A stretch of 64,000 bases of DNA. It comes from Verrucomicrobiia bacterium. Its GTDB lineage: Bacteria; Verrucomicrobiota; Verrucomicrobiia; Palsa-1439. Made by a program: the position numbers and the translations under genes. Positions 1-64,000 of this stretch are shown here, in pieces; position 1 is the stretch's first letter; the number at the start of each line of letters is the position of its first letter. The notes below the pieces were generated by a model. The model searched no databases and was not told where the DNA came from. It saw only the letters and a program-made list of their open reading frames with translations. Where the stretch lies: contig DATLVI010000009.1 in NCBI GenBank assembly GCA_035577545.1, positions 3,696-67,695 of the forward strand, read 5' to 3'.

Positions 1-739
1 CTGCGGCCTCGGTGCAATCATCCGCGTAGGCATGGTTTAACCCATGATCGGACAAACGGCAGCCGTTCTCATGGAAGAAATCGAGCCGTTTTTGCAAGGC
101 CGCGAAAAAGCCGGACAGGTCGCTGCAATCGCCGAGCTTGTCCATCCAGGCGTTCCAGGACGCGGGCTGATCGACCGCCAGTGCCTTGTCGGGGCGAAAC
201 GCTGGATACACGTTGGCGGTCAGATGGCCGGACTTCCGAATCTGGCGGTGTTGTTCCAGTGAATCAGTTGGATCGTCCGTCGTGCAGACCACGGCGACGC
301 GGTTTGACTCGAGAATCCTGTGAACCGGGAGGGAAGCGAGCTTTGCGTTTGCTTCATCCCAGATTTCCTTGGCGGTCGTTTCGTTGAGCAATGTGTGGAT
401 GCCGAAAAACCGTTTCAGTTCAAGATGCGTCCAGTGGTAAAGCGGGTTGCGCAGTGTGTGGGGAACGGTGCGGGCATAGGCGAGGAATTTCTCCCAATCG
501 CTCGCGTCGCCCGTGCAGTATTTCTCCGGGACGCCATTGGAACGCATGGCGCGCCACTTGTAGTGGTCGCCCGCCAGCCAGATTTCATAAAGGTTCTGGA
601 ACGTCTTGTTTTCCGCGAGCTGGTCGGGCGGCAAATGGCAGTGATAATCGAAGATCGGCTCGTGTTGTGCATGCTCATGATACAACTCGCGGGCCACTTC
701 GTTTTGAAGGAGAAAATCCTCGGTGATGAACGGGGACAT
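1..739 (-). CDS. uxaC: Uronate (glucuronate/galacturonate) isomerase UxaC, N-terminal part. The gene starts at 739 and runs off the left window edge.
   Basis: The minus strand was translated manually from the ATG at 739-737. It gives MSPFITEDFLLQNEVARELYHEHAQHEPIFDYHCHLPPDQLAENKTFQNLYEIWLAGDHYKWRAMRSNGVPEKYCTGDASDWEKFLAYARTVPHTLRNPLYHWTHLELKRFFGI..., which matches the canonical UxaC N-terminus (EDFLL...PIxDYHCHL...GDHYKWRAMR). It is absent from the ORF track because it has no stop codon inside the window. Confidence 0.85.
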   Translation of the reverse strand, partial: MSPFITEDFLLQNEVARELYHEHAQHEPIFDYHCHLPPDQLAENKTFQNLYEIWLAGDHYKWRAMRSNGVPEKYCTGDASDWEKFLAYARTVPHTLRNPLYHWTHLELKRFFGIHTLLNETTAKEIWDEANAKLASLPVHRILESNRVAVVCTTDDPTDSLEQHRQIRKSGHLTANVYPAFRPDKALAVDQPASWNAWMDKLGDCSDLSGFFAALQKRLDFFHENGCRLSDHGLNHAYADDCTEAA

Positions 740-743
740 GGTC

Positions 744-1922
744 TCAGCCCTTGGTCAGCAGCGCGAGGTGTTTCGTGAGGTGACGATCGAGCAACTCCTC
801 ATGTAGGGCCGCGTGACGCTGCAGCTCTTCGATAATCCGTGGTTTCAAATTCGGGTCGGTCAGAACGGAACCGAAGGTAACATGTAGCAATTGCCTGCCT
901 GGTACCTCATCCAGGAACACGGCTTCCTCTTTCGGTCCGCTGAATTTCGGCAGTGCCGTGACTTGTGCGTCGGACGTCGAGATATGATAGCTGCGACGGT
1001 CGGTCGCGAAACGGCTGCGGCAAAACTCGACAATTTCGGCAAACAATTGTGGCACGGTTCGGGCCACGACGCGCAGGGCTTCGAGATAGCTTGTGCCGGC
1101 TGTTTTTACGTGGAGCAACTCGCCGCACACGCGCCCGACGATGGGGTAGGCCGCGAACTTGTCCGAGCCACTGTGAACGCTGATTTTGTAAGGGCCGCAA
1201 TGCTTCGCGATGGCGACGTGATCGCGCAGGGAAGCCTCGAATTTCTTCAGATCGCCCTTGTAGTCGATGCCCTTTTCAAAATCTCCGATGAACCGCGGTG
1301 CAACGCTGACAACATTGGGGACTTTGTGCCTTCGAAGTTCCAGTCCGATAAAGAGATGTTCCAGCGCGCTGGTCGGTTCATCCGTTTCATCCACGCTTAC
1401 CTCGATCTCAAACGGGCGCGAATCCATGACTTTGGCGATGTGACGGCCCATGACGCCGACGTGTTCCAGTGAGCCGCCGTATTTGACAGCGGCACCCTGC
1501 AATGTACGGCGGTCGAATTGCAGCATCCCCAAGGCAGGGACCTCGAACTTGCGACCCAGATATAAGCTCTCCAACTCGGAAGTCAGCGCACCTTTGCCGA
1601 CATGGGCAGAAGGGTCGATCGTGAAGAAACAGAAGCCCGCAGCTGCGGTGCGATCGACGTGCTCCGGCAATTTCAGATGGTCGGCGTCCGCGCCCCACGC
1701 GCTATTGCTGCCGAGCTCGTGAAGCGCTTCGGTTGCTGCCTTAATCACATCCTCCGGCTTCCGCCGGGTGCGTTCCATCTCACGGATGGATTGCTGCGCA
1801 AAAATCGGGGCGAAATCAAATTTACGGGCGGCTGCGAAATGCCCGGGCGTTGCCAATCCTAACCGATCACCGAAACCGAATGACTTCTTAAGACCCAGTG
1901 GAACAGGTAATGCTGTGTTCAT
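744..1922 (-). CDS. uxaE: Putative tagaturonate/fructuronate epimerase (UxaE family), 392 aa.
   Basis: The N-terminal SFGFGDRLGLATPGH motif and overall composition recall the UxaE family. It lies 4 bp upstream of uxaC on the same strand, consistent with an operon. The family assignment is from memory, not from a search. Confidence 0.55.
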   Translation of the reverse strand: MNTALPVPLGLKKSFGFGDRLGLATPGHFAAARKFDFAPIFAQQSIREMERTRRKPEDVIKAATEALHELGSNSAWGADADHLKLPEHVDRTAAAGFCFFTIDPSAHVGKGALTSELESLYLGRKFEVPALGMLQFDRRTLQGAAVKYGGSLEHVGVMGRHIAKVMDSRPFEIEVSVDETDEPTSALEHLFIGLELRRHKVPNVVSVAPRFIGDFEKGIDYKGDLKKFEASLRDHVAIAKHCGPYKISVHSGSDKFAAYPIVGRVCGELLHVKTAGTSYLEALRVVARTVPQLFAEIVEFCRSRFATDRRSYHISTSDAQVTALPKFSGPKEEAVFLDEVPGRQLLHVTFGSVLTDPNLKPRIIEELQRHAALHEELLDRHLTKHLALLTKG

Positions 1923-2034
1923 CGTAAATGGCAGTCAATTAAAGAGTACCGACAATGGTTGATATCTTACAACGCGGTGCTTTCCTCGCCAACAGGTTTC
2001 TGGTAGTATTTTGGAGCATTTTTGTGGAGACTAG

Positions 2035-2889
2035 ATGGCTGAATCCATGAGCACGCTGCCGAATGCGTTACATTTGCCCCCGCCGGGCCGCCCGCGCTGG
2101 GTGTGCGCGGAAAGTGCGCAGTTGGACCTACTCTACCTGGCTTGGGGGCATCGTGTTTACGGGCGCAACCCAATCCCCATGTCACGGCATCCGGGCTGGC
2201 ATTACGTGCTCGTCAGCCGGGGCAGCCCAACCCTGATACTGGAGCAGGAAGAAAGGGTCTTGAATCCGGGTGACTTCCTGGTGATTGATCCCGATTGTGC
2301 CAGCGGTTGGACGGATCGACCTGATGCGGTGTGTGACCTGCTCGTCTGGATCTGGCGTAGCGGTCCCCGATGTACGGAGTGCGTCGCGGCGCCAGGCACC
2401 TATCAACAGTGGACAATCGACCCGCGATTGCAGCACAAGCTGGAGCAACTCCACACGTTGTGTCGTCAGGAGGTGGAGCGGCCCGACGAACTGACGAAGC
2501 TGGCGATCGAACAGTTGCACATCGCGATTGATGTCACCGTTGCCCGGCTCATCCGTCCCAAGACGCAGCCCCCTGAACCATCCGTCCGGATGGAGCTGGC
2601 CGTTCGCTGGATGGCCCAGAACCTGGCGGAGCGGAACCCGGTCCGGGCTCTCTGTGAGTATCTGCAGATTTCCCCCGCCACGCTCGCCCGGATGTTTCAA
2701 ACTCATCATGGGGAATCGCCCGCGACGTATCATCAACGAATGAAGATGGCTCGGGCGCAAGAGCTGTTGGAGTCGAACCGCTTCTCGGTGAAGGAAATCG
2801 CCTACGCGCTGGGCTACAAGCACCCGAACGATTTCAGCCGGGCGTTCAAGCATTTTGTTGGCAAGAGCCCGAAGTCCGTCCAGTCATAG
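2035..2889 (+). CDS. AraC-family transcriptional regulator: N-terminal cupin-like sensor domain plus C-terminal AraC-type helix-turn-helix.
   Basis: The C-terminus (...RMFQTHHGESPATYHQRMKMARAQELL...KEIAYALGYKHPNDFSRAFKHFVGKSPKSVQS) is a typical AraC HTH. It is transcribed divergently from uxaE and upstream of exuT. Confidence 0.85.
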   Translation: MAESMSTLPNALHLPPPGRPRWVCAESAQLDLLYLAWGHRVYGRNPIPMSRHPGWHYVLVSRGSPTLILEQEERVLNPGDFLVIDPDCASGWTDRPDAVCDLLVWIWRSGPRCTECVAAPGTYQQWTIDPRLQHKLEQLHTLCRQEVERPDELTKLAIEQLHIAIDVTVARLIRPKTQPPEPSVRMELAVRWMAQNLAERNPVRALCEYLQISPATLARMFQTHHGESPATYHQRMKMARAQELLESNRFSVKEIAYALGYKHPNDFSRAFKHFVGKSPKSVQS

Positions 2890-3030
2890 TTCGCGCGACC
2901 AAGCATCTTCGCTTGTTGACGGATTGTGCGCGGCGCTTGACGGAATCCACCTTGACCGTGCTGGCGGCAATCCCTATCCTGTCAATCGCGGCTCGGTCAT
3001 ACAGCGATCACCAACAAGCCTTAAAAGCCC

Positions 3031-4635
3031 ATGATTGCCTCAGAAGCCCAAAGAACCGCCGGATCACGCAGTCAGAAGCCCGTGGGGCGTTATCGCTGGA
3101 CCATCTGTGCGCTGTTGTTCGCTGCGACGACCATTAACTACATGGATCGCAGTGTCCTCGGTGTGCTGGGTCCGACGCTGCAATACAAGGTTTTCAACTG
3201 GTCGGACAATGACTACGCCAGCATCAATATTGCTTTCAAAATCGCTTATGCGATCGGTATGTTGGTCATGGGTGCGATCATCGACAAACTTGGCACCCGG
3301 ATCGGGTACACGCTTTCGATTGCCATTTGGAGCATCTTCGGGATGTTGCACGCGGCGGTTCGCCCGGCCTTTGGTTTTGTCGGATTCTGCCTGGCCCGAT
3401 TTGGTCTCGGCTTTGGTGAGTCGGGTAATTTCCCTGCGGCCATCAAGACTGTCGGTGAATGGTTTCCCAAGAAGGAACGCGCCTTCGCCACGGGTATTTT
3501 TAATGCCGGTTCCAATGTCGGTGCGATTCTTGCGCCGTTGGTGATTCCGTTGGTGGTACTGCCGGACGGCACCAACTGGCAATTTGCCTTTCTCACCACC
3601 GGTGTGTTCAGCGCGGTGTGGGTCGTGCTTTGGCTGAAGTTTTACAAACGCCCGGAAGTACATCCGGATTTGTCCAAAGAGGAACTGGCTTACATCAACA
3701 GCGATTCGGTCGCCGAAACTTCCACCGGCAAAGTGTCGTGGTTGAAGGTCATTCCTCTCCGGGAAACGTGGGCATTCGCCGCCGTCAAAATGACGGATGC
3801 CGTGTGGTGGTTTTACCTGTTTTGGGGAGGGAAGTTTCTTTATGACAGGTTCGGGTTGAGCCTGAGTGGTCTCGCCGGCCCGATGATTACCATTTACGTC
3901 ATTGCGGATGGCGGAAGTGTCGCGGGCGGGTGGATGTCGTCCTTTTTCATCAAGAAGGGCTGGCCAGTGAACCGGGCACGTAAGACGACGCTCTTTATCT
4001 GCGCGCTGTTCATCCTGCCGGTGATGTTTGTGACGCAGATAGGCACACGGTTTGATATCAATGCGCGCTTTTTTGAGCGATTGCAGAACACCCCTTACAC
4101 CGTGGAACAGATCACTGTTGTGGATGGTAAGACAAGGAAGGAGAAGACCACGGAAACTGTGCCGGTGACGGCCGTTGCGGCCTTGCACACGCTGGATGGG
4201 AAGAGCTTTAACTCGGCGAAGGAGTTCTTTGCTGCCGTGGCCGGCGTTCTCGGCAAGGAACAGTATAAGAGCATGGAGCCCGCGCTAATGAAGAGCGCCC
4301 GTTCGGATAATTTTTATTGGATTTCCGTTCTGCTGATCGCCCTTGCTGCGGCTGGTCACCAGGCGTGGTCGGCCAACGTGTTTACTCTTGTCTCGGATGT
4401 ATTCCCAAAAAAGGCCACGGCATCCGTCACCGGTATTGGCGGCATGGTGGGGGCTGTGGCGGGCATCGTGGCGGATCGCAGCTTGGGCAAGGTGCTTACG
4501 TCGAGCGGTCCTTCCGGTTATTTCTTCGCCTTTTTGGTCGCCGGCTCGTGTTATCTCATCCTGCTGGGAGTGGCGCACGTGCTGATGCCGAAGATGACAC
4601 CGCTCGACGAGAACCTGCGGCGCGTCGCAGCATGA
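3031..4635 (+). CDS. exuT: MFS hexuronate transporter (ExuT-like), 534 aa, with an ~80-aa insertion loop.
   Basis: YRWTICALLFAATTINYMDRSVLGVLGP... and ...TVGEWFPKKERAFATGIFNAGSNVGAILAP match ExuT/ACS-family MFS signatures. A long hydrophilic insert (DINARFFERLQNTPYTVEQITVVDGKTRKEKTTETV...) sits between C-terminal transmembrane helices. Confidence 0.8.
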   Translation: MIASEAQRTAGSRSQKPVGRYRWTICALLFAATTINYMDRSVLGVLGPTLQYKVFNWSDNDYASINIAFKIAYAIGMLVMGAIIDKLGTRIGYTLSIAIWSIFGMLHAAVRPAFGFVGFCLARFGLGFGESGNFPAAIKTVGEWFPKKERAFATGIFNAGSNVGAILAPLVIPLVVLPDGTNWQFAFLTTGVFSAVWVVLWLKFYKRPEVHPDLSKEELAYINSDSVAETSTGKVSWLKVIPLRETWAFAAVKMTDAVWWFYLFWGGKFLYDRFGLSLSGLAGPMITIYVIADGGSVAGGWMSSFFIKKGWPVNRARKTTLFICALFILPVMFVTQIGTRFDINARFFERLQNTPYTVEQITVVDGKTRKEKTTETVPVTAVAALHTLDGKSFNSAKEFFAAVAGVLGKEQYKSMEPALMKSARSDNFYWISVLLIALAAAGHQAWSANVFTLVSDVFPKKATASVTGIGGMVGAVAGIVADRSLGKVLTSSGPSGYFFAFLVAGSCYLILLGVAHVLMPKMTPLDENLRRVAA

Positions 4636-4641
4636 GCCGCC

Positions 4642-5409
4642 CTAACGCCCCATCCAACCGCCGTCCACCGTGAGGATCGTCCCGTTGACATAGTCTGAGG
4701 CGCGGGACGCCAGAAAAACCACTGCACCCTGCAAGTCTTCGGGACGCCCCCAGCGCCCAACGGGAATCCGATCGAGGATCGCCTTTGATCGCACAGGGTC
4801 GGCCTGGAGGGCCGCAGTGTTGTCGGTTTCGATGTAACCCGGCGCAATCGCGTTGACGTTCACGCCCTTGCCAGCCCATTCGTTGGACAGTGCCATTGTC
4901 AATTGCGAGATCCCACCCTTGCTCGCGGCGTAGCCGGGGATGGTGATGCCACCCTGAAACGACAATAACGAGGCGGTGAAAATGATTTTCCCGCGTCCGC
5001 GCGCGAGCATTGGCTTGCCCAGTTCCCGGGCGAGGATGAATTGGGCGGAAAGATTCACTTCAATTACCTTGTCCCAATCTTCGTCGGAATGCTGGGCCGC
5101 CGGCGCGCGGCGAATCGTGCCGGCATTGTTGACCAGAATGTCAATCGGCGCATTCTCGACGATAACTCGGCGGACGAATTCGTAGAGCGACTCTCGATCG
5201 CCAAAGTCGCAACTGTACGCGGAGAATTTGCGTCCCAACGCGGTCACGCATTGCGCGACTTCTTCGCCGCTATCCTTGAGCGACGCACTCACGCCAATGA
5301 TGTCGGCCCCGGCAGCAGCTAGCGCTTCTGCAAAGGCCAGACCGATGCCACGACGGCAGCCGGTCACCAGCGCGGTCTGCCCGTCGAGTCGGAAGGGGTC
5401 CGGGATCAT
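4642..5409 (-). CDS. kduD: 2-dehydro-3-deoxy-D-gluconate 5-dehydrogenase (SDR family).
   Basis: True start is MIPDPFRLDGQTALVTGCRRGIGLAFA... The ATG at 5409 overlaps the kduI stop in an ATGA. TGxxxGIG Rossmann motif, YxASK catalytic motif and NAIAPGYIET all match KduD. The ORF track's upstream extension to 5589 is rejected. Confidence 0.85.
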   Translation of the reverse strand: MIPDPFRLDGQTALVTGCRRGIGLAFAEALAAAGADIIGVSASLKDSGEEVAQCVTALGRKFSAYSCDFGDRESLYEFVRRVIVENAPIDILVNNAGTIRRAPAAQHSDEDWDKVIEVNLSAQFILARELGKPMLARGRGKIIFTASLLSFQGGITIPGYAASKGGISQLTMALSNEWAGKGVNVNAIAPGYIETDNTAALQADPVRSKAILDRIPVGRWGRPEDLQGAVVFLASRASDYVNGTILTVDGGWMGR

Positions 5410-6236
5410 CGCAAATCCTTCACGGCGATCTGGTCCATGTCGGTGAACTCCTGGTTCTCCCCGCCCATGGCCCACACAAAGCCGTAGTTTCGCGTTCCCG
5501 CGCCGCAGTGGATGGACCACGGCGGCGATAGCACGGCCTCGCCATTGTGCACCACCAGGTGACGCGTTTCCTGTGCGGTGCCCATGCAATGAAATACGGC
5601 GGCGTCCGGGGCGACGTCAATGTACAAGTAAACTTCCGACCGCCGGGCGTGTGTATGCGGCGGCATCGTGTTCCAGATGCTGCCTTCCTTGAGAATCGTG
5701 AAACCCATCACCAACTGACAACTCGTGATTCCCTTGGTGTGAATGTATTTGAGGATCGTCCGTTGGTTGGCATCCCGTTGTGAGCCAAGTTCCACGGGTT
5801 CCGCGTCGGCTTCGGTTGCCAGCCGCGTCGGGTGAGACGTGTGCGCCGGGTAACTGATGAGGTAAAACCAGGCCGAGTCCTTCGGATCCGCGCTGCTGAA
5901 ATCAATCTTCTGGCTTCCGCGTCCGATATACAGGCAGGAACGCTTCGGCAGCGCGAATTCTTTGCCATCGACGGTGATTGTGCCCTTGCCGCCGAGGTTG
6001 AGCACGCCAATCTCGCGCCGCTCGGTAAAGTAGGTCGCCGCCAATTCCTTGGAGGCTTCAAGCGCGAGCTTTTGCGTCGTAGGGACAATCCCGCCGACAA
6101 TCGCCCGGTCCACGTCGGTGTAGACCAGTTGCACCGTTCCCGGTTGAAACAGATTCTCAACGAGGTAGTTGGCGCGCAGTTCGGCGGTCGTCATCCGCAT
6201 CATCCGCGTCGCATCGGCAACAGTTCTGGTTTGCAT
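5406..6236 (-). CDS. kduI: 5-dehydro-4-deoxy-D-glucuronate (4-deoxy-L-threo-5-hexosulose-uronate) ketol-isomerase.
   Basis: Near full-length colinear similarity to KduI: LVENLFQPG...DRAIVGGIVP...RREIGVLNLGG.GTITVDG...WNTMPPHTHARRSEVYLY...HCMGTAQETRHLVVHN.EAVLSPPWSIHCGAGT..YGFVWAMGGENQEFTDMDQIAVKDLR. Confidence 0.9.
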   Translation of the reverse strand: MQTRTVADATRMMRMTTAELRANYLVENLFQPGTVQLVYTDVDRAIVGGIVPTTQKLALEASKELAATYFTERREIGVLNLGGKGTITVDGKEFALPKRSCLYIGRGSQKIDFSSADPKDSAWFYLISYPAHTSHPTRLATEADAEPVELGSQRDANQRTILKYIHTKGITSCQLVMGFTILKEGSIWNTMPPHTHARRSEVYLYIDVAPDAAVFHCMGTAQETRHLVVHNGEAVLSPPWSIHCGAGTRNYGFVWAMGGENQEFTDMDQIAVKDLR

Positions 6237-6297
6237 GGCAGTCCTTTTTTAAGACTCACGAGGCTATCAGGTTCGTGTTCCCATCGCAATACGAGGC

Positions 6298-7506
6298 TCA
6301 GGGGACCGGCGTTGGTGTGGCGATGTTCAGGGGCGGTTCGGGGCCGGGTGGCCAGGCGAAATGGTAAACCTCGCTGCCGGCCAGCAAGAACGCACCGACG
6401 CCATACACTTCGGTATTGGTTGCGCTTAATGACGCCGCGTTGGCTCCGATTGGTTGTACAAATCCAAGTCGACCGCTGGCATCGACGCAGCGCACGAGCC
6501 CTTGCCAGGCTTTGCGGATTGCCGGTTCGTAGTCCGCTCGAGTCAACAGTTTTTGGTTCACTCCCCAGGCCAGCGCGTACAGAATGAAGCCGCTCCCGCT
6601 GCTCTCCGGTGCGGGAAAACTGCCTGGGTCCAGGAGGCTTGCGCGCCAGAGGCCGTCTTCACCTTGGAGATCCACGAGGCGCGCCGCCATTTCCCTGAGC
6701 TGGGCAACATATCGCTGGCGGCCGGAATAATCGGCGGGCATGTATTGCAGCACGCGCACCAGCCCGCCCATCACCCAGCCATTTCCCCGCGACCAGAAGA
6801 TCTTTTTGCCATTGGCTTCGCGTTTCGTCAGGAAACGATCGTCGCGGTAATAGAGATGTTCCTGGTTGTCGTAGAGATGGTCGGAGGTCCGCCACCAGCG
6901 ATCATTCATAAAATCCATGTATTTCCTGTCTCCGGTGGCTGCGGAAAGCCGCGCCCACATGGGTGGTGACATGAACAGCGCGTCGCACCAAACCCACTTT
7001 TCCTGTGCGTGGGGCTTGGTAAAATCCAAATCGTTTTCATCCGGGGGCGGTGCTGCCATGATTTGGTCACAACGTTGTTTGGCCGGCTCGAGCATCTGGA
7101 AATCGTGATGTTGCAGGAAGAGTTCGAGATACGTCTGCAACACACAGTGATTGTCCGCGTGGTAGACAAGATTGGTAGAGGGCCTCCAATCGTTTTTCCG
7201 TCCCATCTCCATCATTGCGTCGTGATACCGGGAATCGTTGGTGGAGACCGACGCCAGCGCCATCATGCCGGCGTAGTATGCGCCCTGTGTCCAGTCCGTC
7301 GCGCGATGCGCACTTGGGTTGGCCAGTTGCCAGTCGGCAACCCGTTTCATGGTTGTCAGCACCGCTTTCTGGGTGATCTCACTCGGGATCGTCACAGTGG
7401 GCGAAGCCCTGTTCGTGGAGACGGATTCACTGCCCTGGGTTTCGACAACCGGCATCGATGCAGCGGCGAGGATGGCTGTTATCAAGCAGCGGGACGCAAA
7501 ATGCAT
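6298..7506 (-). CDS. GH105 unsaturated rhamnogalacturonyl hydrolase (YteR/YesR-like), secreted.
   Basis: Start chosen at MHFASRCLITAILAAASMPV (signal peptide). Motifs DWTQGAYYAG, DNQEHLYYRDDRF, WSRGNGWVMGGL and FVQPIGANAA are typical of GH105. The ORF track's extension to 7998 lacks a plausible N-terminus. Confidence 0.85.
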   Translation of the reverse strand: MHFASRCLITAILAAASMPVVETQGSESVSTNRASPTVTIPSEITQKAVLTTMKRVADWQLANPSAHRATDWTQGAYYAGMMALASVSTNDSRYHDAMMEMGRKNDWRPSTNLVYHADNHCVLQTYLELFLQHHDFQMLEPAKQRCDQIMAAPPPDENDLDFTKPHAQEKWVWCDALFMSPPMWARLSAATGDRKYMDFMNDRWWRTSDHLYDNQEHLYYRDDRFLTKREANGKKIFWSRGNGWVMGGLVRVLQYMPADYSGRQRYVAQLREMAARLVDLQGEDGLWRASLLDPGSFPAPESSGSGFILYALAWGVNQKLLTRADYEPAIRKAWQGLVRCVDASGRLGFVQPIGANAASLSATNTEVYGVGAFLLAGSEVYHFAWPPGPEPPLNIATPTPVP

Positions 7507-7587
7507 CCGGCCAGTTTCCCATTTTCGGGCACAGGGCGCAAGTATCGGATGGTCACAGCTGGTAAGTTGCGCTACGCTTCCGGGCCG

Positions 7588-9489
7588 ATGAAGGTGACCC
7601 GCGCCGCGCTTTTGGGAGTGGCCTTGGCAATATTTGCGAGCGCGCTCTGGCTGCATTGGCCGTCCGTGAACGGCGGGTTCCTGACGCGGATGGACGATGA
7701 CGAATACCTGCGACAGTCTGTGCGTTGGCAGGGGTTGAGCTGGGGCGCGGTCCGCTGGGCGTTTACGAGCACGGAGCCGTATTATCAACCACTGCCGCGC
7801 CTCTCGCATGTCCTCGACTATCAGCTCTGGGGAACGAACGCGCAGGGACACCACGCAACCAGCGTCGTGAACCATGCGCTCAATGCCGCGATCGTGTTCG
7901 GTTTTCTCAGGACAATACTCGGCGTCGTGGCGGGCTCGCTGACGATGCGCGAGCGGTTGGCGCTGGCAATCGGTGTGGCAGTGGTGTTCGCGATTCATCC
8001 GCTGCAGGTTGAATCGGTTGCGTGGATGTCAGGGCGGACGCAGCTATTGTGCACGACATTCGGGATCGGCAGTCTCTGGGCATACGTCGCCGGTACGCGA
8101 CGTTGGTTGGTCTGGGCGATGTTCATTGCGGCGTTACTCTGCAAACCGCTGGCCGTGTCGTTACCTTTCGCGATGCTGGCGCTAGATTACCTTTTGGCGC
8201 GACGGGACGGGGAACCGAAATGGGGACGGTTGTTGCGACGGAACGCGGGCCTGATCGCGGTAGGCGTGGCGGCAGCGGTGACGACGATCATCACAGAATC
8301 TCGTACCGGCGGCCTGCTCGTGCCCCTGGAGACGATCCGGCCGTCGCAACGCATGCTCCTGATGGCACAGAGCCTGGTGTTCTACCCATGCAAACTGGCC
8401 TGGCCGACACAGCTGTCGCCTTACTATCCGCGGCCAGTGAACATTTCAATGTTCCAACCATTCGCCTTCGCGTCGGTGCTGGGTGTGACGGTCATCACGG
8501 CGTTGTGCATTTGGCGCGGACGCCGCGCACCGGCGCTGATGGCAGGGTGGGGGACGTATGTGCTGTTCGTACTGCCGGTGTCGGGGTTGACGCCGACGGG
8601 TGGACAGGCCGTGGCGGACCGGTACGCTTACCTGGCCATGCTGCCCTTGCTCGTCTTGGCGGGCGGTGCGGTGGTGTGGTTGTGGAGGCGCAGTCCGATG
8701 ATTGGGCGATGCGGGCTGGTTTGTTTGTTGGTGGGTGAACTATTTTTCTTTGGAATGCGCACGCGGGCGCAGACACTGGTCTGGCGCAATGACGAGACGC
8801 TGTGGCGCGGTGTGCTGGCGCAGTTCCCGAATTCCGATTTGGCCAATGAGATGCTGGCGCAGGCGTTGTTGAATGAGAATCGGATTCCCGAAGCGCTCGT
8901 ACATGCGCAACACGCCGTAGAAGTTGCACCGTCCGCCGAAACGCACAGGAACCTGGGGATCGCGCTGACGCAAGCCGGCGAGATTCAAGAGGCCACTGAT
9001 GAATTCAATCTGGCGCTGCAGCTCAAGCCCGATATGGCCGACGCGCACTGTCGTCTGGGGGTCTTCTTACAGCGTGAAGGTAAGTACGAGGAGGCAATCA
9101 GACATTACGAACAGGCGTTGCAAACGGACCCCGATTACGCCGACGCCCATTACAATTTAGGAACCGCACTCGTACGACTGGATCGCATGACAGAGGCGAT
9201 GGAGCAGTGGGAGGAAGCCTTACGCATCGATCCGGATTACGCCGAGGCGCACGCTAATCTCGGGGTTGCTCTGGAGCAAGCTGGCAAGCTGGAGGACGCG
9301 GTTGCGCATTACGAGCAGGCGCTGCGAGTCAGGCCCGACCTGGCCGCAGTGCATTACGATCTCGGAAATGTCCTGGCTCGGCTGGGCCGGATGCCGGCAG
9401 CGATCCAGCAGTATGGCGAGGCATTACGGCTCAACCCTGATTATACCGAGGCACGGAATGCGCTGGTACGACTACATACGGTGCAGTAG
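7588..9489 (+). CDS. Multi-pass membrane protein with C-terminal TPR repeats (TMTC-like; putative GT-C fold protein glycosyltransferase).
   Basis: Start chosen at MKVTRAALLGVALAIFASALW (first transmembrane helix). An acidic FLTRMDDDEY loop follows TM1, then about 10 hydrophobic helices, then repeated TPR units (...EAIRHYEQALQTDPDYADAHYNLG...). It is a paralog of the next gene. Confidence 0.65.
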   Translation: MKVTRAALLGVALAIFASALWLHWPSVNGGFLTRMDDDEYLRQSVRWQGLSWGAVRWAFTSTEPYYQPLPRLSHVLDYQLWGTNAQGHHATSVVNHALNAAIVFGFLRTILGVVAGSLTMRERLALAIGVAVVFAIHPLQVESVAWMSGRTQLLCTTFGIGSLWAYVAGTRRWLVWAMFIAALLCKPLAVSLPFAMLALDYLLARRDGEPKWGRLLRRNAGLIAVGVAAAVTTIITESRTGGLLVPLETIRPSQRMLLMAQSLVFYPCKLAWPTQLSPYYPRPVNISMFQPFAFASVLGVTVITALCIWRGRRAPALMAGWGTYVLFVLPVSGLTPTGGQAVADRYAYLAMLPLLVLAGGAVVWLWRRSPMIGRCGLVCLLVGELFFFGMRTRAQTLVWRNDETLWRGVLAQFPNSDLANEMLAQALLNENRIPEALVHAQHAVEVAPSAETHRNLGIALTQAGEIQEATDEFNLALQLKPDMADAHCRLGVFLQREGKYEEAIRHYEQALQTDPDYADAHYNLGTALVRLDRMTEAMEQWEEALRIDPDYAEAHANLGVALEQAGKLEDAVAHYEQALRVRPDLAAVHYDLGNVLARLGRMPAAIQQYGEALRLNPDYTEARNALVRLHTVQ

Positions 9490-11172
9490 ATGCTTGGGAA
9501 GCTTATGAAGAACGCGTGGAGATCCTACGGCTGGGGCTGTGCGCTAATTGTTTTGCTGACACTCATCACGTACATACCCGCGATGCGGGGGGGCTTTGTC
9601 TTTGACGACTACGCGCTGCTCGTCAACGACCCTTTGATCAAGGTCAGCGACGGGTTGCAACGGTTCTGGTTTACGACCGAAGCCACGGAATACTATCCAC
9701 TGTCGTGGAGTTTATGGTGGGCCGAGTGGCGGTTATGGGGTGATCACGCGATCGGGTACCACGTCGCCAACGTCCTTTTGCACTCGGCCAATGCCATCCT
9801 GGTGTGGATTATCCTACGACATCTCAAAATTCCGGGAGCCTTGGTGGCGGGACTGGTTTTTGCTCTGCACCCGGTGAACGTCGCTACAGTTGCCTGGATC
9901 ACCGAGCAGAAGAACACAATGTCGATGTTCTTCTACGCCGTGGCGATCCTTTCATATTTGCGTTTCGATGAGGAAGGTAGCTGGCGTTGGTTTAATCTAT
10001 CGTTGGCGGCGTTTTTACTGGCCTTGCTAAGCAAGACGGCGATCGTCATGTTGCCCGTCGTCCTGCTGGGTTGTGTGTGGTGGATGCACGGTCGTTTGCG
10101 GGTGAAAGACTTTCTCTACAGTGTACCGTTCTTTGCCCTTTCGCTCATCATGGGATTGGTGAATGTGTGGTTTGAGTATCACCGTGCGACGGAAGGGCTC
10201 GGAGTCCACGCAACTGGTTTCGCAACTCGCCTGGCAACTGCTGGCTGGGTACCGTGGTTTTACCTATCCAAGGCGTTGCTGCCGATTGACCTAATGGTGG
10301 TATATCCCAAATGGCAGGTCAATACCTCCAATTGGATTTCCTACATGCCAGGAATCATTCTGATTGGTGGGCTCGTGATGTTTTGGTGGAAACGCCAAAC
10401 GTGGGGACGGTCGTTATTATTCGGACTGGGATACTTTGTCGTGACGCTTTTCCCGGTGTTGGGTTTTTTTTATCAACCATTTTATCGGCACGCATTCGTC
10501 GCCGATCATTGGCAGTACTACTCCATTATCGGAGTTATCGCTTTCATGGTTGCCGCCGGGGAGAGGATCTGCCGTCGCTTGGGCGAGCATGGGTTGTATT
10601 GGGGGGGGGTGGGTTCCGTGGCGGTGCTGTTGGTGTTGGGTGCGGCCACTTGGCGACGTGGGCATGTCTATGCTGACGATGTAACACTCTGGCGGGACAA
10701 CGTGGCAAGGAATCCGGCTCCTTGGCCATACAATAACCTGGGATGCGCCTTGCAGCGAACGGGCCGATTTAACGAGGCGATCCACCAGTTCGACCAGGCG
10801 TTGCGGCTCAATCCCGAGTACGCCGATGCCCATTGCAACCTGGGAAATGTTTTATCGCAGACGGGCAGAACCGAGGAGGCAATGGCGGAGTGGGAGCTGG
10901 CGTTACGGTTCAAGCCTGACTATGCGCAGGCGCACTACAATTTGGGCCTCGGTCTGGCCCGGCAAGGCAGGTTACCGGAGGCGATGGGGCATTGGGAGCA
11001 GGCCTTGCGGATCAAGCCCCATTATGCTGAGGCGCACTACAACCTCGGAGTCGCCCTGGAACAGACGGGCAGGGTGAGGGAAGCCGCTGGGCACTACGAG
11101 CAAGCGCTAAGGATTCGCCCCGATTACGAACAAGCTCGAAACCGGCTCACGCGATTGCAGACCGTCCAGTAA
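9490..11172 (+). CDS. Multi-pass membrane protein with C-terminal TPR repeats (TMTC-like; putative GT-C glycosyltransferase), tandem paralog.
   Basis: An FVFDDYALLVNDPLI motif follows TM1, then many transmembrane helices, then a C-terminal TPR array ending ...RPDYEQARNRLTRLQTVQ (compare the paralog's ...NPDYTEARNALVRLHTVQ). The ATG directly abuts the previous stop codon. Confidence 0.65.
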   Translation: MLGKLMKNAWRSYGWGCALIVLLTLITYIPAMRGGFVFDDYALLVNDPLIKVSDGLQRFWFTTEATEYYPLSWSLWWAEWRLWGDHAIGYHVANVLLHSANAILVWIILRHLKIPGALVAGLVFALHPVNVATVAWITEQKNTMSMFFYAVAILSYLRFDEEGSWRWFNLSLAAFLLALLSKTAIVMLPVVLLGCVWWMHGRLRVKDFLYSVPFFALSLIMGLVNVWFEYHRATEGLGVHATGFATRLATAGWVPWFYLSKALLPIDLMVVYPKWQVNTSNWISYMPGIILIGGLVMFWWKRQTWGRSLLFGLGYFVVTLFPVLGFFYQPFYRHAFVADHWQYYSIIGVIAFMVAAGERICRRLGEHGLYWGGVGSVAVLLVLGAATWRRGHVYADDVTLWRDNVARNPAPWPYNNLGCALQRTGRFNEAIHQFDQALRLNPEYADAHCNLGNVLSQTGRTEEAMAEWELALRFKPDYAQAHYNLGLGLARQGRLPEAMGHWEQALRIKPHYAEAHYNLGVALEQTGRVREAAGHYEQALRIRPDYEQARNRLTRLQTVQ

Positions 11173-11209
11173 CCACCGTCAGACACCCGTCCTTTGTTGA
11201 ACAAATCAA

Positions 11210-11241
11210 AAGGGCGTCCCGTTTTTCAACGGGACGCCCTT
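11210..11241. terminator. GC-rich hairpin between convergent genes (AAGGGCGTCCCG-N8-CGGGACGCCCTT), likely a terminator for the minus-strand PEP-CTERM gene and possibly bidirectional.
   Basis: A perfect 12-bp inverted repeat is read directly from the sequence. There is a U-rich run on the minus-strand side. Confidence 0.5.
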
Positions 11242-11270
11242 CGAGGTATTCGTAGGTTTTACTCGCCGGT

Positions 11271-12230
11271 TTAGCTGCGACGGCGGCGTGCCAAGGTGAG
11301 CATCAAGCCAAGGCCGGCGCCGACCAACATCACCGTGGAAGGTTCGGGAACTGTAGTGAGATCTACCTTGAATAGGCTGGTATCGATCTGCGACGCGCCG
11401 GTTGCGCTGCCGGCTGGACGAATGTCGAACGTATCGTAGGACACACTTGTAATCGAAGGATCAACAAAGGTATCCGAGATGGATCCCGTGCCACCGATAT
11501 TGTCACCCGACATCGAGCTGACAACCTGCAAACCACCGGCAGTCATCGTCAGATCGTAAACGAAGGTGTACTGGGTACCAACAGTATAACCGGTCGTGCC
11601 ACTGGCAACGCCATTCGTAAGGGCCGTCCAGTTGCCGGATGTACCCAAGAACGCGCCGGAGCCAGCAAGCCCCCACTTCCTTAATTGGAAGGAATTGCCG
11701 TTGCCCATGGTTGAGGACATGTTCATGAACATGGCAAAACTATTCGTGTAATTGGCACTTTGAATACCACCGTCGGCAGTGTTTCGTGAGCCGTTTGGCG
11801 TCAGACCAAGAGCCAGCAAGAAACCCTGGCTTGTGTTGACTGTGATTGTGCCGTTCGGGGTGAACTGCCAAGTAAGCTTGAGTTCATCCCCAATATTGGC
11901 CAACGTGACCGGGGTCGTCGGCTGCGTGAAATACGTATACATCGAGAGGGAAGTTGTGGGTACGGCACCTCGCAGATCGCCAGGGCCGGCGACAGTCAAG
12001 CTCGCGCTGTTGGATGCAAACCAAGCGGACTCGAGGTTGCCATCGGAATCAGCATCGGTTGCTGATGTGCCGTTGTTCTCCGCGTACGTCGGCGACGCCG
12101 GATCCGTACGGGTACCATCCTGCCACGTATCATTGACCAGAGTAGTAGTAGTCGCATGACTGGACAGCGCCAAGGCGCACGTCGCCGTGACTATGAGTGT
12201 AACCGCTAGAAATGAATACCTTTTAGACAT
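11271..12230 (-). CDS. PEP-CTERM sorting-domain protein (exosortase substrate). Its N-terminal ~260-aa module is homologous to the N-termini of three pectinase giants.
   Basis: The C-terminus ...VPEPSTVMLVGAGLGLMLTLARRRRS is the canonical PEP motif plus transmembrane helix plus Arg cluster. The ATG at 12230 gives MSKRYSFLAVTLIVTATCALALSSHA (signal peptide); the track's upstream start is a GTG. Confidence 0.85.
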   Translation of the reverse strand: MSKRYSFLAVTLIVTATCALALSSHATTTTLVNDTWQDGTRTDPASPTYAENNGTSATDADSDGNLESAWFASNSASLTVAGPGDLRGAVPTTSLSMYTYFTQPTTPVTLANIGDELKLTWQFTPNGTITVNTSQGFLLALGLTPNGSRNTADGGIQSANYTNSFAMFMNMSSTMGNGNSFQLRKWGLAGSGAFLGTSGNWTALTNGVASGTTGYTVGTQYTFVYDLTMTAGGLQVVSSMSGDNIGGTGSISDTFVDPSITSVSYDTFDIRPAGSATGASQIDTSLFKVDLTTVPEPSTVMLVGAGLGLMLTLARRRRS

Positions 12231-12593
12231 GATCCTCACCCTTTCCCGTGTTTGAACTCGCTATACCCTTTAACATCGCAAACGCTGTAATCACTTACAA
12301 CGTTCTCCATCGGACTCTCGCCCAACTCGCTATTGGGCCGATAAACTACTTTACTAGAATATGAAATTTGCAGTGCATTTGCAAGACATACCAGCCGACC
12401 GCGCGCGCCTATTTAGTAGCATCTTGCGTCATTGAATGGTCTGGCAAGTATCGTAATGCGAAAGGGTTAAATGAGTGAGGGGTTTCATCCAAATCTCGAT
12501 CTTGCGAGCAAGCGTTTGCAGACGGCCGCAGACGTGTCCGCGGCGGTTGAAAGGATCGCCTCTACAACCGGTAACGGTGCATGTAAAAAGCAG

Positions 12594-12625
12594 AAGGGCG
12601 TCCCGCTATCCAGCGGGACGCCCTT
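12594..12625 (-). terminator. Rho-independent terminator hairpin for the 12687-15542 gene, sharing its stem sequence with the 11210-11241 hairpin.
   Basis: AAGGGCGTCCCGC-N6-GCGGGACGCCCTT, followed on the minus strand by a T-run. Confidence 0.5.
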
Positions 12626-12686
12626 GCTTTCAAACTGCGCCTCTGCAACGTCGGCGGTCATAGACCGCCGCTACAATACTGGCCGA

Positions 12687-15542
12687 CTACGGCACCAAGA
12701 CGCGGACGCGGTAGTATCGCGTTGCGCCGGTCGCTCCGCCCGGATCCACCATGTTGGTCAGTGTGCCAAGGCCGGTGCCGCCACTCAGGATGTTGGTCAC
12801 GTTGGCGGTTACGAAGGTATTGCTGTTGTAGTTGCCACCCGTGCCGGTGGTGAACTCCAGTACGTTCGTGCGGGAGGCGGGGCCACCCGTGTAAGTGCTG
12901 TCGCCACTCGCGCCCAGGTAATCCACGCGGATGTCTGCACCACCATTGGTCTTGGAGATGCTCGTGATGTGAACATACGCCCCGCTGCTGGTCGGATTAA
13001 ATCCTGCCAGGAACTCGTTCGTATTATTCATGCCATCACCATCCGGGTCCGCCGTGCCAAGCGCATTACCACCGCTCAGGCCATAATGCGTCGCCCACGT
13101 GGTGCTGTAGGGATCGCCGCCGCCACCGGCAGTTACGACCAGCAAGATCCGTGTAGTGGCCGGATCATTGGAAACTGTGGCGGAGAATCCGCCGGGCAAC
13201 GTGCCCACAGCCAGGGCACTCGACACCAGATTGGAGTAGGTGAACAGCGTGTAAACATTCGCGCCGAATCCGGCGCCACCGGTGACGTTGACCGTGCCGG
13301 CCAGCGTCAAACTATTGCTCACACCTACCGAGTCCTGGAGCGTGCCCAAGTGATAGTTGAGCACCGCGGAGGAACCAAACACGAGATTGTTGCTGAAGAG
13401 GACAGTACCGACGGCGGCACCGATTCCCGGAGAGAATATGCCAAGGTTGGTAACATTGCCGGCGACTGTGCCACCCCCGCGTAGGGTGGCGTTATTGGTC
13501 ACCGTCAAGCCGCCGCTATTGAAATTGTGATAGCCGGTGCCGCCCGCCGCCATTTCGTAGACTGCCCCGCTGGCCGCCGTGCCGTCACCGACTGCAAAGG
13601 TGCCGGGGATATCGGGGTGGCTATCGACGGTGGCGCCACCAGCACTCAGTACACCACCGGAGAAGGTCACCGTATTAGTCGGTCGAACGCGCATAAACCC
13701 GACGGAAAGTGCGCCGCCATTAAGCACGAGAGAATTGCTTATTGCGGCACTGTTGCCGACGTTCAGATTAGTGATGGTCACCGATGCGTTGGTGATGGTC
13801 AGCACATTGCCAAAGGTGTTACTTGCGGCGCCGATGTTGAGCGAACCGGTGTTGACGACAATGGCCGCGGCGCCCGGGCCGCCAAACTTCACCGTGTTGA
13901 ACACCGAGGTTATGTTGTTGCCGATACTGAAGGTGCCGTTGTTGTAGAGCTTGCCGCCGTCAAAGACGCCCAGGAAATTCGTGCCCCCAGTGCCCGTACC
14001 GACAATGATGTGATTGGTGTAGTTGGCCACCGAGGAGGAATTGGACCAGACCGACGAGGCGCCGATCACAATGCCCGTATTCAGCGAACTGTTTGCGCCA
14101 ATTGTGCCGTTACCCGACAGCAACACGCCGCCGTTGGTGACGATCAGGTTATTGCCACCCGTACCGCCGAGGTTGACGCCACCGACATTGTCGGAGGTAA
14201 GAGGGTTGAGGAGCGTGCCGTTGTCAACGCGCAAGATGTCCATCGAGCCAGCCACGTTGATGCTGTTGGAGTTGCCGGCAGGAACCCCGAGACTGATGCT
14301 ATTGGTTACTACCAGAGTCCCTTTGCCGTTGACGGAAATGGTTTCTATCGGTCCTTGCGGATTCAGGAAGTTACAGGACATAAATGCGTTCGTGACTATG
14401 ATGAAGTTGTCTTGATGGTTCGTGTTGACTGACGAACTTCGCACCACGACAAACGACCCGGTGCTCGTCAGACCTGTCCCGCCCATGACGAAGCCATTGT
14501 GGATGTTGCTGGAATTGTTCCCATACGCAAATGTGCCGCCGCAACTGATAAAAGCGCCATCTTGAACGGTGAAGAGGTTATTGGTGGCACCCGCGCCACC
14601 CAGACCGATCTGAACACTACCTTGCGCGATCAACTGCGAGCCGGCGCCAGTGACGACTCCGGTGTTGAAGCTGGCAGTGCCGCCGAAGAGAAAGGAGCCA
14701 GTTTCGAAAAGTTTGGCGCCGTTGGAGATGATCAATGAGCCGCCATTTCCGCTGAACTTGAGATCCCCCGCGGAGGTTATCGTTGCGCCGCTGGTCGGAC
14801 CTGAGAGAAGCATGGAATTGTTGGTAAGGCCAATGCCGTTACCGACCGTAATCGTGCCGTCGACGAAGAGTCTGCCACCATTCGTGATGATCAACCGATT
14901 CAACCCGCTGGATGAGCCGATGGTAAGGGTACTGCCGCTGCCTGTGCCGCCGTCCGTGTACACACCATTGCCGGTGATGACCAGCGTGCCGACCGAATTG
15001 CTACTTGCTCCGACGATGCCCGCGTCAGCCGCCACCGTTCCGTTGGTGACAACGAGTGTACCAGTACAGAATAAACCGGGAACGTTCGTCACAGAATCCC
15101 CGATACGAAGTTGGCCGGTGACAGCCGTCACGCCGGCAACGGCGAGCGTCCCGCCCGTTATAAAAACTGTTGATATAGAATCTGCGACGCCCACACGGAA
15201 GGTATTTGTGACGCGATACGTCAATCCGTTGGGATTGATCGTAACCACGCCGGTGTGGTTGGAGATGACAGTGCTCAGGAGGTTGGGTGTGTTGGCGCCG
15301 AGACTTACCGTGATGCTCGTCTCGTTTGTGAAAAAAGTTACGTCGCCGTCCACCGGTGCCAAACCCGTATCCCAGTTCGCCGCAGTGCCAAAAGTCCCAC
15401 TGTTCACGATCCAGGTTTCGTTCGTCGCCCGTGCCGTGTTGCTACCCAATGCCAAGCCCAGTGCCAAAAGCAACGCTCCGCCCAGAAGATTTTTGGTAAG
15501 TTTCCGAAAAGTGTGCCCGACCCCTGATAGCTGATTCATCAT
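12687..15542 (-). CDS. Large secreted beta-helical / PATR (autotransporter-associated beta-strand repeat) protein of 951 aa with the conserved RYYRVR-type C-terminal domain. No catalytic domain recognised.
   Basis: Signal peptide MMNQLSGVGHTFRKLTKNLLGGALLLALGLALGSNTARA. The rest is an extremely Gly/Thr/Asn/Ser-rich repeat body. The C-terminus reads ...DPDGDGMNNTNEFLAGFNPTSSG...ATRYYRVRVLVP. Confidence 0.8.
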   Translation of the reverse strand: MMNQLSGVGHTFRKLTKNLLGGALLLALGLALGSNTARATNETWIVNSGTFGTAANWDTGLAPVDGDVTFFTNETSITVSLGANTPNLLSTVISNHTGVVTINPNGLTYRVTNTFRVGVADSISTVFITGGTLAVAGVTAVTGQLRIGDSVTNVPGLFCTGTLVVTNGTVAADAGIVGASSNSVGTLVITGNGVYTDGGTGSGSTLTIGSSSGLNRLIITNGGRLFVDGTITVGNGIGLTNNSMLLSGPTSGATITSAGDLKFSGNGGSLIISNGAKLFETGSFLFGGTASFNTGVVTGAGSQLIAQGSVQIGLGGAGATNNLFTVQDGAFISCGGTFAYGNNSSNIHNGFVMGGTGLTSTGSFVVVRSSSVNTNHQDNFIIVTNAFMSCNFLNPQGPIETISVNGKGTLVVTNSISLGVPAGNSNSINVAGSMDILRVDNGTLLNPLTSDNVGGVNLGGTGGNNLIVTNGGVLLSGNGTIGANSSLNTGIVIGASSVWSNSSSVANYTNHIIVGTGTGGTNFLGVFDGGKLYNNGTFSIGNNITSVFNTVKFGGPGAAAIVVNTGSLNIGAASNTFGNVLTITNASVTITNLNVGNSAAISNSLVLNGGALSVGFMRVRPTNTVTFSGGVLSAGGATVDSHPDIPGTFAVGDGTAASGAVYEMAAGGTGYHNFNSGGLTVTNNATLRGGGTVAGNVTNLGIFSPGIGAAVGTVLFSNNLVFGSSAVLNYHLGTLQDSVGVSNSLTLAGTVNVTGGAGFGANVYTLFTYSNLVSSALAVGTLPGGFSATVSNDPATTRILLVVTAGGGGDPYSTTWATHYGLSGGNALGTADPDGDGMNNTNEFLAGFNPTSSGAYVHITSISKTNGGADIRVDYLGASGDSTYTGGPASRTNVLEFTTGTGGNYNSNTFVTANVTNILSGGTGLGTLTNMVDPGGATGATRYYRVRVLVP

Positions 15543-16454
15543 AGACCTCGCCCTTTGATTTTGATCTCTTGTCCGGCCTCACTGACCACGTTATGCCTGC
15601 AAGGCTTTCTGCACCCGTCGTTTCAGAACAAACCCCCGTCGGAGTGTATGCTCTTGTGCCTAAAAGTATGCATTCGCTCTGCCAGGTTTGCAAGTGATTT
15701 GCAGCGGAAACCCTTGAATTTCAGGAGCGTATTCTTTCAGTGAAGAAAGATGCTAGGTCGCGTTTCCAGCGCGGTATGGGAAAGGTCTCCGTATACACGC
15801 AAGCGAACAAGTTTGGAAACGTTAGCATGTTTTCGCAAATCGACTGCGCAATTCTGTCGCAACCATCCAAAGATGGGAAGGTGGCGCACACCCCCGCGAT
15901 TTGAGGTTCTTTTGTTGACCATTCGCCTTCAGGGTGAGCTGATGAGGTGCTCTTTCTGGGGCGTAGAATGCCGGGTCAAGTTAACTGCGGATCGAACTAC
16001 ACTATTCCTTGGAAGAAGAGATCGAATGGACATGCTGAGAATAGCGCAGCGGGAGCGATTGTAGTGTATTAGATGGGAGATGCTATCGAGTTAGCCAGAA
16101 CAAATGACAAGAACATCTGCTTGGAGTATTCGCGCCGGAGTTGCGGTTTGGCGGGGGATTGTGGAGCGCCACCATGGCCGTAGATGCAGCACAACATGCG
16201 CTTCCCGAGCAGGGGTGTGCATCTGAATAAAATCGCCCACTTCGGAGCCTAGCATATCTGCTCACTGAGCGAACAAGCTCTTCAAATCCATGCAAAACGA
16301 ACCTTAAATTCTTGCAAACGCCGCGAAAAGGGTGCAGGTTAAATAGCCGTGGCCCGTTGTGTTTGGAATGAGAACGTGCCGCTAAACGGGTCGCAAAACA
16401 AGCCAAGACGGAATGTGGATGAGGTCATCTGAAACACGGAGGCACTGGAGATAT

Positions 16455-17174
16455 ATGCAGTCCAATCAAACCAAAAAGAACGCGTTTACCCTCATTGAAC
16501 TGCTGGTGGTCATTGCGATTATCGGCATCTTGGCGGCGATGTTGCTACCCGCGCTGAACAAGGCGCGCCAGAAAGGTTACCAAGCCTCTTGTATCTCTAA
16601 TGTGAAGCAGTGGGGACTGGCCTTAAACATGTATGCTGACGATTGGGGCGGCACGATGTTCTACGACGCAGGCGGTGTGCACTTTACTGACAACAATACC
16701 CCTCTGATGCAGTACATAGGAAGTAGCAATGCTGTGGAGAAGTTACGTGTCATGAGAGCGTGTCCGGCAAGAGTGGCGCGCATGAACCCTCCAAGTCTCG
16801 CCTATAATATGCCCGTTGGGACCTATCGCAAGGGCTTGGCTTATAAGGATGCGGATACTGCCCCGTCGCCTGGGTTCACTAACCCTTTTTACGGTACCCC
16901 CACGAATCCCTATTGGCCGAACCTGACGTCCTGCCCCAACCCCTCTCAATTCGTGTTGCTGATTGAGTGCTACAACACCATGCATAGCGGTCAGTTTGCC
17001 GGCAAGGTGAGCTCGCCGGCGTCGGGTGCAGGTGACCCTGTCCCGCCAATCCAATGGCATAATTCGGTTGTCAATTGTCTTTTTGGTGATTTCCACGCCG
17101 AAGCGCAAACCATGCAGCAGGTAACGGCAATGGATTCTGGCAGTCCAGCCAACCCGGCGTCCCAACTGAATTAG
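16455..17174 (+). CDS. Prepilin-type N-terminal cleavage/methylation domain protein with a DUF1559 (H-X9-DG-like) C-terminal region.
   Basis: [39 protein letters not shown] is a class III (type IV pilin/pseudopilin) leader. ...[15 protein letters not shown] resembles the H-X9-DG region. This family is expanded in Planctomycetes and Verrucomicrobia. Confidence 0.8.
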
Positions 17175-17452
17175 CGGGGAGAAGGTCTGGTGGGAGATTT
17201 TCACCTGGAAAGTTTTGCGGTGGTGCTGTCGATTCGAAGTTCTGGATGGCGATGAATTGAAGTGGGTTTGGCGCCGGTTAAGTTTGGGAGCGGTGAGGGG
17301 TTGGGAAGTTTTTAGAGTTGTCTAACCAGGAAGTTGAAAGCGCAGTTACGGCAGGGATCGCGGTTGAAACAAATGTGTGGTTGAGATGCACACCACCTTG
17401 GTGAGTTGTTTGTTTTAAAACTGGTTGAAGTATCGCGAGAGGGAAAAATCCT

Positions 17453-20400
17453 ATGACCATGCCACATCCGCTCCGAGTGACCACGCACAATTTCCGCAAA
17501 TCCCTGAAGTCACTCGCGGCGGGAGCCATGGCCGTTGGATTGGCCCTATTCATAGGTGTGGGTGACACGCAGGCGCAGGTCACGTACAATTTTACCAATA
17601 CTGCAGCCACCGCTTTCCTCAGTGATCCCAACGCTTGGAGCCCGGTCGGTGGCCCCGGGACAAACCTCGACACCTTTACGATTCTACAGGCGGCGACGAA
17701 GACCCTGCGGCTGACCAACAATTTCTTGAACAATGGCTCGTTTCAAATCGGTGCCAGCGGGGGTGGCCAAACCCTCAATCTTACCCTGGACTTTGGAACG
17801 AACACATTTGTGGGCCTCAATGGGAATACAACCAGCGGCTCGGACTTCGTGTTTGGCCAACAGGGGACCACGATCGTTTACATTGCTTGTGGAAGCATGT
17901 ACAACACCAATGCTGGCGCGCCAACGGGCAATGCTCGCATGACTGTTGGACGCAACTCGGGTGCCGCGACATCCATCTTTTTCACCAACGGCACGTTCGT
18001 CGGGGGTATTACGGTCATAGCGAATAATGCCGGTGCAACCCCTTCACAACTGGTTGTGAGCGGTTCCGGGTCGTCGTGGTCAAATGCGAACGGCATGTCG
18101 ATTGGTAACGTAGCGCTGGCCAACAATTGCTCGTTGGCGATATCCAACTCGGCCTCCATGACCGTGATGAGCACTTTCCAATTGGGTTTCCAGGCTCCTT
18201 CCAGCTTTAATTCAGTCATTGTGGACTCGAGCGGGCAGCTATTCACCAGGAATCAGACCGCCACGATTGGCGCTGGCAGCGGTTCGTCAAATAATACAGT
18301 GACCGTACAAGGTGGCGGCATCTGGGATAATGGCGGACGAATCATTCAGGTCGGCAATACCACTGGCGTTGGGTCAAACAATTCACTCGTCGTGGGTAAT
18401 AATGGAGTGGTCTCCAACGTTACCGTGGTGACCATCGCTGCTGGGGATTCGCTGAAAATGGCGGGTGGGTTGCTGCGGGCATCGGTGGGAGTAACCAATA
18501 ACGCCGGCGCGATTACGGGCTTCGGTACGATTGCGGCCAATACTGCCTACACAGCGGGTACTTCGGCGCTGTCACTTGGTTCGGGAAGCTCGGTAGGAAC
18601 GCTTACGTTCACCAACAACCTCTCTCTCGTCTCGGGCACGACGACCAGAATCAAGTTGGACAGCAGTCAGTCCGGCAGCAATGATTTTCTCAACGTCCTT
18701 GGCACCCTGGCCAACGCCGGGACGATCACGATCGTCACCAACGGCACTGCGCCTCTTTCGGCGGGCGACGTTTACACGATTTTCGCGGCGGGAGCCTTGA
18801 GCGGCGGCTTTACCTCCAGCAACCTGCCGGCACTGGATCCGAGCTTGCGCTATGACCTCACGCAATTTCCCCAAGGCATTCTCAAGATCGTCCCGCAAGA
18901 AGTTGTGCCGGGGCTGACCGGCCCGACGAACCAGGTGATCCTCGTTGGCAGTAACGCCATCATTAGCGCCACCGTAACCGGTGTGCCGACACCGGGAGTG
19001 TACTGGCAGTACAACGGCAATAATATCACAGACGGCGCGACCGGAAACGGTTCGACGATTGCCGGAAGCCAGACCCTGACGCTGACTCTTTCGAATGGAC
19101 AGACCAACGACAGCGGCAGTTATTGCATCATTGCCACCAACAGTCAGGGCTCGGCGACGAACTGCATGGGCCTCACGGTCTCAAATGGCAACGTTCCGCC
19201 GAGTATCAGTGGCATGTCGGATCAGACCGTCATTCAGGGCAACAATGGCACGTTCAATGCCTCGGTTGCCGGCTCACCTTCGCCCGGGGTTAAATGGCAG
19301 GTCAACGGGATTGATATTCCCGGCGCGACGGGCATTCCGCTCATCCTGACGAATGTTCAATTTTCCCAGGACGGGTTCCTCTATACATTGATTGCGACCA
19401 ACAGCTCGGGCAGTGCAACCAATAGCCAGACGTTGCACGTCATTGTCGCCCCGATCATCGCCACGCAGCCGCAAAGTTTGGTGGTCACGCAGACGCAGAG
19501 CGCAACCTTCTGTGTGGTGTCCACCAATGGCGTGCCGACACCGACCTATCAATGGTTCTTCGGAAACAGCTCCATCCTGAACGCCACCAGTACATGCTAC
19601 ACGATTACGAGCGCGACTCCGGCTAACGCGGGCACCTACCGTGTCCGAATCACTAACACCGCGGGGACTATCGATAGCACCAACGTGACACTCACGGTTA
19701 ATTCCACGATGGCCGCTGTGCTGACGCCGGCCAACGGCGCTCCGAGCGTGTGTTACGATACGCCGCTGTTCATGGCGTTTGACCGCCTGCCTGTGTTGAA
19801 CGGCGCTGGTAAAGTCTCGATTTACAATGTGACCAATCCCGCGTCGGCTGTGGATACAATCGACACAAGTCTCGGTGTGCTGCAGTCGCGCACCATCGGC
19901 GGCGAAACATTCAGCACGTTCCCGGTCATCATCACCGGTACGACCGTCGCGATCTACCCGCATCTCGGCGTGTTGGGTACGAACCAGACGTATTTTGTCA
20001 CTGTGGACGCCGGCATCTTCACCGATACCAACGGCGCCTTGTATGCCGGCATCGTCAGCACAAACGGCTGGGTCTTCACGACCAAGCCCGCCGGCCCGGC
20101 TAATCCGCTCAATGTTATTGTGAGCACCAATGAGAGTGACGACTTCGCGACCGTCCAGGGCGCGGTGGATTCAGTGCCAGCGAACAACACGACGCCAACG
20201 TTGATCAATATCCGCAACGGCACCTACACGGAAATCGTCGACACGCGGCTCAAGAACAACATCACATTCCGCGGCCAGGACCGGACGAAGACGCGCGTTG
20301 GTTACCCCAATAACAATAATATCAACGGCAGCACGGCGAATCGTATGGCCTTCAAGATCAATGCCAACGATAACGCGATTGAGAACATGACCGTGACCAA

Positions 20401-21886
20401 TATGACGCCCAAGGGCGGGTCACAGGCCGAGGCAATCATGGTCAATACGGCGGCCAGGCGGTTCATTCTCAACTACGCGGAAGTGGACAGCTTCCAGGAC
20501 ACGATCCTCATCAACGACTTCAGCTCGCAGGCATACTTCTACAAGAGCTTGATCGTGGGTGATACGGACTTCATCTGGGGTGTTGGGAATCTTTTCGCTA
20601 CAAACTGTGAAATCCGCTCGGTGACTGGCGGCGCTTCGATTACCCAACCGCGAACTCCCGCCGGCAGCAACGGCTTGGACTTCGTGGACTGCCAGATTAC
20701 AAGAGGCGGCACGAATGTCACTAATACCACGTTCGGGCGCGCGCTCGGGTTCTGCGATGGCAATGCCGCCTTTATCAATTGCCAAATCGACAGCAATGTC
20801 GTGGGCTGGACAGCGGCGGATCTTACGGGGTGTCCGAATCTGCGGTGGTGGACCTACAACGACACCGACCTGCTCACGGGCAGCCCGCTGTCGTTTAACG
20901 GCGTCACCCTGACTAATGGCGATCCGAATCTGGCGTGTGCCTTAAGTCCGACCTGCTGGCTCAGCGGCTGGGTGCCGCAACTCGCCCCGAACATCTTGAC
21001 GAACCCGGTCAGCGTGACGGTCACAGCGGGCGTCAACGCGACATTCACCGTGGCTGCCACCGGTATTCCCGATCCGAACTATCAGTGGCTCAAGAATGGT
21101 GCGACCATCACCGGTGCGACGGGCCCCACGTTTGTCATCCCGAGCGCGCTGGCAGGCGACGCGGGAGGGTATTCCGTGATCGTTTCGAATATCGCGGGTT
21201 CAATCACCAGCGGCAGCGCGACGTTGACGGTCGTGGGCACGGGTCCATCGGCCAGCTTTACGGCGGCACCGACCAGTGGTACGGAACCGTTGGCTGTGAC
21301 CTTTACGGATACATCGAGCGGATCGCCGAACATCACCCTGTTCTGGGATCTTGGTGACAGCACCACAACGAATCTGGCGGGTGGGACTACCCTGGTGCAT
21401 TCGTATGCGGCAGGTACCTACACCGTAACCTTGACCGCGAGCAACGCCTTCGGCGCCAACAGCACGATTGTCTCGAACAACCTGATTACCGTGGTCACAG
21501 CATTCCAAGCGTGGCAATTGTCGCACTTCGGTTGCACCAACTGCCCACAGGCGGCCGCGAGTGCGGATCCCGATGGCGATGGCCAGAACAACCTCGCTGA
21601 ATTCCTGGCGGGGACTGACCCGAACAATAGCGCGTCGGGGTTACACATCAGCTCCGTGGCGCGATCCGGCAGTGACGTGGTCATCACATGGGCCACGGCC
21701 GGTGGGGCCACCAATGTTGTGCAGGCGACCGCAGGCGATGGGAACGGCGGGTACACCACCAACTTCAGCGATTTGAGTGGGCCCATCGTCATCACTGGCA
21801 GTGGTGATGCGAGCACGAACTATACGGATGTGGGCGGCGGAACGAACGTCCCGTCTCGCTACTATCGTGTGCGGTTGGCGCCATAG
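17453..21886 (+). CDS. Giant secreted modular pectin methylesterase of 1477 aa (signal peptide, beta-helix/PATR region, Ig-like domains, CE8 pectinesterase, Ig-like, PKD, conserved C-terminal domain).
   Basis: CE8 motifs: GSQAEAIMV, FQDTILIN and GDTDFIWG. The Ig-like units have a YQW[FY]xN motif. PKD domain: SASFTAAPTSGTEPLAVTFTDTSSG...WDLGDSTTT. The C-terminus ...AFQAWQLSHFGCTNCPQAAASADPDGDGQNNLAEFLAGTDPN...SRYYRVRLAP. Confidence 0.85.
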   Translation: MTMPHPLRVTTHNFRKSLKSLAAGAMAVGLALFIGVGDTQAQVTYNFTNTAATAFLSDPNAWSPVGGPGTNLDTFTILQAATKTLRLTNNFLNNGSFQIGASGGGQTLNLTLDFGTNTFVGLNGNTTSGSDFVFGQQGTTIVYIACGSMYNTNAGAPTGNARMTVGRNSGAATSIFFTNGTFVGGITVIANNAGATPSQLVVSGSGSSWSNANGMSIGNVALANNCSLAISNSASMTVMSTFQLGFQAPSSFNSVIVDSSGQLFTRNQTATIGAGSGSSNNTVTVQGGGIWDNGGRIIQVGNTTGVGSNNSLVVGNNGVVSNVTVVTIAAGDSLKMAGGLLRASVGVTNNAGAITGFGTIAANTAYTAGTSALSLGSGSSVGTLTFTNNLSLVSGTTTRIKLDSSQSGSNDFLNVLGTLANAGTITIVTNGTAPLSAGDVYTIFAAGALSGGFTSSNLPALDPSLRYDLTQFPQGILKIVPQEVVPGLTGPTNQVILVGSNAIISATVTGVPTPGVYWQYNGNNITDGATGNGSTIAGSQTLTLTLSNGQTNDSGSYCIIATNSQGSATNCMGLTVSNGNVPPSISGMSDQTVIQGNNGTFNASVAGSPSPGVKWQVNGIDIPGATGIPLILTNVQFSQDGFLYTLIATNSSGSATNSQTLHVIVAPIIATQPQSLVVTQTQSATFCVVSTNGVPTPTYQWFFGNSSILNATSTCYTITSATPANAGTYRVRITNTAGTIDSTNVTLTVNSTMAAVLTPANGAPSVCYDTPLFMAFDRLPVLNGAGKVSIYNVTNPASAVDTIDTSLGVLQSRTIGGETFSTFPVIITGTTVAIYPHLGVLGTNQTYFVTVDAGIFTDTNGALYAGIVSTNGWVFTTKPAGPANPLNVIVSTNESDDFATVQGAVDSVPANNTTPTLINIRNGTYTEIVDTRLKNNITFRGQDRTKTRVGYPNNNNINGSTANRMAFKINANDNAIENMTVTNMTPKGGSQAEAIMVNTAARRFILNYAEVDSFQDTILINDFSSQAYFYKSLIVGDTDFIWGVGNLFATNCEIRSVTGGASITQPRTPAGSNGLDFVDCQITRGGTNVTNTTFGRALGFCDGNAAFINCQIDSNVVGWTAADLTGCPNLRWWTYNDTDLLTGSPLSFNGVTLTNGDPNLACALSPTCWLSGWVPQLAPNILTNPVSVTVTAGVNATFTVAATGIPDPNYQWLKNGATITGATGPTFVIPSALAGDAGGYSVIVSNIAGSITSGSATLTVVGTGPSASFTAAPTSGTEPLAVTFTDTSSGSPNITLFWDLGDSTTTNLAGGTTLVHSYAAGTYTVTLTASNAFGANSTIVSNNLITVVTAFQAWQLSHFGCTNCPQAAASADPDGDGQNNLAEFLAGTDPNNSASGLHISSVARSGSDVVITWATAGGATNVVQATAGDGNGGYTTNFSDLSGPIVITGSGDASTNYTDVGGGTNVPSRYYRVRLAP

Positions 21887-21908
21887 GTAATAAATAAGCC
21901 AATAATCG

Positions 21909-21944
21909 CGAATGGCCATCCACGACAAGGTGGGTGGCCATTCG
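21909..21944 (+). terminator. Hairpin immediately 3' of the giant pectin methylesterase gene (15-bp arms with one mismatch and a 6-nt loop). No clear U-tract.
   Basis: CGAATGGCCATCCAC-GACAAG-GTGGGTGGCCATTCG, read from the sequence. Confidence 0.35.
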
Positions 21945-22071
21945 AACATGTTGCAGGTTCGTCGGAAGTGGAAGAAATGTTTGTTAGAAGTATAGTATCC
22001 CCATGACGGGAAGCAGGGTTATCGTTCGAGGGCGGAGTATGCACCGCCGGGGTGGGCGGTCATTAAGTAAA

Positions 22072-25000
22072 ATGCCCGGGTTGCACCACGTTTTTGCCGC
22101 ATTCCTGCTGTTTGTGTCCGCTGGATTGGCACGCGCCGGCACCCCTCCGCTCCCGACTTTCAACAGCAACCTCGTCTTCGACGTGACCAACACAGTGTTT
22201 GCCGGTGGTGCGCTGGGCGACGGCGTTTCCAACAACGCCGCGGCAATTCAAGCGGCCATCAACATGATCTCGACGAATATCGTCGCAGGCGCCACGGGTG
22301 GCACCGTTCGCGTGCGGGCCGTTGGGACGTTTACCAACTATTTGTCCGGACCAATTGCGCTCAAGAGCCACGTCAATCTCTTGATCGACACCAACACGAC
22401 GTTGACGATGCTCTCCATGGCCAATTGGCCGAGCACGATTACCTTCTTGAGCGGGGGCACGATTACTGATAGCGCGATCAGCGGCGCGGGGACGATCGAT
22501 GGCCATGCCTCATTTATCTCCGGCACCACGACGAATTGGTGGGGCACTTCGGGCGGCAATAATGCGGTTGCCAACCGCCCAAACATGATCGAGTACGACG
22601 GCAGTAAACGGGTGCTGATTCAGGGCGTGACGCTCCAGAACCCGCCCACCTTTCATATCATGGTGCATAACAACAACAACGGTCTGACGATCCAGAATAT
22701 CAAGATCGCCACCGCGAGCGGCTCGCAGAACACGGACGGCATCGATCTGGCCTCCACGAATGTGTTGATCCAGGGGTGTTCCATCAGCGACGGGGATGAC
22801 AATATCCAGATTGGTAGCAGTTCGGCGTTGGCGTCGGACATCACGATTACCAACTGCCTCTTCGGTAGTGGTCATGGCCTGTCGATTGGCAGTCCCACGC
22901 AAGCCGGGGTAAACAATCTTATCGTAAGCAACTGTACCTGGAATGGCTGCGAGTATGGCATACATATGAAGACCGACCGCGACATCGGCGGCTCGATTCA
23001 TGACCTGAAGTATCTCGACCTTGTCATGAGCAATGTGAATTTCTTCGTCGCGATCTACCCCTACTATCATCAAATTGGCTCGCCTTCGAGTAGCATTAAC
23101 GTCAGTCCTTTCATGGCGGCCACGGACACGGTCCACACCGTTACCGGTACGACCCCGATTTTCAAGAACATCACCATCAGCAACGTGACGGTGACTTCGA
23201 TCGGCGCAAATATCGCGGGAATCATTTGGGGATTACCGGAATCGCTCGTGTCCAACGTTAACATCTCGAAAGTCAGTATCGCCACGCATAACAAAACGCT
23301 TTGTATTTATAACAGCAAGGCCGTTCAAATCACTGACTCCACCCTGACCCTGCCCACCACCAGCACCAACACGTTGACGCTCTACAATGCTCAGGTCACC
23401 GTTACCAATAGCACCCTCAATGCGAATCCGGTGACAATGACCGGATTGGCCTACAATGGCACGAATACGCTGGTCTTCGGGACCAATACGCTCGCGTTCT
23501 TCAACGGCAACGCGAGTGTCGTCACCACCAACCTACTCGCCATCGGTTCCACCACACTGTCGGGCAGTACGCTGACCTTCAGTCAGAGTTCCATTACGTA
23601 TTCCAACCCACTGAATGTTCTTGCAGCCAGCACTTTCGTGGTCAGCGCCGGTACCAACATATTTAGCGGCGTACTGACTGGTCCCGGACCGTTGACGCTC
23701 AGTTTCGTTACACCGTCGTTCAGCATGTTATCGGTGCGGGGTAACTGGTCGGGCTTTAGCGGGACGGTTTCCAACGCCAACGGCGGCATTCTCCGCTTTG
23801 ATCAGGGAACGAATGCCTGGGGCGATGGCAATGCCGTGTTCGCAAACGGCCTTTCGGGAATCCTGAACAACCACGCGACAAATAGCATCATGATTTCACT
23901 GGGCGCTCTCTCGGGTGGGACGTCGTCGACCCTGGCCGGCAGCGACCAGACCGGGCCGGGGATCGACACCTATGCCATTGGCGGCCTCAACTCGAACACG
24001 ACATTTGATGGCACGATCACCGATGGGACAAGTCTCAGCACACCCCACACCGTCGCCCTGACGAAGGCTGGGAGTGGTAGCTTCACGATTTCTGGTGCCA
24101 ATACCTACTCCGGCGGCACGATGGTGAGCAACGGGACTCTGCTGGTGAACAACACCACCGGCAGTGGGACCGGCGCGGGTGCGGTCACCGTCGTCAGCGC
24201 CGGGACCTTGGGCGGTGGCGGTATCATCGGTGGATCGCTGACCGTGAGCGGTACACTGGCACCGGGGAATAGTCCCGGCACACTGACGATCAGCAACGAT
24301 GTGGTAGTCAATGGCGGCGCGGTCTTGCGATACGAGCTGGGCACGAATAGCGACCTGACGGTGGTGAGTGGAAACCTGACCTTGGGCGGTACGATCAATG
24401 TAATCGACGCTGGCGGGTTCACCAATACCGCGTACACACTGTTCACCTACGGCGGCGCGCTGACGTACAACGGCGTCACGATCGGCACCACGCCGAACAC
24501 CAACTTCACGTATGTGATTAACACCAATACCGCTGGTCTTGTGAAATTGGATGTTTCCGGTTCTGCAGCATCTCCGACAGCCAGTTTCACAGCCATTCCG
24601 ACCTCGGGCGTTGCGCCATTGGGAGTTACCTTCACGGATACTTCAACGGGATCGATCACTAATCTGTTCTGGGACTTTGGCGACAGCAGTACAACCAACA
24701 CGGCGGCAGCCGCTAACTTCGTGCACACGTACGGGGCTGTTGGCACGTACTCGGTGACGCTGGTTGCGAGCGGCCCGGGTGGCGATGGCACCAACTTTCA
24801 GTTGAATCTGGTCACGGTTCTCGATCCGTTCGTGGCATGGCAACTGCAATATTTTGGCTGCACCAACTGCGCACAGGCGGCGGGGGACGCCGATCCGTTG
24901 GGCAAAGGTATGAGCAACACAAATCAGTTTCTCGCGGGCCTCAACCCGACCAACGCGGCTTCGGCGCTACGGATCATCTCCGCCATGCGGCAAGGCAGCG

Positions 25001-25212
25001 ACGTCGTGATCACATGGACGACAGCGGGCGGCCACACCAACGCCGTACAGGCCACTAGCGGTGATGGGAATGGCGGTTATGCCACCAACTTTACGGACAT
25101 CAGTGGTCCGGTCATTATTACGGGCAGCGGGGATGCAACAACCAATTACCTGGATACTGGCGGCGTGACGAATGGCCTGTCGCGGTATTATCGAGTCCGG
25201 CTGGTGCCATAG
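22072..25212 (+). CDS. Giant secreted modular GH28 polygalacturonase (N-terminal GH28, PATR repeats, PKD, conserved C-terminal domain).
   Basis: Start at MPGLHHVFAAFLLFVSAGLARA (signal peptide); alternative ATGs are at 22039 and 22003. GH28 motifs: QNTDGIDL, GDDNIQIGS, GHGLSIGS and IHMK. PATR-like repeat ...LTKAGSGSFTISGANTYSGGTMVSNGTLLVNN. The C-terminus ...FVAWQLQYFGCTNC...DPLGKGMSNTNQFLAGLNPTN...SRYYRVRLVP. Confidence 0.85.
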   Translation: MPGLHHVFAAFLLFVSAGLARAGTPPLPTFNSNLVFDVTNTVFAGGALGDGVSNNAAAIQAAINMISTNIVAGATGGTVRVRAVGTFTNYLSGPIALKSHVNLLIDTNTTLTMLSMANWPSTITFLSGGTITDSAISGAGTIDGHASFISGTTTNWWGTSGGNNAVANRPNMIEYDGSKRVLIQGVTLQNPPTFHIMVHNNNNGLTIQNIKIATASGSQNTDGIDLASTNVLIQGCSISDGDDNIQIGSSSALASDITITNCLFGSGHGLSIGSPTQAGVNNLIVSNCTWNGCEYGIHMKTDRDIGGSIHDLKYLDLVMSNVNFFVAIYPYYHQIGSPSSSINVSPFMAATDTVHTVTGTTPIFKNITISNVTVTSIGANIAGIIWGLPESLVSNVNISKVSIATHNKTLCIYNSKAVQITDSTLTLPTTSTNTLTLYNAQVTVTNSTLNANPVTMTGLAYNGTNTLVFGTNTLAFFNGNASVVTTNLLAIGSTTLSGSTLTFSQSSITYSNPLNVLAASTFVVSAGTNIFSGVLTGPGPLTLSFVTPSFSMLSVRGNWSGFSGTVSNANGGILRFDQGTNAWGDGNAVFANGLSGILNNHATNSIMISLGALSGGTSSTLAGSDQTGPGIDTYAIGGLNSNTTFDGTITDGTSLSTPHTVALTKAGSGSFTISGANTYSGGTMVSNGTLLVNNTTGSGTGAGAVTVVSAGTLGGGGIIGGSLTVSGTLAPGNSPGTLTISNDVVVNGGAVLRYELGTNSDLTVVSGNLTLGGTINVIDAGGFTNTAYTLFTYGGALTYNGVTIGTTPNTNFTYVINTNTAGLVKLDVSGSAASPTASFTAIPTSGVAPLGVTFTDTSTGSITNLFWDFGDSSTTNTAAAANFVHTYGAVGTYSVTLVASGPGGDGTNFQLNLVTVLDPFVAWQLQYFGCTNCAQAAGDADPLGKGMSNTNQFLAGLNPTNAASALRIISAMRQGSDVVITWTTAGGHTNAVQATSGDGNGGYATNFTDISGPVIITGSGDATTNYLDTGGVTNGLSRYYRVRLVP

Positions 25213-25250
25213 AACATTCGCGCGGATGTAGAGAATAGGAGCACGTGGAT

Positions 25251-28200
25251 ATGCAACGTATATACAGGATCATTTTGATGCTGGTTGTTTTGTTGGGACT
25301 GACCGCTTCCAATTTCGCCACCGTTTATCTTGATGACTTCTGGAGCGATGGGTTGCGCACGACCCAGAACCTGCCGACTGAGTCCGCATGGTTCGCGTCC
25401 AGTAGCGGATCGCTGGCGGCGACGCCGGGATCGATGAACCTGTCAATGGGCAGCAGCGCTATCCTGGTGCTCACGTATTATACGACCAACAGCACCAGTC
25501 CCGTGCAACTGGGTGTCGGTGACGCGCTCACAGCCACATTCAACCTGACGTTCAGCGGCCTGGCCGCATCGAATACTTCGCAGGGGTTTCGGATCGGGTT
25601 ATTTGATTTTGCCGACTCAACACTTTCTCCCAAGCGGGTGACCGCGGACGGTTTTAGCAGCAGTTCTCAGGGAGCCGGGGTGCAAGGATATGCGCTTTTA
25701 CAAAACATGAGTCCACAGTTCAACAACTCCACCCCGATGGACATTCGCAAACGTACGACTTTGACGGACAATTCTCTGTTAGGAACGAGCAGCGACTATA
25801 CTTCGCTGGGCACCGGGCCCGGGAACGTCACCGCATTTCCCGGGTTCTCGAACGGCACGAATTACATCCTGCAGATTACCCTGCAACGCACGGCTACCAA
25901 TACGATGGCGATTACGGCTTCCTGGCTGAATACCGCCAACGGAGCGACTCTGATTACGAGTGAAACCGATACCGGGGCCACGAATTTTAATTTCGATGGG
26001 ATCGGCCTGCGTCCACTGACAGCGGCTTCCACGGCGACAACAATTACTTTCCAGGAAGCAAAGGTTGAATTCATCCCGGCAAACACGCCCGCCACTGTCA
26101 CATCAGACCCGCAGGACCAGGCGGTGTTCGTGGGCCAGAACGCCTCGTTTGGGGTTCTCGCGAGCGGCTCACCGCCGTTGAGCTATCAATGGTATTACAA
26201 CGGCATAACGCTGCTGACCAATGCGACCAGTGCCACCTTGACACTCACGAATTGCCAGATTTCAGATTCCGGCCAATATTCCGTCATCGTCTCAAATACT
26301 TCGGGTGTTGATACCAGCGGCGTTGCCAATCTCTCGGTGACCATCCCAACCGCGCCCAGCATCGGCACGCAACCGCAGGGCGGAACTGTTCTGCCCGGCA
26401 GCAGCTTCAGTTTCAACGTGGTCGCGGGCGGCTCCCAGCCCCTGACCTACCAGTGGTTCCTTAACAACACGACCACAATTACCGGCGGAAACGATTCGAC
26501 ATTGACACTGACCAATATCCAACCGGGCCAGGCAGGTAATTATTCGGTGTTGGTGAGCAATCTTGCGGGCACGGCTACGAGTTCCAACGCAGTTCTAATC
26601 GTGAACACGAACCCTGTCGCGCCAGTGTTCATCAGCCAGCCATCTTCGCAGATCGCGCTGGCGGGGACGATAGTTAATTTCACTGCCGCAGCCGCCGGCA
26701 CGGCCCCGATCACGTATCAGTGGAGCAAGAACAATGTGGCGATTGCGGGTGCGACCGCCACCACGTTCAGCATTACCAATGTGCAGACTACCGACGATGG
26801 GAACTATTCCGTCACTGCCTCCAACAATGTCGGTGGGACAACTAGCGGAACAGCCCAATTGACCGTGACACCACCAGTGCCCGTGCCTCTGAGCGCCTAT
26901 AACTTGGTCGGCTTCGGCCAGGGCACCACGGGTGGCGGTGTTTTAGCGGATACAGATCCCAATTACGCGAAGGTCTTTACCGCGATCGATCTTGCCAACG
27001 CGCTCATCAGCAAGACGGTCAGGGTCATCGAGATCATGAACGATCTGAACCTTGGTTATAATGAAATCCCGGCAGCCGCCAAGGCCACGAGCGAGCCATT
27101 CCGCGCAGATTCCACGCCGCTGCTGCACCCCGTCTTGTTGACGACCGGGGTCAGTCTCATCGATATCCAAAAGAAAAACGGGCTGACAATCTTTTCCGCC
27201 AACGGCTCGACCATCCGCCACGCGCACCTGAACATCAAGGCTGGCTCCAACATCATCGTCCGCAATCTTAAGTTCGACCAACTGTGGGAATGGGATGAAG
27301 CTACCAAGGGCAATTACGACAAGAATAATTGGGACTTCATGACCATCGGTGACTCTGGTTCCATCACCGGCCTGTGGATTGATCACTGTACGTTTACGAA
27401 AGCCTATGATGGCATCGTGGACATCAAGAACGGGAGCGCGGGGATTACCATCTCCTGGTGCAAGTACACGGGTGATGACGGCGCGACCAACAATAACAGT
27501 TGGGTGTGGCAGCAGATCAACGCGCTCGAATCAAACAAGGCGAGTTACGTAATGTACAACACCCTGCGCACCGCCGGGTTTAGCAGTACTGACATAGTCA
27601 CCGTGATTCAGGGGCACGACAAGACCCATTTGATCGGCGCCAATGACATGGACCCGAACAATGCTTTGCACACCGTCACACTGCACCACGAGTGGTTCAT
27701 CAATCCATGGGATCGGTTGCCCCGTTTGCGCGGCGGTAATGTGCATGACTACAACATCTATGTGGACGACACGGCGGGAATCGCCGCCAAACATCTTCGC
27801 GACTCGCACCCATTCAGCAGTTCCTATAGCTTCAATCCATTCCTTAACGGAAGTATCTCCACCGAGAATGGGGCCACGCTGGTGGAGAAATCGGTGTACA
27901 TCGACTGCATCACACCACTGCGGAACAACCAGACCGATCCTTCGAACCCGGCATACACCGGGAAGATCCTGGCGCTGGATACAATCTATGTGAACCCGGC
28001 GGATGGCTCCGTGACGCGCGGCAACAGCACCGACCCGGGCAGTCAACTGGGCCCATTCCAGGCGCCAATCATTCCTTTCTCGTGGAATCTGGCCGGCAAC
28101 CAACTGCCGTACACTTATTTCCCGGATGATCCGAGCCAGTTACAGGGCATCGTCACCAGTCCCACGGCAGGAGCTGGCGCGGGAGTATTGACCTGGGCCA

Positions 28201-28904
28201 AGACAAACTGGCTGGTGACGTCCTATGCGCCGACGGCGCCGGTCATTGTCGCGGGCCCTCAGAACCAGAGTGTTTCCCAGAATACCACCATCAGCTTCAC
28301 GGTTGTGGCCGGGGGCAGCGCGCCATTGAGCTATCAGTGGTATTTCAATACCAACAGTCCGATTGCCGGTGCCACCAATTTCCTATTTACGCTCGCGAAT
28401 ATCCAGGCGACCAACGCCGGGATCTATTCGGCCATCGTCAGTAATAGTGTTGGCTCGACCAATAGTGCCGGTGCCACGCTTACGGTAAATGTGCCAACGA
28501 ATACGGATCCCTTTGCGGCGTGGCAGAACCAGTATTTCACACCGGACGAACTGGCCAACCCATCCTTCAGCGGGCCGGACGCTGATCCGCTGGGCAAGGG
28601 AATGAGCAACACCAACCAATTCCTTGCCGGTCTCAATCCGACCAATCCGGCGTCGGCGCTGCGGATCATCTCCGCAGTGAAGCAGGATAGTGATGTTTCG
28701 ATCTCATGGACAACGGCGGGCGCCCACACCAATGCTGTTCAGGCGACCGGCGGTGACGGGAGTGGCGGTTACTCAACCAACTTTACTGATATCAGCGGAC
28801 CAATCATCATCACGGGTAGTGGGGACGCAACCACCAATTACGCGGATAGTGGCGGTGCGACCAACAACCCAGCACGTTACTACCGCGTCCGGTTGGTGCC
28901 CTGA
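25251..28904 (+). CDS. Giant secreted modular PL1 pectate lyase (shared N-terminal module, 3 Ig-like domains, PL1 catalytic domain, Ig-like, conserved C-terminal domain).
   Basis: ATG at 25251 gives MQRIYRIILMLVVLLGLTASNFA; the track start is a GTG at 25245. PL1 motifs: WIDHCTF, DGIVDIK, ...HHEWFINPWDRLPRLRGGNVHDYNIY. The C-terminus ...FAAWQNQYF...DPLGKGMSNTNQFLAGLNPTN...ARYYRVRLVP. Confidence 0.85.
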   Translation: MQRIYRIILMLVVLLGLTASNFATVYLDDFWSDGLRTTQNLPTESAWFASSSGSLAATPGSMNLSMGSSAILVLTYYTTNSTSPVQLGVGDALTATFNLTFSGLAASNTSQGFRIGLFDFADSTLSPKRVTADGFSSSSQGAGVQGYALLQNMSPQFNNSTPMDIRKRTTLTDNSLLGTSSDYTSLGTGPGNVTAFPGFSNGTNYILQITLQRTATNTMAITASWLNTANGATLITSETDTGATNFNFDGIGLRPLTAASTATTITFQEAKVEFIPANTPATVTSDPQDQAVFVGQNASFGVLASGSPPLSYQWYYNGITLLTNATSATLTLTNCQISDSGQYSVIVSNTSGVDTSGVANLSVTIPTAPSIGTQPQGGTVLPGSSFSFNVVAGGSQPLTYQWFLNNTTTITGGNDSTLTLTNIQPGQAGNYSVLVSNLAGTATSSNAVLIVNTNPVAPVFISQPSSQIALAGTIVNFTAAAAGTAPITYQWSKNNVAIAGATATTFSITNVQTTDDGNYSVTASNNVGGTTSGTAQLTVTPPVPVPLSAYNLVGFGQGTTGGGVLADTDPNYAKVFTAIDLANALISKTVRVIEIMNDLNLGYNEIPAAAKATSEPFRADSTPLLHPVLLTTGVSLIDIQKKNGLTIFSANGSTIRHAHLNIKAGSNIIVRNLKFDQLWEWDEATKGNYDKNNWDFMTIGDSGSITGLWIDHCTFTKAYDGIVDIKNGSAGITISWCKYTGDDGATNNNSWVWQQINALESNKASYVMYNTLRTAGFSSTDIVTVIQGHDKTHLIGANDMDPNNALHTVTLHHEWFINPWDRLPRLRGGNVHDYNIYVDDTAGIAAKHLRDSHPFSSSYSFNPFLNGSISTENGATLVEKSVYIDCITPLRNNQTDPSNPAYTGKILALDTIYVNPADGSVTRGNSTDPGSQLGPFQAPIIPFSWNLAGNQLPYTYFPDDPSQLQGIVTSPTAGAGAGVLTWAKTNWLVTSYAPTAPVIVAGPQNQSVSQNTTISFTVVAGGSAPLSYQWYFNTNSPIAGATNFLFTLANIQATNAGIYSAIVSNSVGSTNSAGATLTVNVPTNTDPFAAWQNQYFTPDELANPSFSGPDADPLGKGMSNTNQFLAGLNPTNPASALRIISAVKQDSDVSISWTTAGAHTNAVQATGGDGSGGYSTNFTDISGPIIITGSGDATTNYADSGGATNNPARYYRVRLVP

Positions 28905-29088
28905 CACCCGCGGGACGCAAACGAAGACCTAACAGGCGTTTCTAGGAGCGTTTTCGCTCAATGAACAGCCATGCTATGCCGCTGGCGTGGACTTTACCGT
29001 CTGGATAGGGATAAACTATTGAATCTAAACAGCTCCCGCTTTGCGCAGCCCGGAGCGGGATGGTGACGGGTCTTGGAAGTAAATCATT

Positions 29089-32000
29089 ATGAGGCATACC
29101 TTTTTAAGGGTTTTTGTTATCGGCACCATGGTCGGGCTCGGTCTATCCGCCCATGCCAACCTCCTGGTCAACGACACGTGGCAGGACGGTACGCGGACCG
29201 ATCCCACCGCAGCGAATGGATACGCCGAGAATAACGGAGTGGTCGGCACTGATGCCGATAACGATGGAGATCTGGAGTCTGTTTGGTACAATGCGAACGG
29301 TACATTGACTGTGAGTACCGGTCACTTGGTCGGAACAATGCCGGCCAATGGCACTTCCTCGGCCTCATGGACAACCTACTTCACGCCGGAGGCTAGCCCG
29401 GTCACTTTGGCCGGCGCAGGGGACGCGATTAAGGTTACATGGGTATTTACTCCTTCCGGCGTTAACGGGAGCAGCACCAGCGGAAGCGGTTTGCGACTCG
29501 CTCTCGTGGATAGCCCATCAGGTGCACGACTTACCGGGGACGGCAGCCCGGGCAGCAGCACCTACGCGGGTTATGGCATGTTTATGAACATGGCCACGAC
29601 GTTGGCCAGTAGTAGCCCGTTCCAGCTAATCAAGCGAGTCGCTCCCGGGACAAGCGCTGCGTTCCTCTCCTCCAGCAGCACGCTTACCTGGGGCGCATTG
29701 GGGAATGGTGCAAGCAGTGGCAATACCGGATACGCCAGCGGCACGCAGTACACCTTCGTGATGACAATCACGCGCAACGCAACGAACGCGGTGGATATCA
29801 CGGCCACGATGACGGGTGGAAGTCTCAACAACACAGGTAGTGCCTCGGTTTCTGTTACCGATACCACCCCCAGCAGCTTCACGTACGATACTTATGGCCT
29901 TCGCCCATCAAGCGCCAACGATTCAGCCACTTCGTTTGATACCACTCTATTCAAGGTCGAGTTCATTCCCGGGGCGACTCCGGCTTCGATTGACCTGGAT
30001 CCGCAGGACCAGTCTGTGTTTGTCGGTGATGACGCGCAATTCAATGTCCAGGCCAGCGGGACAGCGCCGTTGTTCTATCAATGGTATTACAACACCAACT
30101 CCGCGTTGAACATCCAGACCAATTCCACGTTGACAGTCATGAATGCCCAGACTTCCGATGCGGGTGGGTACTCCGTTCTGGTGTCCAACGCGTATGGCGC
30201 GGTGACCAGCGCAGTGGCTCAATTGACTGTCAACCTGCCGGTCGCCCCGTCGATCAGCACCCAACCACAGAACCAGCTCAATATCCTACCTGGGGCGACG
30301 GCTTCGTTCACCGTGGTTGCGGGCGGCTCCGATCCGTTAAGCTACCAGTGGTATTTCAACACCAACACGCCGGTGGCGAATGCGAATGATTCCATTTTGA
30401 CGATCACCAACGTACAGGCTGGGAATGTGGGCACCTATTCTGTCGTCGTGAGTAATGCGGCCGGCTCCGTCACCAGTTCCAATGCGGTTCTTACTATCAA
30501 CACAAATGGCGTGGCGCCGGTTTTCAATACGGAACCAGCCTCGCAGGTTGTCCTGGTCGGCGGCACGGCCAGCTTCACTGCAGTGGCGGCGGGTACCGCG
30601 CCGATCAGTTATCAGTGGAACAAGAATGGGGTTCCCGTACCCGGTGCGACGTCAACCACGTTGACCCTCACGAACGTTTCGGCCGCCGATAACGGCAACT
30701 ACACTGCCACGGCTTCAAACAGTGTCGGGGTCACAACCAGCGATCCGGCCCAACTTAGCGTGACGACGTCAGTGATCGTGCCGAACAGCGCGTACAATCT
30801 GACCGGCTTTGCGCGGACCACCACGGGTGGCGGTGTAATCGCCACGAACGACCCCGCGTATCGACAGGTGTTTACGCCGCTTGATTTGGCCAATGCCGTT
30901 CTTTCCGCCAATAAGACGGCGGGCTCCGTGAAGGTCATCGAGATCATGAACGACCTGAACTTGGGTTGGAATGAAATCGGCTCTACCGTGCAAAATCTGT
31001 CCAGCACTCCGTTCCGCGCGCACAACCCACCGCAACTGCACCCGGTGCTCCTAGTCACGGGCATGAGCTTGATGGACATCAAGCCCAAGGGCGGGCTGAC
31101 CATCTTCTCCGCCAACGGTTCCACGATCAGGCATTGCAACTTCAATGTCAAAGGTTGCACCAACATCATCATCCGCAATCTGAAGTTCGATGAAAACTGG
31201 GAATGGGATGAAGCGACGAAAGGTCAATACGACAAGAACGACTGGGATTTCATCACCATCGGTAACGGCGGCGTGGTGTCGAACATCTGGATCGACCACT
31301 GCACCTTCACCAAGTCGTATGACGGTATCGTTGACACGAAGCATGGCTGCTCGGCGCTTACCTTTTCCTGGTGCAAATACACCGGTGACGATGGGGCCAC
31401 CAATCCCAACAGCTTTGTTTGGCAGCAGATCAACAAGCTCGAGTCCAATAAAACCAGCTATGCGTTCTATAATTTCTTGCGCAGTAATGGGTTTAGCACT
31501 ACCGACATCGTCACGGTTATACAAGGGCATGACAAGACTCACCTCGCGGGCTCGAACGATCTCGACCCACTGAATGCGACTCTCTCAATGACCTTCCACC
31601 ACCTGTGGCTCATGAACGTGTGGGACCGTTGCGTGCCGCGGTTGCGAGCCGGCAATGTGCATGATTACAACCTCTACGCGGACGACATCGTATTACTTGC
31701 CGCCAAGAACCTGCGCAATGCGCGTGCCGCCGCGATGAGCACCGCAAACCAAAATACCCTGAACAACACGTACAGCTTCAATCCACCGATGAATGGTGCG
31801 ATCTCGACCGAGAATGGCGCCCTCCTGGTTGAGAAATCGGCGTACCTCGAATGTCTTACCCCGCTGCGGAATAACCAGACCGATCCTTCCAATCCAGCTT
31901 ACACGGGCAAGATCCTGGCACTCGACACAATTTATCGGAAGAACGGCGTGGTCACGCGCGGCAATAGTACCGATCCGGGCAGCCAACTAGGTCCGTTCCA

Positions 32001-32829
32001 GGCCCCGATCATTGCCTTTTCATGGAATCTCCCCGGTAATCAACTGCCCTACGCGTATACCATGGACGATCCGAGCCAGTTGCAGGCGATCCTCACCAGC
32101 CCCACGGCCGGCGCGGGAGCCGGGGTGCTGACATGGAACAAGACCAACTGGATGATCACAGCTTATGCGCCAAGCGCCCCGGTAATCGGGAGTTGTCCGA
32201 CAAGCTTGATCGCCACAACGGGCCAAAATGTATCTTTCTCCGTGTTCGCCGGCGGCAGCGCACCCGTGACGTACCAATGGTACTTCAATACCAACACGCC
32301 GATCGCTAATGCGACCAATACCGTTCTTACGCTGAATAGCGTCCAATCAACCAATGTCGGCATCTATTCGGTAATTGCCAGCAATAGCGCAGGCACTGCG
32401 GGTTGTTCCGCCACGCTTGACATCAGCTCGTCGCTGTCGGCATTCCAGCAATGGCAATTGGCGCACTTCGGTTGCACCAATTGCCCGAACGCGGATGCCT
32501 CGGCGGACCCGGACGGTGACGGAATGAACAATCAAGCGGAATTTCTGGCCGGCACGGATCCGAATAGTACGGCCTCATCCTTGCAGATCATCTCCGTCGT
32601 GCCGCAGGGGGCAGGCGATGTGCTGATTACGTGGAAGACCGCAGGTGGCTTCACCAACGCGGTGCAAGCGACGGCGGGCGATCCGAACAGTGGCTTCAAT
32701 ACCAACTTCACGGACATCAGCGGTGCACTCATTATTTCCGGTAGTGGGGATGTAACGACGAACTATCTGGACAGTGGCGGTCTCACCAATGCCCCGTCGC
32801 GTTATTACCGTGTCCGGCTCGTGCCGTAA
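29089..32829 (+). CDS. Giant secreted modular PL1 pectate lyase, paralog of the 25251 gene with the same architecture. Its N-terminal module is closest to that of the PEP-CTERM protein.
   Basis: Signal peptide MRHTFLRVFVIGTMVGLGLSAHA. The N-terminus NLLVNDTWQDGTRTDP... parallels LVNDTWQDGTRTDP in the PEP-CTERM protein. PL1 motifs: WIDHCTF and ...HHLWLMNVWDRCVPRLRAGNVHDYNLY. The C-terminus ...AFQQWQLAHFGCTNC...DPDGDGMNNQAEFLAGTDPN...SRYYRVRLVP. Confidence 0.85.
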   Translation: MRHTFLRVFVIGTMVGLGLSAHANLLVNDTWQDGTRTDPTAANGYAENNGVVGTDADNDGDLESVWYNANGTLTVSTGHLVGTMPANGTSSASWTTYFTPEASPVTLAGAGDAIKVTWVFTPSGVNGSSTSGSGLRLALVDSPSGARLTGDGSPGSSTYAGYGMFMNMATTLASSSPFQLIKRVAPGTSAAFLSSSSTLTWGALGNGASSGNTGYASGTQYTFVMTITRNATNAVDITATMTGGSLNNTGSASVSVTDTTPSSFTYDTYGLRPSSANDSATSFDTTLFKVEFIPGATPASIDLDPQDQSVFVGDDAQFNVQASGTAPLFYQWYYNTNSALNIQTNSTLTVMNAQTSDAGGYSVLVSNAYGAVTSAVAQLTVNLPVAPSISTQPQNQLNILPGATASFTVVAGGSDPLSYQWYFNTNTPVANANDSILTITNVQAGNVGTYSVVVSNAAGSVTSSNAVLTINTNGVAPVFNTEPASQVVLVGGTASFTAVAAGTAPISYQWNKNGVPVPGATSTTLTLTNVSAADNGNYTATASNSVGVTTSDPAQLSVTTSVIVPNSAYNLTGFARTTTGGGVIATNDPAYRQVFTPLDLANAVLSANKTAGSVKVIEIMNDLNLGWNEIGSTVQNLSSTPFRAHNPPQLHPVLLVTGMSLMDIKPKGGLTIFSANGSTIRHCNFNVKGCTNIIIRNLKFDENWEWDEATKGQYDKNDWDFITIGNGGVVSNIWIDHCTFTKSYDGIVDTKHGCSALTFSWCKYTGDDGATNPNSFVWQQINKLESNKTSYAFYNFLRSNGFSTTDIVTVIQGHDKTHLAGSNDLDPLNATLSMTFHHLWLMNVWDRCVPRLRAGNVHDYNLYADDIVLLAAKNLRNARAAAMSTANQNTLNNTYSFNPPMNGAISTENGALLVEKSAYLECLTPLRNNQTDPSNPAYTGKILALDTIYRKNGVVTRGNSTDPGSQLGPFQAPIIAFSWNLPGNQLPYAYTMDDPSQLQAILTSPTAGAGAGVLTWNKTNWMITAYAPSAPVIGSCPTSLIATTGQNVSFSVFAGGSAPVTYQWYFNTNTPIANATNTVLTLNSVQSTNVGIYSVIASNSAGTAGCSATLDISSSLSAFQQWQLAHFGCTNCPNADASADPDGDGMNNQAEFLAGTDPNSTASSLQIISVVPQGAGDVLITWKTAGGFTNAVQATAGDPNSGFNTNFTDISGALIISGSGDVTTNYLDSGGLTNAPSRYYRVRLVP

Positions 32830-32941
32830 TACGGCTTGTCCAAGCAACATGGCATACATGCGCCTGCATCAACCGCTCAGCAGAAAGCAGCACGGGTGGT
32901 GGACAAGGCTGGCCTTCGCCCCGATGCCGGGTTGGCCGATC

Positions 32942-35900
32942 ATGCGGTGCGTGCTGGTCTGGCTCGCACTGGCCGGGCTGGCACAGGGCGATCCGTCATT
33001 GCCGATCATCGCCAACCAAACGTTCGTCGTCACGAACGCGATCTACGGCGCAATCGGCGACGGCTTGACGAACAACGCCGCTGCGATCCAGAGCGCCATC
33101 AACGACGCAAGCGCCAACGGGGGAGGGACCGTCGAAATACCGGCCAACGGCACGTTGAGTACCTACCTCAGCGGCCCGATCAACCTCGCCAGCGGCATCA
33201 ATCTGCAGATCGACGGCGGCGCGATGCTCCAGATGCTCCCGCGCAACGTGACGACGAACGGCTCGACCATCATCCCCAAATGGCCTTCGGCTTCTACACC
33301 GTTTATCCTCGGGAGCAGCCTCACCGATGTCGCCATCACCGGTTCGGGGATCATTGACGGGCAAGGCACGAACTGGTGGTTCCCTAAAGCCTCGACGCGG
33401 CCGAACTTCATCCAATTCACCCATAGTACACGCGTCCTGATCCAGGGTGTGACGCTCCAGAACCCGCCGACCTTTCACATCATGTTGAAAAACACCAACA
33501 TCGGTTTGACGATCCAGAACATTACGATCAACACCCCGGCTTCTTCACCCAATACCGACGGGATGGACCTGGCCTCGACGAATGTGCTGGTCCGCAACTG
33601 CTTTATCAGTGCCGGGGATGACAACATCGAGATCGGGGGCAGCAGCGCCGCGGCGGCGGACATCACCGTCTCCAATTGCACGTTCGGCGCCGGGCACGGG
33701 TTGTCGATTGGCAGTTTGGTGAATGGAGCGGGCGGCGGCGTACATGATTTGATCGTGAGCAACTGCACGTTCAACGGCACGAGAAACGGCATCCATATGA
33801 AGTCGGACCGGGATATTGGCGGTGTGGTGCAAAATCTCCAGTACCTCGACATCACAATGACCAACGTGAGCTACCCGATCGCGATTTACAGCTACTATGA
33901 CTCCATCGGTTCGCCGAGCACCTTCAACATCAGCCCGTTCATGGCTTCCACGGACACCGTTCAGACCGTCACGAGCACCACCCCGATCTGGCGCAACATC
34001 ACCATCAGCAACCTGACGGTGTTCTCGACCAGTGGGAAAAACATCGTCGGCCTGATCTGGGGCCTGCCGGAGATGCTCGTTTCCAACTTGACGCTGTACC
34101 ACGTGAATATCGCGGCGCCCACCAAGAGTTTTGACATCTACAACGCGCAAGGCATCCAGATCATTGACTCCAACCTCACTGCGCCCAGTAGTACCAACAC
34201 CTTGACCCTCTACAACGCCCAGGTCACAATCACGAACGCCGTCGCCAGCACCAACGTGGTATCACTAGGTGGGCTGGCGGTGCCCCCGACCAACAACGTC
34301 CTCGCGTTCGTTAACGCAGTTGCCGCCATTACCGATACGAACATGCTCGGCACCGGTTCCATCACACTGGACAATAGTACGCTGACGCTCACGCAGGACT
34401 CGGTGACTATCCCCAACAATCTTCGTGCGCTCTCGGCCAGCACGTTAGTCATAAGCAGCGGCAGTAATACGCTGAGCGGCACACTCAGCGGCCCCGGCCC
34501 GTTGACGATTAGCAATAATGTGGCCTTTAGTAGCAGCGCGGTGTTGCAGTACGCACCGGGCACAAACAGCGAACCAACAGTTGTGAGCGGCGATCTGGCA
34601 TTGGACGGCACGCTGAATATCGCCGATGGCGGCGGCCTCACCAACGGGACGTACGTGCTCTTTAGTTACGGTGGGACACTGACCACGAACGGGAGTCCAA
34701 CCATCCTGACCCTGGGTGTGGTGGCGAACCCCAGCTTCTTCAACTATACCGTGGATGTTGGTTCACTCGGGGCTGTGAGACTACTGGTGACGTTTGCAGC
34801 ACCAATAGCCGACTTTACCGCCGACCCGACCAACGGGGTGTTGCCCTTGACTGTGATGTTCACCGACGCATCGATTGGTTCGATCACGAATCGGTTTTGG
34901 GATTTTGGGGATGGAGTGACGACCAATACGGTGGCGACCAGCGTGGCGCACACGTACAACGCGGCTGGAAGCGACACCGTACAGTTGATCGTGAGCGGGC
35001 AGGGCGGGGTGAGCACCAATACGCGCGTCAATTACATCACGGCTGCCTGCGCCTACACATTATCCGCGACGAACGCCAGCTTTGGCGTCACGGGAGGGAC
35101 CAACCTCGTCACCGTGTCCGCTGCGGATTCCTGCCCATCTTGGACTGCCGTCAGCAATGACAGTTGGATTCAGATTGTTGGTGGCAGCGTCAACGCCGCG
35201 GGCGACGCCGCCATTGTGTACGCCGTCCTGCCGAGCAGCAGCACCACACTGCGCGCCGGGACAATGACCATTGCCGGCCAGACGTTCACGGTGAACCAGC
35301 CGGGTGATACCATCGCTCCCGCCGTTGCTCTGACCACACCGGCAGCGGGCCTCGTGAGCGGCGCGGTGGCTGTCAGCGCGACGGCAACCGACAATGTTGA
35401 AGTCGCGAAAGTGGAATTCTACCGGGATGGCAACTTCCTGCTCGGGACCATCAGTTCTCCGCCATACGTCATCAGTTTCAACACGACAACCCTGGCAGAT
35501 GGGCCGCACTGTTTCTCGGCCAGGGCGTATGACCTGGCCGGTAACACCGCCGTTTCCAGCAATTGCGTGATCGTAGACAACAATGCTCCGTCGGTGCCGA
35601 TCAACCTGACCGCCACGACCATTGCCACCAACCAGATCGATCTGAGCTGGAGCGCCTCCAGTGACAACGGTTCGGGTGTAGCCAGCTACCGGCTCTACCG
35701 TGACGGCGAGCAGATTGCGACGACAATCCACACTACGTATTCCGACAACAGTCTGGCTGCTAAAACGGTGTATTGCTACGTAGTCGCGGCTCAGGATGAA
35801 CTCGGGCATGTGTCGGCGTCGAGCGCCGATGCCTGCGCCCAGACGTTTGTCACGGCGGTCCCGGCGTTGGGTCGGTACAACGGTTTGGCGATCCAAACCA

Positions 35901-36862
35901 ATGCGCCCTCGCAGGCCAGCTCGGGGTCGATCAAGCTGATGGTCACCCGAAACGGGCCGTTTGCCGCCAGCCTGAGCCTGGGGGGCGTGCGCAGCGTCTT
36001 CAAGGGACAGTTCGATGCGTCCGGCAACGCGACCAACACGGTGACACGTACCGGGCTGGATTCCTTGCAGGTGATCCTGCATTTGGATCTGGTCGAAGGC
36101 ACCGACCAGATACGAGGGAGTATCTCGGATGGGGAATTTACCTCGGAGGTGCTGGCCGACCGCCAGATATTCAGCGCCACGGCCCGTTGTCCGCTGGCCG
36201 GTACCTTTACAGTGGTGCTGGAGCCGCCCGAAGGAGACGATCCGAGCCTTCCGGAAGGATTCGGTTACGGGACATTGACAGTGACGCCAACCGGACTGGG
36301 TCGAGTGAGTGGGGTGCTGGCGGACGGAACGAAGCTCAACGTCCGGGTGCCGCTGTCCAAGCACGGCACGTTGCCGCTGTACCAGGTGCTGTACAACAAT
36401 CACGGCGCGTCGATTGGGTGGATGACGTTCGGAACCAACAGCTCGGTCGGGGCGAGGGTGGACTGGTTCCGTCCTCGGATGGCCGGTTCAGCGTATTTCC
36501 TAGCGGGGTTCACGACCAACGTGACGCTGCTGGGCCAGAAATACCTCTCACCGGTAGACAACGGGCCGAGTGCGGCGGGCAACCGCCAGGTGACGCTGGG
36601 CGGCGGCAACCTGGTCAGCAGTATCGTGGAGACAGTGCTGGTCACGGACGTCGGCGCGGTGATTGTGCCGCCGCCAAACCCGGAGAACCTGCAAATGAAG
36701 ATCCAGACGGCGACTGGACAGTTTAGCGGGAGCTTCACGCATCCGGGGCTGGGTCGGACAGTGAATTTCAACGGGCTGGTGCTGCAGCTCGACGGATCGG
36801 GGGCCGGATACTTCCTCGGTTCCAACACCAGCGGTTTTGTCGTCTTTGAGCCGACGCCGTGA
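32942..36862 (+). CDS. Giant secreted modular GH28 polygalacturonase (GH28, PATR-like, PKD, BACON/Ig-like, Ig-like, Fn3, and a ~340-aa C-terminal module of a second type).
   Basis: Start chosen at MRCVLVWLALAGLAQG (signal peptide); upstream ATG/GTG alternatives run to 32774. GH28 motifs: PNTDGMDL, GDDNIEIGG and GHGLSIGS. Fn3 unit: ...SVPINLTATTIATNQIDLSWSASSDNGSGVASYRLYRDGEQ... The C-terminal module YNGLAIQTNAPSQ...GAGYFLGSNTSGFVVFEPTP is homologous to the C-terminus of the GloVer protein at 55883-58135. Confidence 0.8.
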   Translation: MRCVLVWLALAGLAQGDPSLPIIANQTFVVTNAIYGAIGDGLTNNAAAIQSAINDASANGGGTVEIPANGTLSTYLSGPINLASGINLQIDGGAMLQMLPRNVTTNGSTIIPKWPSASTPFILGSSLTDVAITGSGIIDGQGTNWWFPKASTRPNFIQFTHSTRVLIQGVTLQNPPTFHIMLKNTNIGLTIQNITINTPASSPNTDGMDLASTNVLVRNCFISAGDDNIEIGGSSAAAADITVSNCTFGAGHGLSIGSLVNGAGGGVHDLIVSNCTFNGTRNGIHMKSDRDIGGVVQNLQYLDITMTNVSYPIAIYSYYDSIGSPSTFNISPFMASTDTVQTVTSTTPIWRNITISNLTVFSTSGKNIVGLIWGLPEMLVSNLTLYHVNIAAPTKSFDIYNAQGIQIIDSNLTAPSSTNTLTLYNAQVTITNAVASTNVVSLGGLAVPPTNNVLAFVNAVAAITDTNMLGTGSITLDNSTLTLTQDSVTIPNNLRALSASTLVISSGSNTLSGTLSGPGPLTISNNVAFSSSAVLQYAPGTNSEPTVVSGDLALDGTLNIADGGGLTNGTYVLFSYGGTLTTNGSPTILTLGVVANPSFFNYTVDVGSLGAVRLLVTFAAPIADFTADPTNGVLPLTVMFTDASIGSITNRFWDFGDGVTTNTVATSVAHTYNAAGSDTVQLIVSGQGGVSTNTRVNYITAACAYTLSATNASFGVTGGTNLVTVSAADSCPSWTAVSNDSWIQIVGGSVNAAGDAAIVYAVLPSSSTTLRAGTMTIAGQTFTVNQPGDTIAPAVALTTPAAGLVSGAVAVSATATDNVEVAKVEFYRDGNFLLGTISSPPYVISFNTTTLADGPHCFSARAYDLAGNTAVSSNCVIVDNNAPSVPINLTATTIATNQIDLSWSASSDNGSGVASYRLYRDGEQIATTIHTTYSDNSLAAKTVYCYVVAAQDELGHVSASSADACAQTFVTAVPALGRYNGLAIQTNAPSQASSGSIKLMVTRNGPFAASLSLGGVRSVFKGQFDASGNATNTVTRTGLDSLQVILHLDLVEGTDQIRGSISDGEFTSEVLADRQIFSATARCPLAGTFTVVLEPPEGDDPSLPEGFGYGTLTVTPTGLGRVSGVLADGTKLNVRVPLSKHGTLPLYQVLYNNHGASIGWMTFGTNSSVGARVDWFRPRMAGSAYFLAGFTTNVTLLGQKYLSPVDNGPSAAGNRQVTLGGGNLVSSIVETVLVTDVGAVIVPPPNPENLQMKIQTATGQFSGSFTHPGLGRTVNFNGLVLQLDGSGAGYFLGSNTSGFVVFEPTP

Positions 36863-36894
36863 TTTCCTCGAGAATAGAGAATGGAAACGTGAAC

Positions 36895-39800
36895 ATGAGA
36901 ACGGAATCCCGACGCAAAGTTGTTCCGATCCTCGCCGCGCTATTTGGCCTGGTATTACCCGTTCGCGCCACTGTTCTTCTGGACCAGACCTCTTGGACAA
37001 CGACCACGCGCAGGACCCAGAGTCTGCCAACAAGGTCGGCGTGGTTTGCGTCCAGCACAGGGTCCTTGAGTGTTTCGGGCGGTGCGCTGCGCATGGTCGT
37101 GGGCACCAGCTCCGGTGCAGGTATCAGCTACTTCACCGCCAACAGCAACACTCCACCCGTGCAGTTGAATGTTGGGGATACGCTGGCCGCGACCTTCCGA
37201 TTCACGTTCAATGGAGTTCCACCGCTTGGGAGCAGTTCGCAGGGTTTCAAGATTGGCTTGTTCGATTCCGCGGATGGGAGCAACGTCCCCAAGCGAGTGA
37301 CTGCGGATGGGTCCCCGTTCAGCAGCGGTGGACAGGGTACGTTCGTGGAAGGATATGCGTTGTTTCAGAAAATGTACGTGGTCTTCGCTGACAATCAGCC
37401 GATTGATATTCGCAAACGCACTGCCATCGGGGACGCTTCCTTGCTGGGTGCCAGTGCCGACTACACCTCGCTGGCCAAAGGTGGCCTCACCAATACGTTT
37501 GCCGGTTTCAGCAACCTAACGCAATACACATTCCAAATCCTTCTGCAACGCACGAACCTGAGTTCGATGGCGATCGCCATGACCTGGTCGAACCTCGCCA
37601 ACGCCGCAACGCTTTCCCTCTCCACAGCCGACAACACTGCTACCAACTTCAACTTCGATACGATCGAGTTTCGTCCGGCCAACAATACGCAGGCGCCCGC
37701 CACGAACCTGTTCCAAGAAGTGAAAGTCGAAGTGAGTTCGGCGCCCGTCGCTCCAGCGATTCTCGCGGATCCTCAGGATCAGGCGCTTTCTTCAGGGCAG
37801 ACCGCCACGTTCAGTGCGGTCGTCAACGGCACGCTGCCGCTGAGCTACCAGTGGTATTTCAACGACACAAATACACCCATTGGTGCTGCCTCCAGCGTCA
37901 ATTTCCCGCCGGCACACACGCCCGTCGCCAATCCCTCGTTGACGCTCACGAACGTCCAATTGACGGACGTCGGGGATTATTTTGTCGTCGTAACGAATTC
38001 CTCCGGTTCCGTGACAAGCGCGGTAGCGAACTTGACGGTGACGGAAGCCGCCCCAACGATCACCACGCAACCGCAAGATCTGACTGTCATTCCTACTCAA
38101 CCCACTGCATTCAGCGTCGTGGCCGTCGGCAGTGAACCGTTGAGTTATCAGTGGTACTACAACACGAATTCGTTGCTGACGAATGCTACGTCCAGCACTT
38201 TGACAATTTCCAACGTGCAACCCAGCGACGCGGGCATTTACTCCGTCATCGTCAGCAACCCGATCGGCACCGCCGTCAGTTCCAACGCCGTACTGACCGT
38301 CAATACCAATCCCGTGACGCCGATATTCATTTTGCAACCGGTAGGGTTTACCGCGCGGGTTGGAGACAATGCCAGCTTCAGCGCGTCAACCATCGGGGCT
38401 CAGCCGATCAGTTACCAGTGGAAGGCCAACGGGACGCCGATTGTCGGCGCTACTTCGACCACGATAAACCTGCCTGGCATCCAATTGACTGATGCCGGTA
38501 CCTACACTCTTGTCGCGAGTAATGCAATCGGCTCGACATCCAGTTTGAACGCGACCCTTACGGTGCTGCCCCGGACACCGCCGCTGCCGGTGATTCCCAC
38601 CAACACCTTCAACATCCTGGACTTCGGTGGGTTGGGGAATGGTGTCTCAAACAACGCGGCGGCTATTCAAAGCGCGATCAATACCGCTGCCGGGGCAGGC
38701 GGCGGCACAGTCATCGTGCCGTCGGGCGGCACGCTCAGCACGTACCTGAGCGGCCCGATTATCCTTTCCAGCAGCATCAATCTGGAGGTGGACAGCGGCG
38801 CGACGCTAAAAATGCTTCCGCGTTTCGCGACAGCCACCGTCACCAACTGGCCCAGCCCGAGTCTGCCGCCATTCATCAGCGCATCCGGCCTGAACGACAT
38901 CGAGATCAGCGGGTCAGGAACCATCGACGGGAACGCCGGCTTCGGCTCCACGAATTGGTGGCAATCGCCCACGCTCGATGAGTCGTTGCGCCCGCATATG
39001 ATCGACTTCAGCGGCTGCACCCGCGTTCTGATCCAGGGTGTGACGCTGCAGAACCCACCGGTGTTTCATATGTTGCTCAAGGGTAACAACGTGAGCGTGA
39101 CCGTCCAAAACATTACGGAAAACACCCCGGGGAATTCACCCAATACGGACGGGATGGACGTGGGCTCGACCAATGTTCTGGTCCAAAACTGTTCCATCAG
39201 TGTCGGGGATGACAACATCCAGATGGGAAGCAGCGCCGCTCCCGTGGCGGACATGACCGTCTCGAATTGCACTTTTGGCACCGGCCATGGCGTGTCCATC
39301 GGTAGCCCCACACAACGCGGGGTGCATGATTTGTTGGTCAGCAATTGCACGTTCAATGGCACCGATAACGGGATCCGTCTGAAATCCGACCGGGACATTG
39401 GTGGGCTGGTCGAGAACCTCCGGTACATCGACATTACGATGACCAACGTGGATTATCCGATCATTGTGTACAGTTTCTACGACTCCATCGGAACGCCCAA
39501 CAACATCATGCCGTCCAATGCGGCTGCAAACGCAGCCCAACCGATTGTTGATAATACTCCCATCTGGCGCAACATTCTCTTCAGCAATCTCACGGTGACG
39601 GCGACCACGGGCAATAATATCGCGGGCATCCTGTGGGGACGACAGGAGATGGTCGTTTCCAACGTGACCCTGTACAACGTGAATTTCGCGGCCCCCACCA
39701 AGACTTTTGACATCTACAACGCGCGGGGCATTCGGATCATCAACTCCAATCTCACTGCACCCAGCAGCACCAACACGCTGACGCTTTATAATGCGGAAGT

Positions 39801-40653
39801 CCTGATCACCAACTCGGCACCGGGGATCAATGTCGTGACGTTGGGCGGCCTGGCAAAGGGAGGGACCAACAACAACCTGAGCTTCTTCAACACGCAGGCC
39901 ACGATCACTGATACCAACATGCTCGGCACCAATCCATTGCTTACATTGGGCAGCAGCACGTTCACGGTGAGTAACAGTCTGAATCTGGGTGGCACATCGA
40001 CGCTAAACTTCGGGTTGGGTACGAACGCGACTGAAATTGTTGTTATCGGCAATCTCTCGGTGAGCGGCACACTCAACATCACCGATGCCGGTGGTTTCAC
40101 CAACAACACGTACACGCTCTTCACCTACGGCGGGACGCTGACCTACAATGGCATCACCATGGGCACGACGCCGAACGCGAATTTCACATATACCGTTTCC
40201 ACCAACACGATCGGACAGGTGAACCTGGTTGTTGGCAGCAACATGCCGCCATCGGATCCGTTCACCGCGTGGGAAAACCAGTATTTCACGTTGGCTGAAC
40301 TCGGTACCTCGTCGTTTAGCGGGCCAGGCGCTGATCCACTGGGCAAGGGGATGAGCAACACCAACCAGTTTTTGGCGGGCTTGAATCCGACCAACAGCGC
40401 GTCGGCGTTGCGGATTACCGCAGTGACGCCCGAAGGTCACAATGTCACCATCACTTGGACGACTGCCGGTGTGAGAACCAACGCTGTGCAAGCAAGCACC
40501 GGCGACGGCAACGGTGGCTATGGCACGAACTTTAGCGACATCAGCCCTCCGATCATCATCACCGTCGGCGGAGATGCGACCACCAACTACGTGGACAGCG
40601 GCGGGGCGACCAACAGTCCGGCACGTTACTACCGTATCCGGCTCGTGCCGTAG
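36895..40653 (+). CDS. Giant secreted modular GH28 polygalacturonase (shared N-terminal module, 4 Ig-like domains, GH28, PATR-like, conserved C-terminal domain).
   Basis: ATG at 36895 gives MRTESRRKVVPILAALFGLVLPVRA (signal peptide). GH28 motifs: PNTDGMDV, GDDNIQMGS, GHGVSIGS and IRLKSDRDIGG. The C-terminus ...FTAWENQYF...DPLGKGMSNTNQFLAGLNPTN...ARYYRIRLVP. Confidence 0.85.
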   Translation: MRTESRRKVVPILAALFGLVLPVRATVLLDQTSWTTTTRRTQSLPTRSAWFASSTGSLSVSGGALRMVVGTSSGAGISYFTANSNTPPVQLNVGDTLAATFRFTFNGVPPLGSSSQGFKIGLFDSADGSNVPKRVTADGSPFSSGGQGTFVEGYALFQKMYVVFADNQPIDIRKRTAIGDASLLGASADYTSLAKGGLTNTFAGFSNLTQYTFQILLQRTNLSSMAIAMTWSNLANAATLSLSTADNTATNFNFDTIEFRPANNTQAPATNLFQEVKVEVSSAPVAPAILADPQDQALSSGQTATFSAVVNGTLPLSYQWYFNDTNTPIGAASSVNFPPAHTPVANPSLTLTNVQLTDVGDYFVVVTNSSGSVTSAVANLTVTEAAPTITTQPQDLTVIPTQPTAFSVVAVGSEPLSYQWYYNTNSLLTNATSSTLTISNVQPSDAGIYSVIVSNPIGTAVSSNAVLTVNTNPVTPIFILQPVGFTARVGDNASFSASTIGAQPISYQWKANGTPIVGATSTTINLPGIQLTDAGTYTLVASNAIGSTSSLNATLTVLPRTPPLPVIPTNTFNILDFGGLGNGVSNNAAAIQSAINTAAGAGGGTVIVPSGGTLSTYLSGPIILSSSINLEVDSGATLKMLPRFATATVTNWPSPSLPPFISASGLNDIEISGSGTIDGNAGFGSTNWWQSPTLDESLRPHMIDFSGCTRVLIQGVTLQNPPVFHMLLKGNNVSVTVQNITENTPGNSPNTDGMDVGSTNVLVQNCSISVGDDNIQMGSSAAPVADMTVSNCTFGTGHGVSIGSPTQRGVHDLLVSNCTFNGTDNGIRLKSDRDIGGLVENLRYIDITMTNVDYPIIVYSFYDSIGTPNNIMPSNAAANAAQPIVDNTPIWRNILFSNLTVTATTGNNIAGILWGRQEMVVSNVTLYNVNFAAPTKTFDIYNARGIRIINSNLTAPSSTNTLTLYNAEVLITNSAPGINVVTLGGLAKGGTNNNLSFFNTQATITDTNMLGTNPLLTLGSSTFTVSNSLNLGGTSTLNFGLGTNATEIVVIGNLSVSGTLNITDAGGFTNNTYTLFTYGGTLTYNGITMGTTPNANFTYTVSTNTIGQVNLVVGSNMPPSDPFTAWENQYFTLAELGTSSFSGPGADPLGKGMSNTNQFLAGLNPTNSASALRITAVTPEGHNVTITWTTAGVRTNAVQASTGDGNGGYGTNFSDISPPIIITVGGDATTNYVDSGGATNSPARYYRIRLVP

Positions 40654-40665
40654 GGAGGGAGGACG

Positions 40666-43600
40666 ATGCGAAACAAATATCTCATAGCTGGAACGGCTGC
40701 ACTGGCGTGTTTTGGTGCGAATCTGTCGCAGGCCCAATTATTGAAGGTTGATATCAATAACACGTCCCGCGGGGATAATACCGCGCCGGGTTATCAGGCA
40801 TGGAATCTCGCCACAGACCTGGGCTCCAATAGTAATCGTGCTACACGCGTATTCACCAACGCCGCCAATAGCCCGATCTCCTGTACGGTTTCCCAAACGA
40901 CTCCCGTAATTGGGACTGCGAATATCGGCTTGAAAGCGGATTGGGGAAACAAGGACGGCAACAACACCAGCACCGATCCGAACGCGGGTTATCGACTGTC
41001 CGCCGATGGCGTGTTTGCGTTCAATTTTTCCGCCGGGATCCCCGCCACCAATGGCGGGGCCTTCTGTCTGATCGTCTCCAACCTCTCTGCGGGCGCGCAC
41101 ACGATCACGACCTATCACAATGACGAGTGGGGCAACCACGTTAACACCACCTGGCATGGCAGCAATAATTTCATGAGTAGTTGCGTGGTGAGCGTGGGCG
41201 GTGCTCCGGTGTTCACCAATACGCCGTCCTATTACGCTACCAACGACTTCAAATGCGGGTTCGCCTACTTCACGGTAAACGCCATCGACGGCCAGCCGCT
41301 GATAATCAATTTTGATCCCGCTCACAACAGCACCAGCAATCTGGATTTTGTCATTCTCAACGGCTTTGCGATTGATGGTCCGTTCCCCGGGACCACGGCG
41401 ACCGGGGCAATTCCGGGCGACGGCAACGAGCACGTCTTCGCCAATAACGACAGCCCCACTCCCGGTTCCGCAGGCACCGGCTTCACGACGCTCAGTTGGA
41501 CGCCTTCGGAGTTTGCGGTTTCGCATGATGTGTACTTTGGAACCGTCAGCAATGCGGTAAACATTGCCACCCACGCTTCGCCTGAATTCAAGGGCAACTT
41601 TACGACCAACATCTGGAACACCGCCACCAACCTGGATAGCGCCCTGACCTACTACTGGCGTATTGATGAGATTGATTCCACGAACGGTGTTTCCAGGGGC
41701 GCGGTTTGGCGTTTCCGGACACGTCACATCGCGTTCCCAACGGCGGAAGGGTATGGTCGCTTTGCCCGCGGCGGTCGCGGTGGCGTAGTCATCGAGGTGA
41801 CGAATACGAACGATTATGATACGACGATCGGTGAGCCCGTGATTCCCGGCAGTTATCGAGCGGCGATTGAAGCCAGTGGGCCACGCACGGTCGTCTTTCG
41901 TATCTCCGGGTTGATCCGACTCAAACGTCCCTGCACGATTAACAACACCAACGGCTATCTCACGGTCGCTGGGCAGACCGCGCCCGGTGATGGCATCTGC
42001 CTGAGCGGTTGGCGGGCGGGGATCAGCAGTTGCAGTGACGTGATCATGCGTTTTATCCGCCTCCGACTGGGAGAAGCCAGCAAGCAGTCCATGGACGGAA
42101 TTGGCCTGGGTAATTCCAGCGATTCCGTCATCGATCACTGCACAATCAGTTGGACCATCGACGAGTCCACCAGCTCCCGCCAGAGCGGCGCGGTGGGCAG
42201 CGGTTCGGCTAACATCACGTTCCAGCACAATATCATTTCGGAGGCGTTGGACCATTCCTATCACTACGACGATGCCCAGCGGGCGACCAATGGCTGCACT
42301 CAGTGCTATCAGCCGCATTCGTTTGCCGGTTCGATCAGTGGCGAGATCGCCAGCTATCACCACAACCTCTTGGCCCACTGCACGGGACGAAATTGGAGCA
42401 TGGCCGGCGGGTTGGATCAAAGCTCGCATTACGCGGGGTCGCTCGATATCCGCAACAATGTCGTTTACAACTGGACCTCCCGCACGACCGACGGCGGTGT
42501 GCAGCGCGGGAACTACGTGAACAATTACTACAAACCCTATACCAACGCCTCGTACTGCGTGAAATGGCTGTTCCGGCTCGACGCGATCAACCCGGTCTGG
42601 GGCACAGAAAGTTATTTCTTCGACGGCAATGTCATGGAAGGGCAGAATTACGATTCGAACAACTGGCAATTCGGTACGGCTGTGTTTGTTGGGGACGGCA
42701 GTACGTATGCGACTTCCAACCAATTGGCCGGCGTGCGGACCAATGCGGAAGTTTTCCCATCCTACGTTACGACGCAAACCGCTCGCGACGCGTTCAAGGT
42801 CGTGTTGTCAGATGTCGGCTGCAACCTCCCGGCGGCAGACGTGATCGATCAACGCGTCATCGGCGAGACACTTACCAAAACGGTCCATTACGAGGGGACC
42901 AATGGTCCAACGTATACCATCGACGGCGTGCCGCAACCCAGCCAAGCCAGTCCCAACCGGCCTGGCATCATCGACGCGACGACCGACGTCCACGACGTGC
43001 CCACGAACGCGCCTAATTATCCGTGGCCAACATACAACACCTACAACGTCGATGTGGATTCCGATCACGATGGGCTGCCGGATTGGTGGGAAATTCTCCA
43101 CGGGACCAATCCCAATTCGTCGCCGGGCGATTTCTCCGACAGCAACGCCGATCCGGACGGCGATGGCTACTCGAACCTTGAGGATTACCTGAACTGGCTC
43201 GCCGCGCCACACGCGACTTGTGCGCAGGATTCATCGGTCAATCTGGATCTAAGCCAATTCACCGCTGGCTTCACCAATGTCCCCGTTTACACTGTGTTCA
43301 GTCCAACGCTCGGAACGGTTGCTATCCTCGGAGACGGCAAGACAGCGCAGTTTACTCCAACACCGGGCACCAACGGATTGGCTGGCTTTTCTTTCTCCGT
43401 CACCGACGCCGTGGGCAGCACCTTGACGAATTCTATCGGCATCCACGTAACGCCGACGGTTGCGCCGCCGCTGACAGCGTTCCAGCAATGGCAAATGCAA
43501 TACTTCAATTCGACAAATAGCGCCGACGCGGACGCCAATGCCGATCCCGACGGGGACGGCCAGAATAATATGGCGGAATTTCTCTCAGGTACGATCCCGA

Positions 43601-43863
43601 CCAATGCGATCTCGGCATTCCGAATCATTTCGGCGGTACGCCAAAGCAACGATGTGGTCGTGACGTGGACAACGGCTGGCGGATTCACGAACGCCGTGCA
43701 GACGGTGCCGGGAGACGTGAACGGCAGTTACACGACGAATTTCACGGACCTGAGCGGGCCGCTCATCATCTCTGGGAGTGGGGATGTGACAACCAATTAT
43801 GTGGACGGCGGCGCGGCAACGAATGTTCCATCTCGCTACTATCGGATCCGTCTTGTGCCCTAG
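40666..43863 (+). CDS. Large secreted modular PL1-like pectate/pectin lyase of 1065 aa (N-terminal unknown module, Fn3-like, right-handed beta-helix lyase domain, TSP3-like Ca-binding repeats, conserved C-terminal domain).
   Basis: Strong Shine-Dalgarno GGGAGGGAGG upstream. Signal peptide MRNKYLIAGTAALACFGANLSQA. Lyase hallmarks: FPTAEGYGRFARGGRGGVVIEVTNTNDYD..., RFIRLRLG, DGIGLGNSSDSVIDHCTISW and ITFQHNIISE. Internal DSDHDGLPDWWE...DPDGDGYSNLEDYLNWL. The C-terminus ...AFQQWQMQYF...DPDGDGQNNMAEFLSGTIPTN...SRYYRIRLVP. Confidence 0.8.
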   Translation: MRNKYLIAGTAALACFGANLSQAQLLKVDINNTSRGDNTAPGYQAWNLATDLGSNSNRATRVFTNAANSPISCTVSQTTPVIGTANIGLKADWGNKDGNNTSTDPNAGYRLSADGVFAFNFSAGIPATNGGAFCLIVSNLSAGAHTITTYHNDEWGNHVNTTWHGSNNFMSSCVVSVGGAPVFTNTPSYYATNDFKCGFAYFTVNAIDGQPLIINFDPAHNSTSNLDFVILNGFAIDGPFPGTTATGAIPGDGNEHVFANNDSPTPGSAGTGFTTLSWTPSEFAVSHDVYFGTVSNAVNIATHASPEFKGNFTTNIWNTATNLDSALTYYWRIDEIDSTNGVSRGAVWRFRTRHIAFPTAEGYGRFARGGRGGVVIEVTNTNDYDTTIGEPVIPGSYRAAIEASGPRTVVFRISGLIRLKRPCTINNTNGYLTVAGQTAPGDGICLSGWRAGISSCSDVIMRFIRLRLGEASKQSMDGIGLGNSSDSVIDHCTISWTIDESTSSRQSGAVGSGSANITFQHNIISEALDHSYHYDDAQRATNGCTQCYQPHSFAGSISGEIASYHHNLLAHCTGRNWSMAGGLDQSSHYAGSLDIRNNVVYNWTSRTTDGGVQRGNYVNNYYKPYTNASYCVKWLFRLDAINPVWGTESYFFDGNVMEGQNYDSNNWQFGTAVFVGDGSTYATSNQLAGVRTNAEVFPSYVTTQTARDAFKVVLSDVGCNLPAADVIDQRVIGETLTKTVHYEGTNGPTYTIDGVPQPSQASPNRPGIIDATTDVHDVPTNAPNYPWPTYNTYNVDVDSDHDGLPDWWEILHGTNPNSSPGDFSDSNADPDGDGYSNLEDYLNWLAAPHATCAQDSSVNLDLSQFTAGFTNVPVYTVFSPTLGTVAILGDGKTAQFTPTPGTNGLAGFSFSVTDAVGSTLTNSIGIHVTPTVAPPLTAFQQWQMQYFNSTNSADADANADPDGDGQNNMAEFLSGTIPTNAISAFRIISAVRQSNDVVVTWTTAGGFTNAVQTVPGDVNGSYTTNFTDLSGPLIISGSGDVTTNYVDGGAATNVPSRYYRIRLVP

Positions 43864-43891
43864 GATTTGAAAAACTCGATATAAAGATAAT

Positions 43892-45472
43892 ATGAAACTG
43901 ATACCCTGCTTCAATTCATGTGCCATCGCCGCCTTACTCTGCATCGCACCCTTCACGATGGCGCAAACAATGCCGACTGACGGCTTTTTCAATGTCCTCA
44001 GTTTTGGCGCCTCGCCGGACGGGCAGGCGAAGTGCACCGAGGCGATTGGCAAAGCCATCGACGCGGCCTCGGCCAAAGGCGGGGGGACGGTGTATTTTCC
44101 AGCCGGTACGTATCTGACCGGGCCGATTCATCTCCAGAGCCATATCACATTATACGTGGATGCCGGCGCGACGCTGAAATTCAGCACCAACTTCGATGAT
44201 TACCTGCCCATGGTGTTGTCGCGGTGGGAAGGGATTGTCGTGACAAATTTCTCGCCATTGATTTATGCGTACAAGGCGCAGGACATCGCCATCGTTGGCC
44301 GGGGCACCCTCGATGGGCAAGGGCAGGCATGGTGGGACTTCTATCGAAAGATCTCACGGGGGACGAATGCGGTACCGCGGAGCAAATGGCAGGAAGAATT
44401 CACTCGCCTGAACAAAGACACGATCGCCGAGTTGAATTACCGGCTGCTCGACATCGGTTTCCTGCGACCGCCGTTTATCCAACCGAATGAATGCAGCAAC
44501 GTGCTGGTCGAGGGCGTTACTATCCGGAATTCGCCGTTTTGGAATGTCACCCCGGTCTTTTGTGAGAATGTCAACGTCCGTGGCGTCACCATCATCAGTC
44601 CTCCGACGTCACCCAATACGGACGGCATCAACCCCGATTCATGTCGCAACATCCGTATCTCGGATTGCTACATCAGCGCGGGAGATGACTGCATCACCAT
44701 CAAATCGGGCCGTGACGCCAATGGCCGGCGCGCCGGGCGGCCGCTGGAGAATTGCACGATTGTGAATTGCACGCTCCTCCGCGGCCATGGCCTGTCCATT
44801 GGGAGCGAGATGTCTGGTGGCGTGAAAAACCTGACGATTGCCAATTGCGTGTTCGATGGCACCGACCACGGTATTCGCATCAAATCCACCCGTGGTCGCG
44901 GCGGTGTCATTGAAGACGTTCGGATCAGTAATCTCGTGATGCGCAATATTCGTCAGGATGCGATATTGCTCACGACGTTTTATACGAAGACGCAACCCGA
45001 GCCGGTATCGGAGCGCACGCCCATCTTTCGCAATATCCATTTCAGCGGCATTACGGGCGACGCAAAGATCGCCGGCGAACTAACCGGCCTCGAAGAAATG
45101 CCCCTCGAGAATATTACGTTCGACGACATCCAGCTTGACGCCAAAACCGGTTTCGCGTTGAAGGATGTCAAGGGGATTGAGTTTCATAACGTCACCGTCA
45201 ACACGGAGAGCGGGCCGGCCATCACGGCGACGACCACCGAAGGGTTGGAGATTGATGGAGTTAAAACTGCAAAGGCGCACCCGGGGACACCCGTTATCGA
45301 TTTGGGCAAGGTCAAGAGTGTATTTGTGCGAGGCTGTGTGGCCGCGCCGGAGACAGAAACATTTCTGCGCGTGAACGAGGACTCCGCGGACGAGGTAACG
45401 CTGGAAGGTAATAATCTGAAGGCGGCGAAGACGGCGGTGGAAAAGGTTAAGGGCAACAGTTCGGCTAACTAA
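43892..45472 (+). CDS. Secreted GH28 polygalacturonase / exo-poly-alpha-galacturonosidase, 526 aa, single domain with no C-terminal anchor module.
   Basis: Signal peptide MKLIPCFNSCAIAALLCIAPFTMAQ. GH28 motifs: PNTDGINPDS, GDDCITIKSG, GHGLSIGSE and IRIKSTRGRGG. Confidence 0.9.
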   Translation: MKLIPCFNSCAIAALLCIAPFTMAQTMPTDGFFNVLSFGASPDGQAKCTEAIGKAIDAASAKGGGTVYFPAGTYLTGPIHLQSHITLYVDAGATLKFSTNFDDYLPMVLSRWEGIVVTNFSPLIYAYKAQDIAIVGRGTLDGQGQAWWDFYRKISRGTNAVPRSKWQEEFTRLNKDTIAELNYRLLDIGFLRPPFIQPNECSNVLVEGVTIRNSPFWNVTPVFCENVNVRGVTIISPPTSPNTDGINPDSCRNIRISDCYISAGDDCITIKSGRDANGRRAGRPLENCTIVNCTLLRGHGLSIGSEMSGGVKNLTIANCVFDGTDHGIRIKSTRGRGGVIEDVRISNLVMRNIRQDAILLTTFYTKTQPEPVSERTPIFRNIHFSGITGDAKIAGELTGLEEMPLENITFDDIQLDAKTGFALKDVKGIEFHNVTVNTESGPAITATTTEGLEIDGVKTAKAHPGTPVIDLGKVKSVFVRGCVAAPETETFLRVNEDSADEVTLEGNNLKAAKTAVEKVKGNSSAN

Positions 45473-47733
45473 TGACGGAACAGGAGACGATGGTGGGACA
45501 AAAGTTCTTCTTGGCGTGGGCTGCCGCGCTCATGCTGGTCTGCCTTGGCGCCAGCCAACAAGTGGTGGCGCAAACGAATCTTGTTGCCGCAATGATCGGC
45601 ACCAACCAATTCAAGACGGTTCAGGAAGCGATCAACGCCACGCCGCAGAACGCCAGCGCGGCCAACCCCTGCATGATCCACGTGAAGCCGGGGGTTTACA
45701 AAGAGTTGATCCACGTCCAGCACGAGAAACGCTACGTCCATCTCATTGGTGAAGACGCAAACAAGACGGTGCTGACGTACGACCTGAACGCGAAACTTTT
45801 GGGCGTCGACGGCAAGCCGGTCGGCACGTTTCGCACGCCGTCGGCGGTGATCGATGCGGACGATTTCTCCGTGGAGAACATTACCTTCGAGAACTCCGCG
45901 GGTCCCGTCGGACAGGCCCTGGCAATTCGCGTGGATGGCGACCGTGTGGTGTTTCGCAACTGCCGGTTCCTCGGTTGGCAGGACACCATCCTGGTGAACC
46001 GTGGCCGCCAGTACTTCGAAAACTGCTACATCGCGGGACACGTTGATTTTATTTTCGGCGGCGCAACGACATTCTTCGAGAGCTGCCATATTCATTGTCT
46101 GTCGAATGGTTATGTCACTGCGGCTTCGACGCCGGAGGAACATCCCTACGGTTTTGTCTTCTCGAACTGCAAGATTACCGGTGAATCACCCGGCGTGCGG
46201 ACCTATCTGGGCAGGCCCTGGCGTGCGTTCTCCAGCGTGACGTATCTGAATACCGAGATGTCCGGCGTCGTCACCAACGTCGGTTGGAACAATTGGAAAG
46301 ACCCGACCCGCGAAAAAACGGCGCGTTACGCTGAATTCGACAGTAGCGGTCCCGGCGCGAATCCACAGGCGCGTGTGCCATGGTCGCGTCAACTAAGCAA
46401 GGCGGAAGCCGACGTGATCACCCCGCAAGAAGTCCTGGGTGGCGTGGATGGATGGAACCCGAAGACGGGTTCCACCAGGCGAATACCTGCTGGGAACACA
46501 ACGAAGGCCGCTGTACCGCCCGACCTGACGGTTGCGGGAGACGGTAGTGGAGATTTCAAAACGATTCAGGATGCGCTGGACTCGGTGCCGCGCGACAATC
46601 GGCAACGCACCATTATTTTTATCAAGGACGGCCTGTATCATGAAAAAGTGCGGATTGACCCCGGGTTCGTCACGCTCCGCGGCCAGAGTCGGGACGGCAC
46701 GCGCGTCGAATTCCCCCAAGGGGCCGATGATTTCACCAACCACCCGGACAAGGTCGGGCGCGCGGTCGTCAATATCAACGGCAGCGATTGTGTCTTGCAA
46801 AACCTCACTGTCAAGAACACGCACGGCATCATCGGCCCGCACGCCTTCGCGATTTATGGCCATGGCGACAAAACCGTGATCGTGGACTGCAATGTATGGA
46901 GCCAGGGTGCGGACACACTCGCATTGTGGGGTGATCGGAGTGGGTCCTACCAGGCACGTCTCGACATCTGCGGCTCGGTGGACTTCGTGTGCCCACGCGG
47001 CTGGTGTTATATGACCGATTGCTCCCTGCACCAGGTCAATCCCAAAGCCGACGCGACCATTTGGCATGACGGGGCCAAGGACGCAGATATGAAATTTGTC
47101 CTGCGCAATTGCCGGTTTGAGGGGGTGGGGGACATGCCGAGCTGGATTCTGGCCCGCCATCACCACGACGCCCAGTTCTACCTGCTGGACTGCAGCTTCT
47201 CCAAGACCCTGAGTAATCGACCGCCGTTGCGCGTCATTTATCCGCTTAACCACGGCGAGCCGAGTGAGGCGGACAAGAAGAGAAACCACGATTTGGACGC
47301 CAGCAACATTTGGGGCGAACATGCATACTTCTACAACTGCCACCGCGACGGTGGCGATTACACCTGGCACAAGGACAACTTATCTTCCGCGACGAATTCA
47401 CCGGAGCCCGAGCAGATGACGGCGGCTTGGGCGTTTGCGGGGAAATGGGATCCCGAACGACACGCCGGTCCGACCATTCGAAGCGTTAAACAACAAGATG
47501 CTCGGTTCGAGGTTGTCTTCAGCGAGAGCGTTACGGTGAAGGGCAAGCCGCAACTCGTCTTGAAATCTGGTAAAGTCGCCGGCTACGTTTCCGGTGGTGG
47601 AACGGATACCTTGAACTTTGCAATTCCTTCGGGGCAACAAGAAATGGTTGGTGGAGTGAATCTACGAGATGGGGCGATCATTGCCTCGGAGGCGGCCGCC
47701 ACTCTGCGTGTTGCCGATCTGTCATTGCCTTGA
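45472..47733 (+). CDS. Secreted tandem-domain CE8 pectin methylesterase of 753 aa: a canonical N-terminal PME plus a second, divergent PME-like domain.
   Basis: Domain 1: FKTVQEAINATP, GQALAIRV, WQDTILVN, GHVDFIFGG and YLGRPW. Domain 2: GDFKTIQDALDSVP, AFAIYG, QGADTLAL and GSVDFVCP. The start codon overlaps the previous stop (TAATG). Confidence 0.85.
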   Translation: MTEQETMVGQKFFLAWAAALMLVCLGASQQVVAQTNLVAAMIGTNQFKTVQEAINATPQNASAANPCMIHVKPGVYKELIHVQHEKRYVHLIGEDANKTVLTYDLNAKLLGVDGKPVGTFRTPSAVIDADDFSVENITFENSAGPVGQALAIRVDGDRVVFRNCRFLGWQDTILVNRGRQYFENCYIAGHVDFIFGGATTFFESCHIHCLSNGYVTAASTPEEHPYGFVFSNCKITGESPGVRTYLGRPWRAFSSVTYLNTEMSGVVTNVGWNNWKDPTREKTARYAEFDSSGPGANPQARVPWSRQLSKAEADVITPQEVLGGVDGWNPKTGSTRRIPAGNTTKAAVPPDLTVAGDGSGDFKTIQDALDSVPRDNRQRTIIFIKDGLYHEKVRIDPGFVTLRGQSRDGTRVEFPQGADDFTNHPDKVGRAVVNINGSDCVLQNLTVKNTHGIIGPHAFAIYGHGDKTVIVDCNVWSQGADTLALWGDRSGSYQARLDICGSVDFVCPRGWCYMTDCSLHQVNPKADATIWHDGAKDADMKFVLRNCRFEGVGDMPSWILARHHHDAQFYLLDCSFSKTLSNRPPLRVIYPLNHGEPSEADKKRNHDLDASNIWGEHAYFYNCHRDGGDYTWHKDNLSSATNSPEPEQMTAAWAFAGKWDPERHAGPTIRSVKQQDARFEVVFSESVTVKGKPQLVLKSGKVAGYVSGGGTDTLNFAIPSGQQEMVGGVNLRDGAIIASEAAATLRVADLSLP

Positions 47734-47757
47734 ACAACAACTCATGAGGAACCAGCG

Positions 47758-49068
47758 ATGAAATTGAACTGCAAAATAATTCTTACGATGACCCTGTGGA
47801 TGGCACTGCTGTTTGTTACCGCGGGCCCGGCGAATGGCATACTGTCGCTCGTCTTTGATGTCAAAGAAACCGGTGCGAAGGGCGACGGTAGAACATTGGA
47901 CACGGACGCGATCCAGAAGACGCTTGATGATTGCGGGAAGGCGGGCGGCGGGACGGTAAGATTTCGTGCTGGCACGTACCTGAGCAAACCGGTTGTTCTT
48001 CGTGGCAATACCACCGTGCAACTGGATGCCGGCGCAACGCTGTTGGCGACGGACGATCCGGCTGACTTTGCCGGGAGTAGTTCAAACTCTTTCATCCCGT
48101 TTATCAGTGGAAAAAAACTTCGCAATGTTACCATCACGGGTCAGGGGATCATCGACGGCTCAGGCGCGAAGTGGTGGATCCCCGCCGAGGCCGCCCGACA
48201 AAAGACGCCGGGTTACACGCTGCCCCGTCCAAATCTGGTTGTGTTAACGGGTTGCACGAATCTGCGCATCGAGAATATCACGCTGCAAAACTCACCCAAG
48301 TTCCATTTGGTACCGACCGATTGCGACGGCGTGATTATCTCGAACGTGACAGTCCTCGCTCCCGCCCACGCGGCGAACACCGACGCGATTGATCCCAGTG
48401 CCTGCCGGAATGTGGTGATTACAAAATGCCGCATTGACGTGGGCGATGACAACATCGCCATCAAGGCCGGCAAGGCCATGCCGGGGCGGCCTTTCGCGTG
48501 CGAGAACATTACCGTTACCGACTGCACGTTCCTGCATGGGCATGGGATGTCAATTGGCAGCGAAACTGCCGGAGGCGTGCGCAATGTCACGGTGCGAAAC
48601 TGCACATTTGAAAATACGGAGAATGGGATTCGCATCAAATCACAACGGGGCAGGGGAGGTATCGTCGAGAACATCAGCTATAGCGACATCACCATGAAGA
48701 ATGTCGATCCCGCGATCACGTTGACCAGCTACTACATGTTCAACTCTGCCGGCGATGCCAAACAAAAATCCGAGCCCGCCAAGGACACCGCCCAGCCTCT
48801 TGCCGCCGGGACGCCGATTTATCGGAATATCCACATCAACAACCTGACCGCCACCTGCCAGAAAGCGGCGGGGATCATCATTGGTTTACCGGAAAGCCTG
48901 ATCTCCGACGTCACATTGGAGAATGTCCAGATCACCTCCGCAACGACCGGTTTGAAGATTCAAAACGCCAAGGGAATAGAATTCAAGAACGTGCAAATCG
49001 CCGCCAAGCAGGGTCCTCCCGTTATCCTGGACAACGCCGAAGTGGCTGGTGTCGCGGCGACGAAATAA
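47758..49068 (+). CDS. Secreted GH28 polygalacturonase, 436 aa.
   Basis: Signal peptide MKLNCKIILTMTLWMALLFVTAGPANG. GH28 motifs: ANTDAIDPS, GDDNIAIKAG, GHGMSIGSE and IRIKSQRGRGG. Confidence 0.9.
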   Translation: MKLNCKIILTMTLWMALLFVTAGPANGILSLVFDVKETGAKGDGRTLDTDAIQKTLDDCGKAGGGTVRFRAGTYLSKPVVLRGNTTVQLDAGATLLATDDPADFAGSSSNSFIPFISGKKLRNVTITGQGIIDGSGAKWWIPAEAARQKTPGYTLPRPNLVVLTGCTNLRIENITLQNSPKFHLVPTDCDGVIISNVTVLAPAHAANTDAIDPSACRNVVITKCRIDVGDDNIAIKAGKAMPGRPFACENITVTDCTFLHGHGMSIGSETAGGVRNVTVRNCTFENTENGIRIKSQRGRGGIVENISYSDITMKNVDPAITLTSYYMFNSAGDAKQKSEPAKDTAQPLAAGTPIYRNIHINNLTATCQKAAGIIIGLPESLISDVTLENVQITSATTGLKIQNAKGIEFKNVQIAAKQGPPVILDNAEVAGVAATK

Positions 49069-49152
49069 AGAGCCGGTTAAGGAGGCCGTCGCCCCACGCA
49101 TGGTGATTGCGCTTGACTCGTGTTTACGAGGCCCTAGATTGAATTGGGATCA

Positions 49153-49503
49153 ATGTGTTACAAGTTTGTTAGATTACTGTGGTGGAGTTTGCTAATTAGT
49201 GCCCTGGCGGTGGTGGTCTTGAAGACTTCGGCCTTCGCAGGCGCATTTTCACAGGGTTCTGCGGGCAATCAACAATTCGCTTTGCGAGACAAATTGGCCT
49301 TTGACGGGCTGTCAGGACTCTCTTATAGCTTCTCTGGCCAAGGCGGGCGCTGTTTGGCGTATCCGTTGGCATATGTGGATCCCGGATCCGGCCAGTTGAT
49401 CTGGCAGATGGTGGCGGCCGCATGTGTTGGCGGGCTGTTCTATATCAAACGAGTCCGGGATTTCCTGGGCAGACTGGTGAAGAAGTGGTTCAAGAAACAT
49501 TGA
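49153..49503 (+). CDS. Hypothetical small membrane protein (~116 aa).
   Basis: ATG at 49153 gives MCYKFVRLLWWSLLISALAVVVL... plus a second hydrophobic segment. It sits in a lower-GC intergenic patch, and coding status is uncertain. Confidence 0.3.
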   Translation: MCYKFVRLLWWSLLISALAVVVLKTSAFAGAFSQGSAGNQQFALRDKLAFDGLSGLSYSFSGQGGRCLAYPLAYVDPGSGQLIWQMVAAACVGGLFYIKRVRDFLGRLVKKWFKKH

Positions 49504-49546
49504 CCTGGCACCGGGCCGAATCCTCCCGCTATCGGATCTCTTGGCC

Positions 49547-50992
49547 ATGTTGACGGTTTCCTCTTTCCGAGATCCCGGTGGACGTTGTTTTATATGGAGT
49601 GATCGGGTATTGCGCACGGTGAACCCCACCGCGCTGGCCGAAATCGAGGTTTTTCTTACGACGTCCACGGCGGCCCAGTTCCTGGGCCGCCAACAACTGA
49701 TTCCCACTCGCCGCTTGGGTGCCGCCGAACTGGACGAGCTGCGCCAGACCAAAGGCTTTGAAGAGCTTGTTCCGGAACGCGGAGTGGGGGCGGTGTTTGA
49801 GCACGAGCGTGTGGAATTCCCCAGCTATCCCTACGAGTGGCCTCCCGAGATGCTGTATGCAGCGGGCATGTTGACGTTGGACCTGGCGCAAGCCTGTTTG
49901 GGGGATGGCTACTCGCTGAAAGATGCAACGCCGTACAACGTGCTGTTTCTCGGAAGCAAACCGGTCTTCATTGATGTGCTCTCATTCGAGCGTCGCATTC
50001 CGGGGGACCCGATTTGGAAGCCAGATGCGCAGTTTTGCAGGACGTTCTTGCTGCCGCTGCTGGCATACAAATACTGGGGGACTCGGCCTGCGGATGTGTT
50101 TGCCAAACATCGCGACGGCTTTGAGGCGAACGACGTGTACCGACTCTGTGGGCCGGTGCGAAAGTTTCTTCCGCCCTTTCTCACACAAGTGTCCCTGCCG
50201 ACCTGGCTGTCGCGCAAGGATGCCGGGGGGGCCATTTATCGCGATCGCGTGCTCCAAAATCACGAGCAAGCGCGATTTATCCTGGACTCGCTTTTTAACC
50301 GGCTACGCCGATCGCTTCAACGGGTGGAACCCAAACCAGCTCGCCACACTGTCTGGTCGGATTACAAGGATTCCTGCAGTTATACCGAGGCCAATTTCGC
50401 CGCCAAGGAGGAATTCGTAAGCAACGCGCTGGCCGAGTTGAAACCTGGCCGGGTCCTGGATATCGGGTGCAATACCGGGCATTTCAGCGAGCTGGCGGCC
50501 CGTGGCGGCGCGAAAGTCGTGGCGATTGACAGCGATCTCGGTTGTGTCGGCGCGGTTTGGCGTCAGGCGCGGGACCACAATCGGAATGTGCTCCCGCTGG
50601 TTGTGGACTTGTGCCGTCCGAGCGCGGGCGAAGGCTGGCGCAATCACGAATGCGCCAGTTTTCTGGAGCGGGCCACGGGCGCGTTTGATGCGGTATTGAT
50701 GCTGGCGGTATTGCACCACTTGCTGGTGACGGAACGCATTCCGCTGGAAGAGGTGTTGGATTTGGCCGGGGATTTGACCACGGACCTGCTGATCATCGAA
50801 TTCGTCTCGACGGACGATAAGATGTTTCAAACCATCGCCCGCGGACGCCAGCATCTTCATGGTGGTCTTACGGAGGCCAATTTCGAAGCGGCCTGCCGGA
50901 GGCGTTTCCAGATTGTTCGCTCCAAACAACTCGAGGGTGGCCGCCGCCGTCTGTACCTGCTCCGAAAAACAAGCCGAAAGGAATCGACTTAA
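49547..50992 (+). CDS. Class I SAM-dependent methyltransferase fused to an N-terminal ~300-aa domain of unknown function (possibly kinase-like).
   Basis: Methyltransferase motif I VLDIGCNTGHFSELAARGGAKVVAIDSD, and post-I ...DAVLMLAVLHHL. The N-terminal region has ...YPYEWPPEML...DATPYNVLF...IDVLSFE, which resembles APH/choline-kinase-like catalytic loops (inference). ATG at 49547; the track start is a TTG at 49541. Confidence 0.55.
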   Translation: MLTVSSFRDPGGRCFIWSDRVLRTVNPTALAEIEVFLTTSTAAQFLGRQQLIPTRRLGAAELDELRQTKGFEELVPERGVGAVFEHERVEFPSYPYEWPPEMLYAAGMLTLDLAQACLGDGYSLKDATPYNVLFLGSKPVFIDVLSFERRIPGDPIWKPDAQFCRTFLLPLLAYKYWGTRPADVFAKHRDGFEANDVYRLCGPVRKFLPPFLTQVSLPTWLSRKDAGGAIYRDRVLQNHEQARFILDSLFNRLRRSLQRVEPKPARHTVWSDYKDSCSYTEANFAAKEEFVSNALAELKPGRVLDIGCNTGHFSELAARGGAKVVAIDSDLGCVGAVWRQARDHNRNVLPLVVDLCRPSAGEGWRNHECASFLERATGAFDAVLMLAVLHHLLVTERIPLEEVLDLAGDLTTDLLIIEFVSTDDKMFQTIARGRQHLHGGLTEANFEAACRRRFQIVRSKQLEGGRRRLYLLRKTSRKEST

Positions 50993-51030
50993 CCCCTCGA
51001 CGTCGATATCCCTGATAATCGAATGACTTC

Positions 51031-52581
51031 ATGAATGAGTCACTCAAAGAGCGATTAAAAACGGTGTCGGACGCTTTGCTGGCGTTCTCGCTGGTGAACC
51101 TCTGTTTCATCCGGGCGCGATGGGCGTTATTTTTCGACAACGACTTTCGTTATTACAAACACCATTCCCTGACAAAGGAAACTCTCCTGGCGTTGAGCCT
51201 AAACTTGTTCGTGTTTGGGCTCATGGGTTGGCGGTTGGTTCGGTGGGTCAGGCGCACCGACTCCCGCAACCTCTATCGCGCCGCTTGCGCAATTGTGTGC
51301 ATATTGCTGCTCATTCCGGTCGATTTCCTGCGAACCTATTATTTCCATGTTCCGGGCAGCAACGTAATCGTTTTTGGAAAGAGTCCGTTCTTCATTGGTG
51401 TCAGCTTGGTTGTGTTGTTCACGTTTTGGTGCTGGCCCAGAATCTCTGCGAGTGTGTTGGCTGCTGGTCTGCTGATCTGTGCGCCGATGTCCATTTTGAC
51501 GTTCGGGAAAGTTGGCTATTACCTCCTCAATACCCCTCCTCGACATACTCCCCAGTTCGCGCCGTTCTTTCCCACCCCCCGGCCATCGGTGGAACCGCGG
51601 GTCGTTTGGATTATCTATGACGAATTGGATCAGCGCTTGGCGTTCTCCAACCGGCCGAAAGACACGCAACTTCCCGAACTGGATCGCGTATGCGCCGAGA
51701 GCCTGCAGGCGACCAATGCGTTTCCGCCGGGTGTGTCCACGGCCATCTCGTTACCGGCATTGACCACAGGGCGATATGTCATCTCGGCGAAGCCGTCTGC
51801 CAGGGATGAGTTGAGTATCATCTACCCGGATGCCAGCGCTCCCGTTGGGTGGAGCAAGCAGCCAACAGTTTTTTCCCGCGCCCGTGCGCTGGGTTTTAAC
51901 ACCGCATTGGTCGGGTGGTACCATCCCTACACCCGTCTCTTTACGAACTGTCTGAACTACTCCGTGTGGTATCCCTATCCGCCTTACCAGCCCGACCGGA
52001 GCGAAACAGTTCTGAGCAGCATGATCACCCAGATTTGGTCATTGATGTCACCCCTGCAACAGCGCTGGATGCAGATCGATCTCTACCAAAACTCGCTGGA
52101 AAACTCGCGTGACCTCGTGAAAGACGGCCGCTACGGACTGGTGTTTCTCCATTTACCGGGGCCGCACTATCCTGGTATTTATGATCCAGCCAATGGAGCG
52201 TTCACAATTATGAGCTTCTCCCGCATCCGTGGCTATTTTCAGAACCTGCAGTTGACCGACAAAACGATGGGGATCCTCCGCCGTGACATGGAACACGCCG
52301 GCCAGTGGGACCGCTCCTGGGTCCTCGTCAGTTCCGACCACTGGTGGCGCGATGCCCGGGGTTATGACGGCCAACTTGATTATCACGTGCCGTTTATCCT
52401 GAAGGCACCGGGGAAGAATCAACCGATGATCTACGGCGCGCCTCTCAATACAGTGATCTCCCAGGATCTGGTTCTGGCCATCCTGCGGAAGGAAATCTCG
52501 ACAATTCCAGAGGCGGTCACCTGGCTGGATACGCATCCGGCTCCGCCGGCCCCAAGTTACGCAGTCATGATGCTGAGATAA
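51031..52581 (+). CDS. Integral membrane protein with a C-terminal sulfatase/alkaline-phosphatase-superfamily domain (LtaS/EptA/OpgB-like transferase architecture).
   Basis: The N-terminus has ~5 hydrophobic helices. The C-terminal domain has VVWIIYDELDQR, ...WVLVSSDHWWR and DYHVPFILKAPG, reminiscent of membrane-anchored phosphoglycerol/phosphoethanolamine transferases. Assigned by fold and motifs only. Confidence 0.5.
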   Translation: MNESLKERLKTVSDALLAFSLVNLCFIRARWALFFDNDFRYYKHHSLTKETLLALSLNLFVFGLMGWRLVRWVRRTDSRNLYRAACAIVCILLLIPVDFLRTYYFHVPGSNVIVFGKSPFFIGVSLVVLFTFWCWPRISASVLAAGLLICAPMSILTFGKVGYYLLNTPPRHTPQFAPFFPTPRPSVEPRVVWIIYDELDQRLAFSNRPKDTQLPELDRVCAESLQATNAFPPGVSTAISLPALTTGRYVISAKPSARDELSIIYPDASAPVGWSKQPTVFSRARALGFNTALVGWYHPYTRLFTNCLNYSVWYPYPPYQPDRSETVLSSMITQIWSLMSPLQQRWMQIDLYQNSLENSRDLVKDGRYGLVFLHLPGPHYPGIYDPANGAFTIMSFSRIRGYFQNLQLTDKTMGILRRDMEHAGQWDRSWVLVSSDHWWRDARGYDGQLDYHVPFILKAPGKNQPMIYGAPLNTVISQDLVLAILRKEISTIPEAVTWLDTHPAPPAPSYAVMMLR

Positions 52582-52675
52582 GTGGTGGCCCCACAACAGA
52601 GGCCTCCCTCCCAAGCGCGCTGATTTGGCTTCTCCCGGGCCAACTTATTTGCTATAAGTAAGGAGACTCGTGCTG

Positions 52676-55540
52676 ATGAGAAGCGTTGTAGCACATTCGT
52701 TTTCCTGGTGTCGATTCATCAAGATGTTTCGACTCGCAGCGGGAATTGTCGCCCTGACGGCTCCGCTGCGGGAGCTGCCCGCCCAATCTTTCATTCAACA
52801 ACCCCAGGGCGGCACACGGTATCCGGGGGACGGCTTTCTTCTTTCGTGTGTTGTTGCGGGGGATCCACCACTGACCTACCAGTGGTTTCAAGATGGCAAT
52901 CTTCTTGCGGGCGCAACCAATAGTCAGCTGTTCCTCACCGATCTGGCACTGACTGCCGCCGGCAATTATACTGTGATCGCCAGCAATGGATCGGGCAGTA
53001 GCACGAGTGCCCCAGCTGCGCTGGTAATCCTTTCCGACACCACCATCACGAGTACGATCCAGGACGTACGGCATGTCGTGATTTTCATGCAGGAGAATCG
53101 CTCGTTTGACCACTACTTCGGCACGCTTAAGGGCGTGTGCGGGTTCAGCGACCGTAATGCCTTGCAATTAACGAATGGGAATACGGTGTTTTTCCAGCCG
53201 CAAGGTTCCAGCTATGTCTTGCCATTTCATTACACACCACAATGCCTGGACGATGTCGAGCACGACTGGGGCGCCGGGCATGAAGTATGGAATTCCGGTC
53301 ATTGGGACCGCTGGCAAATCAACGGCCCAAGCGCCATGACGTATTTCACACGTGATGACTTGCCCTACTACTACAGCCTGGCGGAAGCCTATACTCTCTG
53401 TGACGCTTACCATTGCTCGGTAATGGGGCCAACGTTTCCCAATCGCCTGTACTTGATGACCGGCATGATGGATCCCAACGGCACCGGCGGTGGACCGCGA
53501 TTGGATAATAGTCTCCCACCATTCGGTTTCACTTGGACAACCTATCCCGAACGGCTCCAGGCAGCAGGGGTTAGTTGGAAAGTCTACCAGCAGTTCAGCG
53601 ATTTCTTCCCGCTCAACGCCCTCGATTGGTTCGCCCAGTACCGTTTTGCTCTGCCGGGAAATCCTCTCCACGACAAGGGCGTCGCCTTGGTAAACAACCT
53701 CGTCTCGGCGTTCCAAGCGGATGTCGCCAATGATACACTGCCACGCGTCTCTTGGATCATCCCGCCCTGGTCCTTATCGGAGCATCCACCTTACTCCCCT
53801 GCCAACGGCGAGCGGTTGACGAAACAACTCCTCGATGCGCTTGCCTCAAACCCAACGGTGTATAACTCGACAGTCTTTATCCTTACTTATGACGAGGCGG
53901 GTGGCTTTTTCGACCATGACCCGTCGCCAGTGCCACCTCCAGGAACGCCCGACGAATTCATCATTGGCGAGCCAATCGGTCTCGGGGTACGCGTGCCCAC
54001 AATTTTGGTATCGCCTTGGACGCGTGGCGGCTATCGCTGCTCGCAGGTGTTTGACCATTCATCGGTCATTCGCTTTCTTGAGACTTGGACGGGTGTGCAA
54101 GAGCCGAACATCAGCGCCTGGCGTCGGCAGGTCTGCGGGGATTTGACATCCGCTTTCAACTTCACATCCCCCAACGCTGATTATCCGTATCTGTCGACTG
54201 TCCCAGCGATTAATTGCTCTGATGGCAATTCGCCTTCCGCGCCCGCACAGCAAACCGTCCCTACGCAGGAGTCCGGTGCGCGGCCCGACCGCCCGCTGCC
54301 GTATCAACCGAACGCCGTCTCCCTTATCGATTGCGGCGCGGGTCAATTCGGGATCACCATGACAAACGCTGGGGCCGCGTCCATCCATCTCGCGATCTAC
54401 CCCAATGCATACCGGACCGATGGCCCGTGGCAGTACGATGTCGACGCCAACAATTCCGTGAGTGATGGCTTTGATATCATTAGTTTTGGTGGCGGCCTGT
54501 ACGACCTCACGTGCTACGGGCCGAATGGCTTCCAGCGGCGATTCGCCGGCAACGTGAATGCAAACTGCAACCAGGTCGAGTTGACTTCCGCCATCGACCC
54601 AGTTGCCGGCACCATTGCCCTTTTCATGCAGAACCTAACGACATCGACAGTCGTTTTCACAGTTACCAACGACTATCCAACCGGCGGCCCATGGACTTAC
54701 AACGTTCCAGCGGGAAGCACGGTCACCGACACATTTCCCGCAGTCGCGAATAACAACGGCTTGTACGATCTGACCGCGACGGCTGACAGCGATGCGCTCT
54801 TCGTTCGCCGACTTGCCGGCCATATCGAAGCCGTCGACTTCTCTTTCGTGGTTACTCCCAATACCCAGTCCGTAACCGTTGGCAGCAATGCGACGTACGC
54901 GATAACAGTGGGGGCGATCACCGGATTTGGTGGGGGCGTGGTTCTTTCTCTGGGTAACCTGCCCACAGGTGTCAACGCAGTTTTTGATCCACCGTCGGTC
55001 GCCGGGTCGGGGACTTCGACTTTATGCCTATCGGTTTCCGGCGACGCTATGCTGGGCAGCTACCCACTGACCATCACGGCTACCAGTAGTAATATCACGC
55101 ACACCGCCAACATTATGTTGACGATCGTTCCTCTCGATACAGATGGCGATGGAGTTCCAGATTCGTGGACGCAGCAGTACTTCGGGAGTTCAACCGGTCT
55201 GGTGTCCAACCTTTCCATGGCTTATCAGGATGCTGATGGCACCGGTCAGAACAATCTGTTCAAGTACGCTGCCGGCCTTGATCCGACCAATCCAGCCTCC
55301 GTGTTTATGCTGCAGATCCAGAATGTGCCCGGCCAGCCCAACCAGAAAACGCTCATCTTCGGCCCCCGCGCCAACGGTCGCACGTACATCGTTGAATCGA
55401 ACACTGACGCGGCCAAGGGCAGTTACTTGGCGCTCGGCAGTTTCGGTGGACCGCAGACCAACGGCAATCAAGTGACTGTCACCGATCTGAATGCCGTCGG
55501 GACACAAATATTCTACCGTGTCCATATCACGTATCCCTGA
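52676..55540 (+). CDS. Secreted phospholipase C / acid phosphatase family protein (PlcN-like phosphoesterase) with an N-terminal Ig-like domain, two DUF756-like domains and a divergent copy of the conserved C-terminal domain.
   Basis: AGGAG Shine-Dalgarno 10 nt upstream of the ATG at 52676. Catalytic hallmarks VVIFMQENRSFDHYFGTLKGVCGF and GVRVPTILVSPWTRGGY. Ig-like YQWFQDGNLLAGATNSQ. The C-terminus DTDGDGVPDSWTQQYFG...DADGTGQNNLFKYAAGLDPTN...QIFYRVHITYP. Confidence 0.8.
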   Translation: MRSVVAHSFSWCRFIKMFRLAAGIVALTAPLRELPAQSFIQQPQGGTRYPGDGFLLSCVVAGDPPLTYQWFQDGNLLAGATNSQLFLTDLALTAAGNYTVIASNGSGSSTSAPAALVILSDTTITSTIQDVRHVVIFMQENRSFDHYFGTLKGVCGFSDRNALQLTNGNTVFFQPQGSSYVLPFHYTPQCLDDVEHDWGAGHEVWNSGHWDRWQINGPSAMTYFTRDDLPYYYSLAEAYTLCDAYHCSVMGPTFPNRLYLMTGMMDPNGTGGGPRLDNSLPPFGFTWTTYPERLQAAGVSWKVYQQFSDFFPLNALDWFAQYRFALPGNPLHDKGVALVNNLVSAFQADVANDTLPRVSWIIPPWSLSEHPPYSPANGERLTKQLLDALASNPTVYNSTVFILTYDEAGGFFDHDPSPVPPPGTPDEFIIGEPIGLGVRVPTILVSPWTRGGYRCSQVFDHSSVIRFLETWTGVQEPNISAWRRQVCGDLTSAFNFTSPNADYPYLSTVPAINCSDGNSPSAPAQQTVPTQESGARPDRPLPYQPNAVSLIDCGAGQFGITMTNAGAASIHLAIYPNAYRTDGPWQYDVDANNSVSDGFDIISFGGGLYDLTCYGPNGFQRRFAGNVNANCNQVELTSAIDPVAGTIALFMQNLTTSTVVFTVTNDYPTGGPWTYNVPAGSTVTDTFPAVANNNGLYDLTATADSDALFVRRLAGHIEAVDFSFVVTPNTQSVTVGSNATYAITVGAITGFGGGVVLSLGNLPTGVNAVFDPPSVAGSGTSTLCLSVSGDAMLGSYPLTITATSSNITHTANIMLTIVPLDTDGDGVPDSWTQQYFGSSTGLVSNLSMAYQDADGTGQNNLFKYAAGLDPTNPASVFMLQIQNVPGQPNQKTLIFGPRANGRTYIVESNTDAAKGSYLALGSFGGPQTNGNQVTVTDLNAVGTQIFYRVHITYP

Positions 55541-55582
55541 ACGTCGCAGGACAAAGGGCAGGGGACATGAGGCCGGGAGAAT

Positions 55583-55659
<77 letters not shown>

Positions 55660-55882
55660 ACAGCGCAAGTGTCTGCAGAATGAGAATCCGTGGTTCCGAG
55701 GATCGCCATCGCGATTTCCTTTGGTGCAAGAAACCTGCAGCATACTACGCAATCCGTGAGCGTGGTTGCAAGCAATCAGGCATCCGCTGAAAACCGGCAG
55801 CGTGAGACCAAGGTCGCTGCCGTGGCAGGGTGCATCTTGGTCCGAGTAGTGACGATGTCAGATTCCCTGTATTGACGTTGGG

Positions 55883-58135
55883 ATGTCGTTCCGCTATGAA
55901 CCTGTGGGTCGTGGCGCCATTTTATGCGATGATGACCTGCTGATCGGGGACAACCACTCGCGCCAGAGAGAATTGAGAGGAAAACGTGTCGTGCTAAAAA
56001 GCTTCCGGATTTTGGCTGCAATTATCGTGCTGGGCATGGCGGGAGCGGGTGCCTTGGCGACCCAGATCACGCCTGAAACCATCTTTAAGTTCTCCGGACC
56101 TGACGGCGGCTTACCGCAGTCCGAGCTGGTGAAGGGCAACGACGGACTGCTTTATGGGACAACCGGGGAAGGCGGGGCTCACAACACCGGGACCGTCTTC
56201 AAAATCACGACGGCGGGCGCGTTGACCACGATCTACAGCTTTACGGGCGGCTCCGACGGTTGTAGCCCGCGCGCGGGAGTGATCCAGGGCAGTAACGGAT
56301 TCTTCTATGGGACGGCCTCCGGCTGCGGGACGAACGGCTTTGGCACGATTTATCAGGTCGACTCAAATGGCGTGTTTACCACGCTCTACACTTTTACCGG
56401 CGGCATCGACGGCGGTGTCCCCGATATCAAACTGGTAGAGGGGAACGACGGACTTTTCTACGGGACCACCACCGGGGGTGGCGTGAACGGCACCGGCAGT
56501 GTGTTCACTGTCAGTTCCGTGGGCACATTCACGACGCTTTTCAGCTTTGACGGTACCGACGGCGGCAGGCCTGCGGCGGGTCTGGCGCAAGGTAGCGACA
56601 GCAATTTCTACGGCACAACTTTCTTCGGCGGGACGAATGACCACGGCACGGTGTTCCAGATTACCCCGGCCGGAACGTTGACCACCTTGTTTCAGTTTGC
56701 CGACAACACGAATGGGGATTTTCCAGAAGCGCAACTTATCCAGGGTAGCGACGGCCTTTTCTACGGAACAACCTCGGACGGGCCGCGCGGCGATGGCACC
56801 GTCTTCAAGATCACTACGGCTGGCACGCTGACGACGCTGCATAATTTTGCCGCCGGCGAAGGGAAAGACTCACGGGGCGTGCTTGTTCAGGGACGCGACA
56901 GCTTTTTTTACGGGATGACCCTGGGTGGAGGGAACCGATTCGGGACCGTGTACCAGGTCACGTCCAACAGCGTGTTCACGTCGCTCTACAGCTTCAACGG
57001 TGGTACGGATGGCGCGTTTCCCTACGCCGGGCTGATCCAGGGCGACGACGCCTTCTTTTACGGGACGACAGCCTTCGGGGGCGCAAAGCTCCACGGCACC
57101 GTATTCCGGTTTGGGATTTTCCCGGCCGGGACGTACAACGGCCTCGCGGTCCAGACCAACGCGCCAACGTTTGACAGTTCAGGTTCGATTACGCTCTCCC
57201 TCACTGCCACGGGTTCTTATACGGCAAAGCTGACGATCGGCGGCGTGCTCTCCGCCTTCAAGGGCCAGTTCGATGGGACAGGGAATACGACGAATACGAT
57301 CGCGCGCAAAAACCTGAACTCGCTTCAACTCATCATGCAGTTGAGTGAGGCTGGCGGGACCAATCAAGTCATCGGCACCGTGTCGGATGGTGTGTTCACG
57401 TCTCAGCTGCTGGCTGATCTGGGTGGGTTCGGTAAAAACTTCCGCTGCCCGTTCGCGGGGAAGTTTACTTTCGTCGTGCCGCCAGTTGATACCACCGATA
57501 CGAATTTCCCCCAGGGATATGGCTATGGGACATTGACGATATCAAAAACCGGCAAGGGCAGCCTACGGGGCGTGCTTGGCGATGGGACGAAGATTTCAGG
57601 CACCGCTCCAATATCATTGCTTGGTTCATGGCCGTTCTATGAGTTGCTCTATTCCAAGAAAGGGTTCTCCCTTGGGCGGATTGCCTTTACTGGCACCAAT
57701 GTGATCGACGCCGCACTCGACTGGCAGAAACCGCCGGTGCCAGGGGACCGCTTCTACTCGGGCGGATTCACGACGTTGGTCTCCCTGGCGGGCGGATTGT
57801 ACCTCAAGCCGAATTCGTCGACCAACTCCGCGGGTCTGTCGGTCGCGGGTACCAACGTGGTCACGTTGGGCGGGGGCAACCTTGTGAGCAACATCGTAAA
57901 GACAGTGGTCGTCGATGCTTTCGGGAATGTCACAGTCTCGTCGCCCGGCAGTGAGAAGCTGGCGTTATTTGTGGTACCGCAGACCGGGCTGTTTAGCGGC
58001 AACTTCGTCGATACCGCTATCAACAAGTCTCCCATTGTCTTTACCGGGCAATTGGTGCAAACGAATCATTTCGGCGGAGGCCTCTTTCTGGGAACGAACG
58101 ATAGCGGCTTCGTGACGATCATGCCATCTCCGTAA
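55883..58135 (+). CDS. Secreted 'GloVer' choice-of-anchor tandem-repeat protein (8 repeats) with a ~340-aa C-terminal module homologous to the C-terminus of the 32942-36862 GH28 giant.
   Basis: Repeats of form G..P...L..G.DG.(F/L)YGTT..GG....GT(V/I)F.(I/V)...G..T.L..F, repeated 8 times. This pattern matches the Gloeobacter/Verrucomicrobia GloVer repeat family. Likely true start is the GTG at 55991, giving a signal peptide (M)LKSFRILAAIIVLGMAGAGALA. The C-terminal module is YNGLAVQTNAPTFDSSGSITL...GGGLFLGTNDSGFVTIMPSP. Confidence 0.75.
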   Translation: MSFRYEPVGRGAILCDDDLLIGDNHSRQRELRGKRVVLKSFRILAAIIVLGMAGAGALATQITPETIFKFSGPDGGLPQSELVKGNDGLLYGTTGEGGAHNTGTVFKITTAGALTTIYSFTGGSDGCSPRAGVIQGSNGFFYGTASGCGTNGFGTIYQVDSNGVFTTLYTFTGGIDGGVPDIKLVEGNDGLFYGTTTGGGVNGTGSVFTVSSVGTFTTLFSFDGTDGGRPAAGLAQGSDSNFYGTTFFGGTNDHGTVFQITPAGTLTTLFQFADNTNGDFPEAQLIQGSDGLFYGTTSDGPRGDGTVFKITTAGTLTTLHNFAAGEGKDSRGVLVQGRDSFFYGMTLGGGNRFGTVYQVTSNSVFTSLYSFNGGTDGAFPYAGLIQGDDAFFYGTTAFGGAKLHGTVFRFGIFPAGTYNGLAVQTNAPTFDSSGSITLSLTATGSYTAKLTIGGVLSAFKGQFDGTGNTTNTIARKNLNSLQLIMQLSEAGGTNQVIGTVSDGVFTSQLLADLGGFGKNFRCPFAGKFTFVVPPVDTTDTNFPQGYGYGTLTISKTGKGSLRGVLGDGTKISGTAPISLLGSWPFYELLYSKKGFSLGRIAFTGTNVIDAALDWQKPPVPGDRFYSGGFTTLVSLAGGLYLKPNSSTNSAGLSVAGTNVVTLGGGNLVSNIVKTVVVDAFGNVTVSSPGSEKLALFVVPQTGLFSGNFVDTAINKSPIVFTGQLVQTNHFGGGLFLGTNDSGFVTIMPSP

Positions 58136-58239
58136 CGCATGTTGGCCCACGCACTGCCCAAGAAATCTCTGGTCAAGAAAAGGCCTCACGTGTAGGCTGG
58201 TACGTGTCAGGGTCGCGGCCTTTAGCGTAAGGAAATCAA

Positions 58240-59109
58240 ATGTTTGCGAATGTCCAAGAATATTACCACGCCACCTCGCTTCGTGACGCTCTGAAGAAGC
58301 TGATGAAGAATGACGGGCAGGTCCCCGTCCCAGTGACAGGCGCGTTTCACCTTATCTCCAGCAAGTTGAGAGCAGCGACCTGCTTGGTGGACATTTCGGC
58401 GGTCGACCTCAATTATGTGAAGGTCGAAGGCAAAAAGCTCGCCATCGGCGGCGCGGCGACCTTCCAGCAAATCGTGGCCTCGAAAGAGTTGACCGAGGCG
58501 CTCAATGGTCTGTTGCCAAAGGCGGCGCAGGCCTATTCCACGAGAATCCAGCGCAACATGACGACCCTGCAGGATGTGCTGTTCGGGTACGCGACCTTTT
58601 TCGATTTGCTCACGGCCCTGCTGGCGCTGGACACGCAAGTGACGGTGCAGGGAAAACAGAAACGCGTCGTGCCGTTGGCCAGCTTCTTCAGCAAAGAGAA
58701 CCGGGCAATCTTGAGTAATTCGGAAATCGCGGTGGATTTCTCCGCCAAACTGCCGAGCGGCGACGTTGGCGCGTCGCTGCAGCGCGTAGCCCTGACCGAC
58801 GGCGACGCGGTGGCGATTTTGAATGTAGTCGCGGTCTTGAAGATGACCGGAAAGAAATGCAGCGAAGCGCGCATCGCCGTGGGCGGCGGTTTACCCGCCC
58901 CTGTGCGCTTGACTGCGCTGGAGCAAGAGTTGACCGACAAGCCGCTCGACGCCGCGCTGGTGGAATCCGTCAGCGCGAAGGCCGCCGATTTGATTCAGCC
59001 GGTGTCCGACGTTCGCGGCAGCGCGCAGTATCGCAAGCAAATCTGCGGCGTGCTGGTGCGTCGCGCTCTTGCGGAAGCGTATCAATTTGCCAAAGGGAGG
59101 TCACTGTGA
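58240..59109 (+). CDS. Xanthine-dehydrogenase-family molybdoenzyme, FAD-binding medium subunit (CoxM/XdhB-like).
   Basis: FAD_binding_5-like N-terminus (...VPVTGAFHLISSKL...) and a CO-dehydrogenase flavoprotein C-terminal domain (...VSDVRGSAQYRKQICGVLVRRAL). It is first in an M-S-L operon. Confidence 0.8.
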   Translation: MFANVQEYYHATSLRDALKKLMKNDGQVPVPVTGAFHLISSKLRAATCLVDISAVDLNYVKVEGKKLAIGGAATFQQIVASKELTEALNGLLPKAAQAYSTRIQRNMTTLQDVLFGYATFFDLLTALLALDTQVTVQGKQKRVVPLASFFSKENRAILSNSEIAVDFSAKLPSGDVGASLQRVALTDGDAVAILNVVAVLKMTGKKCSEARIAVGGGLPAPVRLTALEQELTDKPLDAALVESVSAKAADLIQPVSDVRGSAQYRKQICGVLVRRALAEAYQFAKGRSL

Positions 59110-59588
59110 GCTTACACGTCACCGTTAACAACGAATCAAAAGATTTCCCGTGTCAGCCGACGGACACGCTGCTCGACATTTTGCGGCGCGAGGGTTATTC
59201 GGGTGTGAAAGTTGGCTGCTCGAACGGCGACTGCGGTATTTGCGCCGTCTTGCTGAACGGGCGGACGGTCAACTCCTGCGTCGTGCTCGCCAAGCATTGC
59301 GAGAACAAGACGATCGGGACCATCGAGGGCCTGTCCGCAAAAGACGGGACGCTCCATCCTCTGCAGAAGGCGTTCCTTGATGAGGGTGGAGCGCAATGCG
59401 GTTTCTGCACCCCCGGTCTGATCCTCTCCGCGAAAGAATTGCTCGACGAAAACCCGACCCCGACCGATGCCGACGTCCGCGAAGCCCTTTCCGGCGTCAT
59501 CTGCCGCTGCACCGGCTACGTCAAGCCAATCGCCGCCGTCCTCACCGCGGCCGCCGAAATGCGCAATGCCGCAGGAGCAAAGTCATGA
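59106..59588 (+). CDS. Xanthine-dehydrogenase-family molybdoenzyme, [2Fe-2S] small subunit (CoxS-like).
   Basis: The GTG start at 59106 overlaps the upstream stop (GTGA). Two 2Fe-2S cysteine clusters: GCSNGDCGICAV and CGFCTPG...CRCTGY. Confidence 0.85.
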   Translation: MSLHVTVNNESKDFPCQPTDTLLDILRREGYSGVKVGCSNGDCGICAVLLNGRTVNSCVVLAKHCENKTIGTIEGLSAKDGTLHPLQKAFLDEGGAQCGFCTPGLILSAKELLDENPTPTDADVREALSGVICRCTGYVKPIAAVLTAAAEMRNAAGAKS

Positions 59589-61918
59589 AGGAAGCATCGG
59601 TACTTCCCTTTGAAAAAGAATCCGTCGGGACGAGTCCGTGGCGCGTGGACGGGATCGGGCTCGTCACGGGGTCTGCGAAGTTTACCGACGACATTTTCCT
59701 GAAGAACATGCTGCATGCGAAGATCCTGGGGAGTCCGCATGCGCACGCGCGCATTCTCGAGATCGACACGGAGGAGGCGGAGAAATTGCCGGGCGTGGTG
59801 ATCATATTGACGTACAAGAACGTACCGCGCGTGCCGCATACGACGGCGGGGCAGGGGTATCCGGAGCCGTCACCGTATGATGCGTTCATGTTCGATACGA
59901 AGGTACGATTTGTCGGTGACCGCGTGGCCTGCGTTGCCGCTGACACCGCCGAGATCGCCGAGCAGGCCCTGAAGCTCATCAACGTAAAGTATGAAGTGTT
60001 ACCGGCGGTGTTCGATGTGCGCGAGGCGGTGAAGGAAGGCGCGCCGGTCATTCATGATGAACCGGATGCCGACGGAATTCACGACCGCAAGCACAACATC
60101 GCGGCGCATTACGACGTCGAGATCGGTAAGGTCGATCAGGGATTGAAGGAAGCGGACTTCGTCGTCGAGGAGGAGTTCGAGACGCAATACGCGCAACATT
60201 GTCCGCTCGAACCGCACATCTGCATCGGCTATCTCGACGAGAACCATCGCATCGTGTTACGCACGGCGACGCAAGTGCCGTGGCATTGCCGCCGCATCGT
60301 GGCGCAATGCCTGCAGATTCCCGTCAACCAAATCCGCGTCATCAAGCCGCGCATCGGCGGCGGGTTCGGCGCGAAGCAGGAGATCATCCTCGAAGATTTG
60401 TGCGCGCTGATCACGGTGCGCACGCGTCGGCCCGTGAAGATCGAAATGACACGTCGCGAGGAATTCATTGCCAGCCGCACCCGCGATCCGTCGATCGTCA
60501 AAATGACCATCGGCGTGAAGAAGGACGGCACGTTCACCGCAATGGACCAGCGCGTGACGAGTTGGACGGGCGGATATGGAACGCATTCGCTGACGCTGCT
60601 CACGAACGTTGGCAGCAAGACGTTGCCGTTTTATCGTTGCAAGAATGTGCGGTTCTGGGGCGACTCGGTGTACACGAACACGCCGGTCACCGGCGCGTAC
60701 CGCGGGTACGGCGCGACACAAGGGGCGTTCGCCATCGAGCAGATGATGGACATCATCGCCGAGAAGTTGAACATCGACCCGATTGAACTGCGCAAGAAGA
60801 ACCACATCCAGAAGGGCGAGACCAATCCTGTTTTCAGTGCGTTGGGCGAGGGGAAGGAAGGACACGAAAACCCCATCGAAAGCTGCGGCCTGGATGAATG
60901 CATTGACCGTGCCGCGGCGGCCATTGGCTGGAAAGAGAAGCATCGCATGTACGCCAAGCGCGACCCGAACGCACGCGTCAAACGCGGCATCGGCCTGGCC
61001 TGTTTGATGCAAGGCTCCGGCATCGCGGGCATCGACATGGCGTCGGCGCGCATCAAGATGAACGAGGATGGTTCGTTCAACCTGTTGATGGGCGCAACCG
61101 ACCTCGGCACCGGCAGCGATACCGTGCTCGCACAGATCGCGGGGCAAGTTCTGGGTGTCACCGTCGATAAGATTCAAACCTACTCGTCCGATACCGACAT
61201 GACGCCGTTCGACAAGGGTGCGTATGCGTCGAGCACCACGTACGTGTCCGGTGGGGCGGTCAAGAAAGCGGCGGAAGCCTGCCGCGACAAGATCCTCAAG
61301 GTTGCCGCCGAGATGTTGAAGGAGGACGTCGCGAACTTGCGGTGCGAAAAGGCGAAGGTCATCAGCAAGTCGGGCAAGGAAGTGCCCTACACCAACATCA
61401 TCAACCGCTCGCTGTACGGCCAGAACCAGTTCCAGATCGAAGGCGAAGCGTCGCATATCTCCTACGTCTCGCCGCCGCCGTTCGCCGCGCATTTTGCGGA
61501 AGTCGAAGTGGACACGGAGACGGGCAAAGTGCGCGTGCTCGATTACGTCTGCGCCGTGGACTGCGGCGTGGCGATCAACCCGAAACTCGCAGAAGGCCAG
61601 ATGGAAGGCGCGGCCTTGAACGGCCTGAGCTACGCGCTGTGCGAGGAGATGGTGTTTGATGAGCGCGGCCGCATGCTCAACCCGAGCTTCTTCGATTACC
61701 GACTGTTCACAACGGTGGATGCGCCCAAGATCCGCACGATACTCGTCGAGACCTACGAACCCACCGGCCCCTTCGGCGCGAAAAGCATCGCCGAAATCGG
61801 AATCAACGGCCCGCTACCCGCAGTGGCGAATGCGATTTACGATGCGTGCGGCGTACGGATGCTGAAAGCGCCATTCACACCTGAGCGCGTCCTGAACGCA
61901 CTGATGGCGAAGAAATGA
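59585..61918 (+). CDS. Xanthine-dehydrogenase-family molybdopterin-binding large subunit (aldehyde oxidoreductase / CoxL-like, not form-I CODH).
   Basis: The ATG overlaps the small-subunit stop (ATGA). 777 aa, with Ald_Xan_dh_C-type motifs. The active-site region reads TGAYRGYGATQG, which is the form-II / generic AYRG type rather than the VAYRCSFR of true CO dehydrogenases. Confidence 0.85.
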   Translation: MKEASVLPFEKESVGTSPWRVDGIGLVTGSAKFTDDIFLKNMLHAKILGSPHAHARILEIDTEEAEKLPGVVIILTYKNVPRVPHTTAGQGYPEPSPYDAFMFDTKVRFVGDRVACVAADTAEIAEQALKLINVKYEVLPAVFDVREAVKEGAPVIHDEPDADGIHDRKHNIAAHYDVEIGKVDQGLKEADFVVEEEFETQYAQHCPLEPHICIGYLDENHRIVLRTATQVPWHCRRIVAQCLQIPVNQIRVIKPRIGGGFGAKQEIILEDLCALITVRTRRPVKIEMTRREEFIASRTRDPSIVKMTIGVKKDGTFTAMDQRVTSWTGGYGTHSLTLLTNVGSKTLPFYRCKNVRFWGDSVYTNTPVTGAYRGYGATQGAFAIEQMMDIIAEKLNIDPIELRKKNHIQKGETNPVFSALGEGKEGHENPIESCGLDECIDRAAAAIGWKEKHRMYAKRDPNARVKRGIGLACLMQGSGIAGIDMASARIKMNEDGSFNLLMGATDLGTGSDTVLAQIAGQVLGVTVDKIQTYSSDTDMTPFDKGAYASSTTYVSGGAVKKAAEACRDKILKVAAEMLKEDVANLRCEKAKVISKSGKEVPYTNIINRSLYGQNQFQIEGEASHISYVSPPPFAAHFAEVEVDTETGKVRVLDYVCAVDCGVAINPKLAEGQMEGAALNGLSYALCEEMVFDERGRMLNPSFFDYRLFTTVDAPKIRTILVETYEPTGPFGAKSIAEIGINGPLPAVANAIYDACGVRMLKAPFTPERVLNALMAKK

Positions 61919-61983
61919 GTCCACGGATTGAACAAACGATGGTAGTATTGCGTCCAATCTGGCAACCAACAAGAGGAGAACAC

Positions 61984-62346
61984 ATGCGAAAGTTTTTAGC
62001 ATTCACGGTAGCAGCAGTCGTCGCGCTCAGCGCGGCATCGGTGTTTGCGGGAGAAGGTTGTTGCGGAGGCATGTCGAAGAGCAGCGCGAAGGGCTCGGCC
62101 TGTGGCGACATGTTCAGCAAGCTGAACCTGACGGACGGCCAGAAGGCGAGAATCGACGTTTTGAAACAGGAGTGTCTCAAGGCGACCTCGACATCGGAAT
62201 TCCACGCGATGTTCAACGGCGGCCTGGAGAAAATCCTCTCGCCCGACCAGTTGGCCCAGTGGGGAGCCCACAGCTGCAAGGCCAAGGCCAGCGGCGAGTG
62301 CCCCTACATGAAATCCACGGGTTCGAAGACCGACAAAGCGACCTAG
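61984..62346 (+). CDS. Small secreted protein with LTxxQ-like motifs (possible Spy/CpxP-family periplasmic protein).
   Basis: Signal peptide MRKFLAFTVAAVVALSAASVFA. LNLTDGQKARIDVL and LSPDQLAQW resemble LTXXQ repeats. The family assignment is weak. Confidence 0.4.
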   Translation: MRKFLAFTVAAVVALSAASVFAGEGCCGGMSKSSAKGSACGDMFSKLNLTDGQKARIDVLKQECLKATSTSEFHAMFNGGLEKILSPDQLAQWGAHSCKAKASGECPYMKSTGSKTDKAT

Positions 62347-62370
62347 ACCCAGCCGTTTAAAAGTGACGAA

Positions 62371-62401
62371 CCCCGACACGCAGGTGTCGGGGTTTTGTTT
62401 T
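62371..62401 (+). terminator. Rho-independent terminator.
   Basis: CCCCGACAC-GCAG-GTGTCGGGG followed by TTTTGTTTT, directly after the stop of the 61984-62346 gene. Confidence 0.65.
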
Positions 62402-62440
62402 GCATTGATTTGTCGGGGAGCGCGGACTACACAGTTGAGT

Positions 62441-62872
62441 ATGGCGGACGAGAAACCAATTGTTGGACGGACCAAGCACGGCGAGTTGACTCTGGACCAG
62501 ATCGCGGAACTGCAGCCGGGACTCGGCACGCTCATGCGCGACGTGAGCGACCGTTACTGGATTGCGTACTATGCGGCGAAGGGCGGCAATTGGGAGTTGG
62601 CGGCCTATCAGTTGCGCGGCGTCCGCAGCCTGTTCAAGAAGGGCAACCTGACCCGCCCAAAGTACAAGGGCATGGTCGAGAACTACACGAAGAAGATTCT
62701 CGACCCGCTCGACCAACACATCGCCGCGAAGAATTTCGCCGAATTCGAGAAGACCTACAACGCGGGGATCACCTTGGCCAACCAGATGCACACCGCAACC
62801 GACCACGGCGAGATCGTCTGGAAACTTCCGCCGAATCCTCCGCAACACCTCGACCTCGGCCCGTCCTCCTAG
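62441..62872 (+). CDS. Hypothetical protein, 143 aa.
   Basis: ATG-initiated ORF MADEKPIVGRTKHGELTLDQIAELQPGLGTLMRDVSDRYWIAYYAAKGG... with coding-like composition. No family recognised. Confidence 0.4.
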   Translation: MADEKPIVGRTKHGELTLDQIAELQPGLGTLMRDVSDRYWIAYYAAKGGNWELAAYQLRGVRSLFKKGNLTRPKYKGMVENYTKKILDPLDQHIAAKNFAEFEKTYNAGITLANQMHTATDHGEIVWKLPPNPPQHLDLGPSS

Positions 62873-62940
62873 TGGTGCCGGTTTTCCGTGAATTGTTGAC
62901 GGACACCGCACAAGCCGCTAATCTGTCCATGTTCTAAATT

Positions 62941-63027
62941 GCCGACGTGGCGGAACTGGCAGACGCGCTGGACTCAAAATCCAGTGCCCGCAAGGGCGTG
63001 TGGGTTCGATTCCCTCCGTCGGTACCA
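62941..63027 (+). tRNA. tRNA-Leu (anticodon CAA), type II with a long variable arm; CCA is encoded.
   Basis: GCCGACGTGGCGGAACTGGCAGACGCGCTGGACTCAAAATCCAGTGCCCGCAAGGGCGTGTGGGTTCGATTCCCTCCGTCGGTACCA. Anticodon loop CTCAAAA, and a long variable stem-loop GCCC-GCAA-GGGC. I see a G1.U72 pair and one U.U mismatch in the T-stem, so it is slightly non-canonical or I have mis-parsed it. Confidence 0.7.
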
Positions 63028-63088
63028 TTTCAGGACGCGACAGAATTCTCTTCAGGGCCGACTTACGGTGGCTCAGACAGCGGACCGT

Positions 63089-63652
63089 CTAGGGTCGGGT
63101 GCCAATCCTGACTTCTACGTACTCCTTCGGAATATCCATGGTCTCCAAAGGACAATCCATGCCGAGAACACGGAAGGCTTTAAGGACGGCGAGATCCGAC
63201 GGTGGAAGATCGGCGACCGTAAGCGTCACATCAGTCGCGGAATGGGAGAACTCGGTCACCTTGGATTCCGGTATGTGTGACCTCGGCACCCTGAGAAAAA
63301 CACTCGGCATGGGCCCGGCAGACGGGGCGGCCTGAACCTCGGTCTGCCATCCCGCTTCCCGGAAGATGGCGTCCAACTGTGAGCCGAAAGCCTGGCTTTC
63401 TTCATCGCCAACAACGGTGACCATCGCGATTCTGGAGCCAGCGTAAGGAGCGAGAAGAACCTTCATCTTTTCGTGCTGCTCGGCGCTGATTTGTCGCCAC
63501 GGGGACGTGCTCTTCACGGCTGGCGAGCTAAAAACGGAATGCGACGGAGACGTAGTGGAAGTAGAACATTTCCCGAGACTGAAGAGGATCGCGAGAACCG
63601 CCACAATGACCAGAACCCATTGGACTTTCGAAAGGGGGCGACGATCGCTCAT
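63089..63652 (-). CDS. Hypothetical membrane-anchored protein, 187 aa.
   Basis: N-terminal transmembrane segment (VQWVLVIVAVLAILFSL) followed by a Ser/Thr-rich linker. No family recognised. Confidence 0.35.
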   Translation of the reverse strand: MSDRRPLSKVQWVLVIVAVLAILFSLGKCSTSTTSPSHSVFSSPAVKSTSPWRQISAEQHEKMKVLLAPYAGSRIAMVTVVGDEESQAFGSQLDAIFREAGWQTEVQAAPSAGPMPSVFLRVPRSHIPESKVTEFSHSATDVTLTVADLPPSDLAVLKAFRVLGMDCPLETMDIPKEYVEVRIGTRP

Positions 63653-63774
63653 GCCCGGATGCTACCGGAGTTTGCGTGTCCATTCAATCGGAATGCCGGA
63701 AACCGCACCCGTCAGGAGCGATGACCACACCAAATCACTTGTGTTTGCTTTGAGGCGTGTGATATGTGAGGCAA

Positions 63775-64000
63775 ATGTTACCCACCAAACAAGGCTCCGT
63801 CCGTCTTTTTCGCATCGCCGGGATTGATGTGTACCTGCATTGGTCGTGGTTTCTGGTGGCCGCGTATGAAATTCAGGCGCAGAAGGGAGATTACTCTTCA
63901 TTGGGTTGGAACGCGTTGGAGTACCTGGCTTTGTTTGTGATCGTGACGATGCACGAGTTTGGTCACGCGCTGGCCTGTCGTCAGGTGGGTGGGCAGGCCA
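63775..64000 (+). CDS. M50 (site-2 protease) family metalloprotease, N-terminal fragment; continues beyond the right edge.
   Basis: MLPTKQGSVRLFRIAGIDVYLHWSWFLVAAYEIQ...LFVIVTMHEFGHALACRQVGG contains the HExxH motif inside a transmembrane helix, as in S2P/M50 peptidases. Confidence 0.55.
   Translation, partial: MLPTKQGSVRLFRIAGIDVYLHWSWFLVAAYEIQAQKGDYSSLGWNALEYLALFVIVTMHEFGHALACRQVGGQA

Follow-up and report, generated by a model that had tools for sequence, protein, structure and literature searches.

A predicted triple β-barrel module ends a GH28 protein, a GloVer-repeat protein, and a large family of Verrucomicrobiota proteins

The GH28 multidomain protein and the GloVer-repeat protein encoded in the window (the whole 64-kb stretch of DNA that was analyzed) end in homologous copies of a ∼330-amino acid module. 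Copy 1 (positions 35870–36859) is colinear with copy 2 (57128–58132), and the module family comprises 5,194 clusters at 50% identity, with genome matches nearly all in Verrucomicrobiota. We favor the view that the module is non-catalytic and either keeps Sec-exported proteins at the cell surface or directs them there, a tentative reading to which we assign a probability of about 0.4.

A BLASTP comparison of 35861–36859 with 57110–58132 gave 157 identities over 335 positions (47%), 64% positives, and two gaps amounting to 5 positions, at an E value of 7e-100 with composition-adjusted statistics. The Smith–Waterman score of 774 compares with 45.7 ± 7.6 for 300 shuffles (z = 96); the similarity is therefore not the product of a Gly/Thr-rich composition. 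This agrees with the original prediction, which had proposed colinear C termini at roughly 45–50% identity and whose quoted peptides are present in the sequence where it had placed them. At the DNA level the copies are only 57% identical, so that they are paralogous domains of long standing and did not arise by recent duplication. A tblastn search found exactly two copies in the window.

Both host assignments, to a GH28 giant and to a GloVer-repeat protein, are borne out by Pfam and NCBIfam. The GH28 domain (PF00295) scores 172 bits (cut-off, 22.9) and is followed by PKD, Big_7, and fn3 domains and then by the module; the protein terminates in ...FEPTP (stop codon 36860–36862). Its mechanical open reading frame opens at a GTG at 32774 and overlaps the end of the preceding gene at 32829. 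The GloVer-repeat protein ends in ...IMPSP (stop codon 58133–58135), and its membership in the “choice-of-anchor” family TIGR03803 is supported by seven repeats and by varied C termini among homologues: the top 120 homologues from elsewhere have a TIG domain or an FYRV-type module at the C terminus, or no further domain there.

Table 1. Features of the two host genes and their C-terminal modules
Feature	Position	Strand	Basis
GH28 multidomain protein gene, 1306 aa	32942..36862	+	ORF + Pfam
Signal peptide MRCVLVWLALAGLAQG of GH28 protein	32942-32989	+	
GH28 polygalacturonase-type catalytic β-helix, residues 64-349	33131..33988	+	Pfam PF00295, E 1.8e-50
Ig-like spacer region: PKD 619-700, Big_7 793-856, fn3 885-955 (residues)	34796..35806	+	Pfam
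Copy 1 predicted barrel 1, module residues 4-102, 8 strands	35870..36166	+	AF2 DSSP, conservation
Copy 1 predicted barrel 2, module residues 114-227, 8 strands	36200..36541	+	AF2 DSSP, conservation
Copy 1 predicted barrel 3, module residues 240-331, 8 strands	36578..36853	+	AF2 DSSP
GloVer-repeat protein gene, 750 aa, N-terminal hydrophobic signal region	55883..58135	+	ORF + NCBIfam
GloVer (TIGR03803) tandem repeats, 7 matched	56066..57109	+	NCBIfam, E 6.8e-102
Copy 2 predicted barrel 1 (aligns with residues 4-102 of copy 1)	57128..57424	+	BLASTP alignment, AF2 DSSP
Copy 2 predicted barrel 2 (aligns with residues 114-227 of copy 1)	57458..57799	+	BLASTP alignment, AF2 DSSP
Copy 2 predicted barrel 3 (aligns with residues 240-331 of copy 1)	57848..58126	+	BLASTP alignment, AF2 DSSP

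The surrounding region is a pectin-degradation locus of a soil Verrucomicrobiota member, in which two otherwise unrelated secreted proteins have a common ending. As had been proposed, every giant of the array except the GH28 protein has the RYYRVR ending (...RYYRVRLVP); an additional giant on the minus strand (12687–15542) also ends in an RYYRVR-type module. Three further enzymes of the locus (43892–45472, 45472–47733, and 47758–49068) have no C-terminal module. A genuine PEP-CTERM protein is encoded separately at 11271–12239 on the minus strand and ends in ...VPEPSTVMLVGAGLGLMLTLARRRRS. The locus thus has at least three different C-terminal elements, the triple barrel being used alongside PEP-CTERM and the RYYRVR-type module.

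AlphaFold2 predicts the module as three consecutive small eight-stranded up-and-down β-barrels (pLDDT 92.9, pTM 0.88) with strands of 3–11 residues (mean about 7.7). Barrel 3 of copy 1 is also predicted to fold alone (pLDDT 94.5). Barrel 1 of copy 1 opens with a conserved G-x-Y-x-G-L motif, and barrel 2 holds the strongest conserved positions of the three (Pro-131, Gly-133, Leu-153-x-Asp-155-Gly-156, Trp-171-Pro-172, Tyr-174, Tyr-178, Trp-202, and Phe-217). Over the whole module, conservation falls on Gly, Pro, and aromatic residues and on a single Asp, with no catalytic-type constellation. An internal triplication was considered and rejected: hhalign among the three barrel sub-alignments gave probabilities of ≤1.1%, with no sequence-level repeat, and the three-barrel description therefore comes from the predicted structure only. 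Instead of the outer-membrane barrel or S-layer-binding fold for which the original prediction had suggested looking, the predicted barrels are of a soluble type, and soluble barrels score above OmpA-type barrels in structure comparison. The closest folds are the barrels of TbpB, hemophilin, and NHBA at 9–16% identity; avidins and de novo barrels come close behind in score. Profile matches in the PDB were to fn3/Ig proteins and arose from upstream flank columns, and a match to the LCI fold (PF12197; 22 bits over 32 residues) in 2 of 7 members was judged spurious.

The module matches no Pfam or NCBIfam model, and our literature search found no description of it; family members that have names are either “hypothetical protein” or named for their upstream repeats. 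The full module lies ≤15 residues from the C terminus in 185 of 186 proteins, which disposes of a mostly internal position, and the stop falls within ±3 residues of a common aligned position in 180 of 186. The termini read ...EPxP, the last residue being Pro in 129 of 185 (70%) and Phe in a single one. The only long tail (+40 amino acids, protein P0143) is acidic, Pro-rich, and of low complexity and is not a PEP-CTERM or transmembrane anchor. A minority of proteins carry tandem arrays of 2–4 modules. Stand-alone proteins of 310–400 amino acids that consist of the module only proved to be truncated gene calls with no signal peptide, many of them starting inside Flg_new_2.

What precedes the module is highly diverse, with 95 Pfam families across 58 full-length members. 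The usual layout runs from an enzyme or repeat “head” through Ig-like spacers to the module. The commonest upstream families are Flg_new_2 (InlB B-repeat-like; 27 of 58) and Big_7 (17 of 58); cupredoxin, RHS/YD, NHL, WD40, LRR, and Calx-beta domains also occur, and a glycoside hydrolase domain is present in only 2 of 58. Passengers reach >3000 amino acids. A signal-peptide-like hydrophobic region was seen in 76 of the 99 members with a plausible N terminus, and a lipobox-like motif in 3. Even with one narrow search pattern, 2–3 module loci were found per metagenome-assembled genome (MAG). Among the genome matches, a single one comes from a cultured strain, Brevifollis gellanilyticus NBRC 108608 (locus L067).

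On the favored reading, the module, carried by non-lipidated, Sec-exported multidomain proteins, would bind the producer's own outer surface through non-covalent contacts to an envelope component (LPS, a surface glycan, or a lipid), and it may also mark proteins for surface delivery. Its mode of action would resemble that of the GW modules at the C terminus of Listeria InlB, or of other repeats that bind the wall non-covalently. Here, the GH28 pectinase and the GloVer protein would then be retained by another mode, or at another site, than the RYYRVR-type giants. The tandem arrays are as in avidity-type binding repeats and do not fit a pure terminal sorting signal. The median pI is 8.6 for the module (mildly basic; interquartile range 6.2–9.2) and 4.7 for the acidic upstream passengers, which is compatible with binding to an anionic envelope; as support, this basicity is variable, and copy 1 with its own pI of 6.1 counts against it. 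Further points speak against surface binding: binding domains are usually less strictly C-terminal than this module, its conserved terminal Pro hints at a role for the free C terminus, other enzymes of the locus end without any C-terminal module, and the barrels of TbpB, hemophilin, and NHBA are familiar mainly for directing secretion or for structural roles and not as anchors (PMC12282271).

The original prediction had termed the module an alternative anchor. Its C-terminal position and diverse passengers agree with this, as does the finding that no family member combines the module with an RYYRVR-type ending (the apparent double-module case, P0102, comes down to a TSP3 motif with a different Ig domain after it). 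Attachment or localization itself is read from position, and we regard the term as a reasonable positional inference and not a finding. As to whether orthologous enzymes carry alternative modules, which it had suggested checking, GloVer homologues have other C-terminal domains, and the GH28 architecture is kept, with GH28 plus module flanked by RYYRVR-type giants in other MAGs (L002 and L003) at ∼58% identity.

It is less probable that the module binds an external ligand, either lectin-like to carbohydrate or calycin/avidin-like to a small molecule or lipid, and so targets environmental substrates such as the plant cell wall or other cells rather than the producer's surface. Eight-stranded barrels of this class (avidins, Cap15, YceI, the lipid-binding BT_2261, and GID4) are typically ligand binders, barrel 2 has a conserved cluster of Trp-171, Tyr-174, Tyr-178, Trp-187, Trp-202, Phe-217, and Asp-155, tandem repeats occur, and one host is a pectinase. 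However, these conserved aromatic residues may simply form the barrel core, the strict C-terminal position is unusual for carbohydrate-binding modules, and the scarcity of glycoside hydrolases together with the varied partners listed above argues against a substrate-specific carbohydrate-binding module.

Similarly unlikely, in our view, is an outer-membrane translocation signal, which an outer-membrane protein would recognize in the periplasm in order to carry the N-terminal passenger out. The analogy is to type 11 secretion (Slam/DUF560), in which a C-terminal eight-stranded barrel directs the cargo, and, in position, to the C-terminal domain of type 9 secretion (T9SS). The predicted fold indeed places soluble eight-stranded β-barrels after a variable N-terminal region, as in Slam cargo, but the likeness is at the fold level only, with avidins and de novo barrels near-equal. 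There are three barrels and not one, internal tandem copies occur, and neither the TbpBBD nor the lipoprotein C barrel model matched at E ≤ 10. Type 11 secretion is found predominantly in Proteobacteria (PMC12282271). No DUF560 gene is present in the 64-kb window, and no DUF560 or other sorting, translocon, or outer-membrane gene is conserved within 6 kb in 71 loci, where the only recurring neighbors are housekeeping genes (HisA/HisH-like and UvrD-like), PMT_2-TPR proteins, and sedolisin-like proteases. TPR_Slam matches at 7108–9486 and 9490–11169 reflect generic TPR cross-matching: they fall on multi-pass membrane proteins of the PMT_2 type that lack the DUF560 barrel. That the module might be the cargo-recognition domain of an undescribed Verrucomicrobiota export route of this kind appears more doubtful still; if so, barrel-directed secretion would extend beyond Proteobacteria, and the display of giant enzymes and adhesins would be explained. 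Least probable is a purely structural role, as a stable cap against C-terminal proteolysis or an oligomerization base assembling surface fibers: conservation is mostly of Gly, Pro, and aromatic residues, the predicted three-barrel arrangement appears rigid, and the frequent terminal Pro would resist many carboxypeptidases, but 330 residues are costly for a cap, and the RYYRVR-type and TIG C-terminal domains of the same genome also end in Pro yet are much smaller.

Verrucomicrobiota play a major part in polysaccharide degradation in soil, peat, and water, and little is understood of how they export their very large extracellular enzymes and adhesins and keep hold of them. A module found at the end of thousands of such proteins, and for which Pfam and NCBIfam have no model, offers a concrete handle on export and retention, marks out a class of surface or secreted proteins that can be tested, and is a candidate tag for localization or display experiments. 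Should it prove to sort or anchor proteins, it would be a new element among C-terminal targeting systems; should it only bind or serve a structural purpose, it would still be a large uncurated family that deserves a database model.

Among known systems, the T9SS C-terminal domain and PEP-CTERM resemble the module in being phylum-restricted C-terminal elements that occur on many unrelated secreted proteins, each genome having several carriers. The T9SS domain, however, is a single Ig-like sandwich of ∼80–100 amino acids, in contrast to the 330 amino acids and three predicted barrels of the module, which has no NCBIfam or Pfam match to it. PEP-CTERM is a ∼25-amino acid motif plus a helix, whereas the module can occur in tandem, ends in ...EPxP, and is followed by no transmembrane segment or basic tail. 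An outer-membrane β-barrel or autotransporter β-domain is excluded by the terminal Pro, the short strands, and the lack of a Pfam match. With its 95 partner families, few glycoside hydrolases, and no match to a carbohydrate-binding module model, the module also does not group with these domains. The Slam cargo proteins TbpB, LbpB, fHbp, NHBA, HpuA, and hemophilin share the eight-stranded barrel at the fold level, with no sequence relationship; compared with TbpB, the module has three barrels, lacks handle domains of the TbpB type, and reaches a global TM-score of just 0.24, and its carriers are not lipoproteins, come from Verrucomicrobiota and not Proteobacteria, and have far larger passengers. 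Avidin/calycin-type and de novo eight-stranded barrels are single-domain ligand binders with no motifs in common with the module. The GW modules of Listeria InlB are small, β-barrel-like C-terminal modules of SH3-like fold and variable copy number whose ligand is the Gram-positive lipoteichoic acid. They are unrelated to the module in fold and sequence, so that we propose a works-like analogy and claim no homology. Like the module, they place several small barrels, in variable copy number, at the extreme C terminus after a B-repeat or Ig-like spacer, and an InlB-B-repeat-like Flg_new_2 domain likewise precedes the module in nearly half of the full-length members.

The C termini of the GH28 protein and of the GloVer-repeat protein share a module of ∼330 amino acids. 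The two copies (positions 35870-36859 and 57128-58132) are colinear, with 157 of 335 residues identical (47%), 64% similar, and two gaps amounting to 5 positions in all (BLASTP with composition-adjusted statistics, E 7e-100). This agrees with the original prediction, which put the identity at roughly 45-50% and quoted peptides that are exact translations of both stretches. A merely compositional, Gly/Thr-rich similarity is ruled out, because the local alignment scores 774, compared with 45.7 ± 7.6 for 300 shuffles (z = 96). The observation of two copies is real and robust. Their DNA is just 57% identical, indicating that they are old paralogues, and tblastn finds these two copies only in the window. 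For the next of the giants, as the very large secreted proteins of the locus are called here, the mechanical ORF opens with a GTG at 36859 and overlaps the GH28 stop codon by 4 nt (36859-36862); translation more likely starts at a later ATG (about 36895, MRTESRRK...), with a signal peptide behind it.

Features of the window bearing on the C-terminal modules
Feature	Position	Strand	Remarks
Galacturonate genes			UxaE tagaturonate epimerase, AraC regulator, MFS transporter, SDR, GH88
Pectin enzymes			Five GH28 proteins, one pectate lyase, two pectinesterases
Two adjoining PMT_2-like (GT39-type) proteins	7009-9489, 9490-11172	+	Multi-pass membrane proteins, C-terminal TPR repeats
Giant with RYYRVR-type ending	12687-15542	-	
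Pseudopilin-like gene	16413-17174	+	N-terminal methylation motif, weak DUF1559 match
Giants with RYYRVR-type ending	ORFs ending at 21886, 25212, 28904, 32829, 40653, 43863	+	
GH28 multidomain protein	32942-36862	+	Signal peptide, GH28 domain (E 1.8e-50), PKD, Big_7, fn3
Membrane sulfatase-family (LTA-synthase-like) protein	51031-52581	+	Upstream of GloVer gene
Phospholipase C-type phosphoesterase	52670-55540	+	N-terminal Ig domain, FYRV-type variant ending (...FYRVHITYP), upstream of GloVer gene
GloVer-repeat protein	55883-58135	+	Seven GloVer repeats (TIGR03803, E 6.8e-102)

No Pfam or NCBIfam model matches the module, even at E <= 10, and no sequence relatives were found in the PDB; a match to LCI spans 32 residues only and is spurious. 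A word-indexed search returned 57 close relatives, all metagenomic, and 1.84 billion cluster representatives, scanned exhaustively with HMMER, gave 5,194 clusters at E <= 1e-3 (727 at E <= 1e-30). A genome scan, for which the query was one narrow peptide pattern, yielded 71 loci, 65 of them labeled as Verrucomicrobiota lineages and most from peat, soil, or freshwater MAGs; the farthest relatives lie in Brevifollis, Prosthecobacter, and Chthoniobacteraceae. Four loci are labeled “uncultured bacterium,” and two (L033 and L047) come from a single MAG, SMAG_U14535, labeled Candidatus Baltobacteraceae (Eremiobacterota), which could reflect mis-binning or lateral transfer. Despite the narrow pattern, several MAGs contributed 2-3 loci each.

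The module is strictly terminal, in line with the anchor position proposed for it: in 185 of the 186 retrieved proteins containing the module end, the C terminus lies <=15 residues from that end, and in 180 of the 186 the stop falls within ±3 residues of the same aligned position. Of 185 proteins, 129 have proline at the very end (consensus ...V-x-x-E-P-x-P-COOH), and no PEP-CTERM-like or membrane-anchor sequence was seen after the module. A few divergent members (P0147, P0148, P0161, P0082, and locus L070) carry 2-4 modules with Ig-like domains between them, the last copy being terminal. The spacer in this tandem subfamily, which includes P0147 (2104 aa), is typically an Ig-like (ASH/HYDIN-type) domain of about 160 aa; the copies of P0161 closely adjoin each other, and some of these proteins consist mostly of modules.

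The AlphaFold2 model of the module (pLDDT 92.9, pTM 0.88; 33-sequence alignment) is all-β and predicts 24 short strands, each 3-11 residues long, that fall into three sets of eight (residues 4-102, 114-227, and 240-331), a triple barrel in which no sequence similarity between one barrel and another could be detected. LbpB and HpuA are among the matches. Foldseek ranks TbpB first (E 1e-6, probability 1.00), but at a TM score of 0.24, so that a global match is lacking. Across 158 modules, conservation falls on Gly, Pro, and aromatic residues and on Asp-155 and Gln-309; it is densest in barrel 2 and gives no hint of catalysis. Outer-membrane proteins end in an aromatic residue, the OMP β-signal. 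The module, by contrast, ends in proline, its strands are short, and soluble barrels are preferred as matches, from which it follows that it is neither a membrane barrel nor a BAM substrate.

The GH28 giant is indeed the sole giant without the RYYRVR-type ending, all others carrying it or its variant. This ending consists of a TSP3-like motif followed by about 90 residues finishing ...RYYR[VI]RL[VA]P. Eight large secreted proteins in the window share such a C-terminal module of about 125 aa (DPDGDG...EFLAGTDPN, then a β-rich ∼90 aa), in which Pfam matches the TSP3 part only. The module is apparently another C-terminal domain that lacks annotation, and an ending of this kind (...RFYRVSLAP) is also found on many GloVer homologues from elsewhere. 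With the GloVer repeat region alone as query, at least 7,970 homologues were found; at the C terminus the best 120 have either a TIG domain (...PFRVLP), or an FYRV-type module (...RFYRVSLAP), or no further domain, and the triple barrel is absent from them. The RYYRVR-type HMM matched no genuine triple-barrel protein. Because the ends of GloVer homologues vary and this HMM does not match triple-barrel proteins, the pattern of interchangeable C-terminal modules holds. A genuine PEP-CTERM signal is also present, on a 322 aa protein (11271-12239, minus strand; ...VPEPSTVMLVGAGLGLMLTLARRRRS), and the organism therefore furnishes its secreted proteins with C-terminal elements of three or more kinds. 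A terminal proline is common to the triple barrel (...EPxP), the FYRV-type module (...RLVP), and TIG (...PFRVLP), three unrelated domains; it was seen at 36853-36859 and 58126-58132, at all RYYRVR-type ends, and in the retrieved proteins P0203-P0322, and may protect from C-terminal proteolysis or be a shared recognition feature.

The metagenomic contig to which the window belongs is 209 kb long; the window is a pectin/galacturonate locus with a coherent utilization set (744-7998 and 17453-49068). In many of its large enzymes there are 3-4 Ig domains of eukaryotic type (I-set/Ig_3), and the pseudopilin-like gene lies directly upstream of the giant-protein array. In two orthologous loci (L002 and L003; ∼58% module identity), the GH28 protein likewise keeps the triple barrel between giants with the RYYRVR-type ending, indicating that the choice of C-terminal module is maintained and not accidental. 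Clustering of all neighbors at the 71 loci revealed no universally conserved partner gene. PMT_2-like homologues occur near the module gene in 16 of the 71 and directly upstream in three (L009, L011, and L014), where the module protein has about 815 aa, like the GloVer protein of the window; a tie to glycosylation of these Ser/Thr-rich secreted proteins is possible. One PMT_2-like protein matches TPR_Slam above the Pfam cut-off, yet this is a generic TPR cross-match.

Upstream of the module, 58 full-length members contain 95 different Pfam families, most commonly Flg_new_2 (27/58) and Big_7 (17/58); partners in close relatives include BACON, PKD, RHS/YD, cupredoxin + Ig, and NHL. A signal-peptide-like hydrophobic region is present in 76 of 99 proteins with a plausible N terminus, a lipobox-like motif in only 3. 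We tentatively propose, at a probability of about 0.4, that this C-terminal domain has no catalytic role and would bind an envelope component non-covalently, so as to retain or target Sec-exported proteins at the cell surface. This reading draws on the arrangement of head, spacer, and module, on a position that is strictly terminal, on the promiscuous choice of partners, on the several copies per genome, on the occasional tandem arrays, and on pI values that make the module mildly basic (median 8.6) and its passengers acidic (4.7). The alternative anchor originally predicted is supported as to position, and its function is putative.

The fold resemblance, and the way in which T11SS cargo is defined (PMC12282271), speak for a translocation signal like that of type 11 secretion. 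Such a signal is unlikely, however, given the tandem internal copies, the three barrels instead of one, the host phylum, and the lack of DUF560, a secretin, or any other candidate translocon in the 64 kb window. Binding of an external ligand, or CBM-like binding, is similarly doubtful, as GH28 glycoside hydrolases are the partner in only 2 of the 58 members. A structural cap or oligomerization base is the least probable role.

The module resembles TbpB/hemophilin-type barrels in its predicted fold only. It belongs to none of the TbpBBD, T9SS CTD, PEP-CTERM, autotransporter, and CBM families; for each of them, one defining feature was looked for and is absent from it. We regard the module as a new family that Pfam and NCBIfam lack and that is of a general kind already known, the phylum-restricted C-terminal modules of surface or secreted proteins, with a known barrel fold in what the model predicts to be a new triple arrangement. 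Very large and without annotation, this C-terminal domain occurs in a phylum of ecological importance, and its link to secretion-directing barrels, although at the level of the fold only, is intriguing.
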